Shown in pieces: positions 1 through 64,000 of a stretch of 64,000 nucleotides of DNA (within the stretch, counting starts at the first letter, position 1; each line of letters begins with the position of its first letter). The stretch spans positions 480,001 through 544,000 of the forward strand of contig CAWJGT010000034.1 of assembly GCA_963842525.1 (NCBI GenBank). Reading direction: 5' to 3'. This DNA comes from an uncultured Holophagales bacterium. GTDB lineage: Bacteria; Acidobacteriota; Thermoanaerobaculia; Multivoradales; UBA5704. Position numbers and translations under genes: made by a program. The notes under the pieces are model-generated. The model was given only the letters and a program-made list of their open reading frames with translations, had not been told where the DNA came from and did not search any database.

Positions 1-1881
1 GGCCTGCACGTCATCGACGTGACCGACCCGGCGGCTCCTTTTCAGGTCCAGTACATCGACATGTCGGGCGGCGTCAGCCCGCCGAAAGGCCGCATCTGGC
101 GCGACGTCGACATCCACCGGGATCCGGCTTCCGGAAAAACCTATGCGTACGTCGGCGCGCAGGGGAACGGCAACTTCTGGGTCGTGGACCTCTCGTATCT
201 GTCCGATTCCGCGCCGCAAGGCGTCAATTCCAACCCGATCCCGCCGGCGGGCATCGCCGACCGGGGCCGCACGAACTACGGCCACACCGTTTTCATCAAT
301 GAAGACCTGGGCCTGCTGTTCTTGAACACCGCCAACAACGCGTCGACGCTCGGCTGCCAGATCTTCGACCTGCTGCAGGACCCGTTCAATCCGCCGCTCC
401 TCCCGAGCTGGACGGGCAGCGGGCGCGACTGCCATGACAGCTTCTCCCGGTCGAACGTCCCGGGGTCGGGCGGCAAGGACCTGCTCTATTCGGCGGAGGG
501 GTACGCGACCCGCTACCGGATCGTCGACATCACCAACGTCCGTACCGGCGGGACGCCCACGCTGGTGGGGGAGTCGCCCACCGTGTCCGGCATCTACGCC
601 CACAGCAACTGGCTGGACGACGACTCGCACTACCTCTACGCGTTCGAGGAATTCAACGTCCGCGACATCGGCGTCTACGACGTCTCGAACCCGGCGAGCC
701 CGGCGCAGGTGGCGACCTTCCAGTACTCGGGCGATGCCACGGCCAACTCCCGCATCCACAACGGCCAGGTGCGGGGGAAATATCTGATCACCGCCTACTA
801 CGAGGCGGGCCTGCGGGTGTTCGACATTTCGAACCCGGCCAACCCGGTGGAGGTCGGCAAGTACGAGAGCTGGCGCGACCCCGACGGCGACGGCACGTTC
901 AACAAGACGATCACCGGCAACTACAACGGCGCCTGGAACGTCCATGTGTTCCTCCCCTCCGGCAACGTCCTCCTGTCCGACATGAAGTCGGGCACGTTCA
1001 TCTTCCGGGTCGACCCGGTCGCGTCGCCGGGCGCGTCCAGCGGGCTTGCCGCCACGCCGGGCAATGGGCAAGTGAGCCTCACCTGGGCGGCCGCGACCGG
1101 CGCCACCGGCTACGGCGTCCACCGCGGCACGGCGAGCGGCGGACCCTACACGACCGTCAAGAGCAACATCGTGGGCACGGGCTACACCGACACAGGCCTG
1201 ACCAACGGCACGACCTACTATTACGTCGTGACCGCGACCAACGCCGAAGGCGAGGGCGCGAGCTCGAACCAGGCCTCGGCCACGCCGCAAGCTTCGATCA
1301 CGCCGGTCACCGTCACCTTCACGTCCGTCGCCGCGCAGGACGGCTGGGTGCTGGAGTCGAGCGAGACGTCCAATGCCGGCGGCTCGCTCAGCGCGACCGC
1401 CACCTCCACCAGCGCTCTGCGGGTGGGCGACAACAATCAGGACCGGCAATACAAATCTGTCGTCGCGTTCGACACCTCGTCGATCCCCGACGGCGCCACG
1501 ATCGTGTCGGTGACCCTGCGCCTGCTCCGCGGCACGCTCTCCGGCACCAACCCCTTCACCACCCACGGCACCTGCTGGGTGGACGTCCAGGCCGGCAGCG
1601 GCCTTTCGGGATCGACGACGCTCCAGACCGGTGACTTCCAGGCCACGGCGACGGCCGTCCAGTCGGCGAGCCTCGGCAACGCCGCGTCGAACGGAACCTG
1701 GTCGGAAGGTAACCTCAACGGCGCGGGCCTCGCGGCGCTCAACAAGACGGGGACGACGCAGCTCCGCGTCTACTTCAACCTCGACGACAACGACGACACG
1801 GGCAACGACTACCTCGGCTACTACTCCGGCGACAACGCGACCTCGGCCAACCGGCCGCAGCTCGTGGTGACCTACCAGTAG
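1..1881 (+). CDS. LVIVD-repeat / choice-of-anchor-B-like secreted protein with FN3 and a C-terminal beta domain; 5' end lies outside the window
   Basis: The frame is open from base 1 (GLHVIDVTDP). It has repeated (L/I)xVxD(V/I)SNP motifs, HNxxV and AYYxxG motifs, an FN3 signature (LTW...YTDTGLTNGTTYYYVVTA) and a C-terminal [10 protein letters not shown]. Confidence 0.75.
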   Translation, partial: GLHVIDVTDPAAPFQVQYIDMSGGVSPPKGRIWRDVDIHRDPASGKTYAYVGAQGNGNFWVVDLSYLSDSAPQGVNSNPIPPAGIADRGRTNYGHTVFINEDLGLLFLNTANNASTLGCQIFDLLQDPFNPPLLPSWTGSGRDCHDSFSRSNVPGSGGKDLLYSAEGYATRYRIVDITNVRTGGTPTLVGESPTVSGIYAHSNWLDDDSHYLYAFEEFNVRDIGVYDVSNPASPAQVATFQYSGDATANSRIHNGQVRGKYLITAYYEAGLRVFDISNPANPVEVGKYESWRDPDGDGTFNKTITGNYNGAWNVHVFLPSGNVLLSDMKSGTFIFRVDPVASPGASSGLAATPGNGQVSLTWAAATGATGYGVHRGTASGGPYTTVKSNIVGTGYTDTGLTNGTTYYYVVTATNAEGEGASSNQASATPQASITPVTVTFTSVAAQDGWVLESSETSNAGGSLSATATSTSALRVGDNNQDRQYKSVVAFDTSSIPDGATIVSVTLRLLRGTLSGTNPFTTHGTCWVDVQAGSGLSGSTTLQTGDFQATATAVQSASLGNAASNGTWSEGNLNGAGLAALNKTGTTQLRVYFNLDDNDDTGNDYLGYYSGDNATSANRPQLVVTYQ

Positions 1882-1971
1882 GAGAAGATCATGTTGAGAC
1901 ATCAGAGATCTCGCCATCGCCTGTCCCTGCCGCGGAGCCTCTAATCTAAACAACGAAAAGGAGACCGATCA

Positions 1972-2538
1972 ATGAGAGCCCATCTTATTTTCGCCTTCCC
2001 CCCAAACCGACGCCGGTTCCTCATGGCATGGACATTGGTGCTGGCCACGGCCGTGGTCTGGTGCGCGAGCCCCGCTTCAGCGCAGATCGACGCCTTGTGC
2101 AACGGGTCGGTCACGCTCAACTTCGACCCACCCGCGAGCCTCGTGCTTCCGCCGGCACCGGCGCCGTACTCCACCTCCACCGGCGGCGGCACGATCACCA
2201 ATTGCGTGGTCTTCGACGGAGGCCCCACGACAGGCACGTTCACCTACTCGCTCGAGGGCAATTTGACGTGCACGTCAGCGGAGAACGTCTTCGGCACGGT
2301 GGACATCACGTGGGCGGACAACACCGTGAGCTATGCCGAGATTACGACCTTGGTGCTCAATCTCGGCAGCGTCGGCGGTGCTGCCGGGCTCACCGCCACC
2401 GTCACCAGCGGACGTTTCGCCGGTGAACAGCTTCAGATCGTCAACGTGCGCGATCCCCTGGCCTTGATCCGCTGCGTGCTGACCGGCCTGTCGCAGGCGA
2501 AAGGGACCACGAGCCTCATCTTCACGCAACCTCTTTGA
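1972..2538 (+). CDS. Secreted hypothetical protein (Cys-containing, beta-rich)
   Basis: RBS AAGGAG upstream; signal-peptide-like hydrophobic stretch ending ASA-Q. Confidence 0.7.
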
Positions 2539-2551
2539 GAGAAGGGCCATA

Positions 2552-4684
2552 GTGAGAAACCAGCGATCCCATCATCACCCGTCCCTGTCAGGGCTGGCGC
2601 TCGCGCTGCTGCTCGGGCTCAGCCTGGCGGCTCCCGCCGTCGCACAGCCCATCAAAGAGACCGGCACGTACAAGATCTCGAACGTGTTCAACGCCCGCGC
2701 TCGTTCCGCCATCGCCGCCACCGGCGCGGACATTTTCGAAGTCGGTCACGACTACGTTCTCATCGAAGCGACGGGCCGCGAAGCCAGGGCCTTGAAGCGG
2801 CTGGGCCTGCAGCTCGTGCGGTTCAGAACGCAGGACGATTTTCTCAAGGCATTTCCGGCGGCCGACTCGGCCTATCACGACTACGCCGAAATGGTGGCCG
2901 AGCTCCAGCAGGCCGCGTTCGATCACCCGGCGATCTTTTCACTTTTCTCCATGGGCTTGTCGCATGAGGGGCGCACGGTCTGGGCCGGCAAGATCTCCGA
3001 CAACGTGGGCACCGACGAGGACGAGCCGGAGGTGCTCTTCACGCATCATCAACATGCCCGCGAGCATCTGACCGTCGAGATGGCTCTCTACACCCTGAAG
3101 ATGCTGACCGACGAATACGGAACCGATCCCCAGATCACCAACCTGGTGGATGGCCGCGAGATCTGGATCGTCTTTGACATGAACCCGGACGGCGGCGAGT
3201 ACGACATTGCGACCGGCACCTACCGTTCCTGGCGCAAGAACCGCCAGCCCAACGCCGGCTCCAGCGCCATCGGCACTGACTTGAACCGCAACTGGGGCTA
3301 CAAGTGGGGGTGCTGCGGCGGCAGCAGCGGTTCGACGAGCAGCTCGACCTACCGGGGACCGGCGGCCTTCTCGGCTCCCGAGACGGCGGTGGTGCGGGAC
3401 TTCGTCGACAGCCGCGTGGTCGGCGGCACGCAGCAGATCACGGCTTACATCGACTTTCATGCCCACGCCGAGCTGGTCCTCTGGCCCTACGGCTATACCT
3501 TCACTGATGTGCCGGCCGATATGACCCAGGACGACCACGACGCGTTCGTGGCCATGGGCCTGGCCATGGCGGCCACCAACGGCTACACGCCGGAGCAGGC
3601 GAGCGACCTCTACATCACCGACGGCACGAGCATGGACTGGCTCTACGGCGTTCATCGCATCTTCGCCTTCGCTTTCGAGATGTACCCGGTGACGTCCGGG
3701 CAGGGCGGCTTCTATCCCCCGGACGAGGTGATCCCGGCCCAGACCTCCCGCAACCGCGCAGCGGTCCTCTACCTGCTCGAGCAGGCCGCCTGCCCGTATG
3801 CCGTGATCGGCAAGCAGGTCCAGTACTGCCAGGCGCCGCCGGGCGCGCCGGGATCGCTCTCGGCCACGCCGGGCAACGGGCAGATCAGCCTCACCTGGAC
3901 GGCCGCGAGCGGCGCGACCGGTTACCGCGTCCACCGCGGCACGGCGAGCGGCGGGCCCTACACGACCATCCAAAGCAACCTCACCACCACCAGCTTTACC
4001 AACACCGGCCTGACCAACGGGACGGCTTACTACTACGTGGTGACCGCGACCAACGGAGTGGGCGAGGGCCCGAATTCGAACGAAGCATCGGCCACGCCGG
4101 CGGTTCCGCCGACCGTCGTGACCCTCACCTCGACCGCCGCCCAGGACGGCTGGGTGCTGGAGTCGACCGAAACCTCCAACGCCGGCGGCTCCATCGACGG
4201 CACCGCCGCCACCACCAGCGCTCTACGGGTGGGCGACGCCACCAGCGACCGCCAGTACAAATCCGTGGTCTCCTTCGACACCTCGCCGATCCCCGACGGC
4301 GCCACGATCCTCTCGGCGACCCTGCGCCTGCGCCGCGGCACGTCAAGCGGTAGTAACCCCTTCACCACTCACGGCACCTGCCAGGCCGACGTCCAGACCG
4401 GCGGCTTCTCCGGCTCGACGACGCTCCAGACGGGCGACTTCCAGGCCACGGCGACCGCCGTCCAGGCGGCAAGCCTGAGCAACGCCCCCTCGAACGGGTC
4501 CTGGTCGGAAGGCAGCCTGAACGCCGCGGGTCTGGCAGCGATCAACAAGACGGGGACGACACAGCTCCGCGTCTACTTCAGCCTCGACGACAACGACGAT
4601 GGGGGCAACAACTACATCGGCTACTACTCCGGCGACAACACGATCGCGGCGAACCGGCCGCAGCTCGTGGTGACATACCAGTAA
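2552..4684 (+). CDS. M14 zinc carboxypeptidase (carboxypeptidase T-like) with FN3 and a C-terminal beta domain
   Basis: Signal peptide, HARE zinc motif, WRKNR, DLNRNW, DFH, LWPYGY and FEMYP motifs; C-terminal region paralogous to that of the first ORF. Confidence 0.9.
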
Positions 4685-4767
4685 CAATCTGCCTTGCGTT
4701 GTGGCGGAGAGCTTCATAGATGGTTTAGAATGCTTGGTGTTGCGAACGACTGAAAGGAGAGAGTGTC

Positions 4768-5421
4768 ATGTGGAAGCTTCGCACTGTACTGGTAGTACTG
4801 GCCCTCGCTGTAGCAGCCCGCGCCAACGCGGTAGTGATCTCGATCGACGATGCCCGCGATGAGCCTCTGGGCACCGTGGTCACCGTCGAAGGCGCGGTGA
4901 CGGCCCCCTCGGGGGCCTTCGCGACGTCCACCTTCGACCAGGGTTTCGGGATCCAGGACAACACGGCCGGGATCTATGTGAGCACTGCCGACAATCCGAT
5001 CCTCGACCTGTTCGAGAAGGTGCGGGTGACCGGCGTGTTGGCAGACGACGGCTTCGGCCAGCTCGTCCTGCGTCCGGCCTCGCTGGCCGGCGTCCAGAAG
5101 CGCCCGGGGCTGAAGCATGTAGCACCCGACGCGGTCGCGACCGGTGACATCGGCGAGGACACGGAAGGATCCCTGATGGAGATCACCGGCACGGTCACGC
5201 AGATCATCAGCGACCTGGCCTTCGGTTACAAGGTCTTCGTGGATGACGGCTCCGGCGAGACGCAGATCTTCATCGCGGCCTCGACGGGGGTCAACCCGTA
5301 CAGGATCCCGTTCATCCAACTGGGCAATCGCATCACCGCCGTCGGCTTCAGCACCCAGTTCCAGACCCAGTACGAGATCCTGCCCCGCCACCGTCTCGAC
5401 ATCCGGCGCGCCCACCCGTAG
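4768..5421 (+). CDS. Secreted tandem OB-fold protein
   Basis: Signal peptide; two repeats of the VTVEGxVT...IQDxTAGIYV / ITGTVT...VDDGSGETQIF pattern; RBS AAGGAG. Confidence 0.7.
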   Translation: MWKLRTVLVVLALAVAARANAVVISIDDARDEPLGTVVTVEGAVTAPSGAFATSTFDQGFGIQDNTAGIYVSTADNPILDLFEKVRVTGVLADDGFGQLVLRPASLAGVQKRPGLKHVAPDAVATGDIGEDTEGSLMEITGTVTQIISDLAFGYKVFVDDGSGETQIFIAASTGVNPYRIPFIQLGNRITAVGFSTQFQTQYEILPRHRLDIRRAHP

Positions 5422-5544
5422 AGGTCGCGAGCCGTCAAACCCAGGGGCGGGGGGAGTACCTGGCCCGCCGCCTTTCGTTTGAGCCCCGCCCCTCCCCGCG
5501 ATAGACTCCTCCCGGTTCCATCCTTCCGCCGCGAGGTACTCGAT

Positions 5545-7082
5545 ATGAAGATATCCCGTCCCTCATCCTCAAGCAGATGTACACGCTGGGCAGCCTGGAG
5601 AACGTCGAGGACGGCGTCCGTTTCAGCCTCAAGAACCGGCTGAGCAACGCCACCTTGACGCGCCTCAAGGAGGTCCAGATCGACGGCCGGCAGGTGCCCC
5701 TCGACCGGCTCTCCCTGGAGCTCAACGGCAACAGCATCGCCGCCACGGCGGTCAACGCCAACAATGCCGTGGCCTTCCCCCTGGCGCGCACGGTCCGCAT
5801 CCATGCACGAGGCGACCAGCTCGACAAGGGCCAGCACGAGATCGGCCTGGCCTTCGAGACCGAGCCGTTCGGCTCCCTTTCCTTCAAGGTCAAGGACGCC
5901 ATCGCCGAGAAGGTCCGGCGCACCTCGGTCCCGCACGACAAGGATGACGACTACACCCGGGAGATCATCAAGCAGCGCCAGAAGTTCGTCGAGGAGTACA
6001 CGGGGGTCAAGCTCCAGCATATCGACAAGTTCTCGTTCGACCCCGGGGTCACCAAGGGGAACATCGAGAACTTCACCGGCGTGGCCCAGGTCCCCATCGG
6101 CTTCGCCGGTCCGTTGAAGGTCAACGGCGAGCATGCCCAGGGCGAGTTCCTGGTCCCTCTCGCCACCGCCGAGGGCACCCTGGTCGCCTCCTACAACCGT
6201 GGCATGAAGGTGCTCAACCTGTCGGGCGGCGTCACCTGCACCGTGGTCGGCGACTCCATGCAGCGCGCCCCGGTTTTCGTCTTCGACAACGCCCGCCATG
6301 CCCGCGACTTCGTGGTCTGGGTCGACGAGAACATGGCCCAGATCCGCGAGGAGGCCGAGGGCACCTCCAGTGTGGCAAAGCTCACCTACATCGACCGGTA
6401 TCTGTCGAACAAGCTGGTCTTCCTGCGCTTCAACTACACGACCGGCGATGCCGCCGGCCAGAACATGGTGGGGCGCGCCACCTTCGCGGCCTGTTCCTGG
6501 ATCCTGGAGAACGCGGAAAACATCGAGCACTTCTATCTGGAGTCGAACTTCGCCACGGACAAGAAGTCGTCGCAGATCAACGTCATGCGCACCCGCGGCA
6601 AGCGCGTCACGGCCGAGGCGACCATCCCGCGCGACGTCCTCATCCAGAACATGCGGGTCGACCCCGAGACGGTCAATTACCATGCCGGCATCGCCAACGT
6701 CGGGGCCTTCATCTCCGGCGCCAACAACAACGGCTGCCACTCGCCCAACGGCATCACGGCCATGTTCATCGCCACCGGGCAGGACGTGGCCAATGTCGCG
6801 GAGTCTTCGGCGGGCATCGTCTACACGGAGGTGACGCCGGAGAAGGACCTCTACATCTCCATCACGATCCCGTCGCTCATCGTGGCGACCCATGGTGGCG
6901 GCACGGGCCTGGCCACGCAGCGCGAGTGCCTGGAGATCCTCGGCTGTGTCGGCAAGGGAAAGGTGAAGAAATTCGCCGAGATCGTGGCCGGCGTGGTGCT
7001 CGCGGGCGAGATCTCGCTGGCGGCGGCCATCTCCTCGCTCGACTGGGTGTCCAGCCACGAGCAGTACGGGCGGAATCGGTAG
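5545..7082 (+). CDS. Hydroxymethylglutaryl-CoA reductase (class I-like) with N-terminal extension
   Basis: IENFTG, ATAEGTLVAS, TGDAAGQNM and HGGGT motifs. The RBS-linked ATG at 5545 is out of frame with the 5577 ORF by a 2-nt insertion; removing it restores MKIPSLILKQMY. Confidence 0.85.
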
Positions 7083-7162
7083 GCCCCTCCCCCCCGGCCC
7101 CCTCTCCCGGTCGGTTGCGACGTGGCCACAATGGTTGGTCCACCATGGCCAAACCGCCACCC

Positions 7163-7269
7163 GTAGGGGCAACCCTTGTGGTTGCCCTGCACCGCCTGCC
7201 CTGCGGTGGGAAAAGGCGCTGCGGCCGCCACGTGGCAAGACCGCGGGCAACCACAAGGGTTGCCCCTAC
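7163..7269. repeat. GTAG-type REP doublet (REPIN-like inverted pair)
   Basis: GTAGGGGCAACCCTTGTGGTTGCCC at 7163 and its exact reverse complement ending at 7269, in an intergenic position. Confidence 0.8.
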
Positions 7270-7341
7270 AGGAGGGGATCAGGTGCACCCCACCCCCTGC
7301 CTGGCATACCCGGGAAGCCGGCAGGAGATACACTCTCGGTC

Positions 7342-9108
7342 ATGGCCGAGCCTCGCACCGTGGAGCCCGAGGTCGCCCCACCTCCCTCCCTGGATGAGAC
7401 TATCGCTCATCCTCCCCCTCCTGCTCCAATGCCAGCCTCCTCCGGCCCCATCCCCGGTTTCGAGATGCTGCCGGACGTGGCGCCTCACGGGCTCGTCCGG
7501 CGCCTGATCACGACCTTCCGGCACCTGTTCGGCCTGGCGTTCGGTGCCCTGGCGGCGCGCGTCCGCGAACGGAACGCCGCGGAGGCCCGCCAGCGGAAGC
7601 GGGGGCTCCGTCTCTTCTTCGCCTTCGAACGCCTCCTCGCCTGGGTCGTGCGGCCGTTCCTCGACAAGTCGATCGTGGACCGCCCGTTCCCGGTCCAGCT
7701 CCGGCGACGGCTCGAGATCCTGGGCCCGACGTACATCAAGCTCGGCCAGGTCCTGGCCCTGCGCCAGGACATCCTGCCGGAGTCGGTCACCGAGGAGCTC
7801 AAGAACCTGCTCGACCGGCTGCCGGTCGTCCCCTTCGACCGCTATCTCGGGCTCATCGAGGCCGATCTGGAACGGCCCGCCGGCGAGATGTATTCATGGA
7901 TCGACCCCATTCCCACCGGCTCGGCCTCGATCGCGCAGATCCACCGGGCCACCACCCGCGAGGGAGATTCGGTGATCCTCAAGGTGGTCAAGCCGGGGAT
8001 CAAGGAGACCCTGCGGCGCGACGCCATCCTGCTGCGCATCCTCGGCTCGATGCTGCAGGTCATCCTGCCCCGCTACCGGCCGAAGCAGATGATCCGCGAG
8101 TTCGTGGAGTACACCTGGCGCGAGGTGGACCTGCGGCGCGAGGCCGACAACGCCGAGACCTTCACCGCCAACTTCCACGACCTGCCGGACGTTGTCTTTC
8201 CCCGCATCTACCGGAAGTACAGCGGCCACAGCGTCCTGACCATGGAGTTCCTGGCGGGCTACAAGCCGAGCGCTCCCGAAGCCCTGGCGCTCACCGACGC
8301 GGAGCGCGACCGCCTGGTCTATCTCGGCGCCGCGAGCATCATCCGGATGCTCTTCAAGGACGGCTTCTTCCACGCCGACCTGCATCCGGGCAACCTGCTG
8401 ATCCTGCCCGGACCGAAGCTGGGGTTCATCGACCTCGGTATGGTCGGCCGGTTCGACAGCAACCTGCGGCGGACCTTCCTCTACTACTACTACACGCTGG
8501 TCATGGGGGACGCCGAGGGCGCGGCCCGCTACCTGGCCGCGCTGTCCACGCCGGGTCCGGGCGCCGATCCGGCCGGGTTCCGCCGCGAGGTCACCGAGAT
8601 CCTGCAGCGCTGGCACCGGAGCAGCGCCGACTTCCGGGACTTCTCGCTGGCTCAGCTCATCCTGCGCTCGGTCAACCTCGGCGCCCAGCACCGGATGTAC
8701 TTCCCCGTCGAGATGGTCCTCATGGTGAAGGCCCTGGTGACCTTCGAGGGGGTAGGCCGCATCCTGAAGCCCGGCATGGACGTGGCCGTCGTTTCGCAGG
8801 AGCACGCCAGCGCCATCTTCAAGGACCAGTTCAACCCGCAGAACCTGTTCCGGCAGGTCCTCCGCGGCATGCCGGAGGTCCTCGAGGCCCTGGCCAAAGC
8901 GCCAAACCTGATCACCGAGGGGCTGCGCATGATCGAGTCGGCCACCCGGCGGCCGGAGAACCCGCTCGCCGGCCTGCGCGGCACGCTCTTCGGCGGCTTC
9001 TGCATGGTCGCCGGCGCGATCCTCGCCGGCGCCGGCGGTCCCTGGCCGGTCTGGGCCATCCTCTTCGCCGTCGGCATCGGCGCGGCGCTTCACCGGTCGG
9101 ACCGGTGA
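7342..9108 (+). CDS. ABC1/AarF/UbiB family atypical protein kinase
   Basis: LGPTYIKLGQ, SASIAQIHRA, KVVKP, FFHADLHPGN and DLGMVG motifs; C-terminal TM hairpin. Confidence 0.9.
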   Translation: MAEPRTVEPEVAPPPSLDETIAHPPPPAPMPASSGPIPGFEMLPDVAPHGLVRRLITTFRHLFGLAFGALAARVRERNAAEARQRKRGLRLFFAFERLLAWVVRPFLDKSIVDRPFPVQLRRRLEILGPTYIKLGQVLALRQDILPESVTEELKNLLDRLPVVPFDRYLGLIEADLERPAGEMYSWIDPIPTGSASIAQIHRATTREGDSVILKVVKPGIKETLRRDAILLRILGSMLQVILPRYRPKQMIREFVEYTWREVDLRREADNAETFTANFHDLPDVVFPRIYRKYSGHSVLTMEFLAGYKPSAPEALALTDAERDRLVYLGAASIIRMLFKDGFFHADLHPGNLLILPGPKLGFIDLGMVGRFDSNLRRTFLYYYYTLVMGDAEGAARYLAALSTPGPGADPAGFRREVTEILQRWHRSSADFRDFSLAQLILRSVNLGAQHRMYFPVEMVLMVKALVTFEGVGRILKPGMDVAVVSQEHASAIFKDQFNPQNLFRQVLRGMPEVLEALAKAPNLITEGLRMIESATRRPENPLAGLRGTLFGGFCMVAGAILAGAGGPWPVWAILFAVGIGAALHRSDR

Positions 9109-9305
9109 GGGTCCTCGGCGTCGTGGTCAAGATCGAGAGCGACCAAGCGCTCGTCGTGCCGAGCGATCAGCTCGGGCAGCTCCTCTGCAACCTGCTCCCG
9201 GACCTTGCGATACTTCGCGGCTTCCTCAGGGGAGAGCCGACGATTGAGGTTGATACGCCGAAGGGTCATCGTCTTCTCTACCGGCCGTTGTTCCTTTCTC
9301 GCCAT
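9090..9305 (-). CDS. Small hypothetical protein, possibly a truncated antitoxin/HTH N-terminus
   Basis: RRLSPEEAAKYRKVREQVAEELPELIARH resembles, from memory, leaders of XRE-type regulators; no HTH follows. Confidence 0.4.
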   Translation of the reverse strand: MARKEQRPVEKTMTLRRINLNRRLSPEEAAKYRKVREQVAEELPELIARHDERLVALDLDHDAEDPHRSDR

Positions 9306-9363
9306 GGCCTGGGCAGGATAGCCGAATCGCTCTCAGTCGTGTAGCGTTCCGGCTCGGCTAGAA

Positions 9364-10101
9364 TTGCAGGCAACGGAGAGCTTCGGCATGGAAGATACCC
9401 AGGCGACGACCTCGGCTTCGGCCCCTGTCGCACCCCCTTCCGAACCTGCGGTGGAGACCCACGCCTCAGCGTCCGCTCCGGCTCCGCCGCTCTGGGGCCA
9501 GGTGCTGCGCGTGGCTTGGCTCTCGATCGGCCTGGGGCTGCTCCTCGAGGTGATCCTCCTGGTCCTTGCCGCCTATGCGGACGCCGCGGGCGCCAGCCCG
9601 AAACCCTTTGTCGCCGACCTGGCGCACAATGTCTCCTGGGGATTCATCGTCTGCGTCGGGATCGCCTTCGGCTCCACCGCTGGCAAGGTGCGCGAAGCGG
9701 TCATGGGGATCCTCGGCCTGATCTCGGCGCCCGTCGGATTCGCCGTCGCCCGGGTCGTCCACAAGGGAATGGGCGCGGCGCTCGGCCTCGCCGGCCCCGC
9801 GGCGGCTGCCAGTTTCCCCTTCCTGATCGCCGGTCTCAAAGGCCTGGAGTACGGCCTCCTCGGCGCCGCCATCGGCTGGATGGGCCAGAAGGCCTGGGGC
9901 GGGCTCGGCGCCCATGTGGCGACCGGCGTCCTGATCGGACTGACCTTCGGTGCTGCGATCCTCTGGGTGATGGCCGCGGCCGTGCCGGGACCCGATCCCC
10001 TGGTGACCGTGCTGTCGCGCGGAGTCAACGAGCTGCTCTTCCCGGTCGGCTGCGCGCTCGTCCTCTATGCGTCCGGGGCCCTAGCGCGGCGCGTGCCCTG
10101 A
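9364..10101 (+). CDS. Integral membrane protein (about 6 TM)
   Basis: Multiple hydrophobic helices; the true start may be the ATG at 9388. Confidence 0.75.
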   Translation: MQATESFGMEDTQATTSASAPVAPPSEPAVETHASASAPAPPLWGQVLRVAWLSIGLGLLLEVILLVLAAYADAAGASPKPFVADLAHNVSWGFIVCVGIAFGSTAGKVREAVMGILGLISAPVGFAVARVVHKGMGAALGLAGPAAAASFPFLIAGLKGLEYGLLGAAIGWMGQKAWGGLGAHVATGVLIGLTFGAAILWVMAAAVPGPDPLVTVLSRGVNELLFPVGCALVLYASGALARRVP

Positions 10102-10141
10102 GGCCGGCTTCTCCTCATGGGTCTAAAAGGAGGAGGGATGC

Positions 10142-13085
10142 ATGGAAGCCGAGACAGGGAGCCGAGGTCAAAGCTGGGACCTTTTCCTCGCCTATGATCG
10201 CGCGGATGCCGAGGCGGCTCGGGGAGCTCGTTAGCCTCCTGGCAGGGCTTCGGGTCTTCTTCGACCAGGAGAGCCTGGAGGAAGGCGAGGATTGGGGTCT
10301 GGAGACCCCGGCCGCTCAGGAGAGGTCTGCCTGTACGGTGATCCTCCTTTCCAGCCGGACGAGGTATCGCACCTACCTGCGCGACGAGATCGACCGAGCG
10401 ATTCATCTCGCTCGCCCTCCGGCCCGGCGGCATCGGCTCGTCCCTGTGTTCCTGGACGGTATCCCCGCCGACCGCTTGTCCATTCCGTATGGGCTCGGTC
10501 AGTTTCAGGCCTTGGACGCTCTCCAGCTCGGGGGCTTGTCCGGCGTTGCGGCCCGCCTGCGCAGGCTCCTGGGACCGGCGCTGCATGCCCGGGACGGGGA
10601 GCCGCCTCCGGAGCGGACGAGCGGTCCATATCCCACATTCGGGGATTTCGTGGGTCGCCGACAGGAGATCGCGGCATTTGAAAAGGCCTTGCTCTCCCCG
10701 GGTCCTCCACGTGCCCTGGTGATCCTGGGAGAGGGAGGGATCGGCAAGACATGGCTGTTGAAAGGCTTCACTGCGGTCCTGCCCGAATTGGTGAAGCCTT
10801 TGTGGCTTGTCCACGAAGACGCCCCCAGATTCTCCTCACCCTTCGATATCTGCGAGGCTTTGCTCTCCTTCCTTCCCGGGTGCGGCGATCTGCAGCCCCG
10901 GCTCTCCCGTCTGCGCGGACTCCGGGCAAGGCTCAACGAGGCTTTGCGATATGACGTCCAATCCTCTCCTGGCGAGCGCGCGGGAGCCTCCACGGAGGGT
11001 TTCGAGCGCGAGCAAGGCTCGCTGCTCAGCGAGGTCTCTGCCCGGATCCGGGCTCTTTCGGTTCCGGCGAGCCCGGCGGTCCTGGTCCTCGACAACCTCG
11101 AAGCGGTCGACGACCGAAGCTTCCTCCCCTCCTTCAACACCTTTGTCGAACGCCTCGGGCTGTCCAACGTTCTGATCGTCCTGGCAGGCCGGCGACTGCC
11201 GGAAGGCCTCGAGTTGCCGCTCGAGATCCTTCCGGTGGATGAACTCGCGTCCTCCGAGGCCGACGAGCTCCTGCGCCGACGGGGAGCCCGCGACCACAGC
11301 CGCCTGCGCACCGACCGGCGTCTGCGGGAGGTGGTCATTGCCTGCCTCGGCGGCCATCCCATGTTCCTGGAGATCGCTGCGGACTCGGTCAAGAAGGACC
11401 GGAGTATCTCGGCCGAGGAATTCCTCCGCCAGAGCCTGAGCTTCACGCGACACGACCTGGTCAGCCGTTTCCTGATCCCCCGTTATCTGAGTCGCCTGAT
11501 GCAGCAGACAGCTCCCGGGCCGGAATCCAGTGCGGAACAAGAGAAGGCCCGTCTCCGGCAACTGGCCATACTGGCCATTCCGCGCTGGCTCGATCAAGGC
11601 CTTGCCGAGCACCTTGGCGGCGGCGACCTCTTCCGCGCTCTCCAGGAAAACAGTGCATGGATCCTTGACGGTCACCTCGACGATCTCCGGGTGTTCCGCT
11701 TTCAGGACCGAGTCGCGGACCTCCTGCGGGCGGTGCTGGAGGTGGACGACCCGGAAGCGGTCCTGATGGTGCACCGCGCGGTCGCGGACTGGGCGCTCCA
11801 GGCCATCGAGCGCTCGGGGGTGAGACGCCCGCTGGTCTTCCTCCACCAGTACCACCTCTTCCATGTGGATCCGGAGGCGGCGAGGCTCTTTTTCGAGCGC
11901 GTCTACAAGCCAGCCAGCGATGATAACAACATCGAGCTGTGCCGCCTTCTCCTGGAAAATCTGGCCGGAATTCACTTCCCCCTGTCGCGGACTCTGGTCT
12001 GGATAAAGCTGCGCGAGGGCGACTACCACCGCATCCAGCGCGACTTCGAGAGTGCGGACCAGATCTATTCCCAAGCCCTCCACCTAATGGACGAGCATGG
12101 AGATGATGACGCCCTCACGCGGTGCTCCCTGTTGGTCAATCTGGGAATCGTTTGCGTGTCCCGGGACGACTCCGCGACACTGAAACGAGGTCTCAAAGTC
12201 TTGCGCCAAGCCGACGAGATTGCGCGGGCCGCGCGCCTGACTTGGCACAGAGCTCTCATTTGGAACGATCTCGGCATTGGTCTCCACGGTCTGGCAGCCA
12301 GGAACTCGCGGGCGAGCCGCGTGCAGGCCCTGCGCTTGGAGGCCGTGGAAGCCCACTGCCGCTCCAGAGGTATTTGCCGACGGCAGCTCCGCCGCATCCA
12401 GATGCGGATAGCAGAGCTTCCACCGGAGGCTGCCGTCGCTCGGGCCGAACTCGGGCTCATGGAGAGGCGGTATCTCCTCACGCACGCCAAAACCATGCAC
12501 AACCTGGGGCGGGTCAAGATTGGGCTGGGGGCCACGAACTCGGCGGTTCGCAGCCTGTCCATTGCCCTTAAAGGCTATCAGCGAGCCGGCAACTCATTTG
12601 GTGTCGCGGAAGTTGTACACATGCTTTCCACTCTCAAGCCACAGTGGGTCGGCGACTACGAGAAGCTGCACAGAGCCTCCGCCAATGTATATCGCTCTCT
12701 CGGTGACTCCGCCAAGGAGGCCATCCATCTTTTTGAGACGGCCCTCCTCGCTCTCAACAACAACCGGCTTGAGGAATGGGCCGTGCTCACCGCCCATGCC
12801 TTCGCCTTGACACTGCGCAATGCTGTTGACTTCGAGCTTCACCAGCAACTAGTCCGCAGCGCGCTGCAGAAGCTGGCGGGGCGTGCACCTCAGTCGCCGG
12901 CCGAGACCTCCGCAATCGTCCATGCCCTCCGAAGCAGGCTCTATGAGGAGGAAGTTCTTCCTGCTCTGGCCCGCCTGGAAGCGCTGTTGGTCATCACGGA
13001 AGAAACGTTTGCGGCGTCGGCGGACGGACTCTGCCGACGATCTGTGGTCCCGAATCTTCGATCAGTTCGCTCCTTCTCCTCCTGA
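10142..13085 (+). CDS. TIR - STAND/AAA ATPase - TPR protein (NLR-like), +1 frameshift at GGGG 10221-10224
   Basis: AGGAGG RBS, then MEAETGSRGQSWDLFLAYDRAD. Removing one G joins this to RELVSLLAGLRVFFD...YLRDEI (TIR). Walker A GEGGIGKT, Walker B VLVLDNLE, GGHP motif and TPR-like helices follow. Confidence 0.8.
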
Positions 13086-13141
13086 GGGATCCGGAGGGTG
13101 AGGTCTTTTCGCGAGGCCCGTACCCTCCGAGGCGCCCCTAC

Positions 13142-14413
13142 TTACGGCGAGGAGGGGACAGCGCCCGAGGCCCCCATCTCTCCGACCAGCTTCTCCAGGC
13201 GGGAGAGCACGGCGTCGAGGTCGCGCACCGTGGCGTTTCCGGATCTCTCCATCTTCGTGCGTTTGGGCAGCTCCACCTGCTCCCAGAGGTTGCGCGGCTC
13301 TTCGAGGACATCGCGCCGCAGCGTAATGCCGTGACGGGCAAAGATCGGCGCCAGCTCGTCGTAGCGATCGAGCAGTGTCTGGCGCGTCGACTGGTAGGCG
13401 TGCTCGCAGACGGCACGGCGTTCCGACAGGCCGAAGATGTTGGTGAAGAACATCTTGTAGTCGTCCCGCGCGGGCTCGATCCGCACGACGTCCCGCTCGG
13501 TGTAGCGCCGCTCGTAGGCGGCCATGCCGGCCTCCATGCGCGAATGGACGAGGGTGCGGAACGTCTGGGCGAGGACCGTGGGCAACCCCCGCTCCAGCAG
13601 GTTGCCGTGCGGCAGCACGCCGGCCTGGACGGCATGCAGGGTGTCGACGGGGACCAGCGGGTTGACGCAGATCACCAGGTCGGCTCCCGCCTCCAGGGCG
13701 ACCGAGGCGTGCAGGGTCTTCAAGAGGACGCCGTCCACGTAGTAGCGGCCGTCGATCTCCACCGGGGAGTAGAGCCCGGGCAGGGCACCGCTCGCCTGCA
13801 CGGCGCGCGAGATCGGCACGTGGTCCAGCCCCGGCTCGCCGAAGCGCGCCGCCCGGCCGGACTCGAGGTCGGTCGCCACAACCACCAGGCGTTTGCCGAG
13901 CTTGCGGAAGTCGTCCGTCCGGTTCTTGATGCTCCAGATCTTTTCGAGATAGGCGCGGATCGGCTCGTTGTCGAAGATGCCGATCGGCAGGGCGTGCGAG
14001 AGGTGGGTCAGCGAGTCGAGCAGGGTGCGGTCCCGCAGGTTCCGGGCATAGTCCAGCAGCGACTCGGTGAGCAGCCGCGGCAGCCTGCGGCTGCGCCGGG
14101 CGAGCTCGCGGAGGGCCGGCGTGAAAAAGATCTCCGGCGAGAACGGGTGCTCGCCGGGCTCGTGGGAGACGATGGCGCGGCACATCTGCGCCGTCGTGAG
14201 GTTGTTCGCCAGGTTGGCGTTCAAGAAGGCGCCGGCGCTCACCCCCACGTAGAGGAACAGGTTGTTGAGGTCCAGTCCGTCGAGGGCTTCGTCGAGGGCC
14301 CGCAGGGCGCCGATCTCGTAGATGGCTCCCTCGGGTGCACCCGCGGCGAGCGCCAGCCCGACCTTCGAAGAGGTCGGAGCTGCGCCCGCCGTACCGTTGC
14401 CGTGTCCGAGCAC
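13142..14413 (-). CDS. Patatin-like phospholipase / putative PHA depolymerase
   Basis: GVSAG nucleophile elbow, ASGALPG and YVDG motifs; adjacent to phasins. Confidence 0.88.
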   Translation of the reverse strand: MLGHGNGTAGAAPTSSKVGLALAAGAPEGAIYEIGALRALDEALDGLDLNNLFLYVGVSAGAFLNANLANNLTTAQMCRAIVSHEPGEHPFSPEIFFTPALRELARRSRRLPRLLTESLLDYARNLRDRTLLDSLTHLSHALPIGIFDNEPIRAYLEKIWSIKNRTDDFRKLGKRLVVVATDLESGRAARFGEPGLDHVPISRAVQASGALPGLYSPVEIDGRYYVDGVLLKTLHASVALEAGADLVICVNPLVPVDTLHAVQAGVLPHGNLLERGLPTVLAQTFRTLVHSRMEAGMAAYERRYTERDVVRIEPARDDYKMFFTNIFGLSERRAVCEHAYQSTRQTLLDRYDELAPIFARHGITLRRDVLEEPRNLWEQVELPKRTKMERSGNATVRDLDAVLSRLEKLVGEMGASGAVPSSP

Positions 14414-14432
14414 GCTGTGCCCCCTCTCGGAG

Positions 14433-14864
14433 CTAGACGACGATCTTGGACGGATCGGTGGGCTCGGAGGCTCCAGGGGTGACGATGGGCTCCGCCGGGG
14501 TCACCCGCGGCTTGAGCATCTCGACCTTCGAGTTGAGCTCCTCGACCCTCTGGGTGAGGGTGCGGATCTCCTCCCGGGTGGGCACGCCCAGCCGGTGCAG
14601 CGTCGAGGTCATCATGTCGTCGAACCGCTCGCCGAGGTTGTCCCAGGTGGTCTCGGCCGCGCTGGCGGCACGGTTCACCTGCTCGTTGACCGTGGTCCGC
14701 CCCTTGCCCTCGTACTCGCGGCCGCGGTCCACCAGCTTGCTGAACATCTTGGAGCCTTCCTCGCCGGCCGCGGCCAGGGCGCCGAGCCCCGCCAGCCAGA
14801 TCCGATGCGCCGATTCCTTCAGCTCGTCCTGCAGCTTCTTGTCGCTCGTGGTCGTGGTATCCAT
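14433..14864 (-). CDS. Phasin family (PhaF/PhaI-like) granule-associated protein
   Basis: IWLAGLGA...FSKLVDRG...LHRLGVPTREEI motif. Confidence 0.88.
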   Translation of the reverse strand: MDTTTTSDKKLQDELKESAHRIWLAGLGALAAAGEEGSKMFSKLVDRGREYEGKGRTTVNEQVNRAASAAETTWDNLGERFDDMMTSTLHRLGVPTREEIRTLTQRVEELNSKVEMLKPRVTPAEPIVTPGASEPTDPSKIVV

Positions 14865-14935
14865 GTCGAGTTTCTCCCTCACGATGTGCGTTGGCGCGGC
14901 CGGCGTCCCGCCAGGGTGGCGCCGGTCGCAGGTTC

Positions 14936-15343
14936 CTATGCGCTGGCTGCGGCGGCCAACTGCCGCTGCGCCGCGAGCTCGTCGATCTTCTGCGAGAGCG
15001 TGTCGATCCGCGCGGCCAGCACCTTCAGGTCGTCCCGCGTCAGCACGCCCAGCTTCTTCAATGCTGCCTTGCCCTCGTACTCCACGGTCTCCTGGAGCAG
15101 CGTACGCATCTCGCGCACCGTCTCTTCGGTACGGTCGCTGATCTCTCGAAAGGTCTTGCGCTGCTGCTCCTCCAGAGGACGCCCGCGCTCGACCAGACGG
15201 TCGAACAGCTCGCTGCTCTTCTCGTCCGCCTCGGTGATCGCGGCGACCGCGCCGAGGCCGGCCAGCCAAAGGTTGCGGCCGGTAGCACGCAGCTCGCGCC
15301 GCGCCTTGTCGAAACCCGTTTCGACACTCTGCGCCTGGCTCAT
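14936..15343 (-). CDS. Phasin family protein
   Basis: LWLAGLGA...FDRLVERG...LKKLGVLTRDDL motif; start overlaps the phaR stop. Confidence 0.85.
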   Translation of the reverse strand: MSQAQSVETGFDKARRELRATGRNLWLAGLGAVAAITEADEKSSELFDRLVERGRPLEEQQRKTFREISDRTEETVREMRTLLQETVEYEGKAALKKLGVLTRDDLKVLAARIDTLSQKIDELAAQRQLAAAASA

Positions 15344-15849
15344 TCGGATGTCTCCTCCCGCCCCAGGGGGCGGCTGATGATCACTTCGGGGCCCGCCGAT
15401 GCAGTCACCGCGGCTGTTGCGGGCTGCGGCTGCGGCTCCGTCTCGAGCTCCGCCAGCGAGACCTCGAGCTGCTCGAGACGCGTGCGCAGGCTGGACATCT
15501 CCTCCCGCACCCGCCGCACAGGGGCCAGCCGGTCGATCGAAGCCTGCACCAGCCGGTCGACGCCCTGTTGCACCTGCTCCAAGCCGTTGTGCATGGCGCG
15601 CTCGCCCACCCGCACCAGGTCGTGCAGCAGCTCGCTCGGCAGGAACGACGTGCCACGCCGGCCCTCGTCGAGGATGATCTGGGTCAGCGTCTGGGACGTC
15701 ACGTCGCTGCCCGTGGCGTTGTCGACCACCCGGACCTCCTGCCCCTGGCGCACCCAACCCGCGATCTCTTCCAGGGACACGTAACGGCTCTCCTCGGTGT
15801 CGTAGAGCTTGCGGCTTTCGTATCGTTTGATGAGCCGGATCATGTGCAT
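15340..15849 (-). CDS. phaR: PHA synthesis regulator, DNA-binding domain protein
   Basis: IKRYESRKLYDTEESRYVSL...DVTSQTLTQII signature. Confidence 0.85.
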   Translation of the reverse strand: MHMIRLIKRYESRKLYDTEESRYVSLEEIAGWVRQGQEVRVVDNATGSDVTSQTLTQIILDEGRRGTSFLPSELLHDLVRVGERAMHNGLEQVQQGVDRLVQASIDRLAPVRRVREEMSSLRTRLEQLEVSLAELETEPQPQPATAAVTASAGPEVIISRPLGREETSE

Positions 15850-15994
15850 CTCCTCGCCGTCGACGGATTGGAGTCACGGCCATTACCCCTGAAGTCTGCA
15901 AGGGTTCTGCCGCCTCCAGACGAAACATTACCGCACTGCGGCATAGAGTGTCAAGAGGTTTTTGACGCGGCGCGGCAAGGAGCCAGCGAAGGGA

Positions 15995-17110
15995 TCAACT
16001 CGTCCGGCTCACATACCGCGACCACTCGGTCAGCCGCTCCTGGGTGAGCTGGCCGAGGGCTTCTAAGGAGGCGAGGTCGGTCGGCTCCTCGGGGAGGAGG
16101 GGGACGTCGATCACCGGTTGCTCGCGGGAGAGGAGCTTGGCCAAGGCGACGAGGCCGCGGCGGTCGCGCTCGCCGAGCCAGGTGAGGAGCTCCCAGCCGC
16201 TGGGATGGCACGGATCGATGCCCCCGGCAGGGCCGGCGGGCGGGACGCCTTCGAACACGAACCGTGGATGGACGCGGTTGACTACCACCGGACCGAGGTG
16301 GAGGCCGGCCTGCTCCAGGCGGCGGGCGAAGAAGAGGGTGTCCGGGATCTTCTCTTCACCCGGGCCGGAGACCAGGACGAAACGGGTTTTCGGCGAACGA
16401 AGGAGCTGCTCGACCGCGCGGGCGCGGTCGCGGAATCCCTCGAAGAGCGGCCCGAAGGACTGGAAGAACTCCGCCATGTCGCGCAGCAGGTCGAGCCCCA
16501 CCACCTCGTCCAGGAAACGCTCGGCCCGCTTGCCCAGCGGCCCCCAGCGGGAGGCGGCGCGCAGACGGCCTTCTTCGTCGAACCAGGGGCGAAGGGCCAC
16601 TCCGAGGGCGCCGCTGTCGAGGAAGCCGACGATCCGCGCCGGGGCCTCCAGGAAGTCGAGGGCCTGCCGGGTCGGCGGGGTGTCCAGGATCACCTGCCCG
16701 TAGCGTTCCTCGGCCGCCACCTCGAAGAGGCGCTCGACGGCCATGTATTCGAGCACTCCGCCCAAGCCTCCCGAGAGGTGCTGGTAGAACCGGTTGCCGA
16801 GGATGCGCCGCCGCGACTCCTCGTCCGGGGCGTAGCGCTCCACCAGCCGGTCGAAGGTCTGGCGGGCGTCGAGCAGGCTGGCGTAGAGGCTTCCGGGCGC
16901 ATCGAGCTGCACCTTGACCTCGCGGTGCCGCGCCTCCTCCCCCACCCCAAGGGCATCCTTGAGCCGCAGCGACGGATCGAAGGTCATCACCAGGGTGTCG
17001 CGTCCCGACCGGGCGGACAGCACACCCATCGCGGCGGCCAGAGTGGTCTTCCCCACGCCGCCGGAGCCGACGACGACGACCAGCGGATGACGGTCGGAGA
17101 GCAGGTTCAT
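15995..17110 (-). CDS. ArsA/Get3-like ATPase
   Basis: GSGGVGKTT, TFDP and LDTPPT motifs. Confidence 0.88.
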   Translation of the reverse strand: MNLLSDRHPLVVVVGSGGVGKTTLAAAMGVLSARSGRDTLVMTFDPSLRLKDALGVGEEARHREVKVQLDAPGSLYASLLDARQTFDRLVERYAPDEESRRRILGNRFYQHLSGGLGGVLEYMAVERLFEVAAEERYGQVILDTPPTRQALDFLEAPARIVGFLDSGALGVALRPWFDEEGRLRAASRWGPLGKRAERFLDEVVGLDLLRDMAEFFQSFGPLFEGFRDRARAVEQLLRSPKTRFVLVSGPGEEKIPDTLFFARRLEQAGLHLGPVVVNRVHPRFVFEGVPPAGPAGGIDPCHPSGWELLTWLGERDRRGLVALAKLLSREQPVIDVPLLPEEPTDLASLEALGQLTQERLTEWSRYVSRTS

Positions 17111-18036
17111 AAGCTCCCCTTCTGGGATTCGAGACAGCGCTGCAGCGCTGCGATCAGGGCCGGGCCACGGTCGAGCGGGAGCTGCGGCAGCTCGTAGCGG
17201 GGACCTCGCCAGTCGCTCTCCAGACGGGCGAGCTCGCGCTCATTGAGGAGCCGGCGGCGGCGCCAGAGGGCCACCAGCTCGTTGTCCCGCCCCTCTTCCT
17301 CCGCGACCGGCGCCGGCGGCGCCGGAGGATACAGGCCGTTGATGACCAGCACCTCGGGCTCGCGGCCGACCTGCCGCCGCAGCGCCTCGCGCAGCTCCAG
17401 GACCTCCTGGACGGGCATCTCCTCGGCCAGCGTGACGGCCACGATGCCGCAGCGCTCCGGGTCGGCCACAAATAAGGACAGCTCTCCGGCCATCTCCGCA
17501 AAGGGGCCGTTGTGGACGACGTCGGCGACGAGCTGCGGGGCGGCGAGGAGCCGCACGCCGTGTCCGGTGGCCGGAGCGTCGAGCACGATCTGATCGAATC
17601 GGGGCGCGCCGCCCCGCTCCAGGCCGTGCAGCAGGCGCCAGGCATGGCCCAGGATGGCCATCTCGGTGAGGCCGGGCGCACTCTCGGAGAAGTGCTGATA
17701 GATCGGGCTGGCGAGGACCCGCCGCGACAGCAGCTCGAGCTTGAGCCGGTCGCGCACGATCTCGTCCAGCACCTGGCGCGGTTTGAGGTTCTGCAGCCAG
17801 AGCCGCGGCCCGGCGGCGACGATCTCGCCGCCGGACGGCGGGATCCCGAGCATCTGGTGGAGGTTCTCGCGCGGGTCCACCTCGACGACCAGGACGCGCC
17901 GGCCGGCTGCGGCGAGCCTCTGGCCGAGGACGGCCGAGACGGCGGTCTTGCCGACCCCGCCTTTCCCGGTGACCACCAGGAGCTGGCGCCGTGCGAGCTT
18001 GTCGATCGGAGTAATCTGAGCCATGGCAGAAGGCAT
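17107..18036 (-). CDS. ArsA/Get3-like ATPase (partner subunit)
   Basis: [15 protein letters not shown] and LAEEMPV motifs; 4-nt overlap with the next gene; the start may be 18024. Confidence 0.88.
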
Positions 18037-18077
18037 GACTATACTTTTCCTCCATGCCGCGGTAAAACCGCTCCGCC

Positions 18078-19064
18078 ATGAGCTTCCCAGCGACCCGACT
18101 CCGCCGTTTCCGCAAGACCCCCGGCCTGCGCCGCCTGGTCCGCGAGACCCGGCTCTCGCCGGACAACCTGGGCCTGCCGCTCTTCGTCTGCCCGGGCGAG
18201 GGCGTGGCCAATCCGGTGCCGTCCATGCCCGGCGTCTTCCAGCAGTCGGTCGACCAGGTGGTCGAGACCTGCCGCCAGACCCTGGCCGAGGGGGTGCAGA
18301 CCGTCATCCTGTTCGGCCTTCCCGAGTCGAAGGACGAGGCCGGCTCGTCCTCCTGGTCGCCGGACGGCATCGTCCAGCGCGCCATGCGGGCGCTCTCCGC
18401 CGAGGTCCCGGGGCTGATCAAGATCGCCGACGTCTGCTTCTGCGAGTACACGAGCCACGGCCACTGCGGCGTGCTCGACGGCGAGACGGTCGACAACGAC
18501 GCGACCCTCGCCAACCTGGCTCGCCAGGCCGTGTCGCTCGCCGAGGCCGGAGCGGACATCATTGCCCCGTCGGACATGATGGACGGCCGGGTGGGCACCA
18601 TCCGCGAGGCCCTGGACGCAGCGGGCTTCGAGGACACGCCGATCCTTTCCTATGCGGTCAAGTTCGCGAGCGGTTTCTACGGCCCGTTCCGCGAGGCTGC
18701 CGGATCAACGCCGTCGTTCGGGGACCGCCGCTCGTACCAGATGGACCCGGCGAACAGCCGCGAGGCAATGCGCGAAGCCGAGCTCGACATCGAGGAGGGA
18801 GCGGACATGCTGATGGTCAAGCCGGCCCTCCCCTACCTGGACATCCTCGCCGAGCTGCGCTGGCGCCACGACCTGCCGCTGGCCGCCTACCACGTGAGCG
18901 GCGAGTACGCCATGCTCAAGGCAGCGGCCGAGCGCGGCTGGATCGACTACAACCGCGTGATGATGGAGTCGCTCGTCGCCATCCGCAGGGCGGGCGCCGA
19001 CCTGATCCTCACCTACACCGCGCGGGACGCGGCGCGGCTGCTGGCGTCGGGATGGGCCGAGTGA
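18078..19064 (+). CDS. hemB: Porphobilinogen synthase (Zn-type)
   Basis: [31 protein letters not shown] and MVKP motifs. Confidence 0.97.
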
Positions 19065-19069
19065 GCCCG

Positions 19070-20345
19070 ATGAGCCTGATGGAACGTGCCGAGCAGGTGC
19101 TGCCCGGCGGGGTCAATTCCCCGGTCCGCGCCTTCCGCGGCGTCGGCGGGACGCCGGTCTTCGTGCGCTCCGCTTCGGGGGCATACCTCGAAGGGGAGGA
19201 CGGCCGCCGGTACATCGACTACATCGGCGGCTATGGGCCGCACATCCTCGGCCATCGCCATCCCGCAATCGTGGCGGCGATCCAGGAGGCCCTGGGCCGC
19301 GGCACCGCCTTCGGCGCGCCGACCTTGCCCGAGGTCGAGCTGGCCGAGGCGATCGTCGCGGCCCTCCCGGCGGTCGAGATGGTGCGGCTGGTCAATTCGG
19401 GCACCGAGGCCACCATGTCGGCCCTGCGCCTGGCCCGCGCCGCAACCGGGCGCGACAAGCTCCTCAAGTTCGAAGGGTGCTACCACGGCCACGCCGACCC
19501 CTTCCTGATCGCCGCCGGCTCCGGGGCCGCCACGATCGGCGTCCCCTCCTCGCCCGGCGTGCCCGGCTGCGGTCACGGCCGACACCCTGCTCGCGCCCTA
19601 CAACGACCTGGCCGCGGTCGAGCGGCATTTCGACGAACGCGGCGCCGAGATCGCCGCCGTCATCGTCGAGCCGATCGCTGGCAACATGAGCCTCGTGCCG
19701 CCGGTCCCCGGGTTCCTGGAAGGGCTGCGCGCGCTCTGCGACCGGCACGGCTCGCTGCTGATCCTCGATGAGGTGATGACCGGCTTCCGCGTCGCCTGGG
19801 GTGGCGCCCAGAACATTCTCGACATCCGCCCCGATCTCACTACCTTGGGCAAGGTGATCGGCGGCGGGCTCCCCCTCGCTGCCTACGCGGGACCGCGCGA
19901 CCTGATGCGCCAGATCGCCCCGGCCGGCCCCGTCTACCAGGCTGGCACCCTCTCGGGCAACCCGCTGGCCGTGGCCGCCGGCCGGGCGGCCCTGACTGTG
20001 CTGGGCCAGGACGAGGACTGCCCGTATGAAAAACTGGAGCGCACAGGTGCGCGCCTGCAAGGGGGGATCGAGGAAGCGGCCCGCCGGCGCGGTATCCCGC
20101 TGCGGATCGAGCGCCAGGGCTCCATGCTCGGACTCTTCTTCACCGACCAGCCGGTGCGCAGCCTGGAGGACGTCCACGCCACCGACCGCCAGCGTTTCAC
20201 CCGGGTCTTCCACCGCCTGCTCTCCCAGGGCGTGCACCTGCCCCCCTCGGCCTACGAGGCGCTCTTCCTCTCGACCGCGCACGGGGACGCCGAGATCGAC
20301 GCCACGGTCGAGGCCTTCGACCACGCTCTTGCCGAGGAGGGCTGA
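19070..20345 (+). CDS. hemL: Glutamate-1-semialdehyde 2,1-aminomutase, +1 frameshift near 19565
   Basis: [19 protein letters not shown] and GCYHGH in one frame; [15 protein letters not shown] and [10 protein letters not shown] in the next. Confidence 0.93.
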
Positions 20346-20365
20346 CGGCTAAATACCGACCGCCA

Positions 20366-20393
20366 TTGAGCCAAGGCACGGCTTCGGTATAAT
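20366..20393 (+). promoter_or_regulatory. Sigma70-like promoter for the ferredoxin
   Basis: TTGAGC-16 nt-TATAAT upstream of the GGAGG RBS. Confidence 0.55.
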
Positions 20394-20452
20394 GCCGCGC
20401 ATGGCAGGGGGAGTACCAACATTCGAGCTCGCGGCCAAAGGAGGGGCCTGGT

Positions 20453-20707
20453 ATGACGCACATCATTGCTGAACCCTGCGTGGGCGTGAAAGACACCGCC
20501 TGCGTGGATGTCTGTCCGGTCGATTGCATCTACGGCAAGGACGAGGACTGGGAAATGCTCTACATCCATCCGGAAGAGTGCATCGATTGCGGCCTGTGCG
20601 TCGACGCCTGTCCGGTCGAAGCGATCTATCCGCTGGAAGAAGTCCCCGACAAGTGGAAAGAGTACATCGCGAAGAACTACGAGCACTTCGGGTTCACCCC
20701 TCCGTAG
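20453..20707 (+). CDS. fdxA: Dicluster (7Fe/8Fe) ferredoxin
   Basis: CVGVKDTACVDVCPVDC and CIDCGLCVDACP motifs. Confidence 0.92.
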   Translation: MTHIIAEPCVGVKDTACVDVCPVDCIYGKDEDWEMLYIHPEECIDCGLCVDACPVEAIYPLEEVPDKWKEYIAKNYEHFGFTPP

Positions 20708-20765
20708 CCCGCCAGCGAGCCACACCCCGCCGGAGCACTGCATGCCTCCGGCGGGGAGACGCGAC

Positions 20766-21010
20766 CTACTTCAACCCCATCTCCTCGATCGACTGTACCG
20801 CGAAGACCTTCTCTGCCAGCTCGGTCAGTCGGTCCATGGAGCTGATCTTCTCCACCTTCTTCTTCTCCCTGGCGCACGGCCCGCTCGTGCGCGGCCTCCT
20901 GATGCGCCTCGGCGAGAACGACCACGCCGTGCTCTTCTCGTTCCACCACATCATCTTCGACGGCTGGTCGGTCGGCGTCTTCGTGCGCGAGCTGTCCGCC
21001 CTCTACCGGG
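20766..21010. pseudogene. Two abutting gene remnants: a C-terminus of an Rpn/DUF4351-like protein (-) and an NRPS condensation-domain fragment (+)
   Basis: Minus strand KKKVEKISSMDRLTELAEKVFAVQSIEEMGLK; plus strand PLVRGLLMRLGENDHAVLFSFHHIIFDGWSVGVFVRELSALY. Confidence 0.6.
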
Positions 21011-21094
21011 CGCGGAGATCGACCCCCGCGGCAGCAGCAGGCGCCGATCGCTTGGCTAAGCTCGCGCCCGGCAGTGCGTCTCATGGAGGTCTCT

Positions 21095-23491
21095 ATGTCG
21101 ATCACCCAGGATGTTGCGTATTCCTTGCGGCTCATGCGCAAGGCCCCGCTCTTCACCGCAGCCGTGGTGCTGACCATTGGCCTGGCCATCGCCGCCACCG
21201 CCACCATCTTCAGCGTGGTGAATGCCCAGATGTTGCGGCCGCTGCCCTTCAAAGATCCGGACCGGCTGCTGTTGGTCTTCGAGAAGAACGACAAGCTGAA
21301 CGCGCCGGTGTACAACGTCTCGGTACTGAACTTTCTCGACTGGCGGGCACAGACGCAAAGCTTCGACCTCGCCGCGGTCAATCCCAACAACTACATCCTC
21401 ACCGGCATGGGTGACCCCGAGCAGCTTGCCGGCAACCGCATCAGCCCGGAGCTGCCGCGCGTTCTCGGGGTCCATCTGATCGCGGGAAGGCCGTTCACCC
21501 CCGAGGAAGAGAAACCCGGCGCGGCACCGGTCGCCATCATCGGAGAGGCGTTCTGGCAACGCCACTTCGGCAAGGACGCCAACGCCCTGGGCCGCACCAT
21601 CAACCTCGACGGCACCGCCACCACCATCGTTGGCATCGCCCCTGCCACTCTGAACCTCATGGCGCCCGGAGATATCTACACCCCGTTGACCATCGACCCT
21701 GCCAAGGAGATGCGCCTGAGCCACGCCATATTTGTAGTCGGAAGGCTCAAGTCTGGCGTTTCCGTCCAGCAGGCGCAGGCGGAGATGAACACCATCTCCG
21801 ACAGAATGAAGGAGCAATATCCGGAGCTGCGCGATTGGGGCGTGAATCTGGTCAGCATGTTCGATGCGTTCATCAGCCCGCAGCTCAAGACCGGATTGCT
21901 GGTGCTGCTGGCCGCCGTCAGCTTCGTGCTGCTCATCGCCTGCGCTAACATCGCCAATCTTCTGCTGGCGAGGACCGCGGCCCGGCAACACGAGATGGCG
22001 GTGCGCACGGCGTTAGGCGCCAGCCAGGGCCGGCTGGTGCGCCAACTCCTGATAGAAAGCGTGACGCTCTCCTGCAGCGGAGGTCTTGCCGGACTGCTGG
22101 CGACCTGGTGGTCGGTACGCGCCATGAACTACCGGCTCCCGCCGAACACGCTGCCCATCCCCACGATCGAAGTGGATTCCCATGTTCTGTTGTTTGCGCT
22201 GGGGACTACGGTGCTGACCGGGCTCATCTTCGGCATCGTGCCTGCCCTGCGTACGGCGAAGGTGAAGGTAGATGAAGTGCTCAAGACCGGTGGACGCGGC
22301 GGCTCCGGCGGCATTCGCACGCGCATGCGCAACACCCTGGTGGCGATCGAGCTGGCTCTTGCGACGGTGCTGCTGATCGGAGCGGGCCTGTTCATCCAGA
22401 CCCTAGTCAATCTGCAGAGTGTGAAGCTCGGCTTCGAACCGCACGGCCTCATCAGTTTTCAAGTGTCGCTTCCTCCGGGCAAGTATCCCGACAAGACGGG
22501 GGCGCCCTTGTTCTTCCGCGAGATGATCGAATCATTGGAAGCGCTGCCGGGCGTGCGCAGTGCGTCGGTCTCGAGCGGCATCCCGTTTGGCGCCGGCGCG
22601 TATTACAGCCACCCGATGATGGCGACCGAAAACTCCATCCTTCCGCCCGACGCCAAGGTCCCCGTCGATTGGCGCATCGTGAACCCCGGATACTTCAAGA
22701 CCATGAACATCCCGTTGCTGCGAGGCCGCGAGTTCGAGTACTCCGACGCGAGCACTCCCAACATCATCATCGTGAGCCAGGCCACCGCCCGCACCTTCTG
22801 GGGAGACGAAAATCCACTCGGACGCACCCTTCGCCGCTCGGCCGACCCCGACACTCCCTTCACTGTGGTCGGCGTGGTCGGTGACGTGCGCAGCACCCAA
22901 CTGAGTCAGGAGTCACCTGCCTTCTACTACTCCATCACCACGCGGACCATGCCGTTGATGGACGTCGTGGTGCGGACAGACGCGTCTCCGGAATCACTGC
23001 TGCCCGCCATCCGCAAGCGGATCAAGGCGCTCGACCCTGACCTGCCGATGGCCAACGTGAACACCATGGAGCAATGGCTCACGACCGGCGCCGCGCAGCC
23101 GCGGCTGACCAGCATCTTGCTCAGCATCTTTGCCGGGGTCGCGCTGCTCATTGCTGCGATCGGGATCTATGCTGTGCTCACCTACTCCGTCAGCCAGCGT
23201 ACGCGCGAGATCGGCGTCCGCATGGCACTGGGCGCAACGCCGCGCCGCGTCCTGGAATTGATCGTCTCGGAGGGCATGCGCGTCGCGCTGCTGGGCCTGG
23301 TGATCGGATTGGCCGGCGGACTCGCCTTAGGTCGCACGGTGCAGAGCCTTGTGTATGGCGTTGGAGTGCGCGATCCAAAGATCTACTTAGAGGTAGCAGC
23401 GATCCTGACGGCGGTAGCGCTCGCGGCTTGCTTCATCCCCGCCCGGCGGGCTGCTGTTGTCGATCCCATAGTGGCTTTGCGGGAGGAATGA
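21095..23491 (+). CDS. ADOP-type (duplicated MacB/FtsX) ABC permease
   Basis: QDVAYSLRLMRKAP, LLIACANIANLLLAR, EMAVRTALGA and QRTREIGVRMALGA motifs; ends DPIVALREE; no ATPase gene adjacent. Confidence 0.92.
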   Translation: MSITQDVAYSLRLMRKAPLFTAAVVLTIGLAIAATATIFSVVNAQMLRPLPFKDPDRLLLVFEKNDKLNAPVYNVSVLNFLDWRAQTQSFDLAAVNPNNYILTGMGDPEQLAGNRISPELPRVLGVHLIAGRPFTPEEEKPGAAPVAIIGEAFWQRHFGKDANALGRTINLDGTATTIVGIAPATLNLMAPGDIYTPLTIDPAKEMRLSHAIFVVGRLKSGVSVQQAQAEMNTISDRMKEQYPELRDWGVNLVSMFDAFISPQLKTGLLVLLAAVSFVLLIACANIANLLLARTAARQHEMAVRTALGASQGRLVRQLLIESVTLSCSGGLAGLLATWWSVRAMNYRLPPNTLPIPTIEVDSHVLLFALGTTVLTGLIFGIVPALRTAKVKVDEVLKTGGRGGSGGIRTRMRNTLVAIELALATVLLIGAGLFIQTLVNLQSVKLGFEPHGLISFQVSLPPGKYPDKTGAPLFFREMIESLEALPGVRSASVSSGIPFGAGAYYSHPMMATENSILPPDAKVPVDWRIVNPGYFKTMNIPLLRGREFEYSDASTPNIIIVSQATARTFWGDENPLGRTLRRSADPDTPFTVVGVVGDVRSTQLSQESPAFYYSITTRTMPLMDVVVRTDASPESLLPAIRKRIKALDPDLPMANVNTMEQWLTTGAAQPRLTSILLSIFAGVALLIAAIGIYAVLTYSVSQRTREIGVRMALGATPRRVLELIVSEGMRVALLGLVIGLAGGLALGRTVQSLVYGVGVRDPKIYLEVAAILTAVALAACFIPARRAAVVDPIVALREE

Positions 23492-23695
23492 GACATCAAA
23501 CGCCGGCGGCACTCTTGCTCCTGGGTACATGCGGCACCCAGCGGCTCACCCGCCGGCAATAGTCCTGATATTCAGCTCCGACCGGTCCCGACGCGATGGA
23601 CTCAGATCGAGCGGAACCAACTCCGTCAAGCGCCAGGAAGCCGCGTCCGGCCGCTACGAACCCCAAAAGGTCGAAAGCCCCTGCAAAAACTGCAA

Positions 23696-25510
23696 CTATT
23701 GCCACGTCTTCACCTGCGACAATCGCTTCTCGATCACCTCGACGAGGTTTCCGTCGGGATCGAGGCAATGGAACGAGAGTTCACCCCACGGAAGCGCCAC
23801 GATGGGATGAACAGGTCCACCGAGCGAAGACACGCGCGCATGCGCCGCGTGGATATCGCTGACATGCAATTCAACACGGTTCCTGCGATTCGCGAGCTCG
23901 GGCACCACGAGCCTTCCCGAAAGCTCTATAGCCGTCTGCGCATCTACCAGGGAGAGCGCGCCGAACTGCACGAAGCGGCTGCTCTTCCTCGTATGCGTGA
24001 GCCCAAGCCGTTCATAGAACGACGCCGACGTCGCGAGGTGCGAGACCGTAAGCTTCACACCTCCGGCGCGCACGTCGAGCTTCTCCTCGGCCCGAGGCGT
24101 CGACTGCTTGGGAGGAGGCTCCGAAGGTCGTCGCTGGGCGGCCTCCTGTGCCATCTCTTCCTTCGACATCCTTCCGATCTTCGTGACGTACAGGGTCTGC
24201 CCGTCTGACGTCGCTAGCTGCCATCCCGCTGCCGTGATGGACGGCGTCGCAGGCGTGAGCTTATAGGGCTCTACGACACGGGCGCGGCGTGTCCCTCCGA
24301 ACTCAAGTTCTCCCTCATACCCTCCGACAAGTCTCTCTATGATGTTTTCGAGGGCTTTAGGGGTGACAGCCGGATGCTCCGGCGTCGCGGCTTCTGCGGG
24401 CTGGCGGGCGGCGAGTTGGTTCGCCATCTTCCGCAAGTACTCGCTGTCCTGTACACCGGCCCATTCTGGAGCCAGCAAGTCAGCCCCTCCTAGCGCTCCA
24501 ACGAGGCCGCCCGTCATGGCAGCGATCGTGTCCGTGTCTGAACCCAGGGCGAACGCTGCGCGCAACACGCCTTGAGTGGGCTGCGTCGCGTATCGCGCGG
24601 CGAGATAGATCGCGGCGGCGGCGCTGATGGTGCCGGAGCCCTTGTCGCGACTGAACGTGCCCATCCGCTCCAGAACAGCATCGTCATTGGCGAGGACTCC
24701 CTCCTCCAGGCCTTTCAGGCCGAAATGGAGCAGTTGCCGCATTTCTTCGACGACCGCAGCCCAGCGCTCCTCGTAGTCTTGGAGGGCGTTGTCCCCGGCT
24801 TCGAGCCACCCGTTCTTGGTCGAGGACGCGACAGGCGGCAGACCCCAGGTGGACGAAGTTTCCAGGAGGACAGTCAGGAGCTCGCCAAACCCTACCGTGT
24901 GCTGCGCGCGCAGGAGCCACCAAGCTGCGTACGCGTAGGCAGCGGCGCCAACGAGCGCACGAGGATGACCGTGCGTGGCCGCGCCGTCCACGACGACATC
25001 CTTCTGCATCGCGGCGGGTTCGTCGGCTTCAGCGTGGAGGACAGCATGCGGAAGTACGCGCATTGCCACGCCGTTCCCGCCCGCCTCGAAGTACCGCCTC
25101 ACGGCCTCTGCATCCGACTGCTTCCACGGGGCCAGGCCGCGCAGCCAGCTTGCCGCTGCGCGCTTCGTTGCACCTCCACCACCCCGCTCGTAGAGCGTCC
25201 ACAGCGGCAACTCGTTCCTCGTGAAATGCTGCCACCATGAAGAGCCAGCGGTGAGGCGCGAGCGGGCAATCGCCAACGTGAGCTGCGTGTCGTCGCTGTA
25301 CTCGCCCGCTCGGATGATCTCGGTGTGCGGGTAGAACCGCCCGCCTCCACGCCGCTCCCAGTCACGAAACGAAGCGGTGGGTTGTACGCGGTGCCTCCGG
25401 TTGACGAACTCTTGCGGCCAGCCGAGTGCATCACCTGCGGCGAGGGCGGTGAACGCCCCTTCGACACGGGCTCTGGCGACCGGCGGTCGCTGTTCCTTGC
25501 CGCTGGTCAT
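23696..25510 (-). CDS. ADP-ribosylglycohydrolase (DraG/ARH family) fused to a C-terminal VOC/glyoxalase domain
   Basis: AGDALG, YSDDTQ, GNGVAMR, THGH and SDTDTIAAMTG motifs; C-terminal LTVSHL..SASFY...PWG...DPDGNLVEV. Confidence 0.88.
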   Translation of the reverse strand: MTSGKEQRPPVARARVEGAFTALAAGDALGWPQEFVNRRHRVQPTASFRDWERRGGGRFYPHTEIIRAGEYSDDTQLTLAIARSRLTAGSSWWQHFTRNELPLWTLYERGGGGATKRAAASWLRGLAPWKQSDAEAVRRYFEAGGNGVAMRVLPHAVLHAEADEPAAMQKDVVVDGAATHGHPRALVGAAAYAYAAWWLLRAQHTVGFGELLTVLLETSSTWGLPPVASSTKNGWLEAGDNALQDYEERWAAVVEEMRQLLHFGLKGLEEGVLANDDAVLERMGTFSRDKGSGTISAAAAIYLAARYATQPTQGVLRAAFALGSDTDTIAAMTGGLVGALGGADLLAPEWAGVQDSEYLRKMANQLAARQPAEAATPEHPAVTPKALENIIERLVGGYEGELEFGGTRRARVVEPYKLTPATPSITAAGWQLATSDGQTLYVTKIGRMSKEEMAQEAAQRRPSEPPPKQSTPRAEEKLDVRAGGVKLTVSHLATSASFYERLGLTHTRKSSRFVQFGALSLVDAQTAIELSGRLVVPELANRRNRVELHVSDIHAAHARVSSLGGPVHPIVALPWGELSFHCLDPDGNLVEVIEKRLSQVKTWQ

Positions 25511-26208
25511 AGCGGACCTCCAGGGTGAAACAGCGTCTCATGTGGAACCATGCCGCGACGGAGCTGGGTGCTGAGCTGATCGGGCCTGAAGAAATCGGGG
25601 GCGACGAAGATCGGCGGGATGACCGCTCTCATCAACTTCAACCGCGAGATCTCGCGTTTTGCCTGGGACTCGTCAGCAACGGCTACCCCCAGGATGTCCT
25701 CGCGAGAAACGCGGTCGGGGATAAGGATTTCAGCCTGCTCGTCCGTGGGGAGCCACGAGGGGTGGTTCGGGGTGCGGTTGAAGACCCGGCCGTACGCGCC
25801 CGGCACCTCGGACCTGAACATAGAATCGAATGCGTCCCCGCCCTCTGCGACCCCGGCTCCTCTGTTTGCCGCAGCGTTGCGCTCGGAGAACTTCGTTCCC
25901 GGCGCCCACAGGTGGTCGGGTTTGATGAACAGCACGACCCAGTCGGCAAACAGGTTCTCGTTGTTCCGCGCGGTCCTGAAGTACCAAGCATTCGGGTACT
26001 GAATCGAGCAGCAGACGTGGTCAGGGAACCCGTCGTACCGCACGATGTCGGTGGCATTGAACACGGCCTTCTCATCCGTCCGCAGGCGCGCGGTGGACAG
26101 AATGCCGTTGGGGTCGGAAACGATGTGCAGCAGGTTTCGAGACGGCGTGAAGTGGCAGAGCCGGGTGATTTGCCGCGTCGTGACCTTTTCGCGAATCAGC
26201 CCCGTCAT
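25507..26208 (-). CDS. darT: DarT-family (DUF4433) DNA ADP-ribosyltransferase
   Basis: LCHFTxxxNL..I, RYD, FSERNAA and DEQAEILIP (catalytic Glu). Confidence 0.85.
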   Translation of the reverse strand: MTGLIREKVTTRQITRLCHFTPSRNLLHIVSDPNGILSTARLRTDEKAVFNATDIVRYDGFPDHVCCSIQYPNAWYFRTARNNENLFADWVVLFIKPDHLWAPGTKFSERNAAANRGAGVAEGGDAFDSMFRSEVPGAYGRVFNRTPNHPSWLPTDEQAEILIPDRVSREDILGVAVADESQAKREISRLKLMRAVIPPIFVAPDFFRPDQLSTQLRRGMVPHETLFHPGGPL

Positions 26209-27590
26209 CGCGAGCTCCTTTGCAGGAGACCAGCATCGGCGGGCACGAGTGCGGAGGGAGCGCCGGTGTGCGTGAGAACGAGGTCCGACTTCGCGCGTGT
26301 CACGGCGACGTAGAGGAGCTTCGCGTTGCTTGCCGCTGCATCATTGGCACCGAACGCCTCGACATCAGGCGGGTGCGGCAGACGCGCGGACGAAGCGAAG
26401 GGAACGATGACCGCGTTGAACTCTAGCCCCTTCGCCGCGTGATACGTGCCATAGAACACCCGGGGACCATTCGGCCAGCGTCCTAGCTCACGGTGAAGGC
26501 GCGTTGCGGAAATGCGTAACCGCTTCTCAAGCTCTCGATCACGAAAGAGCACCGCGACCGTTCCCTTCTTCGCGTACTGCTGCGCCAGCTCCTCGACGAA
26601 GCGCATCTCCGCGTCTTCGGAGCTGAACCCTACGAGCGCAGGGAGCGGGCCATCAGCCCGTACGGAGTTCGGTTCGATGAGATCTGCAACTCCTCGATAG
26701 AAGGGCGAGCGAGCGAGCGCGAGGGCGAGCTGCGCGATCTGCTTCGAGTTGCGGTAGTTCTCCTCGAACCTCCACACGTTCGCGACGTTGAGCCCCGCGC
26801 TACGCCACGAGATCTTATGACCATAGATCTGCTGTGCCATGTCGCCGAAGAACGTCAGGCTACCGTCTGGGGGAATTGCAGCAGCGAGCGACTGTAGCAT
26901 CACCGGCGAGAAGTCCTGTCCCTCATCGATAATTACGTGCTTGTAGAACCGCTGACTGCTGTCACTCGCGAACTCAGATACGACGGTCTGCGCGAGGTCG
27001 TCCCAGTCATAGGGCTTGCCGGCAGCGATGCGAAGCTCTCGGTGGTGCTGATACGTGGTGAAGAGCACGGGACGACTCGCCCTCGGCACGCGAGAGCCTT
27101 CCCGCCCATCGTTCTCGGCCTCCAAATAGTCGTCGACGCTCGTGATCCAGTTCTGCGAGAGCCAGCGAAACTCCTCCGCGATGAAGCCGATGGGACGGTC
27201 TAGGACCGCGTCCGTCGCTCCGGTCGCCTTCACGGCATCGACGGCGGTTTGTGCGTACGCCTCAGCGGTATCGCCATCGGCGATCGCTTTCCACGACATT
27301 TTCCCGCGCCGGTCCAAGTAGCCACGGGCGAAGTGGTGGTAGTTGCGCACGTCGACTTGGCCGAGCCCGGCGCCAAGGGATTGCAGGTACGCCACGAGGC
27401 ACTTGTTGAAGGTAACCAGCAGCGTTCGCCCGCCGTGATCGGTATCGGAATCCGCGAGGAACGCTGCTCGATGGATCGCGAGCGTGGTCTTGCCGCTCCC
27501 GGCAGTTCCGAGTACGACGATGTGCCCCGATGGGGGCAGTGCCAACACCTCTCTCTGTCGGCCAATAGGCGTCGGCAGCTTCGAAGTCAT
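26205..27590 (-). CDS. UvrD/Rep-like superfamily 1 helicase
   Basis: GTAGSGKT, IIDEGQD, GDMAQQIY, NYRN, AKGLEF and YVAVTRA motifs. Confidence 0.9.
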   Translation of the reverse strand: MTSKLPTPIGRQREVLALPPSGHIVVLGTAGSGKTTLAIHRAAFLADSDTDHGGRTLLVTFNKCLVAYLQSLGAGLGQVDVRNYHHFARGYLDRRGKMSWKAIADGDTAEAYAQTAVDAVKATGATDAVLDRPIGFIAEEFRWLSQNWITSVDDYLEAENDGREGSRVPRASRPVLFTTYQHHRELRIAAGKPYDWDDLAQTVVSEFASDSSQRFYKHVIIDEGQDFSPVMLQSLAAAIPPDGSLTFFGDMAQQIYGHKISWRSAGLNVANVWRFEENYRNSKQIAQLALALARSPFYRGVADLIEPNSVRADGPLPALVGFSSEDAEMRFVEELAQQYAKKGTVAVLFRDRELEKRLRISATRLHRELGRWPNGPRVFYGTYHAAKGLEFNAVIVPFASSARLPHPPDVEAFGANDAAASNAKLLYVAVTRAKSDLVLTHTGAPSALVPADAGLLQRSSR

Positions 27591-27729
27591 TTCAGCCTCC
27601 CAAGACCTTCATCGCGGCGGCATTCCGGTGCCCGCCACGCTGCCCATTGAGCATAGCTCCGGCAAGTTGGTTGAGTCGACCAGGTACTACCGCCTGAATG
27701 CATACCTTCCGGGGACAGCGGTCTAAGCC

Positions 27730-27755
27730 CGGTTCAAATCCGATCGTCGGCTCCA
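27730..27755 (+). mobile_element. tRNA 3'-end fragment (att-like site, possibly from tRNA-Thr)
   Basis: CGG-TTCAAAT-CCGAT-CGTCGGC-T-CCA gives a T-loop, 3' T-stem, acceptor strand and CCA; no 5' half upstream. Confidence 0.65.
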
Positions 27756-27780
27756 GCTCAAGTCCTTTCCTTCCAACAAC

Positions 27781-28569
27781 TTACTTTGCACCGGTCCCCC
27801 CGCTCGGCGCATCGCAGCAAGCCTCGCAAGCGAGAAAGAAGAGCGACTTCCGGATCGATCTCTGCGCGCTCCACTCTCGATGGTCCCAGCTCTCGCCTCC
27901 GACGTTGTCTCCCGCATAGAGGAGCTGGGCCACGAGGACGTTGCGGAAGTCGCCGACGGCGAAGAGCGCGGCGGCCTCCATCTCCACGACGATCGCCCCC
28001 TCGGCCCGCCTCGCCTGGATCTTGGAACGCGTCTCGCGGAAGATGGCGTCGGTCGTCCAGGTCTTGCCGAACAGGTACGGATGGCCCTGGCTCTCGAGCA
28101 CCTCACGGAGGATCTCGAGACCGAGGGGATTCGCCGCCACCTCGCGTCCAGGCGGGAGGTAGTGATACGAGGTGCCCTCGTCACGAATCGCGGCAGTTGG
28201 AACGATGATCTGCCCCAATGGGATCGCCGGATCGAGCACCCCTGCGCCGCCGCAAGCGATGACCACTCTGGCGCCATGAGCGATCGCCCCCTCGAGCAGA
28301 CCCGCAGCCAAGGGCGCCCCGGAGCCCGCATGAAAGATAGCGATGCGGCGCTTGCGATAGGTGATCTCATAGATGGGGTGCTGCCCCATCTCGCTCCGCT
28401 GCGCGGTCAGCGGAACCAGGTTGTCGCGCAGGACGATGTCGTCTATGACGTCCTTGAAGAAACACGCCACCGCCAATTCCGGGATCGAGACCGATGTGAT
28501 CGTGCCGTGGGGCTCGATCAGCGCCGACCTCTCCGGATCGAATTCAAGGAGGGGGAAGTCGTGGGTCAT
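27781..28569 (-). CDS. Nucleoside (uridine/purine) phosphorylase family protein
   Basis: GSGAP, CGGAG, RDEGTSYHY, WTTDAIFRET and VEMEAAA motifs. Confidence 0.9.
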   Translation of the reverse strand: MTHDFPLLEFDPERSALIEPHGTITSVSIPELAVACFFKDVIDDIVLRDNLVPLTAQRSEMGQHPIYEITYRKRRIAIFHAGSGAPLAAGLLEGAIAHGARVVIACGGAGVLDPAIPLGQIIVPTAAIRDEGTSYHYLPPGREVAANPLGLEILREVLESQGHPYLFGKTWTTDAIFRETRSKIQARRAEGAIVVEMEAAALFAVGDFRNVLVAQLLYAGDNVGGESWDHREWSAQRSIRKSLFFLACEACCDAPSGGTGAK

Positions 28570-28570
28570 G

Positions 28571-41309
<12,739 letters not shown>

Positions 41310-41313
<4 letters not shown>

Positions 41314-42350
41314 GAGCGGGCCTCCAGGGCCACCGGCCCGAAGGCGGCCGGCGGGCCGGCCAGAGCCCTCGGCACCGCGGCGAGCGAACGTTCGATACAG
41401 GAGCGGAGGCGATCCGCCAGGCCGGCGACCGCGGGGGGCATCAGCAGGGAGTAGTGGTCTACAGCTATTTCATGAACCTCGACGGGCTCGCCGGCGAGCG
41501 ACGACCAGCCGTTCGTGGGCTCCGGGGATGTCCGAAGGCGGAAGAGGATCAGGCGGTCGCCGCCGGGCCCGGGCCGGTAGGCGGCGATGGCACGCACGTT
41601 GGCGCGGTAGACGTCGAGGATCGGCCGGACCTGCGCCAAGCGCACGCTGGCCCGGAGCAGGCCGGCCTCGTGCGCCCGGGCGAGGAGCCAGTCGAGGGCC
41701 GCCGCCTCGTCCATCCCCGCCGGCTCCCCATCGAGCCAGGAGGCGTCCAGCCCCTGGAGCCCCGCCTGGTCGCGCAGGTAGAGGCGGACGATGTCGTCCT
41801 CGCGCGCGGCCGCGGGCAGCGGCACGATCCCGGGCGCCCAGGCGTCGAGGAGCGCCACGAGCGCCACCGGCCGGCCGCGCTGCCGCATCTGGCGCGCCAT
41901 CTCGAACGCCACGACGCCGCCGAACGACCAGCCGCCCAGCAGGTAGGGGCCGTGCGGCGCGGCGGCCTCGACCGCGGCGGCGTACTGGGCGGCCATCGCC
42001 GGCAGGTCGTCGACCGCGTGCCCTCCCGCGAGGCCTGCCGCCTGGATGCCATAGAACGGCTGCTCCCCGCCCAGCCGGAGGGCGAGATCGCGATAGGAGA
42101 GCACCGCGCCGCCGATGGCGTGAACGCAGAAGAACGGCGGCCTCCCGGCGGCCACCGCGGCGGCCGCCGGGCGCTCCGGCTGCAGGTCGACGAGGAGCGA
42201 TGGCTCGCGCCGGGCGCCGGGCGGCGCGCCGCCGGAGACGGCCTCGCCACGGATGCGCTTGGCGAGGAGCTTCCGCTTGGCGGCCGAGAGGGATTCCAGG
42301 CCCCGGGCGCGATGCTCGGGGGTGAGATCGGTGGTCAGGGGGGATTTCAT
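41310..42350 (-). CDS. Standalone thioesterase with N-terminal docking-like helix
   Basis: FFCVHAIGG, GGWSFGG and DHYSLL motifs; N-terminal LSAAKRKLLAKRIRG. Confidence 0.9.
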
Positions 42351-42440
42351 CTCGCTTTTAAAATCTTTAAACCTTACGCGAAAAACACAAAGTCTCCACG
42401 GCCCCCCGCGTGAGGTCAGTATATAGAAGTGCGACGGAGG
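42323..42440 (-). promoter_or_regulatory. NRPS operon promoter/leader, copy 1
   Basis: Nearly identical to 62698-62815; -10 TATACT followed by a G-U-rich hairpin and the MKSPL start. Confidence 0.75.
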
Positions 42441-42624
42441 GCTTGGGCGTGGACAGCTCCTTGGAGTGCCTGACAAAACCGGCGTCGCCAGTTCTTGTAG
42501 GGGCGGGGTCTGGGGGGGGCGGAAGGTGGAGCGACCCGCCCTCGGCGTGAGATTCCAAAGGGGCTCCCCTCCTCCTCAGGGTCCCGTCAAAGTCGTCGGG
42601 GTCGGAGCTTTCCCCCGCCCAAAG

Positions 42625-42682
42625 GCCCTCACCCCCTGGCCCCCTCTCCCACCCGCACTCACACCCACGCGGGAGAGGGGGA
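42625..42682. repeat. CCCTCACCCC...CCCTCTCCC/GGGAGAGGG REP-like hairpin
   Basis: Inverted repeat CCCCCTCTCCC / GGGAGAGGGGG; a partial copy sits near 7085-7108. Confidence 0.6.
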
Positions 42683-42755
42683 ACCACCCTCCCAACTTCC
42701 TCCTGCTCAAGCCTCTGATTCGCCGTGATCGCGGCCCCGATTCACGGTGAACCGC

Positions 42756-42930
42756 GACTTTTCAGGACCACACCGGACTTTTCAGGACCGCGCCAGACTT
42801 TTCAGGGCCCCGCCGCGATTTTTCCGGACGACGCCCGACTTTTCAGGATGGCACCGGAGTTTTCAGGACAAGCCCCAGACATTTCCGGACGACGCCGGAT
42901 TTTTCAGGACGGCGCGCGATTTTTCAGGCT
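42756..42930. repeat. Array of nine 20-21 bp units, core GAYTTTTCAGGAC
   Basis: Counted directly; unit lengths 20,20,21,20,20,21,20,20 plus a partial unit. Confidence 0.85.
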
Positions 42931-43005
42931 CACCGCGCGCCGTCTCGCCGTGATCGCGGGTTTTTCGCGGCGACCGCGCGTTTCTCGCCGCGATCTCGGG
43001 GCGTG

Positions 43006-43407
43006 TCAGCGGGGACGCCCCGTTTTGGTCGCTTCGCGCCGGGTGTCAGGCCGGCGCCGGGAGATTTCCTCGCGGACCGTGGTGCGGATCGCCTCCAGGA
43101 TCTCGGCCGAGAGAGTGGGAGATGGGGCGGCCTTGCGGTGATTCGGAGGCAGCCAGTCGTCGATGCGGCGGGTCGCCTCCAGGTTGGGGAGTCCCCGCTG
43201 GAGGAGCTCGGCAGGGTGGATCTCGAGGACCTGGCAGAGCGGCAGCAGGTGGCGGAGCTTCAGGTCCATGCGGCCGTCGAGAAGCCGCGGCAACGTTCCA
43301 TGGCCGATCTGCAGCGCGTCCTCGATCTTGCGGGGAGACAGAGGCAGTGCGGCCAAAGCCATGGCCAATAGCGCGCGGACCAGCTCCAGACCGTCTCTCG
43401 CAGGCAT
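43006..43407 (-). CDS. XRE-like helix-turn-helix protein
   Basis: LSPRKIEDALQIGHGTLPRLLDGRMDLKLRHL pattern. Confidence 0.7.
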   Translation of the reverse strand: MPARDGLELVRALLAMALAALPLSPRKIEDALQIGHGTLPRLLDGRMDLKLRHLLPLCQVLEIHPAELLQRGLPNLEATRRIDDWLPPNHRKAAPSPTLSAEILEAIRTTVREEISRRRPDTRREATKTGRPR

Positions 43408-43548
43408 GATGGGAAAACTCTATGCGAGGGGTGCGGGAGGCGCAAGGGCCTGGTCCGCGGGGCGTTCCCTCCTCCTTCGGCGCCTCGCGGCGGGCCGGAT
43501 TCTTGTGCCATCATTGCCCGCTGAAACTGCGGTTTGATAGGAGACGCC

Positions 43549-44508
43549 ATGACGCCCACGGCGCTGAGGACATCTGAGCTGGGCGCCACCGGTCTCAAGA
43601 TCACCCGCGTCGGCTTCGGCGCCTGGGCGATTGGAGGCGGTGGCTACGAGGGGGGCTGGGGACCGCAGGATGACGAGGACTCGATCGCGGCGATCCGCCA
43701 CGCGCTGGCTCTCGGGGTGAACTGGATCGACACCGCGGCGCATTATGGCTTCGGGCACTCGGAACGGGTCATCGGGCGCGCCCTGGCCGGTGTCGAACCG
43801 CGCCCCTACGTCTTCACCAAAGGCGGGCTGCCCGAGGGACCAGGGAGGACCAAGACACGGAGCCTCCGGCGCGACTCGCTGCTGCGCGAGGTGGAGGGCA
43901 GCCGCGAGCGCCTCGGCGTCGAGGCCATCGACCTCTACCAGATCCACTGGCCGGTCCCCGATGAGGAGATCGAGGAGGGCTGGTCGACGCTCGCCGAGCT
44001 GAAGGAGCGCGGGGTGGTGCGCCACATCGGCGTGTCGAACTTCAACGCCAGACAGCTTCGGCGGGCGCAGGCCATCGCGCCGGTGGAGACCCTGCAGCCG
44101 CCGTACTCGCTGATCGACCGCCGGATCGAAGTGGAGCTCCTCCCCGTCGCCGAGCGGGAAGGGATCGGGGTGATCGTGTACTCGCCGATGGCCTCCGGCC
44201 TGCTTTCCGGCGCAATGACGCGGGAGCGGATCGCGGCGCTGCCCGAGGACGACTGGCGCCGGCACAGCGAGGAGTTTCGCGAGCCCCAGCTCACCCAGAA
44301 CCTCGAGCTGGTGGAGCGGCTGCGGCGGGTCGCCGCCCGCCACGACACCACGCCGGGGGCGGTCGCGGTGGCCTGGACCCTCCGCAATCCGGCCGTGAAC
44401 GGGGCCATCGCCGGCTTCCGGCGCCCTGAACAGGTCGATCCGATCGTGGCGGCGGCGAACCTCACGCTGGACAAGCACGACATCGCCACGATCCTCCGGA
44501 GGAAGTGA
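43549..44508 (+). CDS. Aldo/keto reductase
   Basis: GFGAWAIGG, WIDTAAHYG, DLYQIHWP, IGVSNF and YSPMASG motifs; AGGAG RBS. Confidence 0.93.
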   Translation: MTPTALRTSELGATGLKITRVGFGAWAIGGGGYEGGWGPQDDEDSIAAIRHALALGVNWIDTAAHYGFGHSERVIGRALAGVEPRPYVFTKGGLPEGPGRTKTRSLRRDSLLREVEGSRERLGVEAIDLYQIHWPVPDEEIEEGWSTLAELKERGVVRHIGVSNFNARQLRRAQAIAPVETLQPPYSLIDRRIEVELLPVAEREGIGVIVYSPMASGLLSGAMTRERIAALPEDDWRRHSEEFREPQLTQNLELVERLRRVAARHDTTPGAVAVAWTLRNPAVNGAIAGFRRPEQVDPIVAAANLTLDKHDIATILRRK

Positions 44509-44538
44509 GACCGCCGGGGTGGGTCGCGGGAGCGCGCT

Positions 44539-45099
44539 TCACGCCTTCTCCGACTTGCGCCGGTAGTGCTGGGAGATTGCGCCCGACGCCAAGCGCTCGA
44601 TCGATAGGAGCTCGAGGCGCTTCGAGCGCGTCACTCCCTCGAACAAAGTGGGACCGTGGCCGGCCATGACGGGATGAACGAGGAAGCGATATTCGTCGAT
44701 CAGGTCGAGGGCCTCGAGCGCGCCGGCGAGCTTGTGTCCGCCGAGAAGAATGCCGCCAGGCGTCCGTTCTTTGATCTTCGTCACCGCCTCGCGGAGATCG
44801 CCTTCGACGAGGTGCGTGTTGGACCACGAATAGTCGCGGCGCGAGGTCGACACGACGTACTTCGGTTTGGCGTCGAGCTTGACCGCCCACTCGCGCATCG
44901 CGGCGGGTGCCTGGGTGTCGCGGGCGACGGCGGGCCATGCGCCCTCCATCATCTCGTACGTGACTCGGCCCCAGAGCATCGCCGCTCCGCCATCCATCAG
45001 CGCCGTCCAGTACCTGTGAAGCTCGTCGTCCGCGAGGCCCTCGCGATGATCGATGCAGCCGTCGAGGGTGATGTTGATGCCGAAGGTGAGGAGGCCCAT
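44539..45099 (-). CDS. Dihydrofolate reductase-like (RibD C-terminal) protein
   Basis: ITLDGCI, WGRVTYE, PKYVVS and LIDEYRFLVHP motifs. Confidence 0.9.
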   Translation of the reverse strand: MGLLTFGINITLDGCIDHREGLADDELHRYWTALMDGGAAMLWGRVTYEMMEGAWPAVARDTQAPAAMREWAVKLDAKPKYVVSTSRRDYSWSNTHLVEGDLREAVTKIKERTPGGILLGGHKLAGALEALDLIDEYRFLVHPVMAGHGPTLFEGVTRSKRLELLSIERLASGAISQHYRRKSEKA

Positions 45100-45152
45100 A
45101 CGGCCGATACTATTTCAAAATGCCGCCGAGAATCAGATCGATCCCGGCGAGG

Positions 45153-45317
45153 GGGGGCGGTCGCGGTGGCCTGGACCCTCCGCAACCCGGCCGTGAACGG
45201 GGCCATCGTCGGCTTCCGGCGACCTGAACAGGTCGATCCGATCGTGGCGGCGGCGAACCTCACGATAGACAAGCACGACATCGCCACGATCCTGCGGAGG
45301 AAGTGAGACCGCCGGGG
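45153..45317 (+). repeat. Direct repeat of the aldo/keto reductase 3' end (44355-44519)
   Basis: Near-identical ~165 bp including the stop codon. Confidence 0.9.
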
Positions 45318-45320
45318 GTG

Positions 45321-45463
45321 TTTCACCTCTCGCCGCGGATGCGCTTCGCGAGGAGCTTCCGTTTGGCGGGCGAGAGGGAATCCAGGCTCCGGACCGGCTC
45401 GCCGGGCCCCCCCGGCGCGCTCGGCGCGGGGGCCGCGAAGGCGGGCGCGGCCTTCGTCTCGGC
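45321..45463 (-). repeat. Copy of the NRPS 3' end (54420-54562)
   Basis: Encodes KAAPAFAAPAP...LDSLSPAKRKLLAKRIRGER*, as at 54422. Confidence 0.88.
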
Positions 45464-45506
45464 TTTCTCTCGCAGCTTGAAATGATGCTGCTGACGGCCG
45501 TCCTTT

Positions 45507-45750
45507 CCGGCCCAACGGGCCGGGAGAACAGAGCCCAGGGATGAGGCCGCAGGCCGATTCCCTGGGACCCAACGGACCGCCACGATCATGCGGCCTGAAG
45601 GGCCGCGGGAGCCTTCACCAGGGAGCGGAGCCGTCTCGAACAAATCCTCTCGCGGCCCTTCAGGCCGCGGGGTAGATCGGTCTCCTGTGACCCAGGGCAT
45701 CGGCCTGTGGCCGAAGCCCTGGGCTCCGATCTCCCGGCCCGTTCGGCCGG
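45507..45750. mobile_element. Non-autonomous REP/MITE-like palindromic element related to the ends of the Y1 elements
   Basis: CCGGCCCAACGGGCCGGGAGA...GCCCAGGG and the inverted copy, plus GGCCTGAAGGGCCGCG inverted pairs, with no transposase inside. Confidence 0.75.
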
Positions 45751-45859
45751 TGGCGGTGCCCAGGTTATTACGTGGCAGGTCCTAAGCATTCCAGGCCCCT
45801 GGAAGGAACACCTCCGGCAGGTAAGCCGACACCTCTCCGGAGCTCATTGGCCGACATGA

Positions 45860-45888
45860 TTGACACGGACTCTGAAAAGCCGTAAGTT
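45860..45888 (+). promoter_or_regulatory. Sigma70 promoter for the ncRNA-RT transcript
   Basis: TTGACA-17 nt-TAAGTT. Confidence 0.7.
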
Positions 45889-45892
45889 GAAG

Positions 45893-46070
45893 CCCTACGA
45901 CGCTTTAGGGGCTCCACGTTCGCCGCTGCTACTCCCGAGGGGGAGGCATCGCGGGCTGGCAGTGAGGCGGCTGAGGCGTCGAAGCTAGGTTCGGCTCCAC
46001 TGAAGCTCCAATGCACATGGAGCCCAACCGCCGGCAGCCGGCGAATGCACCATTATATAGAGGAGCCGGG
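45893..46070 (+). ncRNA. Putative RT-associated structured ncRNA
   Basis: Nested stems: 45898-45908 with 45971-45981; 45990-45998 with 46062-46070; hairpins at 46005-46023 and 46029-46043. Several G-U pairs favour the + strand. Confidence 0.65.
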
Positions 46071-46078
46071 GCAACCAG

Positions 46079-47575
46079 ATGAAGCGATTGCTTGAACTTT
46101 CCAGCGCAGAAGCCAGGAAACACTTCCTTAAGGCGAGCAGTTACTTCAAAGACGACCTGCCCTCCTATTTAAGTTTCGAGCCGATCCTGAACTCGGTGGA
46201 CGCCGCGCTTAATGGGGCAACGTACGCGGCAGTCCAAGCTCACTGTCCGAGCAACTTCCCGGGCGTCAACTACAGTTTCATGGCGAACAAGGACGGAAGA
46301 CTTGCATGGCGTCCCTATGAGCTGATTCATCCGGTCATCTATGTGTCTCTGGTAGATGTCATCTGCCAGCCGGAGAACTGGAAGCTGATTACTGATCGTC
46401 TATCCGAGTTCACCAAAGGCGTTGTTGACTGCTGCAGCGCCCCTGTGATGTCGCTCGACCACCAGAAGGATGTCGCAGCCCAGGTGAGGGGATGGTGGCA
46501 TAAAGTTGAGCAGCGATCTCTGGCTTACTCGTTGGAGTTTAGTCATGTCCTACAAACCGATGTGGTCGATTGCTACGGTTCGGTTTATACGCACAGCATT
46601 TCTTGGGCGCTACATGGACTACCCTACACCAAGGAGAACAAGCAGAAGAAATCTCTTGTTGGAAACAAGATCGACTCGCACATTCAGGCGAGTAGGTACG
46701 GCCAGACCAACGGTATCTGCCAAGGCTCCGTCCTCATGGACTTCGTTGCCGAAATCGTGCTGGGGTATGTGGACGAACTGATCAGCGCAGAAGTGCCGAA
46801 AGCGAACGATTTCCGGATCCTCCGCCACCGGGACGACTACCGAGTGTTTGCCAACAATGACGATCGCGCTGAAGGCATCCTTAAAATTATCAGTGACAAG
46901 CTGCGGATCGTAGGGATGAAGCTTGGAGTATCGAAGACGTTCCTGAGCAGGAACGTTGTTGAGGGATCGATCAAGGCGGACAAGCTGGCAGGCATCGAGT
47001 TGCAGGACCTTGGCGACGCGAATGCCAAGACCATTCAGAAGCAACTCCTGAGACTGCATGCGTTCGGGCAGCGGTTCCCCAATAGTGGCGCGTTGCGGCG
47101 CCTGGTTGCCGAACTGCATACCAGCATTACTGCGCAGACTGAAGCGCCAGACGATCTCGAAGTGCAGGTCGCAATCGCAACAGACATCGGCTTCGTCTCT
47201 CCGGCAACATTTCCTGCTGTTGCGGGCATTCTGAGTCATCTGATCTCGCTCGCCCCACAAGACAAGAAGTCTGTGCTCTGGTCAAAAGTGCGCAATAAGA
47301 TGGCTCGAGTCCCATACAACGGCTACCTGGAGATATGGCTTCAACGGGTGACGCAGCCAAAGGCAGTTGGGATCCAGTTTGATAGCACTGAGGCGATCTG
47401 TCGGATCGTGAATGGTGAAGCGGTCGATCTATGGGAGAACGGATGGATTGCATGCAAGAATGTCAAGGCGGCGGTCGATCCTTCAAAAATCGTGGTCGGG
47501 TCCGTGGAAGATGTTACTGAGGTCGTTCAGCCTGCGGAGGTCGAGCTATTTCAGCAGAATGCATGGGCATACTAA
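46079..47575 (+). CDS. UG/Abi-type defence-associated reverse transcriptase (DRT9/UG28-like)
   Basis: KDGRLAWRP, TDVVDCYGSVYTHSISWA, GQTNGICQGS and LRHRDDY motifs; 498 aa; visibly more AT-rich than the host genes. Confidence 0.85.
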   Translation: MKRLLELSSAEARKHFLKASSYFKDDLPSYLSFEPILNSVDAALNGATYAAVQAHCPSNFPGVNYSFMANKDGRLAWRPYELIHPVIYVSLVDVICQPENWKLITDRLSEFTKGVVDCCSAPVMSLDHQKDVAAQVRGWWHKVEQRSLAYSLEFSHVLQTDVVDCYGSVYTHSISWALHGLPYTKENKQKKSLVGNKIDSHIQASRYGQTNGICQGSVLMDFVAEIVLGYVDELISAEVPKANDFRILRHRDDYRVFANNDDRAEGILKIISDKLRIVGMKLGVSKTFLSRNVVEGSIKADKLAGIELQDLGDANAKTIQKQLLRLHAFGQRFPNSGALRRLVAELHTSITAQTEAPDDLEVQVAIATDIGFVSPATFPAVAGILSHLISLAPQDKKSVLWSKVRNKMARVPYNGYLEIWLQRVTQPKAVGIQFDSTEAICRIVNGEAVDLWENGWIACKNVKAAVDPSKIVVGSVEDVTEVVQPAEVELFQQNAWAY

Positions 47576-48330
47576 GAGCGCCTAACAAAACCGGCCCAAC
47601 GGGCCGGGAGAGCATAGCCCAGGGCTGAGGCCGAAGGCCGATGCCCTGGGTTCACGGGCGCCACCTCCCGGCGGCCTGAAAGGCCGCGAGAGTCTTCAGT
47701 CCCACACGTAGCGCTCGTCAAATTCGATTTCATAAGCCTTGAGGAACGCACGGAGCTCCTCTTGAAACGACTTGACTCGATGATGCTCGCGCTGGTTGCG
47801 GATGTAGGCTCGAACGTCTTCGACCTGCGATTGGCTCACCGAGAATGCACCGAATCCCGCCTGCCAAAAGAAGCTCGCAAACTGCGGGCCTCGGCCCCGA
47901 AGCCAGTCGTTCGAGCTTTTCTTGAGGTGGCCGACAACGTCGCTCAGCGCCTCGGTCCGTGCGAGGAGAAACAGACCGTGCAAATGGTCGGGCTCGGTGT
48001 TGATTTCGATCGGGAGACAGCCGAGGCCTTTGAGCGTGCCGCCCATATAGGCATGGAGATCGGGGCGAATCTCGGCAGGCAGGGTTCGTTCGCGTTCCTT
48101 CGTCGAGAAAATGAGATGGACGTAGATTTTGGAGAGGGATTGAGCCATGGCGCCGGTGACTCCAGCACCTGTCTGCGGATCTGTCAAGGATCTGTCAAGC
48201 GGGGAGCTCTCGCGGCCTTTCAGGCCGCCCGGAGGTGGTGCCCATTGACCCAGGGCATCGGCCTTCGGCCTCAGCCCTGGGCTAGATTCTCCCGGCCCGT
48301 TGGGCCGGCAACCGGTTTTGTTAGGCGCTC
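47576..48330 (-). mobile_element. IR-bounded Y1 transposase element, copy 1
   Basis: GAGCGCCTAACAAAACCGG...CCGGTTTTGTTAGGCGCTC ends and ~100 bp inverted REP-like arms around tnpA. Confidence 0.85.
47696..48148 (-). CDS. tnpA: IS200/RAYT-like Y1 HUH transposase
   Basis: HLIFSTK, DHLH, WQAGFGAFSVS and YIRNQ motifs. Confidence 0.92.
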   Translation of the reverse strand: MAQSLSKIYVHLIFSTKERERTLPAEIRPDLHAYMGGTLKGLGCLPIEINTEPDHLHGLFLLARTEALSDVVGHLKKSSNDWLRGRGPQFASFFWQAGFGAFSVSQSQVEDVRAYIRNQREHHRVKSFQEELRAFLKAYEIEFDERYVWD

Positions 48331-48669
48331 TTAGCTACTGTCGGTCCGCCACGATCAAATCGCGGGAAGGCCACGCCGTAAGGTAGCTGATGATCGATGT
48401 CTCCAAGTACACAAGAGCAGCCAAGCTCCGAGACCACCACCTCGAAAGAGCTACGGCGCCGGTTCCAACACCCATGGGTTAGAGCGCCTAAAAAATCCGG
48501 CCCAACGGGCCGGGAGAGCATAGCCCAGGGCTTCTATGTGGGCCACCGGTGTCAAGCGTCTCGGGGTGGTGGTTCGTCGTTTTCCCTTTCCTGGCCCCCC
48601 CTCCTGTCACCGGTTTTCTCGCTTCTTGGTTCTCAGTCCGTCTGGCGCTTGCCCGGAGTGTGCAGGGAC

Positions 48670-48835
48670 CTGGGGAGTCGTCCTTTCCAGCTTCTATCCG
48701 TGCTGACCTCTTTGGGTCAGGACACCAAATGCAGCATGCGCTGTCGAGCGACTCAGGCAAGCTCTCGGAGCGGCCCCATCTGAGAGAACGGTTCGGAAGC
48801 CGAACCAAGCCCTGGGCCGGGCACGCTCCACCAGT
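48670..48835 (-). ncRNA. IS110 bridge RNA (target- and donor-binding loops)
   Basis: Internal loops carry GCCCAGGGCU/CUCAG (target) and GCAUUU/AUAGAAG (donor), matching the observed junctions. Confidence 0.75.
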
Positions 48836-48864
48836 CGTTTCTCTCCGAGCTTTTTCCTCCCAGA

Positions 48865-50001
48865 TTACTTCGTCTTCAGCTCAGCACCCTCAGGAATCAC
48901 ACCGTAGTCCAGATAGCGCCACAGCGCGATCAGCAGCTTGCGGGCGAGGGCCACGATCCCCACCCGCCGAGATCGGCGGCTCCCAGGACCATAACGCTCC
49001 TGAAACCACAAGCTCAGGCGACTCTGCGGTTGGAAGCGCAACCAGCCCCAAGCGATCTCGATCGCCATCGCCCGGACCCGACGATTCCCCGCCTTGCTGA
49101 TCCCTTGTTCGTGGTTGACCGTGTCACCGCTCTGATAAGGCATCGGCGTCAGACCCGCCAAACCGGCCACCTCACGGCGGTTGCGGAACTGCCGCCAGCC
49201 GAAGAACTCCACCACGAACAGCCAACCACTGTTGCCTCCGATCCCCTTGAGCTCTTGCAGCCGCTGCACCTTCTCCGTCGCTTCCACGCTGGCCGTCCGG
49301 CGAAACCGCTCGAGCTCGGCAATCTGACTCTCCAGCACAGCCAGACGCTCGCCCTCTCGCCTCAAACGCTCCCGCAAGCTCGCCAGCAGCCTCTCGCCGT
49401 TCCACTGCCTCGCCTGATCCAGCTGCTGCAGAAAGCCCTTGCCGACTTTCACCCCCCGAGCCCCCACGCTGGCCAGCAGGCCCTTGATCCGATTGGTGTG
49501 GGCCGTGCGCTCCTGCTTCAGAGACTCAAGCTCCCGAGCCAGGTGACGCTCGTCCTCCTGCTCGGGGGTCGGCGCGTGCGCTACCCCGAACACCTTCTTC
49601 TCCCCGCGCTCGTAACGGATCAACAACGACAGCAACTTCTCCACGTCCACCCCATCCGTCTTGGCCCGGCGATGCCGCCGATTCACCTCGATGCTCGAGG
49701 AGTCCATGACAACGTTTTCCACTCCCTCCGACAGCAGGAACCGGTGGAGCCAGAATCCATCCCGTCCGGCCTCGTAGCAACTCACCACCCGAGCCGACTC
49801 CGGCACGCCAAGGCGATGTTTGGCCCGCGCGATCTCCAGCATCAGCCCGGCAAGGTCCCCGGCTGCAACTGTCCGCTGACTTGCCCTCCGTCCAGCCTCT
49901 ACACCAAACCCCAGCTTCCACTCGCTGGCGCCGAGCTCCAGGGCCATATGTAACACCGCCTCCGTTCGCGTAGACTCTGCAATGCGGGTTGTCTGGTTCA
50001 T
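48865..50001 (-). CDS. IS110 family recombinase/transposase
   Basis: ALELG, CYEAG, AKTDGVD (RuvC-like DEDD variant), GLTPMPYQSG and ISKAGN motifs. Confidence 0.95.
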   Translation of the reverse strand: MNQTTRIAESTRTEAVLHMALELGASEWKLGFGVEAGRRASQRTVAAGDLAGLMLEIARAKHRLGVPESARVVSCYEAGRDGFWLHRFLLSEGVENVVMDSSSIEVNRRHRRAKTDGVDVEKLLSLLIRYERGEKKVFGVAHAPTPEQEDERHLARELESLKQERTAHTNRIKGLLASVGARGVKVGKGFLQQLDQARQWNGERLLASLRERLRREGERLAVLESQIAELERFRRTASVEATEKVQRLQELKGIGGNSGWLFVVEFFGWRQFRNRREVAGLAGLTPMPYQSGDTVNHEQGISKAGNRRVRAMAIEIAWGWLRFQPQSRLSLWFQERYGPGSRRSRRVGIVALARKLLIALWRYLDYGVIPEGAELKTK

Positions 50002-50156
50002 CGGGGTTCTCCTTTCTAACCGCTAAAGTTCCCCCGAAACATACAACCGGCGACCCGCTTTTGCATCCCCCGCCCTGCATAGCATCTGAGGCCGAAGGCC
50101 GATGCCCTGGGTTCACGGGCGCCACCTCCCGGCGGCCTGAAAGGCCGCGAGAGTCT

Positions 50157-50609
50157 TCAGTCCCACACGTAGCGCTCGTCAAATTCGATTTCATAAGCCT
50201 TGAGGAACGCACGGAGCTCCTCTTGAAACGACTTGACTCGATGATGCTCGCGCTGGTTGCGGATGTAGGCTCGAACGTCTTCGACCTGCGATTGGCTCAC
50301 CGAGAATGCACCGAATCCCGCCTGCCAAAAGAAGCTCGCAAACTGCGGGCCTCGGCCCCGAAGCCAGTCGTTCGAGCTTTTCTTGAGGTGGCCGACAACG
50401 TCGCTCAGCGCCTCGGTCCGTGCGAGGAGAAACAGACCGTGCAAATGGTCGGGCTCGGTGTTGATTTCGATCGGGAGACAGCCGAGGCCTTTGAGCGTGC
50501 CGCCCATGTAGGCATGGAGATCGGGGCGAATCTCGTCAGGCAGGGTTCGTTCGCGGTCCTTCGTCGAGAAGATGAGATGGACGTAGATTTTGGAGAGGGA
50601 TTGAGCCAT
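50157..50609 (-). CDS. tnpA: IS200/RAYT-like Y1 transposase, copy 2
   Basis: Near-identical to 47696-48148. Confidence 0.92.
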   Translation of the reverse strand: MAQSLSKIYVHLIFSTKDRERTLPDEIRPDLHAYMGGTLKGLGCLPIEINTEPDHLHGLFLLARTEALSDVVGHLKKSSNDWLRGRGPQFASFFWQAGFGAFSVSQSQVEDVRAYIRNQREHHRVKSFQEELRAFLKAYEIEFDERYVWD

Positions 50610-50940
50610 GGCGCCGGTGACTCCAGCACCTGTCTGCGGATCTGTCAAGCGGGAGCTCTCGCGGCCTTTCAGGCCGCCCGGAGGTGGTGCCCGTTGACCC
50701 AGGGCATCGGCCTTCGGCCTCAGCCCTGGGCTAGATTCTCCCGGCCCGTTGGGCCGGCGGCCGGTTTTGTTAGGCGCTCTAAGCTGGGCTGGCGGTCCGC
50801 CACGATCAAATCGCGGGAAGGCCACGCCGTAAGGTAGCTGATGCTCGCATGTCTCCAAGTCACAAGATGGCAGCTCAAGCCTTCCGAGAGCAGCGGCACC
50901 TCGAAAGAGCTACGGCGCCGGTTCCACCACCCATGGGTTA

Positions 50941-51682
50941 GAGCGCCTAACAAAACCGGCCCAACGGGCCGGGAGAGCATAGCCCAGGGCTGAGGCCGAA
51001 GGCCGATGCCCTGGGTTCACGGGCGCCACCTCCCGGCGGCCTGAAAGGCCGCGAGAGTCTTCAGTCCCACACGTAGCGCTCGTCAAATTCGATTTCATAA
51101 GCCTTGAGAAACGCACGGAGCTCCTCTTGAAACGACTTGACTCGATGATGCTCGCGCTGGTTGCGGATGTAGGCTCGAACGTCTTCGACCTGCGATTGGC
51201 TCACCGAGAATGCACCGAATCCCGCCTGCCAAAAGAAGCTCGCAAACTGCGGGCCTCGGCTCCGAAGCCAGTCGTTCGAGCTTTTCTTGAGGTGGCCGAC
51301 AACCTCGCTCAGCGACTCAGTCCGTGCGAGGAGAAAGAGACCGTGCAAATGGTCGGGCTCGGTGTTGATTTCGATCGGGAGACAGCCGAGGCCTTTGAGC
51401 GTGCCGCCCATATAGGCATGGAGATCGGGGCGAATCTCGGCAGGCAGGGTTCGTTCGCGTTCCTTCGTCGAGAAAATGAGATGGACGTAGATTTTGGAGA
51501 GGATTGAGCCATGACGCCGGTGACTCCAGCACCTGTCTGCGGAGCTGTCAAGCGGGAGCTCTCGCGGCCTTTCAGGCCGCCCGGAGGTGGCGCCCGTTGA
51601 CCCAGGGCATCGGCCTTCGGCCTCAGCCCTGGGCTAGATTCTCCCGGCCCGTTGGGCCGGCAACCGGTTTTGTCAGGCGCTC
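50941..51682 (-). mobile_element. IR-bounded Y1 transposase element, copy 3
   Basis: Same ends; tnpA 51061-51512 has a 1-nt deletion near 51501. Confidence 0.85.
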
Positions 51683-51734
51683 TTAGCTGCTGTCGGCCCG
51701 CGAGTAAATGCGTGGCACTTGAGGGGGAGCACTT

Positions 51735-51903
51735 GAGGGAGGTTGTCGAGCGAGGTAGCGCCCCCGCGAGATCGTGGGAAGACGCGGTCCACATGGAAGG
51801 TCGCGCCCTGCCCGACCTGGAGGAGGCCACAATAGAGGCACCGATCGGCGTCGCGACGCTGCACCTCGCGGCGCAGGGCTCTTGGGATGGACGATCGGCT
51901 CAT
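51735..51903 (-). pseudogene. Truncated HNH endonuclease
   Basis: IPRALRREVQRRD..RCLYC...FHVDRVFPRSRGGATSLDNL, then loss of the CxxCN motif. Confidence 0.7.
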
Positions 51904-51933
51904 GCGGCAGGGGAGCCATGATAGATTCCAAGT

Positions 51934-52410
51934 ATGACTCTGGAGGAGGCCAAAGCGATTCTCGCCGCGCTCGTCCGCGAGCACGTTGAGTTCGTGGTCA
52001 TCGGCTCGATGGCGATGGCAGCCCAAGGTCTCCCCCGCGCGACCCACGACCTCGACCTGTTCGTCTCGCCGAAGATCGAGAATCTGGAGGCCCTCAAGCG
52101 GGCGCTCCGCGGCCTGTTCAACGACCCGAACGTCGATCAGATCGATCCCGGGGAGCTGGCCGGGGACTACCCGGCCGTGGAATATACCCCTCCGCACAGC
52201 CACTACTCGATGGACATCCTCACCCGGCTCGGAGAGGCCTTCACGTGGCAGGATCTCGCCGCCAATTGCGACGAGATCGAGCTGGGAGACCTGCTCGTCC
52301 AGGTCGCCAATCCAAAGATGCTTTATCGTATGAAGAAAGACACCGTTCGGCCACAAGACCGTGCCGATGCCGCCCGGATTCGTGAAGCCTTCGGTCTGGG
52401 AGACGAATGA
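51934..52410 (+). CDS. Nucleotidyltransferase-fold protein (TA-associated type)
   Basis: VVIGSMA...RATHDLDL and K....RPQDRAD motifs. Confidence 0.8.
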   Translation: MTLEEAKAILAALVREHVEFVVIGSMAMAAQGLPRATHDLDLFVSPKIENLEALKRALRGLFNDPNVDQIDPGELAGDYPAVEYTPPHSHYSMDILTRLGEAFTWQDLAANCDEIELGDLLVQVANPKMLYRMKKDTVRPQDRADAARIREAFGLGDE

Positions 52411-52631
52411 TGCCGATCCGCAAGTTCCGCTCGGTGACCGAGATGCCCGGAGTCCGGCCGCTTCGGCCGCTCGATCCGGACAACCTCCGCATCGCGTGTG
52501 AGCTGACCGAGTTGAGCTTCGCGCTCCACCCCTGGAGGAACGAGCCCGGCGTCCGCAAATTCCGCTCGCTGGCGGAGGCCAACCGGCATCGCCAGGAGTG
52601 GGAGAAGAAACAAGTGCGCAGTCCGCATTGA
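52407..52631 (+). CDS. Small protein with a duplicated (I/V)RKFRS motif, putative TA partner
   Basis: ATGA overlap with the upstream gene; IRKFRSV...VRKFRSL. Confidence 0.7.
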   Translation: MMPIRKFRSVTEMPGVRPLRPLDPDNLRIACELTELSFALHPWRNEPGVRKFRSLAEANRHRQEWEKKQVRSPH

Positions 52632-52634
52632 CCG

Positions 52635-54305
52635 TTACGCCAGCTCCGCCCACGGCCCCGGACCAACGCCGATCTGCGCCCGCCCGCCTCTACCCCAGGG
52701 CCACGGCCTGCGGCGCAAAGAGCGAGACGACTCCGATTCGTAGGTCATTGCATCGGTGGCCTGTCCGTCAAGGCTTTCGACCAGGGAGCGCGAGGCCACG
52801 CGCAGGAATTGCGAGAGCTGCTCCTGCGTGAAGCCGTGCGCCATCAGGTAGCCGATCGACCAGAGGTCGAAGCCGTGCAGCGGCAGCACACTGGACTCCG
52901 CGATGGTGCGGTAGCCCTCTTCGACGATCTCGGAGGCTCGCCGCCAGTCCATGGTCGCGTGCTTCCAGGAGTAAGCGTTGCCGGTGAGGTTGAATTCGGC
53001 CGCCTTCTGGCCGATCGGGACTTTCTTGTCGTAGAAGAAGGTCTCGAAGCTATAGAAGGTCGGGCTCGTCTCGCGGACGAAGTTGAGCGTGTTCTGCGCG
53101 CTTTCCTCGGTCTCGCCGGGATGGCCGATGATGAACGAGGCATAGGTTATGATCCCCTGCTCGTGCAGCTTCTTGAGGCCGTAGGCGTACTTCTCGGGGG
53201 TCGCCCCCTTGTTCATGGTGCGCAGAACCTTCTTGTCCGCCGATTCGATGCCCAGGAAGACCCCCTTGCAGCCCGCCTTCGCCAGGAGATCGAAGGACTC
53301 GTCGTCGGCGTTGGCGCAACGGAAATAGGAGAACCACTGGAAGTCGTAGCGGTTGCGGATCATCATCCGGCACACTTCCTTGAACCGCGGCTCGGGGATG
53401 TTGAAGGTATCGTCGATGATCAGCAGATGGGTGGCGCCGATCGATTTCAGATAATTCAGCTCGTGCTCGAGCACATTGAGGCTGGTCAGATCGAGCGCTC
53501 CCGCGACGACCGGGTAGCGGCAGAATGAGCACTTGAAAGCGCAACTCCGGGCCGTGCGGATCTGGACGACGGGGGCGAGGAAGCCCCGGGAGAAGGAGAT
53601 CCAGTCGACCGCTTCAGCGTCCATGTCGTTGTTTTCGACCTCGCGCGGCGTCCGCCGGAAGGTCTTCTGGTCGGTGGTGTAGGTCAGGTTCGGGATCGTG
53701 TCCAGCGCCGGGCTCGCCTTCCGCAGCTCGGCGCAGATCCGCGCCAGGGTGAGCTCGCCTTGCGAGTCGAAAACATAGATATCCGCCCCCATGGCCTGGA
53801 ACTGCTTGTCCTGCCCCCCCTCCGGAAAATCCGAGCAGACATTAAAGATGTGGGGGCCTCCCACCACAATTTTCGTATCGCGGTTACGACTGCGGACGAA
53901 GTCCACGATCTCACGGACCGGCCCGGCATCGAAGTAGTACGTAGTCGTGATCGCGACCGTGCTCGGCGACTCGTCGAGGAGCTGTGCGAGCAGATCCTTG
54001 TCGTCATTGAAGAAGTTAACCACCTCGGCGTTCAAGCCGCGGCGGCGCAGGAAGCTCGCCAGGTAACAGGCGCCGAGGTTGGGTACCTTGGCGACGTTGT
54101 AGGAGGCAGGCTTGCCCGTCGCGAGCTCCAAGGCGTGATTGAAGAGCGCGGGGTATTTCACGCGCCGGCCGTTGAGGGGGACCGTGTTGGCGAGGAGGTG
54201 CCGGTAGGTGCCCGAGAAATCCTTGTAGGCGGCCGCCTGCTCAACGAGCTCGGCGATGGAGACGTCGTTGTACCCTACTACCACGCAGTCGAGATGAGCG
54301 CCCAT
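52635..54305 (-). CDS. Cobalamin-binding radical SAM enzyme (class B methyltransferase, PhpK-like)
   Basis: N-terminal B12-binding region (VAITTT, VVGGPH), CAFKCSFC, DDTFN and FLGIES motifs; the C-terminus may be frameshifted. Confidence 0.85.
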   Translation of the reverse strand: MGAHLDCVVVGYNDVSIAELVEQAAAYKDFSGTYRHLLANTVPLNGRRVKYPALFNHALELATGKPASYNVAKVPNLGACYLASFLRRRGLNAEVVNFFNDDKDLLAQLLDESPSTVAITTTYYFDAGPVREIVDFVRSRNRDTKIVVGGPHIFNVCSDFPEGGQDKQFQAMGADIYVFDSQGELTLARICAELRKASPALDTIPNLTYTTDQKTFRRTPREVENNDMDAEAVDWISFSRGFLAPVVQIRTARSCAFKCSFCRYPVVAGALDLTSLNVLEHELNYLKSIGATHLLIIDDTFNIPEPRFKEVCRMMIRNRYDFQWFSYFRCANADDESFDLLAKAGCKGVFLGIESADKKVLRTMNKGATPEKYAYGLKKLHEQGIITYASFIIGHPGETEESAQNTLNFVRETSPTFYSFETFFYDKKVPIGQKAAEFNLTGNAYSWKHATMDWRRASEIVEEGYRTIAESSVLPLHGFDLWSIGYLMAHGFTQEQLSQFLRVASRSLVESLDGQATDAMTYESESSRSLRRRPWPWGRGGRAQIGVGPGPWAELA

Positions 54306-54421
54306 TCAAACCTCCTACAATAGTTACGCTTGCGCCTTGCGGGCAAACACACAGGCGGTCAGGCCAGTATGCACGAAGAGAAAAGGCGCGGCAAGGAAGT
54401 GAGTCGCTCCGGCGGGAGCTT

Positions 54422-62697
<8,276 letters not shown>

Positions 62698-62725
<28 letters not shown>

Positions 62726-62815
62726 CTCGCTTTTAAAACCTTTAAACCTAACGCGAAAAACACAAAGTCTCCACGGCCCCCCGCGTAAGGTCAGTATATA
62801 GAAGTGCGACGGAGG
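62698..62815 (-). promoter_or_regulatory. NRPS operon promoter/leader, copy 2
   Basis: Nearly identical to 42323-42440. Confidence 0.75.
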
Positions 62816-62953
62816 CTTGAGGGCGGACAGTAGCCCGCCGGCGGCCCGGATCGTCTTTGACCCACCGCCGACCCCATGCGAAGCTGTCTGGTCATGGGAA
62901 CCCTGACGGAACGACCCACCTGCACGCTGCCCCGACAAACCGTGCGACCTGGT

Positions 62954-64000
62954 GTGACGGCGCTTCAGGAGGAAACGGTCCGTCCGCTCTCCTTCGCCCA
63001 GGAGCGGATGTGGCTCCTCGGCCAGATCGATCCCGGCGCGGCAACCTACAACCTCTTCCACACCGTCGACATCTCGGGCCCGCTCGCCCCCGCCCTCCTC
63101 GCCCGCTCGCTCGACGAGGTGGTCCGCCGGCACCAGACCCTGCGCACCACCTTCGCCGCGCCAGGCGGCGCGCCGGAGCCCGTCGTCGCCCCCGCCGTGC
63201 GCCGGCCGCTGCCGCTCGTCGACCTCGCCGGCCTTCCGGAGCCGTCGTGGAGGCCCGAGGTCGCGCGCCTCTCCACCGAGGAGCGGCGGCGCCCGTTCGA
63301 CCTCGCGGCGGAGCCTCTCTTCCGCGTCGCTCTCGTGCGCCTCTCGGCGGGCCGGCACGCCGGGCTCCTCACCGCCCATCCCATCGTCTTCGACGGCGGA
63401 TCGAGCCTCGTTCTCTGGCGAGAGGTCGCAGCGCTCTACGAGGCCTTCGCCGCGGGACGGCCGTCGCCGCTCCCCGAGCTCCCCTTGCAGTACGCCGGCT
63501 ATGCGCTCTGGCAGAGGCTGCACCTCGCGGGCGATACGCTCGCCGGCGAGGTCGATCCCTGGCGGCGCGAGCTCGCCCCGCCGCTTCCCGTCCTGCGATT
63601 GCCGGCCGACTTCGACCGCGCCTCGGCGCATGGGTTCCTCGCCGGCGAGGTCTACCGCGTGCTGCCGGCGCCGCTCGCTGCGGCCCTCCGCGAGTTGGGC
63701 GGCCGGTGCGGGGCGACGCTCTCTTCGACCCTCCTGGCTGCCTGGGCCGCCGTCCTCGGGCGCACCGGCGGCGAGGAGGACCTTCTCGTCGGCACGCCGA
63801 TCGAGAGCCGCCGCCCGGAGGCCGAGGGGCTGATCGGTCCCTTCCGCAACACCCTGGTCCTCCGCGCCCGCCCGCGGCTCGACCGAGGTTACGGCCCGCT
63901 CGTCGACGAGGTCCGGCAGGCGGCGGCCACCGCCGCGCACCAGGACCTGCCGCTCGAGATGCTCCTCACGGCCCTGGGCCTGCCGCGCGACCCGCGCCGC
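62954..64000 (+). CDS. Divergent NRPS starting with a degenerate condensation domain; runs off the window
   Basis: PLSFAQERMW, HQTLRTTF, AHPIVFDG (instead of HHxxxDG), LQYAGYALWQ and HQDLP motifs. Confidence 0.8.
   Translation, partial: MTALQEETVRPLSFAQERMWLLGQIDPGAATYNLFHTVDISGPLAPALLARSLDEVVRRHQTLRTTFAAPGGAPEPVVAPAVRRPLPLVDLAGLPEPSWRPEVARLSTEERRRPFDLAAEPLFRVALVRLSAGRHAGLLTAHPIVFDGGSSLVLWREVAALYEAFAAGRPSPLPELPLQYAGYALWQRLHLAGDTLAGEVDPWRRELAPPLPVLRLPADFDRASAHGFLAGEVYRVLPAPLAAALRELGGRCGATLSSTLLAAWAAVLGRTGGEEDLLVGTPIESRRPEAEGLIGPFRNTLVLRARPRLDRGYGPLVDEVRQAAATAAHQDLPLEMLLTALGLPRDPRR

Follow-up and report, generated by a model that had tools for sequence, protein, structure and literature searches.

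The closest described counterpart of the locus analysed here is DarHTG (Liu-DS3), reported in Nucleic Acids Research in April 2026. According to the main text of that article (PMC13069673), the system comprises DarH, a UvrD-like helicase without a 2B domain, the ADP-ribosyltransferase DarT, and DarG3, a protein similar to ADP-ribosylglycohydrolases (ARHs) and, in particular, to those of archaea and eukaryotes. DarHTG guards E. coli from the phages T4, T5, T7 and SSL_2009a, and this defence depends on the active site of DarT and the ATP-binding site of DarH.

In the 64,000-nucleotide stretch of DNA from an uncultured Holophagales bacterium that was analysed here (the window), a helicase, a DarT and an ARH-like antitoxin are likewise encoded in one operon. 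As in DarHTG, the fold of the antitoxin, as judged with Foldseek and Pfam, is that of an ARH, neither a macrodomain nor a NADAR, and alignments indicate that the active-site residues of DarT and the ATP-binding residues of DarH are intact. Thus, the cassette is a new member of the DarHTG type, a likeness that is drawn from architecture and folds rather than from sequence. A blastn comparison of a Bacteroidales triad with E. coli genomes gave nothing.

The original prediction had read this locus as a candidate new defence system in which DarT is countered by an ARH-type eraser and the helicase is a working part, with the more specific hypotheses that the ARH removes ADP-ribose from DNA and that the helicase provides ssDNA or senses phage replication. 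The general functional reading is supported, as the same architecture defends E. coli (PMC13069673), but the claim of a new system fails because the DarHTG article appeared in April 2026. The original prediction had itself named a listing in defence databases as grounds for rejection; the architecture is already on record in the literature, although not in PADLOC-DB 2.0.0 (2023), where DarG3 matches none of 5027 models. Since the design has been published, the window adds no new kind of defence, and it is of interest for what can be learned from the wider family. The words glyoxalase, VOC, guanosine and DarT1 are all absent from the main text of PMC13069673, which describes no VOC fusion, no middle domain of DarG3 and no DarT1-like character, all of which are seen here, and neither helicase-DarT nor DarT-ARH fusions, which exist among the relatives of this cassette.

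Organization of the operon

The cassette consists of three minus-strand open reading frames, each starting with ATG (Table 1). Both joints are 4-nt overlaps in which ATGA is read on the minus strand, at 26208-26205 between darH and darT and at 25510-25507 between darT and darG3, with the motifs AAGGAG and GGAGG located just 5′ of them, at a distance of a few bases. The three genes are translationally coupled. Contigs from a rhizosphere RNA library, 95-99% alike, cross both gene junctions; this is weak evidence for transcription of the cassette, since DNA carry-over is possible.

Table 1. Features of the DarHTG-type cassette, in window coordinates.
Feature	Position	Strand	Basis
Shine-Dalgarno-like GGGAGG ahead of the darH ATG	27596..27601	-	read from sequence
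darH, UvrD/Rep-like SF1 helicase or ATPase, 461 aa, too short for a 2B domain	26205..27590	-	
darT, DarT1-like ssDNA ADP-ribosyltransferase, predicted toxin, 233 aa	25507..26208	-	matches to PF14487 and 8baq
darG3, candidate antitoxin, 604 aa, ARH + middle + VOC	23696..25510	-	ORF, translation, AF2 model
ARH domain of DarG3, residues 18-344	24479..25459	-	PF03747, 1.2e-40; Foldseek
Middle domain of DarG3, small alpha/beta, residues 384-460	24131..24361	-	AF2 model; conserved; no family match
VOC/glyoxalase-like C-terminal domain of DarG3, residues 485-592	23735..24058	-	PF00903, 8.2e-7
Extent of the mobile cassette	23702..27605	n/a	where DNA similarity to a second genome (L001) ends

The original prediction had described three genes joined by ATGA overlaps, sequence motifs in each protein and the absence of both known antitoxin types. 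The list of reading frames and the minus-strand reading bear out the overlaps, and the helicase, DarT and ARH motifs are present and invariant in alignments of relatives. A Pfam scan found no macrodomain or NADAR in DarH, DarT, DarG3 or 25 neighbouring open reading frames, in agreement with the third point.

The DarT toxin and its likely target

DarT matches PF14487 (4.9e-19, 69.3 bits against a cut-off of 22.5) through residues 18-207, which cover profile positions 1-200 of 201; the match to the DarT model of PADLOC-DB is weak (2.5e-6). The motifs H19-F-T and Q158-A-E160 are invariant in a 26-row alignment, so that H19 and E160, the H..E catalytic residues of DarT, are both kept. The sole related solved structure is that of E. 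coli C7 DarT1 (8baq), matched at 4.3e-21 with the single sequence and at 3.2e-34 with a profile. No other PDB chain, any DarT2-type structure included, matched the DarT profile even at E<=10.

In E. coli C7 DarT1, residues E152, N104, R52 and M71 are reported to be essential, and D54 belongs to a proposed proton relay (PMC11543638). Four of these five are kept: E152, N104, R52 and D54 correspond to E160, N111, R57 and D59 here, all invariant across the same 26 rows, and M71 aligns to Y76. The base-coordinating residue is Asn in DarT1 and here, and His in DarT2. Judged by these alignments, the DarT of the cassette is DarT1-like, with the putative catalytic residues of the guanine-specific DarT1, which makes guanine N2 its most likely predicted target.

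A different target, such as thymine, RNA or protein, would fit the switch in antitoxin class from NADAR to ARH, with the ARH taken on to deal with a linkage unlike the one that DarT1 makes. The replacement of M71 by Tyr, the low identity to DarT1 and a conserved tail at the C-terminus, about 50 residues long and lacking in the 208-residue DarT1 chain, point the same way. Nevertheless, we hold this reading to be quite unlikely, given the conservation of the base-coordinating Asn and of the counterparts of R52, D54 and E152, together with the failure to match DarT2-type structures. In keeping with a DarT1-like toxin, the DarT of a Vibrio plasmid (31% identity) is partnered by a DarT1-associated NADAR (PF22397); this partner also serves as a control for the NADAR search, as the NADAR-DarT1 model detects it at 2.4e-87.

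The DarH helicase

DarH matches the Pfam families UvrD-helicase (1.5e-13), UvrD_C (6.6e-17) and AAA_19. Invariant in 23 aligned rows are G31-S-G-K-T-T36, D222-E-x-Q-D226, Y279-R-N281, K387-G and T431-R432, which we take to be the SF1 helicase motifs. The protein is UvrD-family-like and without a 2B domain, which fits the published description of DarH, and it retains its predicted ATPase motifs. The PADLOC models that match it are GajB and NERD+UvrD, and its best PDB sequence match is HelD (4e-14). An SF1 UvrD-like core is common to DarH, GajB of Gabija and HelD, but every DarH score is far under the family cut-offs. Moreover, the GajA partner of Gabija is absent beside DarH, and the N-terminal and clamp-opening domains specific to HelD are absent from this protein of only 461 aa.

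The three-part DarG3 protein

DarG3 is built of an ARH domain, a small but conserved middle domain and a C-terminal module that can be swapped, here a VOC domain. Its AF2 model (pLDDT 83.2) has three folded parts with low-confidence linkers between them. The best Foldseek matches of the ARH domain are MJ1187 (1t5j, 7.5e-10, target TM-score 0.77), human ARH3, Tri1 (6dre) and DraG, with E values from 7.5e-10 to 1e-9 for MJ1187 and ARH3. Residues D73-D74-T75, D325-T326-D327 and E34 are invariant in 22 aligned rows and, by comparison with DraG and ARH3, are presumably metal-binding. The counterpart of D97, a residue that we take to be important in DraG, is a glycine. The middle domain is modelled as a helix (384-395), four strands (401-447) and a further helix (450-459) at pLDDT 84-92; it has no Pfam match and no usable ESM Atlas match, and two of its residues, G437 and Q438, show no variation across 22 rows and are kept in 100% of 98 homologues.

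DarG3 might neutralise DarT mainly by binding, as a type II antitoxin, in which case the ARH domain would serve elsewhere, de-modifying proteins such as a self-modified DarT or DarH, or clearing free ADP-ribose derivatives rather than repairing DNA. The conserved, non-catalytic middle domain with its invariant G437-Q438 would suit such a role. Characterised ARH enzymes use protein or small-molecule substrates, DraG and Tri1 being the best sequence matches of this one, and Tri1 is reported to work through both binding and hydrolysis. Similarly, macrodomain DarG is reported to act by binding and hydrolysis alike (PMC12170906), and Table 1 of PMC12945103 holds no ARH for base-linked adducts. Nevertheless, the metal-site and glutamate residues of the ARH are invariant over 22 diverse rows, which argues for selection on its catalytic activity. 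Reversal of the DNA adduct by the partner enzyme is reported for both DarTG1 and DarTG2 (PMC11543638, PMC12945103). Neutralisation mainly by binding is, on balance, unlikely.

The preferred reading is that DarG3 acts as an eraser. Against it, the only erasers of guanine adducts in Table 1 of PMC12945103 are NADARs, with ARH3 entered for phosphate-linked ends only, and the published passages considered here describe no ARH-fold enzyme that removes base-linked ADP-ribose. As the toxin of helicase-linked DarT systems groups with DarT1, which modifies guanine, the part of NADAR in erasing a base adduct has apparently passed to an enzyme of the ARH fold. If this were confirmed, it would widen the chemistry of the ARH superfamily. 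We tentatively suggest, with more doubt than confidence, that DarG3 is the first ARH-fold eraser of DNA-base ADP-ribose, doing at guanine N2 the job of NADAR, and that its middle domain and interchangeable C-terminal module form a switch timing the release of DarT.

The VOC domain matches Glyoxalase PF00903 with 29.9 bits against a cut-off of 20.6, and beta-alpha-beta-beta-beta elements are present in this part of the AF2 model. VOC enzymes are built of paired beta-alpha-beta-beta-beta modules with a His/Glu metal site. Of 98 homologues, 91% have Lys at the first-strand position, which we assume to be the usual site of the metal-binding histidine, and 97% keep E591. A catalytic VOC domain is doubtful because that position is mostly Lys. 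In a scan of 39 related DarG3 proteins, 8 carried VOC, as do 81 of the best 120 database relatives. The domain is found in early-branching forms, this one included, and a short winged-helix-like tail takes its place in one derived clade. This last part of DarG3, swapped between lineages, is likely a regulatory or sensing element.

Conservation, mobility and genomic context

The original prediction had proposed conservation of the gene order as a check. Among 42 loci that were retrieved with DarT alone and come from many phyla, 39 have helicase, DarT and ARH in this order and on one strand; the arrangement is not chance, since order and strand recur so widely. When all open reading frames of at least 100 aa from 40 loci and the window were clustered, only DarH, DarT and DarG3 were real genes found in at least 39 sources; the other clusters (7 to 32 sources) overlap these genes in other frames or on other strands. 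Plasmids carry the triad too, namely a megaplasmid of Ralstonia and a plasmid of Streptomyces. The cassette here lies in a high-GC genome, its best named relatives are from Kofleriaceae and Sorangium, and phyla are intermixed in the DarT tree. The three genes are co-inherited across phyla.

Comparison with L001, a related locus in another genome, delimits the cassette. Blastn of window positions 18000-32000 gave a single match (27605-23702; 90.7% identity over 3904 nt), with the flanks unmatched. Similarity to a metagenome contig (X1) ends at 23695, where unlike sequence begins. GC content falls to 62-65% locally, from 70-78% in the flanking DNA. DarT occurs in 2 of 61 related genomes, the window's own counted, and in none of the 5 other genomes of the same genus that were searched. 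The cassette is a mobile 3.9-kb unit.

Damage is seen in some of the related loci: 6 of 39 triads have a broken or truncated helicase (the other 33 keep an open helicase frame of at least 443 codons), and the N-terminus of DarT is missing in two loci (L036, L038). This might suggest that the window also holds a decaying, inactive remnant. However, its three frames are open with every catalytic motif intact, and dN/dS against L001 is 0.14 for DarH, 0.30 for DarT and 0.20 for DarG3, values that indicate purifying selection on all three genes, so that decay is extremely improbable. In two loci, transposases interrupt the helicase and leave DarT and DarG3 intact; thus, the toxin-antitoxin pair can persist alone. 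Conversely, the parts may also be joined, as in helicase-DarT fusions (UvrD+DarT in P0216, 689 aa; DarT+UvrD_C in P0158, 789 aa) and DarT+ARH fusions (P0269, P0218 and P0230). Such natural fusions and helicase-only losses hint at which parts cooperate and which are dispensable for toxin control.

The cassette is flanked by genes for a MacB-type permease and a PNP_UDP_1 phosphorylase and by an NRPS cluster. PADLOC matched none of its neighbours in this genome, which form no recognisable defence island, and the nearest defence gene, an AbiP2-type reverse transcriptase, is about 18.5 kb off. Such surroundings might indicate a chiefly selfish addiction or growth-control module, like mycobacterial DarTG, whose role in this host is not phage defence. 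DarTG is reported to regulate replication in bacteria of the M. tuberculosis complex (PMC12170906), and the persistence of DarT and DarG3 beside transposase-cut helicases fits a module of this kind. By contrast, the same architecture defends E. coli (PMC13069673), distribution is patchy and horizontal, and related loci often adjoin restriction, pAgo and other defence genes. For instance, neighbours include Type I R-M, a Piwi protein and a DpnII-type nuclease (L003), an MrfA-like helicase, a PD-(D/E)XK nuclease and an HD protein (L004), an Eco57I/MmeI-like methyltransferase and a Schlafen AlbA_2 protein (L007 and L020), and an E1-E2-JAB protein (L018). A chiefly selfish role thus seems improbable.

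Proposed mechanism

Very probably, the cassette is a DarHTG-type three-protein toxin-antitoxin defence cassette gained by horizontal transfer. In an uninfected cell, DarG3 would restrain DarT: the toxin would use NAD+ to place ADP-ribose on ssDNA bases, most likely on guanine N2, and the Mg/Mn-dependent ARH domain would take this adduct off again. The N2 of guanine belongs to a guanidine-like group, and such an adduct would be chemically near the arginine adducts removed by DraG and Tri1. Perhaps the middle domain also binds DarT directly. Infection would shift this balance, with DarH spending ATP on phage or replicating DNA and exposing or marking the single-stranded substrate, and the ADP-ribosylated DNA would block phage replication and transcription. 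The VOC domain may be a swappable accessory module, for which regulation or sensing is likelier than catalysis.

Comparison with other known systems

Among systems other than DarHTG, DarTG1 has the toxin closest to that of the window, DarT1, and toxin-antitoxin logic and an ssDNA substrate are common to both. In DarTG1, however, the antitoxin DarG1 is a NADAR, whereas the eraser here has an ARH fold and no NADAR adjoins DarT; DarTG1 has no helicase, and its toxin differs in the C-terminal tail and in M71. Reversible ADP-ribosylation of DNA bases, as proposed here, is also the principle of DarTG2, whose DarG combines enzymatic and DarT-binding domains in parallel to the ARH and middle domains. 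Nevertheless, its antitoxin is a macrodomain and its DarT2 is thymine-specific; here, there is no macrodomain, Asn stands instead of His, and no DarT2 structure is matched at E<=10. DraT-DraG and Tre1-Tri1 act on protein arginine and have no helicase. By sequence, DraG and Tri1 match the ARH domain best, with scores far under the family cut-offs (56 bits against 337 and 41 against 490, respectively). Even so, both systems pair an ADP-ribosyltransferase with an ARH-fold eraser, as does the cassette described here.

Organization of the cassette

The darH-darT-darG3 cassette encodes a helicase, DarT, and the antitoxin candidate DarG3, and is very likely a DarHTG-type toxin-antitoxin defence system. 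In such a system, DarT would ADP-ribosylate single-stranded DNA (ssDNA), probably at guanine, DarG3 would restrain DarT enzymatically and perhaps by binding as well, and DarH would supply an ATP-dependent step required for defence. The original prediction described three overlapping ORFs for a helicase, DarT, and an ADP-ribosylglycohydrolase (ARH) joined to a VOC domain, and the ORF coordinates, the ATGA overlaps, and the Pfam matches all bear this out. The motifs that it named (those of an SF1 helicase, HFT and QAE in DarT, and DD and DTD in the hydrolase) are all present and are invariant across alignments of relatives. It was also right that neither known type of antitoxin occurs here, as Pfam searches found no macrodomain or NADAR in the three cassette proteins or in 25 neighbouring ORFs.

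Features of the cassette and its surroundings in the window
Feature	Position	Strand	Details
darH helicase ORF	26205-27590	-	ATG start, 461 aa; Pfam UvrD-helicase 1.5e-13, UvrD_C 6.6e-17
DarT ORF	25507-26208	-	ATG start, 233 aa; Pfam PF14487 at 4.9e-19, full profile length
DarG3 ORF	23696-25510	-	ATG start, 604 aa
ADP-ribosylglycohydrolase domain	DarG3 residues 18-344		Pfam 1.2e-40
Glyoxalase/VOC domain	DarG3 residues 485-592		Pfam 8.2e-7, over gathering score
ATGA overlaps (upstream stop with next start)	26208-26205 and 25510-25507	-
NRPS cluster	28571-42476	-	Adenylation, carrier, and condensation domains, thioesterase; GC 74-78%
AbiP2-type defence reverse transcriptase	46079-47572	+	PADLOC 7.1e-185, full length
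Class-III aminotransferase ORF	19686-20345	+	Profile positions 206-403 of 403 only

The Shine-Dalgarno-like sequences AAGGAG and GGAGG lie directly 5′ of the two ATGA junctions, and GGGAGG (27601-27596) stands ahead of the first gene, that of the helicase. Around the cassette, no promoter-like site was found, and the single terminator-like site is inside darT on the opposite strand. Contigs from one RNA library of rhizosphere origin (95-99% alike) extend over 24016-27616 and cross both gene junctions. This is a weak sign that the cassette is transcribed as one unit, as DNA carry-over is possible in an RNA library.

A DarT1-like toxin

Among all solved structures, only that of E. coli C7 DarT1 is matched by the window DarT (4.3e-21 for the sequence by itself, 3.2e-34 for a 26-row profile), and no DarT2-type chain is retrieved even at E≤10. 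In the account of DarT1 by Schuller et al. 2023 (PMC11543638), E152, N104, R52, and M71 are essential; N104, in place of which DarT2 has a histidine, coordinates the target base, and D54 has a role in proton transfer. E152, N104, R52, M71, and D54 correspond to E160, N111, R57, Y76, and D59 of the window DarT, which are identical except for Y76 and are all conserved in this family. The sequence of the window DarT is, in effect, DarT1-like, and from these residues and the sole DarT1 structure match its product is predicted to be ADP-ribose on guanine N2 of ssDNA. That DarT has a different target is quite unlikely next to these identities, Y76 being the only departure from them. A more distant plasmid-encoded DarT relative (31% identity) has a DarT1-associated NADAR as its partner.

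A three-part antitoxin candidate

The structural model of DarG3 (pLDDT 83.2) matches MJ1187, ARH3, Tri1, and DraG, and the protein consists of an ARH domain, a small alpha/beta domain, and a variable C-terminal module. With a guanine-N2 product predicted for DarT, cleavage of the guanine-N2 adduct would fall to the ARH domain; Table 1 of PMC12945103 assigns this activity to NADARs alone. Such cleavage appears chemically reasonable because N2 is part of a guanidine-like group and the nearest sequence relatives of the ARH domain, DraG and Tri1, are arginine-specific. The published assignment to NADARs has to be weighed together with the possibility that DarG3 is mainly a binding-type antitoxin; with the invariant DD and DTD motifs on the other side, this is rather unlikely. 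The enzymatic restraint of DarT, perhaps with some binding, is the reading kept here.

The middle domain (residues 384-460), in which G437-Q438 is invariant, is conserved in every related locus. It has no family match, and residues 378-462 yielded no usable match in the ESM Atlas. The C-terminal module is variable. Besides the window DarG3, 8 of the 39 related DarG3 proteins that were scanned and 81 of the 120 best relatives in the database have the VOC domain, and at least 17 further database relatives align over at least 98% of the query length with no recorded VOC match. Most other loci have a short tail in its place and some have no tail; weak winged-helix-like matches to the tail were obtained in 2 of 19 proteins, both under the cut-offs. 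In the DarT tree, the systems with a tail group into a single supported clade of 15, outside which those with VOC branch off; thus, the VOC domain may be the older state of the module. The first-strand position of this domain, the site of the metal-binding His in VOC enzymes, is Lys in 91% of 98 VOC-bearing homologues, while E591 is kept, and catalysis by the domain is doubtful. In the Calothrix locus (L037), the VOC-fused DarG3 gene is followed, about 355 nt downstream, by a separate single-domain glyoxalase gene (8871-9272, minus strand; 8.3e-17).

Conservation of the triad across genomes

With DarT alone as the query and one genome per prokaryotic species, 42 related loci were retrieved. 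The gene order set out in the original prediction is conserved: in 39 of the 42, tblastn with the three window proteins showed the helicase-DarT-ARH order with all genes on one strand. The exceptions are L038, with DarT and ARH only, L041, where DarT is at a contig end, and L042, where nothing was found at 1e-5. When ORFs of at least 100 aa from 40 loci and the window were clustered, the only real families in at least 39 sources were the three cassette genes, and the other clusters (7-32 sources, same coordinates) were shadow frames of these genes. This clustering showed no fourth gene common across the loci.

Bacterial hosts of the triad belong to Myxococcota, Acidobacteriota, Latescibacterota, Gamma- and Alphaproteobacteria, Cyanobacteriota, Chloroflexota, Spirochaetota, Lentisphaerota, and Bacteroidota. 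The archaeal host is one Nitrosopumilaceae MAG (L035; 50-59% identity), whose DarT aligns as two pieces, residues 1-169 and 150-230, and may be frame-broken. Among plasmids, one megaplasmid of Ralstonia and one plasmid of Streptomyces carry the triad, with its genes annotated as DNA helicase or "3′-5′ exonuclease", hypothetical or DarT, and hypothetical or ADP-ribosylglycohydrolase. At L006, an extra full helicase and a partial DarT (2585-4419) directly upstream of a complete triad suggest a tandem duplication. Among 1.84 billion cluster representatives, DarT relatives number 1807 at E≤1e-3, 520 at E≤1e-10, and 89 at E≤1e-30.

In 33 of the 39 triads, the reading frame of the helicase runs uninterrupted for 443 codons or more. 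The gene is broken or shortened at L002, L021, and L023 and deleted in part at L036. In two unrelated genomes it is split by a transposase gene, of the Mutator family (7.8e-129) at L028 (3687-5020) and of the DDE_Tnp_1 family (4.1e-28) at L032 (3507-4902), with DarT and the ARH gene intact in both. This confinement of the transposon cuts to the helicase fits the DarHTG helicase mutants described in the main text of PMC13069673, which are viable but defenceless.

Some relatives are predicted as single proteins that join UvrD to DarT (P0216), DarT to UvrD_C (P0158), or DarT to ARH (P0269, P0218, and P0230). The DarT-ARH and UvrD-DarT fusions could be read-through calls over the 4-nt overlaps; P0158 cannot be one because its domain order is reversed.

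Mobility, selection, and genomic neighbourhood

The cassette is mobile. DarT is present in 2 of 61 related genomes, the window's own counted, and in none of the five other same-genus genomes searched. GC content is 62-65% at about 20.0-28.5 kb of the window, compared with 70-78% on either side. Positions 27605-23702 share 90.7% DNA identity with a Kofleriaceae MAG (L001) over exactly the three genes, with unlike flanks, and the metagenome contig X1 switches to unlike sequence at 23695. Phyla are freely mixed in the DarT tree, which has 26 rows; a further 17 loci with DarT, whose starts are unclear or whose frames are broken, are not part of it. Direct or inverted repeats flanking the cassette were sought, and the search returned short chance-level matches and nothing else. 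The class-III aminotransferase ORF is located right at the GC drop, and its front half is absent or in a different frame.

Relative to L001, the dN/dS values of 0.14 (helicase), 0.30 (DarT), and 0.20 (ARH protein) place all three genes under purifying selection. The damaged helicases at some loci bring to mind a dead remnant, which in the face of this selection is hardly credible for the window cassette. Near-identical cassette pieces were found in 20 of the 24 sequencing runs listed, across 17 soil, rhizosphere, and sediment studies. Contigs of two runs (X5 and X1), elsewhere 95-99% alike, omit 171-177 nt within 27616-27801. This gap falls in the spacer that separates the PNP-like gene from the start of the helicase, and therefore close relatives carry the cassette at the same site with a shorter spacer.

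In other genomes, the cassette is surrounded by defence genes. At L003, these encode type I R-M subunits, a Piwi-domain protein, and a DpnII-type nuclease; L004 has an MrfA-like helicase, a PD-(D/E)XK nuclease, and an HD protein; L007 and L020 have an Eco57I/MmeI-like methyltransferase and Schlafen AlbA_2 proteins; and L018 has an E1-E2-JAB protein. The methyltransferase protein (1170-1280 aa; 732-4574 at L007 and 1086-4604 at L020) stops exactly at the helicase gene start, and its family is found at 11 loci. It may serve as a fourth component in that clade, or it may be an adjoining restriction-modification enzyme of a type IIG-like kind.

The window copy has as neighbours a MacB-type permease, a PNP_UDP_1 phosphorylase, and the NRPS cluster, which begins directly past the PNP-like gene adjoining the cassette; none of these has a PADLOC match. 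The phosphorylase and the permease were rejected as system parts, as the similarity to L001 is confined to the three genes and the loci have no fourth gene in common. By the AbiP2 gene, 47696-52410 holds three IS200-like transposase ORFs, an IS110-family transposase, and a short AbiEii-like ORF. This region forms another patch of mobile or defence genes, about 18.5 kb away from the cassette.

Relation to DarHTG

The original prediction took the cassette for a candidate new system. Its view of the system and its logic was correct, but the design is not new, having been published as Liu-DS3, or DarHTG, composed of DarH, DarT, and DarG3 (Nucleic Acids Res 2026, PMC13069673). According to the main text of that paper, DarG3 is little like either known type of DarG and resembles the ADP-ribosylglycohydrolases of archaea and eukaryotes, mutants of DarG3 proved impossible to construct, and the system is commonest in Thermodesulfobacteriota and Bacteroidota. 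In E. coli, it protects against T4, T5, T7, and SSL_2009a with abortive-infection-like behaviour (PMC13069673). The persistence of DarT and the ARH gene where a transposase splits the helicase would be compatible with a role in addiction or growth control, which is very unlikely when set beside this phage protection; defence is the role retained.

Full-text searches found no description of helicase-DarT-ARH besides PMC13069673, and the system is missing from PADLOC-DB 2.0.0 (2023), where the ARH protein matched none of the 5027 models. A bioRxiv text (10.1101/2023.12.14.571748) was rejected as a source of DarG3, since the string consists of citation superscripts (DarG with superscript 30-32) and not of the name. 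DarT is absent from E. coli K-12, and the most distant triad, from Bacteroidales (L040), had no blastn match among 20,395 E. coli records.

The structural features named for DarHTG in PMC13069673 are found in the window cassette, which is DarHTG-type by architecture and fold, set beside the E. coli proteins through their published description. The terms "glyoxalase", "VOC", "guanosine", and "DarT1" are absent from the main text of PMC13069673, to which the DarT1-like toxin, the three-part DarG3, the fusions, and the helicase-only transposon cuts are additions. Compared with the published system, then, the interest of the window cassette lies in its DarT1-like toxin and its modular DarG3.

Follow-up and report, generated by a model that had tools for sequence, protein, structure and literature searches.

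The segment 48531..50087 of the window (the whole stretch of 64,000 nucleotides that was analysed, from contig CAWJGT010000034.1 of an uncultured Holophagales bacterium) is very probably an intact and apparently recently active insertion sequence (IS) of the IS110 family with an IS1111-type layout, in which a two-loop guide RNA encoded downstream of the recombinase gene is programmed to a REP-like hairpin. The observation is well supported by the boundaries, copies and target sites of the element, by the covariation of its guides, by the RNA scaffold and by the family and fold of its protein. It is a new example of the mechanism described in 2024 and adds no new mechanism. As a natural demonstration of bridge-RNA programmability it is unusually clean: three siblings with identical ends and scaffold carry rewritten target guides, and each of these specificities is backed by several copies and by unoccupied sites. 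A first-pass annotation of this DNA had proposed an IS110 element with a CT core, a two-loop bridge RNA, target guides for the hairpin that flanks Y1 genes and donor guides for its own ends. This proposal held, and the coordinates it gave for the element, the stems and the guides agreed base for base (Table 1).

Table 1. Features of the insertion sequence and its surroundings (positions in the window)
Feature	Position	Strand	Remarks
Whole insertion sequence (IS110 family)	48531..50087	-	1557 bp including the CT core at both junctions
Left half of interrupted REP-like unit	48486..48530	+	Hairpin CCGGCCCAACGGGCCGG, spacer, then GCCCAGGG; near-identical intact units at 47583-47692 and 50950-51060
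Right half of interrupted REP-like unit	50088..50156	+	GAGGCCGAAGGCCGATGCCCTGGG and hairpin GCGGCCTGAAAGGCCGC; adjoins 3' end of second Y1 gene
Recombinase gene	48865..50001	-	378 aa; putative catalytic E22, E77, D116, D119 (RuvC-like domain) and S291 (Tnp domain)
Predicted bridge RNA region	48640..48836	-	~195 nt, downstream of recombinase; two binding domains within outer stem; ends and strand inferred
Outer stem of bridge RNA	CUGG 48834-48831 / CCAG 48645-48642	-	Encloses target- and donor-binding domains; predicted fold
Stem around target-binding loop	GGAGCG 48829-48824 / CGCUCC 48772-48767	-	Encloses both target guides and inner hairpin
First target guide (LTG-like)	48808..48817	-	GCCCAGGGCU; same as + strand left flank and core
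Inner hairpin, target-binding loop	48790..48806	-	GGUUCGG CUU CCGAACC; hairpin here in all aligned relatives, sequences differ
Second target guide (RTG-like)	48777..48784	-	CUCAG 48784-48780, complementary to + strand CT-GAG; then AUG
Candidate handshake guide, target loop	AUG 48779-48777	-	Matches first bases of tnp-proximal element end
Putative helix closing donor domain	GCUUGCC 48762-48756 / GGCAAGC 48653-48647	-	Predicted fold
First donor guide (LDG-like)	48727..48732	-	GCAU and UU; GCAU same as + strand end ...GCAT before core
Inner hairpin, donor-binding loop	48700..48725	-	GUG..CUGACC / GGUCAG..CAC; compensatory changes in 3-4 sequences (pairs 148-153 / 179-183, alignment A2)
Second donor guide (RDG-like)	48689..48697	-	AUAGAAG 48697-48691, complementary to + strand CT-TCTAT; then CU
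Candidate handshake guide, donor loop	CU 48690-48689	-	Directly after second donor guide
Outward-facing TTGACA, candidate -35 box	48550..48555	-	17 nt from core, RNA-side end
First of three tandem IS200-like Y1 transposase genes	47696..48187	-	Pfam Y1_Tnp 82 bits
Second and third IS200-like Y1 genes	~50160-50648, 51064-51501		tblastn
Gene-less inverted pair of REP-like unit	45500..45750	.	Both potential sites altered

Boundaries, Copies and Apparent Activity of the Element

At the left junction GCCCAGGG (48523-48530) is followed by CT (48531-32) and TCTATG, and at the right junction ...GCAT is followed by CT (50086-87) and GAGGCC. One of these two CT cores is that of the target: empty sites elsewhere read GCCCAGGG-CT-GAGGCC, with one CT only. 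The element shows the IS110-family pattern of a single core at empty sites, no duplication beyond it and ends that lack long terminal inverted repeats. Leaving aside the cores, the non-coding stretches measure 332 nt downstream of the recombinase gene tnp (48533-48864) and 84 nt upstream of it (50002-50085); a long non-coding region with a guide RNA downstream of tnp is typical of the IS1111 group. The ends also contain candidate subterminal inverted repeats, short and imperfect, with CTATGCAGG located 3 nt inside one end and CTATGTGGG 1 nt inside the other (7/9 positions).

The genome contains three variants of the element, every copy of which has the ends CTTCTATG...GCATAGCATCT. Variant A, which includes the element in the window, has five full copies with ~100% identity and the same ends plus a truncated one; variants B (two copies, 90% DNA identity) and C (four copies, 77%) were compared over the aligning stretch (query 108/111-1557). 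Across the three variants, the core dinucleotide CT is found at both junctions in 11/11 full copies, and the truncated copy has it at its one remaining junction. All five full copies of variant A have CT on both sides and GAGGCC on the right, while the left flank is GCCCAGGG in four of them and GCTCAGGG in one; the truncated sixth copy has a left junction identical to that of the full copies. The first-pass annotation had named the flanks of other copies as a check on its reading, and they bear it out, as variant A copies share the same target and variants B and C are found in repeats that match their own guides. The recombinase gene was detected at E <= 1e-40 in 14 of 101 related genomes, the source genome counted.

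The copies could also have spread through duplication of the surrounding REP/Y1 regions, with the element itself being a dead relic. The tandem duplicated Y1 units in the window (tblastn) would fit such a history, as would the broken ORF of copy A3 and the truncation of another copy. We consider this extremely improbable, since the left flanks of the five full copies diverge outside the REP-like unit and their right flanks diverge past its second hairpin, and since two of the three tandem Y1 units lack the IS. Moreover, the 378-aa ORF is intact and identical in four of the five full variant A copies, which share ~100% DNA identity, and paralogous empty sites are present in the genome. An intact element that apparently transposed recently remains the preferred reading.

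The Recombinase

The encoded protein scored 183 bits against the NCBIfam model NF033542 'IS110 family RNA-guided transposase' (cut-off 140), with no alignment of its N-terminal 60 residues to this profile. Among Pfam domains it reached 63 bits for Transposase_20 and 22 bits for DEDD_Tnp_IS110, the latter being under the cut-off of 29. Sequence identity to IS621 and ISCro4 is ~17-20% and sequence-level alignment is confined to the C-terminal domain; HMMER left the N-terminal domain unaligned to IS621, also when given a 51-sequence profile. Both proteins have aligned counterparts of the KTD..D and SG motifs, which places D116/D119 and S291 opposite D102/D105 and S241 of IS621. Foldseek comparison of an AF2 model of the protein gave the synaptic complexes of IS621 and ISCro4 as best matches (E about 5e-11). 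The recombinase combines a RuvC-like DEDD site with a putative catalytic Ser in the Tnp domain, with Glu as the first acidic residue and with the Pfam DEDD domain below threshold.

In the AF2 model E22 is located at the end of strand beta-1. Because the N-terminal domain is sub-threshold or unaligned, the correspondence of E22 to IS621 D11 rests on the secondary structure of the model and on family alignments; these suggest that the two residues are equivalent, and E22 would then have a catalytic role. The first-pass annotation took a Glu at the first DEDD position to be new. Glu is instead the majority state of a large clade: of 150 sequences that each represent a 50%-identity cluster, 121 have E, 19 have D and 10 have a gap, and the 120 closest database proteins, among them that of the window itself, divide into 103 with E, 16 with D and 1 with a gap. 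This clade comprises 854 cluster representatives at E <= 1e-30. A literature search for the label 'EEDD' together with IS110 retrieved no paper, which tells only that the label is not in use in the literature searched.

The closest named proteins come from Acidobacteriota MAGs, and tblastn against plasmids (E <= 1e-5) gave mostly rhizobial and Burkholderiaceae records, with ISMno20 (48% identity) as sole named family. It is possible, if on balance doubtful, that the element represents a large and so far uncharacterised IS110-family branch that extends from soil Acidobacteriota MAGs to Burkholderiaceae and rhizobial plasmids and that is marked by an E-E-D-D site and by a complete bridge RNA of the IS621 kind, with two loops and handshake bases, which is encoded 3' of the gene and inverted with respect to the CT polarity. 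If so, the element would have split in this genome into three co-resident specificities with identical donor ends. Nature would then have supplied orthogonal target loops built on a common scaffold, and each sibling would parasitise its own repeat family, two of which are associated with Y1 transposases.

The Predicted Bridge RNA

The scaffold of the bridge RNA is kept across 13 aligned elements, for which RNAalifold returned 22 consensus pairs with compensatory changes in 13. An RNA with two loops, each reading both DNA strands, is thus found at the DNA level, from matches, covariation and conserved structure, and from these we infer its production and its ends. In Rfam no family scored above threshold for the RNA; the three weak hits to Acido-Lenti-1 (19-20 bits vs 37) fall on the REP-like units and this identity was rejected. 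The search for expression was made in assembled Logan contigs, in which uncovered parts of the element carry no meaning. One 171-nt contig of a soil metatranscriptome run spans 48677-48827, within the RNA region, which is a weak hint of bridge RNA expression, given that this is an assembled contig and that an RNA library can hold DNA. Joins of 48530>50086 seen in three metatranscriptome runs were considered as excision events and discarded, as they are best explained by the near-identical empty units listed in Table 1.

The RNA is probably transcribed in the recombinase sense. Guide matches alone are silent on this point because both DNA strands are read, and a real guide RNA could in principle come from the window's + strand, antisense to the recombinase gene, with loops that are the complements of those described here. 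The + strand of this copy even folds slightly better (-89.6 kcal/mol, z = -2.59, vs -85.1 kcal/mol, z = -1.79, in recombinase sense). Over 13 elements (the set without L029 and L049), however, the sense strand folds better in 10 and contains 89 G-U pairs vs 66; as a strand test, folding energy favours the sense strand weakly at best. The IS621 geometry, in which the ...CU of the first guide pairs opposite the CT-core strand, arises only with a recombinase-sense RNA. Furthermore, the published IS1111-type elements that were tested have the RNA downstream of tnp, where it was taken as product of a transcript that starts at the junction promoter. In a circle, the conserved outward TTGACA would direct transcription in the sense direction. 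An antisense origin is therefore very unlikely, and we continue with an RNA in recombinase sense.

The sequence TTGAC is located at a constant distance from the end in 14/14 elements whose end is present, and a scan for sigma-70-like promoters in the linear element found none. By analogy to IS621 and ISEc11, TTGACA is a candidate for the -35 box of a promoter whose remaining part would be supplied only when the ends are joined in the circle.

Target Guides and Natural Retargeting

When the element is oriented by tnp, the complement of GCCCAGGGCU is found in the top strand (AG-CCCTGGGC) and that of CUCAG in the bottom strand, which is the guide order of the IS1111 group (top-strand-complementary 5' of bottom-strand-complementary). 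If the CT strand is called the top strand, the arrangement corresponds to the LTG/RTG/HSG scheme of IS621. The three variants occupy three different repeats and their target guides are changed to fit each. Variant A is flanked by GCCCAGGG-CT-GAG and has the RNA guides GCCCAGGGCU / CUCAG; variant B combines GGGCGGAG-CT-GAG with GGGCGGAGCU / CUCAG, and variant C combines GCGCCAGG-CT-TTA with GCGCCAGGCU / UAAAG. The donor loop shows no difference among them. Exact empty 13-mers occur in the variant's own repeat family in 12 out of 13 (A), 3 out of 5 (B) and 19 out of 19 (C) cases genome-wide.

Agreement between guides and flanks extends to elements from other genomes. Counted outward from the core, the first guide matched the flank of its own element over 10, 10, 10, 10, 8, 9, 9, 2, 8, 5 and 2 nt in the 11 elements compared, as against an off-diagonal mean of 3.9, and the observed sum was reached in 0 of 100000 RNA-flank permutations. 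Two of the 11 (L026 and L032) failed the strict first-guide test because their guide core letters differ from CU. Six relatives (L022, L023, L024, L025, L027 and L036), read by eye, have a mismatch to the flank within the three flank-matching nucleotides of the second target guide, at the second base out from the core. Element L022, whose RNA-side end is 3 nt shorter than the consensus, was considered as a counterexample to the guide model and rejected as such: its guide GCCCUGGGCU fits its own flank AG-CCCAGGGC, a site of the same REP family with a different position and orientation. Downstream of the second target guide, L031 has AA and an element end that starts with AA rather than AT.

Alternatively, the internal matches could be relics of the target repeat, captured for instance by imprecise excision or REP recombination, with a protein that reads a DNA hairpin choosing the site. 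Targets A and C are indeed GC-rich hairpins, the guide RNA is predicted here from DNA, and in ISPpu10 the target stem-loop reportedly adds a second layer of specificity. Captured relics would, however, hardly occupy the identical two scaffold positions in every variant, on opposite strands, overlapping at the core and co-changing with three unrelated targets within an identical surrounding scaffold. Target B has no obvious hairpin (sequences judged by eye), and the donor-side covariation described below is not derivable from target capture. This makes the relic explanation highly improbable, and we retain RNA guides as the determinants of the target.

Each of the three Y1 genes has a REP-like unit on both sides, in inverted orientation. 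Exact empty target 13-mers are located in the window at 47617(+), 48282(-), 50731(-), 50982(+) and 51634(-). The earlier claim of a target repeated in every Y1-element arm is correct in that exact sites are present in both arms of all three Y1 units, but not in its novelty, since repeats and mobile elements are published targets. An IS200/IS605-type guide system was considered for the Y1 genes and rejected, their only link to the IS being the flanking hairpin as target. The miniature element (MITE) with altered sites, the gene-less inverted pair of REP-like units at 45500..45750, is as the first-pass annotation described it: its left arm reads GCCCAGGG-AT-GAG, with an AT core, and its right arm (reverse complement) GCCCAGGG-CT-TCG, with a TCG flank. 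For genome biology, this means that the hairpins at the ends of Y1-transposase-associated repeats serve a mobile element as safe places to insert, and a derived miniature element with altered sites would escape it.

Donor Guides and Proposed Mechanism

Donor guides were compared in 14 elements and in an element from a Cupriavidus plasmid, which has 51% protein identity and, read by eye, the same architecture. The RNA segments GCAU, GGAU, GUAA and GUUU pair off with the element ends ATGC, ATCC, ATAC and AAAC, so that the LDG tracks the end fully in three of the four end classes and in 3/4 letters in the remaining one. The 'core' letters of the LDG vary in relatives (UU, AG, UG, CC, UA, UC, GU, CU) and the DNA core is constantly CT. 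Of the match between GCAUUU and GCAT-CT claimed earlier, GCAU consequently stands and UU does not. In L029 the RDG (AUAGGAG) and the element end (CATAGG-AG) are changed in step. In 13 of the 14 elements, the tnp-sense right flank begins with the same base as the first handshake letter (C or G). Covariation of donor guides and handshake bases is thereby recovered for a 3'-encoded RNA, which suggests that the strand-exchange logic of IS621 extends to this layout.

We propose that an RNA of ~195 nt, probably in recombinase sense, would fold into two internal-loop domains. In the target loop, GCCCAGGGCU, which is the same as the + strand left flank and core, would pair with the opposite strand of these, and CUCAG with the other strand of the core and the right flank. 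In the donor loop, GCAU and AUAGAAG would pair likewise with the joined ends of a circular intermediate, at the circle junction ...GCAT-CT-TCTAT..., which in tnp sense would read ...CCCACATAGA-AG-ATGCTATGC.... The 2-3 bases 3' of each second guide, which match the other DNA partner, may act in a manner similar to the IS621 'handshake'. A tetramer of the E-E-D-D/Ser recombinase would then swap strands at the CT core and the circle would be inserted with nothing duplicated except the core. The programmed site would be the 5' arm and loop of the REP-like hairpin, which flanks the three Y1 genes and is scattered genome-wide; in the two siblings in the same genome the target guides would have been rewritten for two other repeat families, with ends and scaffold unchanged. 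For engineering, the clade supplies diverged pairs of recombinase and RNA in which the first guide is long (8+2 nt).

Comparison with Known Systems

With IS621 and ISCro4 (PDB 8WT6-8WT9, 9T56; Hiraizumi et al. 2024, PMC11208158) the element shares the CT core, an RNA whose two loops carry LTG/RTG and LDG/RDG and read both strands, candidate handshake guides beside the second guide of each loop, the KTDxxD motif, the catalytic SG loop and, at the Foldseek E-value given above, the overall fold. Unlike in these systems, the RNA is located 3' of the gene, and the orientation of the module of RNA and gene is inverted when the CT polarity of the element ends is taken as reference. Of the two guides, the first has more letters (8+2 nt) and the second fewer (3+2 nt) than in these systems, and the donor domain appears to be multi-branched.

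An RNA encoded 3' of the recombinase was likewise considered new in the first-pass annotation, but it is the published IS1111-type layout and a stated hallmark of this group (PMC11208160, PMC11187229); for 93% of IS1111 elements a bridge RNA was predicted in the right end (Durrant 2024, PMC11208160). The second paper gives 330-350 aa for IS1111 proteins and lists REP for ISPa11, attC for ISKpn4 and IS3-family transposase genes for ISEc21 as targets (Siddiquee et al. 2024, PMC11187229). A further criterion of the group is the presence of subterminal inverted repeats, 7-17 bp in length. The element resembles ISEc11, ISPa11 and ISKpn4, which have a 3' seekRNA or bridge RNA, in its long non-coding region downstream of tnp, and the group as a whole in the order of guides (top-strand match 5' of bottom-strand match), the outward -35-like box at the RNA-side end and, possibly, the short and imperfect subterminal inverted repeats; its repeated, structured target resembles that of ISPa11. 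It differs in the length of the recombinase (378 vs 330-350 aa) and in having Glu, not Asp, at the first catalytic position. As far as plasmid tblastn can tell, the recombinase is not close to named IS1111 members. In a published identity matrix, ISMno20 groups with ISMno25, ISAzs35 and ISRel9 and has 18.5-25% identity from the ISPst6 column onward (PMC11187229 supplement); in the supplements of Durrant 2024 other than file 2 it was not found. Downstream of an N-terminally truncated copy of ISMno20 (L048) no RNA scaffold was recognisable.

REPs as targets of insertion sequences were reportedly surveyed by Tobes and Pareja in 2006. The IS110-family elements ISPpu9 and ISPpu10 of Pseudomonas putida are reported to target REPs (PMC12288879; bioRxiv 10.64898/2026.03.19.712850). 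The element agrees with ISPpu9 and ISPpu10 in inserting into repeated extragenic palindromes in one orientation, and variant C agrees with ISPpu10 in inserting immediately 3' of a GC-rich stem-loop. It differs from both in belonging to another phylum and another recombinase clade, and in having three co-resident siblings with a repeat family each.

A precedent for retargeting is the 'natural redirection' of ISEc21 / ISMch6, related elements in which the RNA guide has changed together with the target (Siddiquee et al. 2024). In the same way, guide bases of the RNA described here co-differ with the target, and, as with the IS3-family genes targeted by ISEc21, the target is another mobile element. 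Redirection there concerned a single ISMch6 copy with three changed bases, whereas here three variants are represented by 6, 2 and 4 copies and their 8-nt and 3-nt guide segments are fully rewritten.

The Element and Its Sibling Copies

A DNA search of the source assembly (9.95 Mb, 34 contigs, 68% G+C) recovered three groups of copies of the IS110-family element, here called variants A, B and C, and the window copy belongs to A. All coordinates of the first-pass annotation agree with the sequence, and the RNA words that it had read on the minus strand 3' of the gene are in place (GGAGCG/CGCUCC, GCCCAGGGCU, the hairpin GGUUCGG/CCGAACC, CUCAG, GCAUUU and AUAGAAG). The sequence check gave GCCCAGGG as the left flank of the window copy and GAGGCC as its right flank, and flank inspection showed that the ends CTTCTATGTGG...CTGCATAGCATCT are common to all copies of the three variants. 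The identical 378-aa ORF is kept in four of the five full A copies and is broken in copy A3. Relative to the REP-like unit in which they lie, all six A insertions point the same way.

Coordinates of the element, its sibling copies and surrounding features (C4 to C27, contigs of the source genome G000; other positions are those of the window)
Feature	Coordinates	Strand	Size or number	Details
Whole element	CT 48531-32 to CT 50086-87	-	1557 bp	sequence check
Recombinase ORF	48865-50001	-	378 aa	
Variant A			5 full + 1 truncated	~100% DNA identity to window copy; flanks GCCCAGGG-CT...CT-GAGGCC, one copy GCTCAGGG
Variant A, truncated copy	C9:1835724-1836563			RNA region and last 168 codons, then abrupt switch to unrelated sequence
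Variant B			2 copies	90% DNA identity over query 111-1557; flanks GGGCGGAG-CT...CT-GAG
Variant C			4 copies	77% DNA identity over query 108-1557; flanks GCGCCAGG-CT...CT-TTATGCC, one copy CCCCAGG
Exact empty A sites	47617(+), 48282(-), 50731(-), 50982(+), 51634(-)			
Y1 genes with flanking repeats	47696-51501		three tandem units	98-100% protein identity
Second Y1 gene	C9:225299-225754 (region C9:224809-225838)			43% identical to window's; flanked by C-type hairpins
Gene-less inverted REP-like pair	45500-45750			
Reverse transcriptase ORF	46079-47575	+	498 aa	Pfam RVT_1 36 bits
Rfam matches to Acido-Lenti-1 RNA	47592-47629, 48498-48542, 50957-50994 (-)			19-20 bits (gathering score 37)
Repeated segment with B target	C27:60778-65586, C23:423011-427593, C23:154147-160182		~4.6 kb	
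Relative L022	contig C49 of related genome G019, about 2631-3100			81% protein identity

Target Guides Covary With Insertion Sites

Alignment of the region 3' of the stop codon across variants A, B and C showed that the RNA scaffold is nearly identical and that both candidate target guides are exactly rewritten. The first target guide reads GCCCAGGGCU in A, GGGCGGAGCU in B and GCGCCAGGCU in C, and the second reads CUCAG in A and B and UAAAG in C, with no change in the donor loop (GCAUUUGG...GGAUAGAAGC) or at the element ends. Inspection of the copies' flanks, which had been proposed as a check of the loop reading, showed that those of all three variants match their own changed guides. Such covariation would be expected if the target loop is programmable and the donor loop fixed, and it is hard to explain otherwise. 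It provides a neat natural confirmation of programmability, and the initial core interpretation of an IS110 element with a bridge RNA matching the hairpin of another element is correct.

Eleven elements had a right flank that could be read (entered by hand for L022). In these, the longest core-anchored match of the first-guide region to the element's own flank amounted to 10, 10, 10, 10, 8, 9, 9, 2, 8, 5 and 2 nt. Foreign flanks gave a mean of 3.9 nt, and the observed sum was reached in 0 of 100000 permutations. This test left out the related loci L028 (end uncertain), L037 (the same element as L026), L029 (anchors not found by the script) and L036 (contig stops before the right flank). The two failing elements, L026 and L032, have the guide core letters CC/CG or UU, not CU. 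By our own reading of the loci, the second target guide of six relatives mismatches the flank at the second base of its flank segment, counted outward from the core. The L022 element lies in the same REP family as the window element, but its position there is different (..AT-AG-CCCAGGGC) and its orientation reversed, and its guide GCCCUGGGCU matches; its RNA-side end is 3 nt short of the consensus ...CATAGA-AG.

Donor Guides and the Predicted RNA

The first donor guide tracks the element end, with GCAU, GGAU and GUUU in the RNA for the ends ATGC, ATCC and AAAC, and GUAA for ATAC (three of four letters matching). Since its two 'core' letters vary among elements, the match first proposed between GCAU-UU and GCAT-CT holds for GCAU and not for UU. 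In locus L029 the end is changed to CATAGG-AG, and the second donor guide reads AUAGGAG. In 13 of 14 elements the tnp-sense right flank begins with the base (C or G) that follows the second donor guide on its 3' side. The tnp-proximal end begins with the bases found 3' of the second target guide, AU or, in locus L031, AA. The handshake guides of IS621 occupy the same positions in the part of Hiraizumi et al. (PMC11208158) consulted. An element on a Cupriavidus necator plasmid (51% protein identity) has the same layout, guides and Glu.

RNAalifold predicted 22 pairs in 13 elements, 13 of them with compensatory changes, which comprise the target-loop closing stem, the bases of both inner hairpins and one small hairpin; MAFFT aligns the variable hairpins poorly and the consensus leaves out the donor-loop closing helix. 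Folding energy does not decide the strand: the window copy has z-scores of -1.79 (sense) and -2.59 (antisense), and in 10 of 13 elements the more stable fold is that of the sense strand (89 G-U pairs sense vs 66). We assign the predicted RNA to the recombinase-sense strand because only this strand reproduces the IS621 geometry, because IS1111-type RNAs map downstream of tnp in the accessible text of PMC11187229, and because an outward TTGACA is conserved at the RNA-side end. In all 14 elements with that end present the box is 17 nt away from the core, and it fits a candidate promoter completed at the circle junction; a promoter scan of the linear element found none. A 171-nt contig from one soil metatranscriptome run spans 48677-48827; its indels suggest that it comes from a relative of the element. 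It is a weak hint of expression of the RNA region, because the public runs offer assembled contigs only, from which strand and ends cannot be read, and because DNA may be present in RNA libraries.

The Recombinase and Its Clade

The recombinase matches the NCBIfam model NF033542 'IS110 family RNA-guided transposase' with 183 bits (cut-off 140) and Pfam Transposase_20 with 63 bits; DEDD_Tnp_IS110 reached 22 bits, under its cut-off of 29. HMMER aligned K114-T115-D116..D119 to the KTD..D motif of IS621 and S291-G292 to its catalytic SG. An AF2 model (mean pLDDT 74.8) has an RNase-H-like strand order in which strand beta-1 ends with E22 and beta-4 with E77, and Foldseek matched it best, over its full length, to synaptic complexes of IS621 and ISCro4. 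Glu at the first DEDD position had been considered new. Among the 120 closest database proteins (window's own included), 103 have E at position 22, 16 have D and one has a gap; for 150 representatives of 50%-identity clusters the figures are 121 with E, 19 with D and 10 with a gap. As the majority state of relatives, Glu is, judged from these alignments, a clade trait and a conservative exchange, no peculiarity of the window copy. The literature searched did not pair 'EEDD' with 'IS110'. The protein has thousands of database relatives; those few that carry a name are listed as 'IS110 family transposase' and come from Acidobacteriota/Thermoanaerobaculia MAGs. The gene occurs in 14 of 101 related genomes (E <= 1e-40, source genome included), and in the fetched loci the ends and RNA scaffold are recognisably those of the window element.

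Targets Are Repeats

The genome contains 13 exact unoccupied 13-mers of target A, 12 of which lie in one REP-like unit with the order hairpin CCGGCCCAACGGGCCGG, long hairpin CCCAGGGC...GCCCTGGG and hairpin GCGGCCTGAAAGGCCGC. All 19 exact sites of target C lie in a family with the stem-loop CCTGGCGC-TGAA-GCGCCAGG that ends right at the core, and three of the five of target B lie in a ~110-bp repeat, which also occurs within a 4.6-kb repeated segment. Our own estimate from base composition gives 0.4 to 1.7 such 13-mers by chance. Part of the 4.6-kb segment, 1.5 kb long, also occurs on C9, C25, C4 and C19 and could be a further mobile element.

The window contains three tandem IS200-like Y1 genes (tblastn; Pfam Y1_Tnp 81-82 bits for the two scanned), each flanked by inverted REP-like units, and the IS sits in the (+) arm of the middle unit. 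Full genes of this type occur only in the window, and blastn gives 55 hits to the REP-like unit across the genome. In appearance the arrangement is closer to a REP/RAYT-style system than to many IS200 copies. With NCBIfam, the Y1 protein scored only 16 bits for RAYT and 54.4 bits for IS200 (cut-off 55), and three tandem units are unusual if the gene is of the RAYT-type single-copy kind. The hairpins targeted by variant C flank the second Y1 gene, so that each of two sibling ISs uses repeats from a Y1-associated family of its own.

Both altered sites reported for the 'MITE' near 45507 are present in the gene-less inverted pair. The sub-threshold Acido-Lenti-1 matches fall on REP-like units, and this motif may be related to such repeats. 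Between the gene-less pair and the first Y1 unit lies the reverse transcriptase ORF, with NCBIfam scores far below the cut-offs for the antiviral Drt4 (115 bits, cut-off 450) and Drt3b (103, cut-off 350); it may be a defence-type or orphan reverse transcriptase of an undescribed group.

Comparison With Known Systems

The element is real and its core interpretation correct, and the novelty claims fall away. It resembles the IS1111 group in guide order, in having its predicted RNA downstream of tnp and in a candidate outward -35 box, and short, imperfect repeats near its ends (7 of 9 positions) may correspond to the group's subterminal inverted repeats; these are layout features described in the accessible parts of Durrant et al. 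(2024, PMC11208160) and Siddiquee et al. (2024, PMC11187229), so that a 3'-encoded RNA is not new. With its 378-aa E-E-D-D recombinase the element differs from IS1111, and the likeness described here is one of layout. The loop logic is that of IS621, going by the portion of PMC11208158 seen. The repeated Y1-arm target had also been put forward as new; REPs, attC sites, transposon ends and IS3 genes are already published IS targets, and one case of natural redirection is in print, both according to the sections of PMC11187229 available. The element differs from published systems in its guide lengths and in the three specificities that reside together in its genome.
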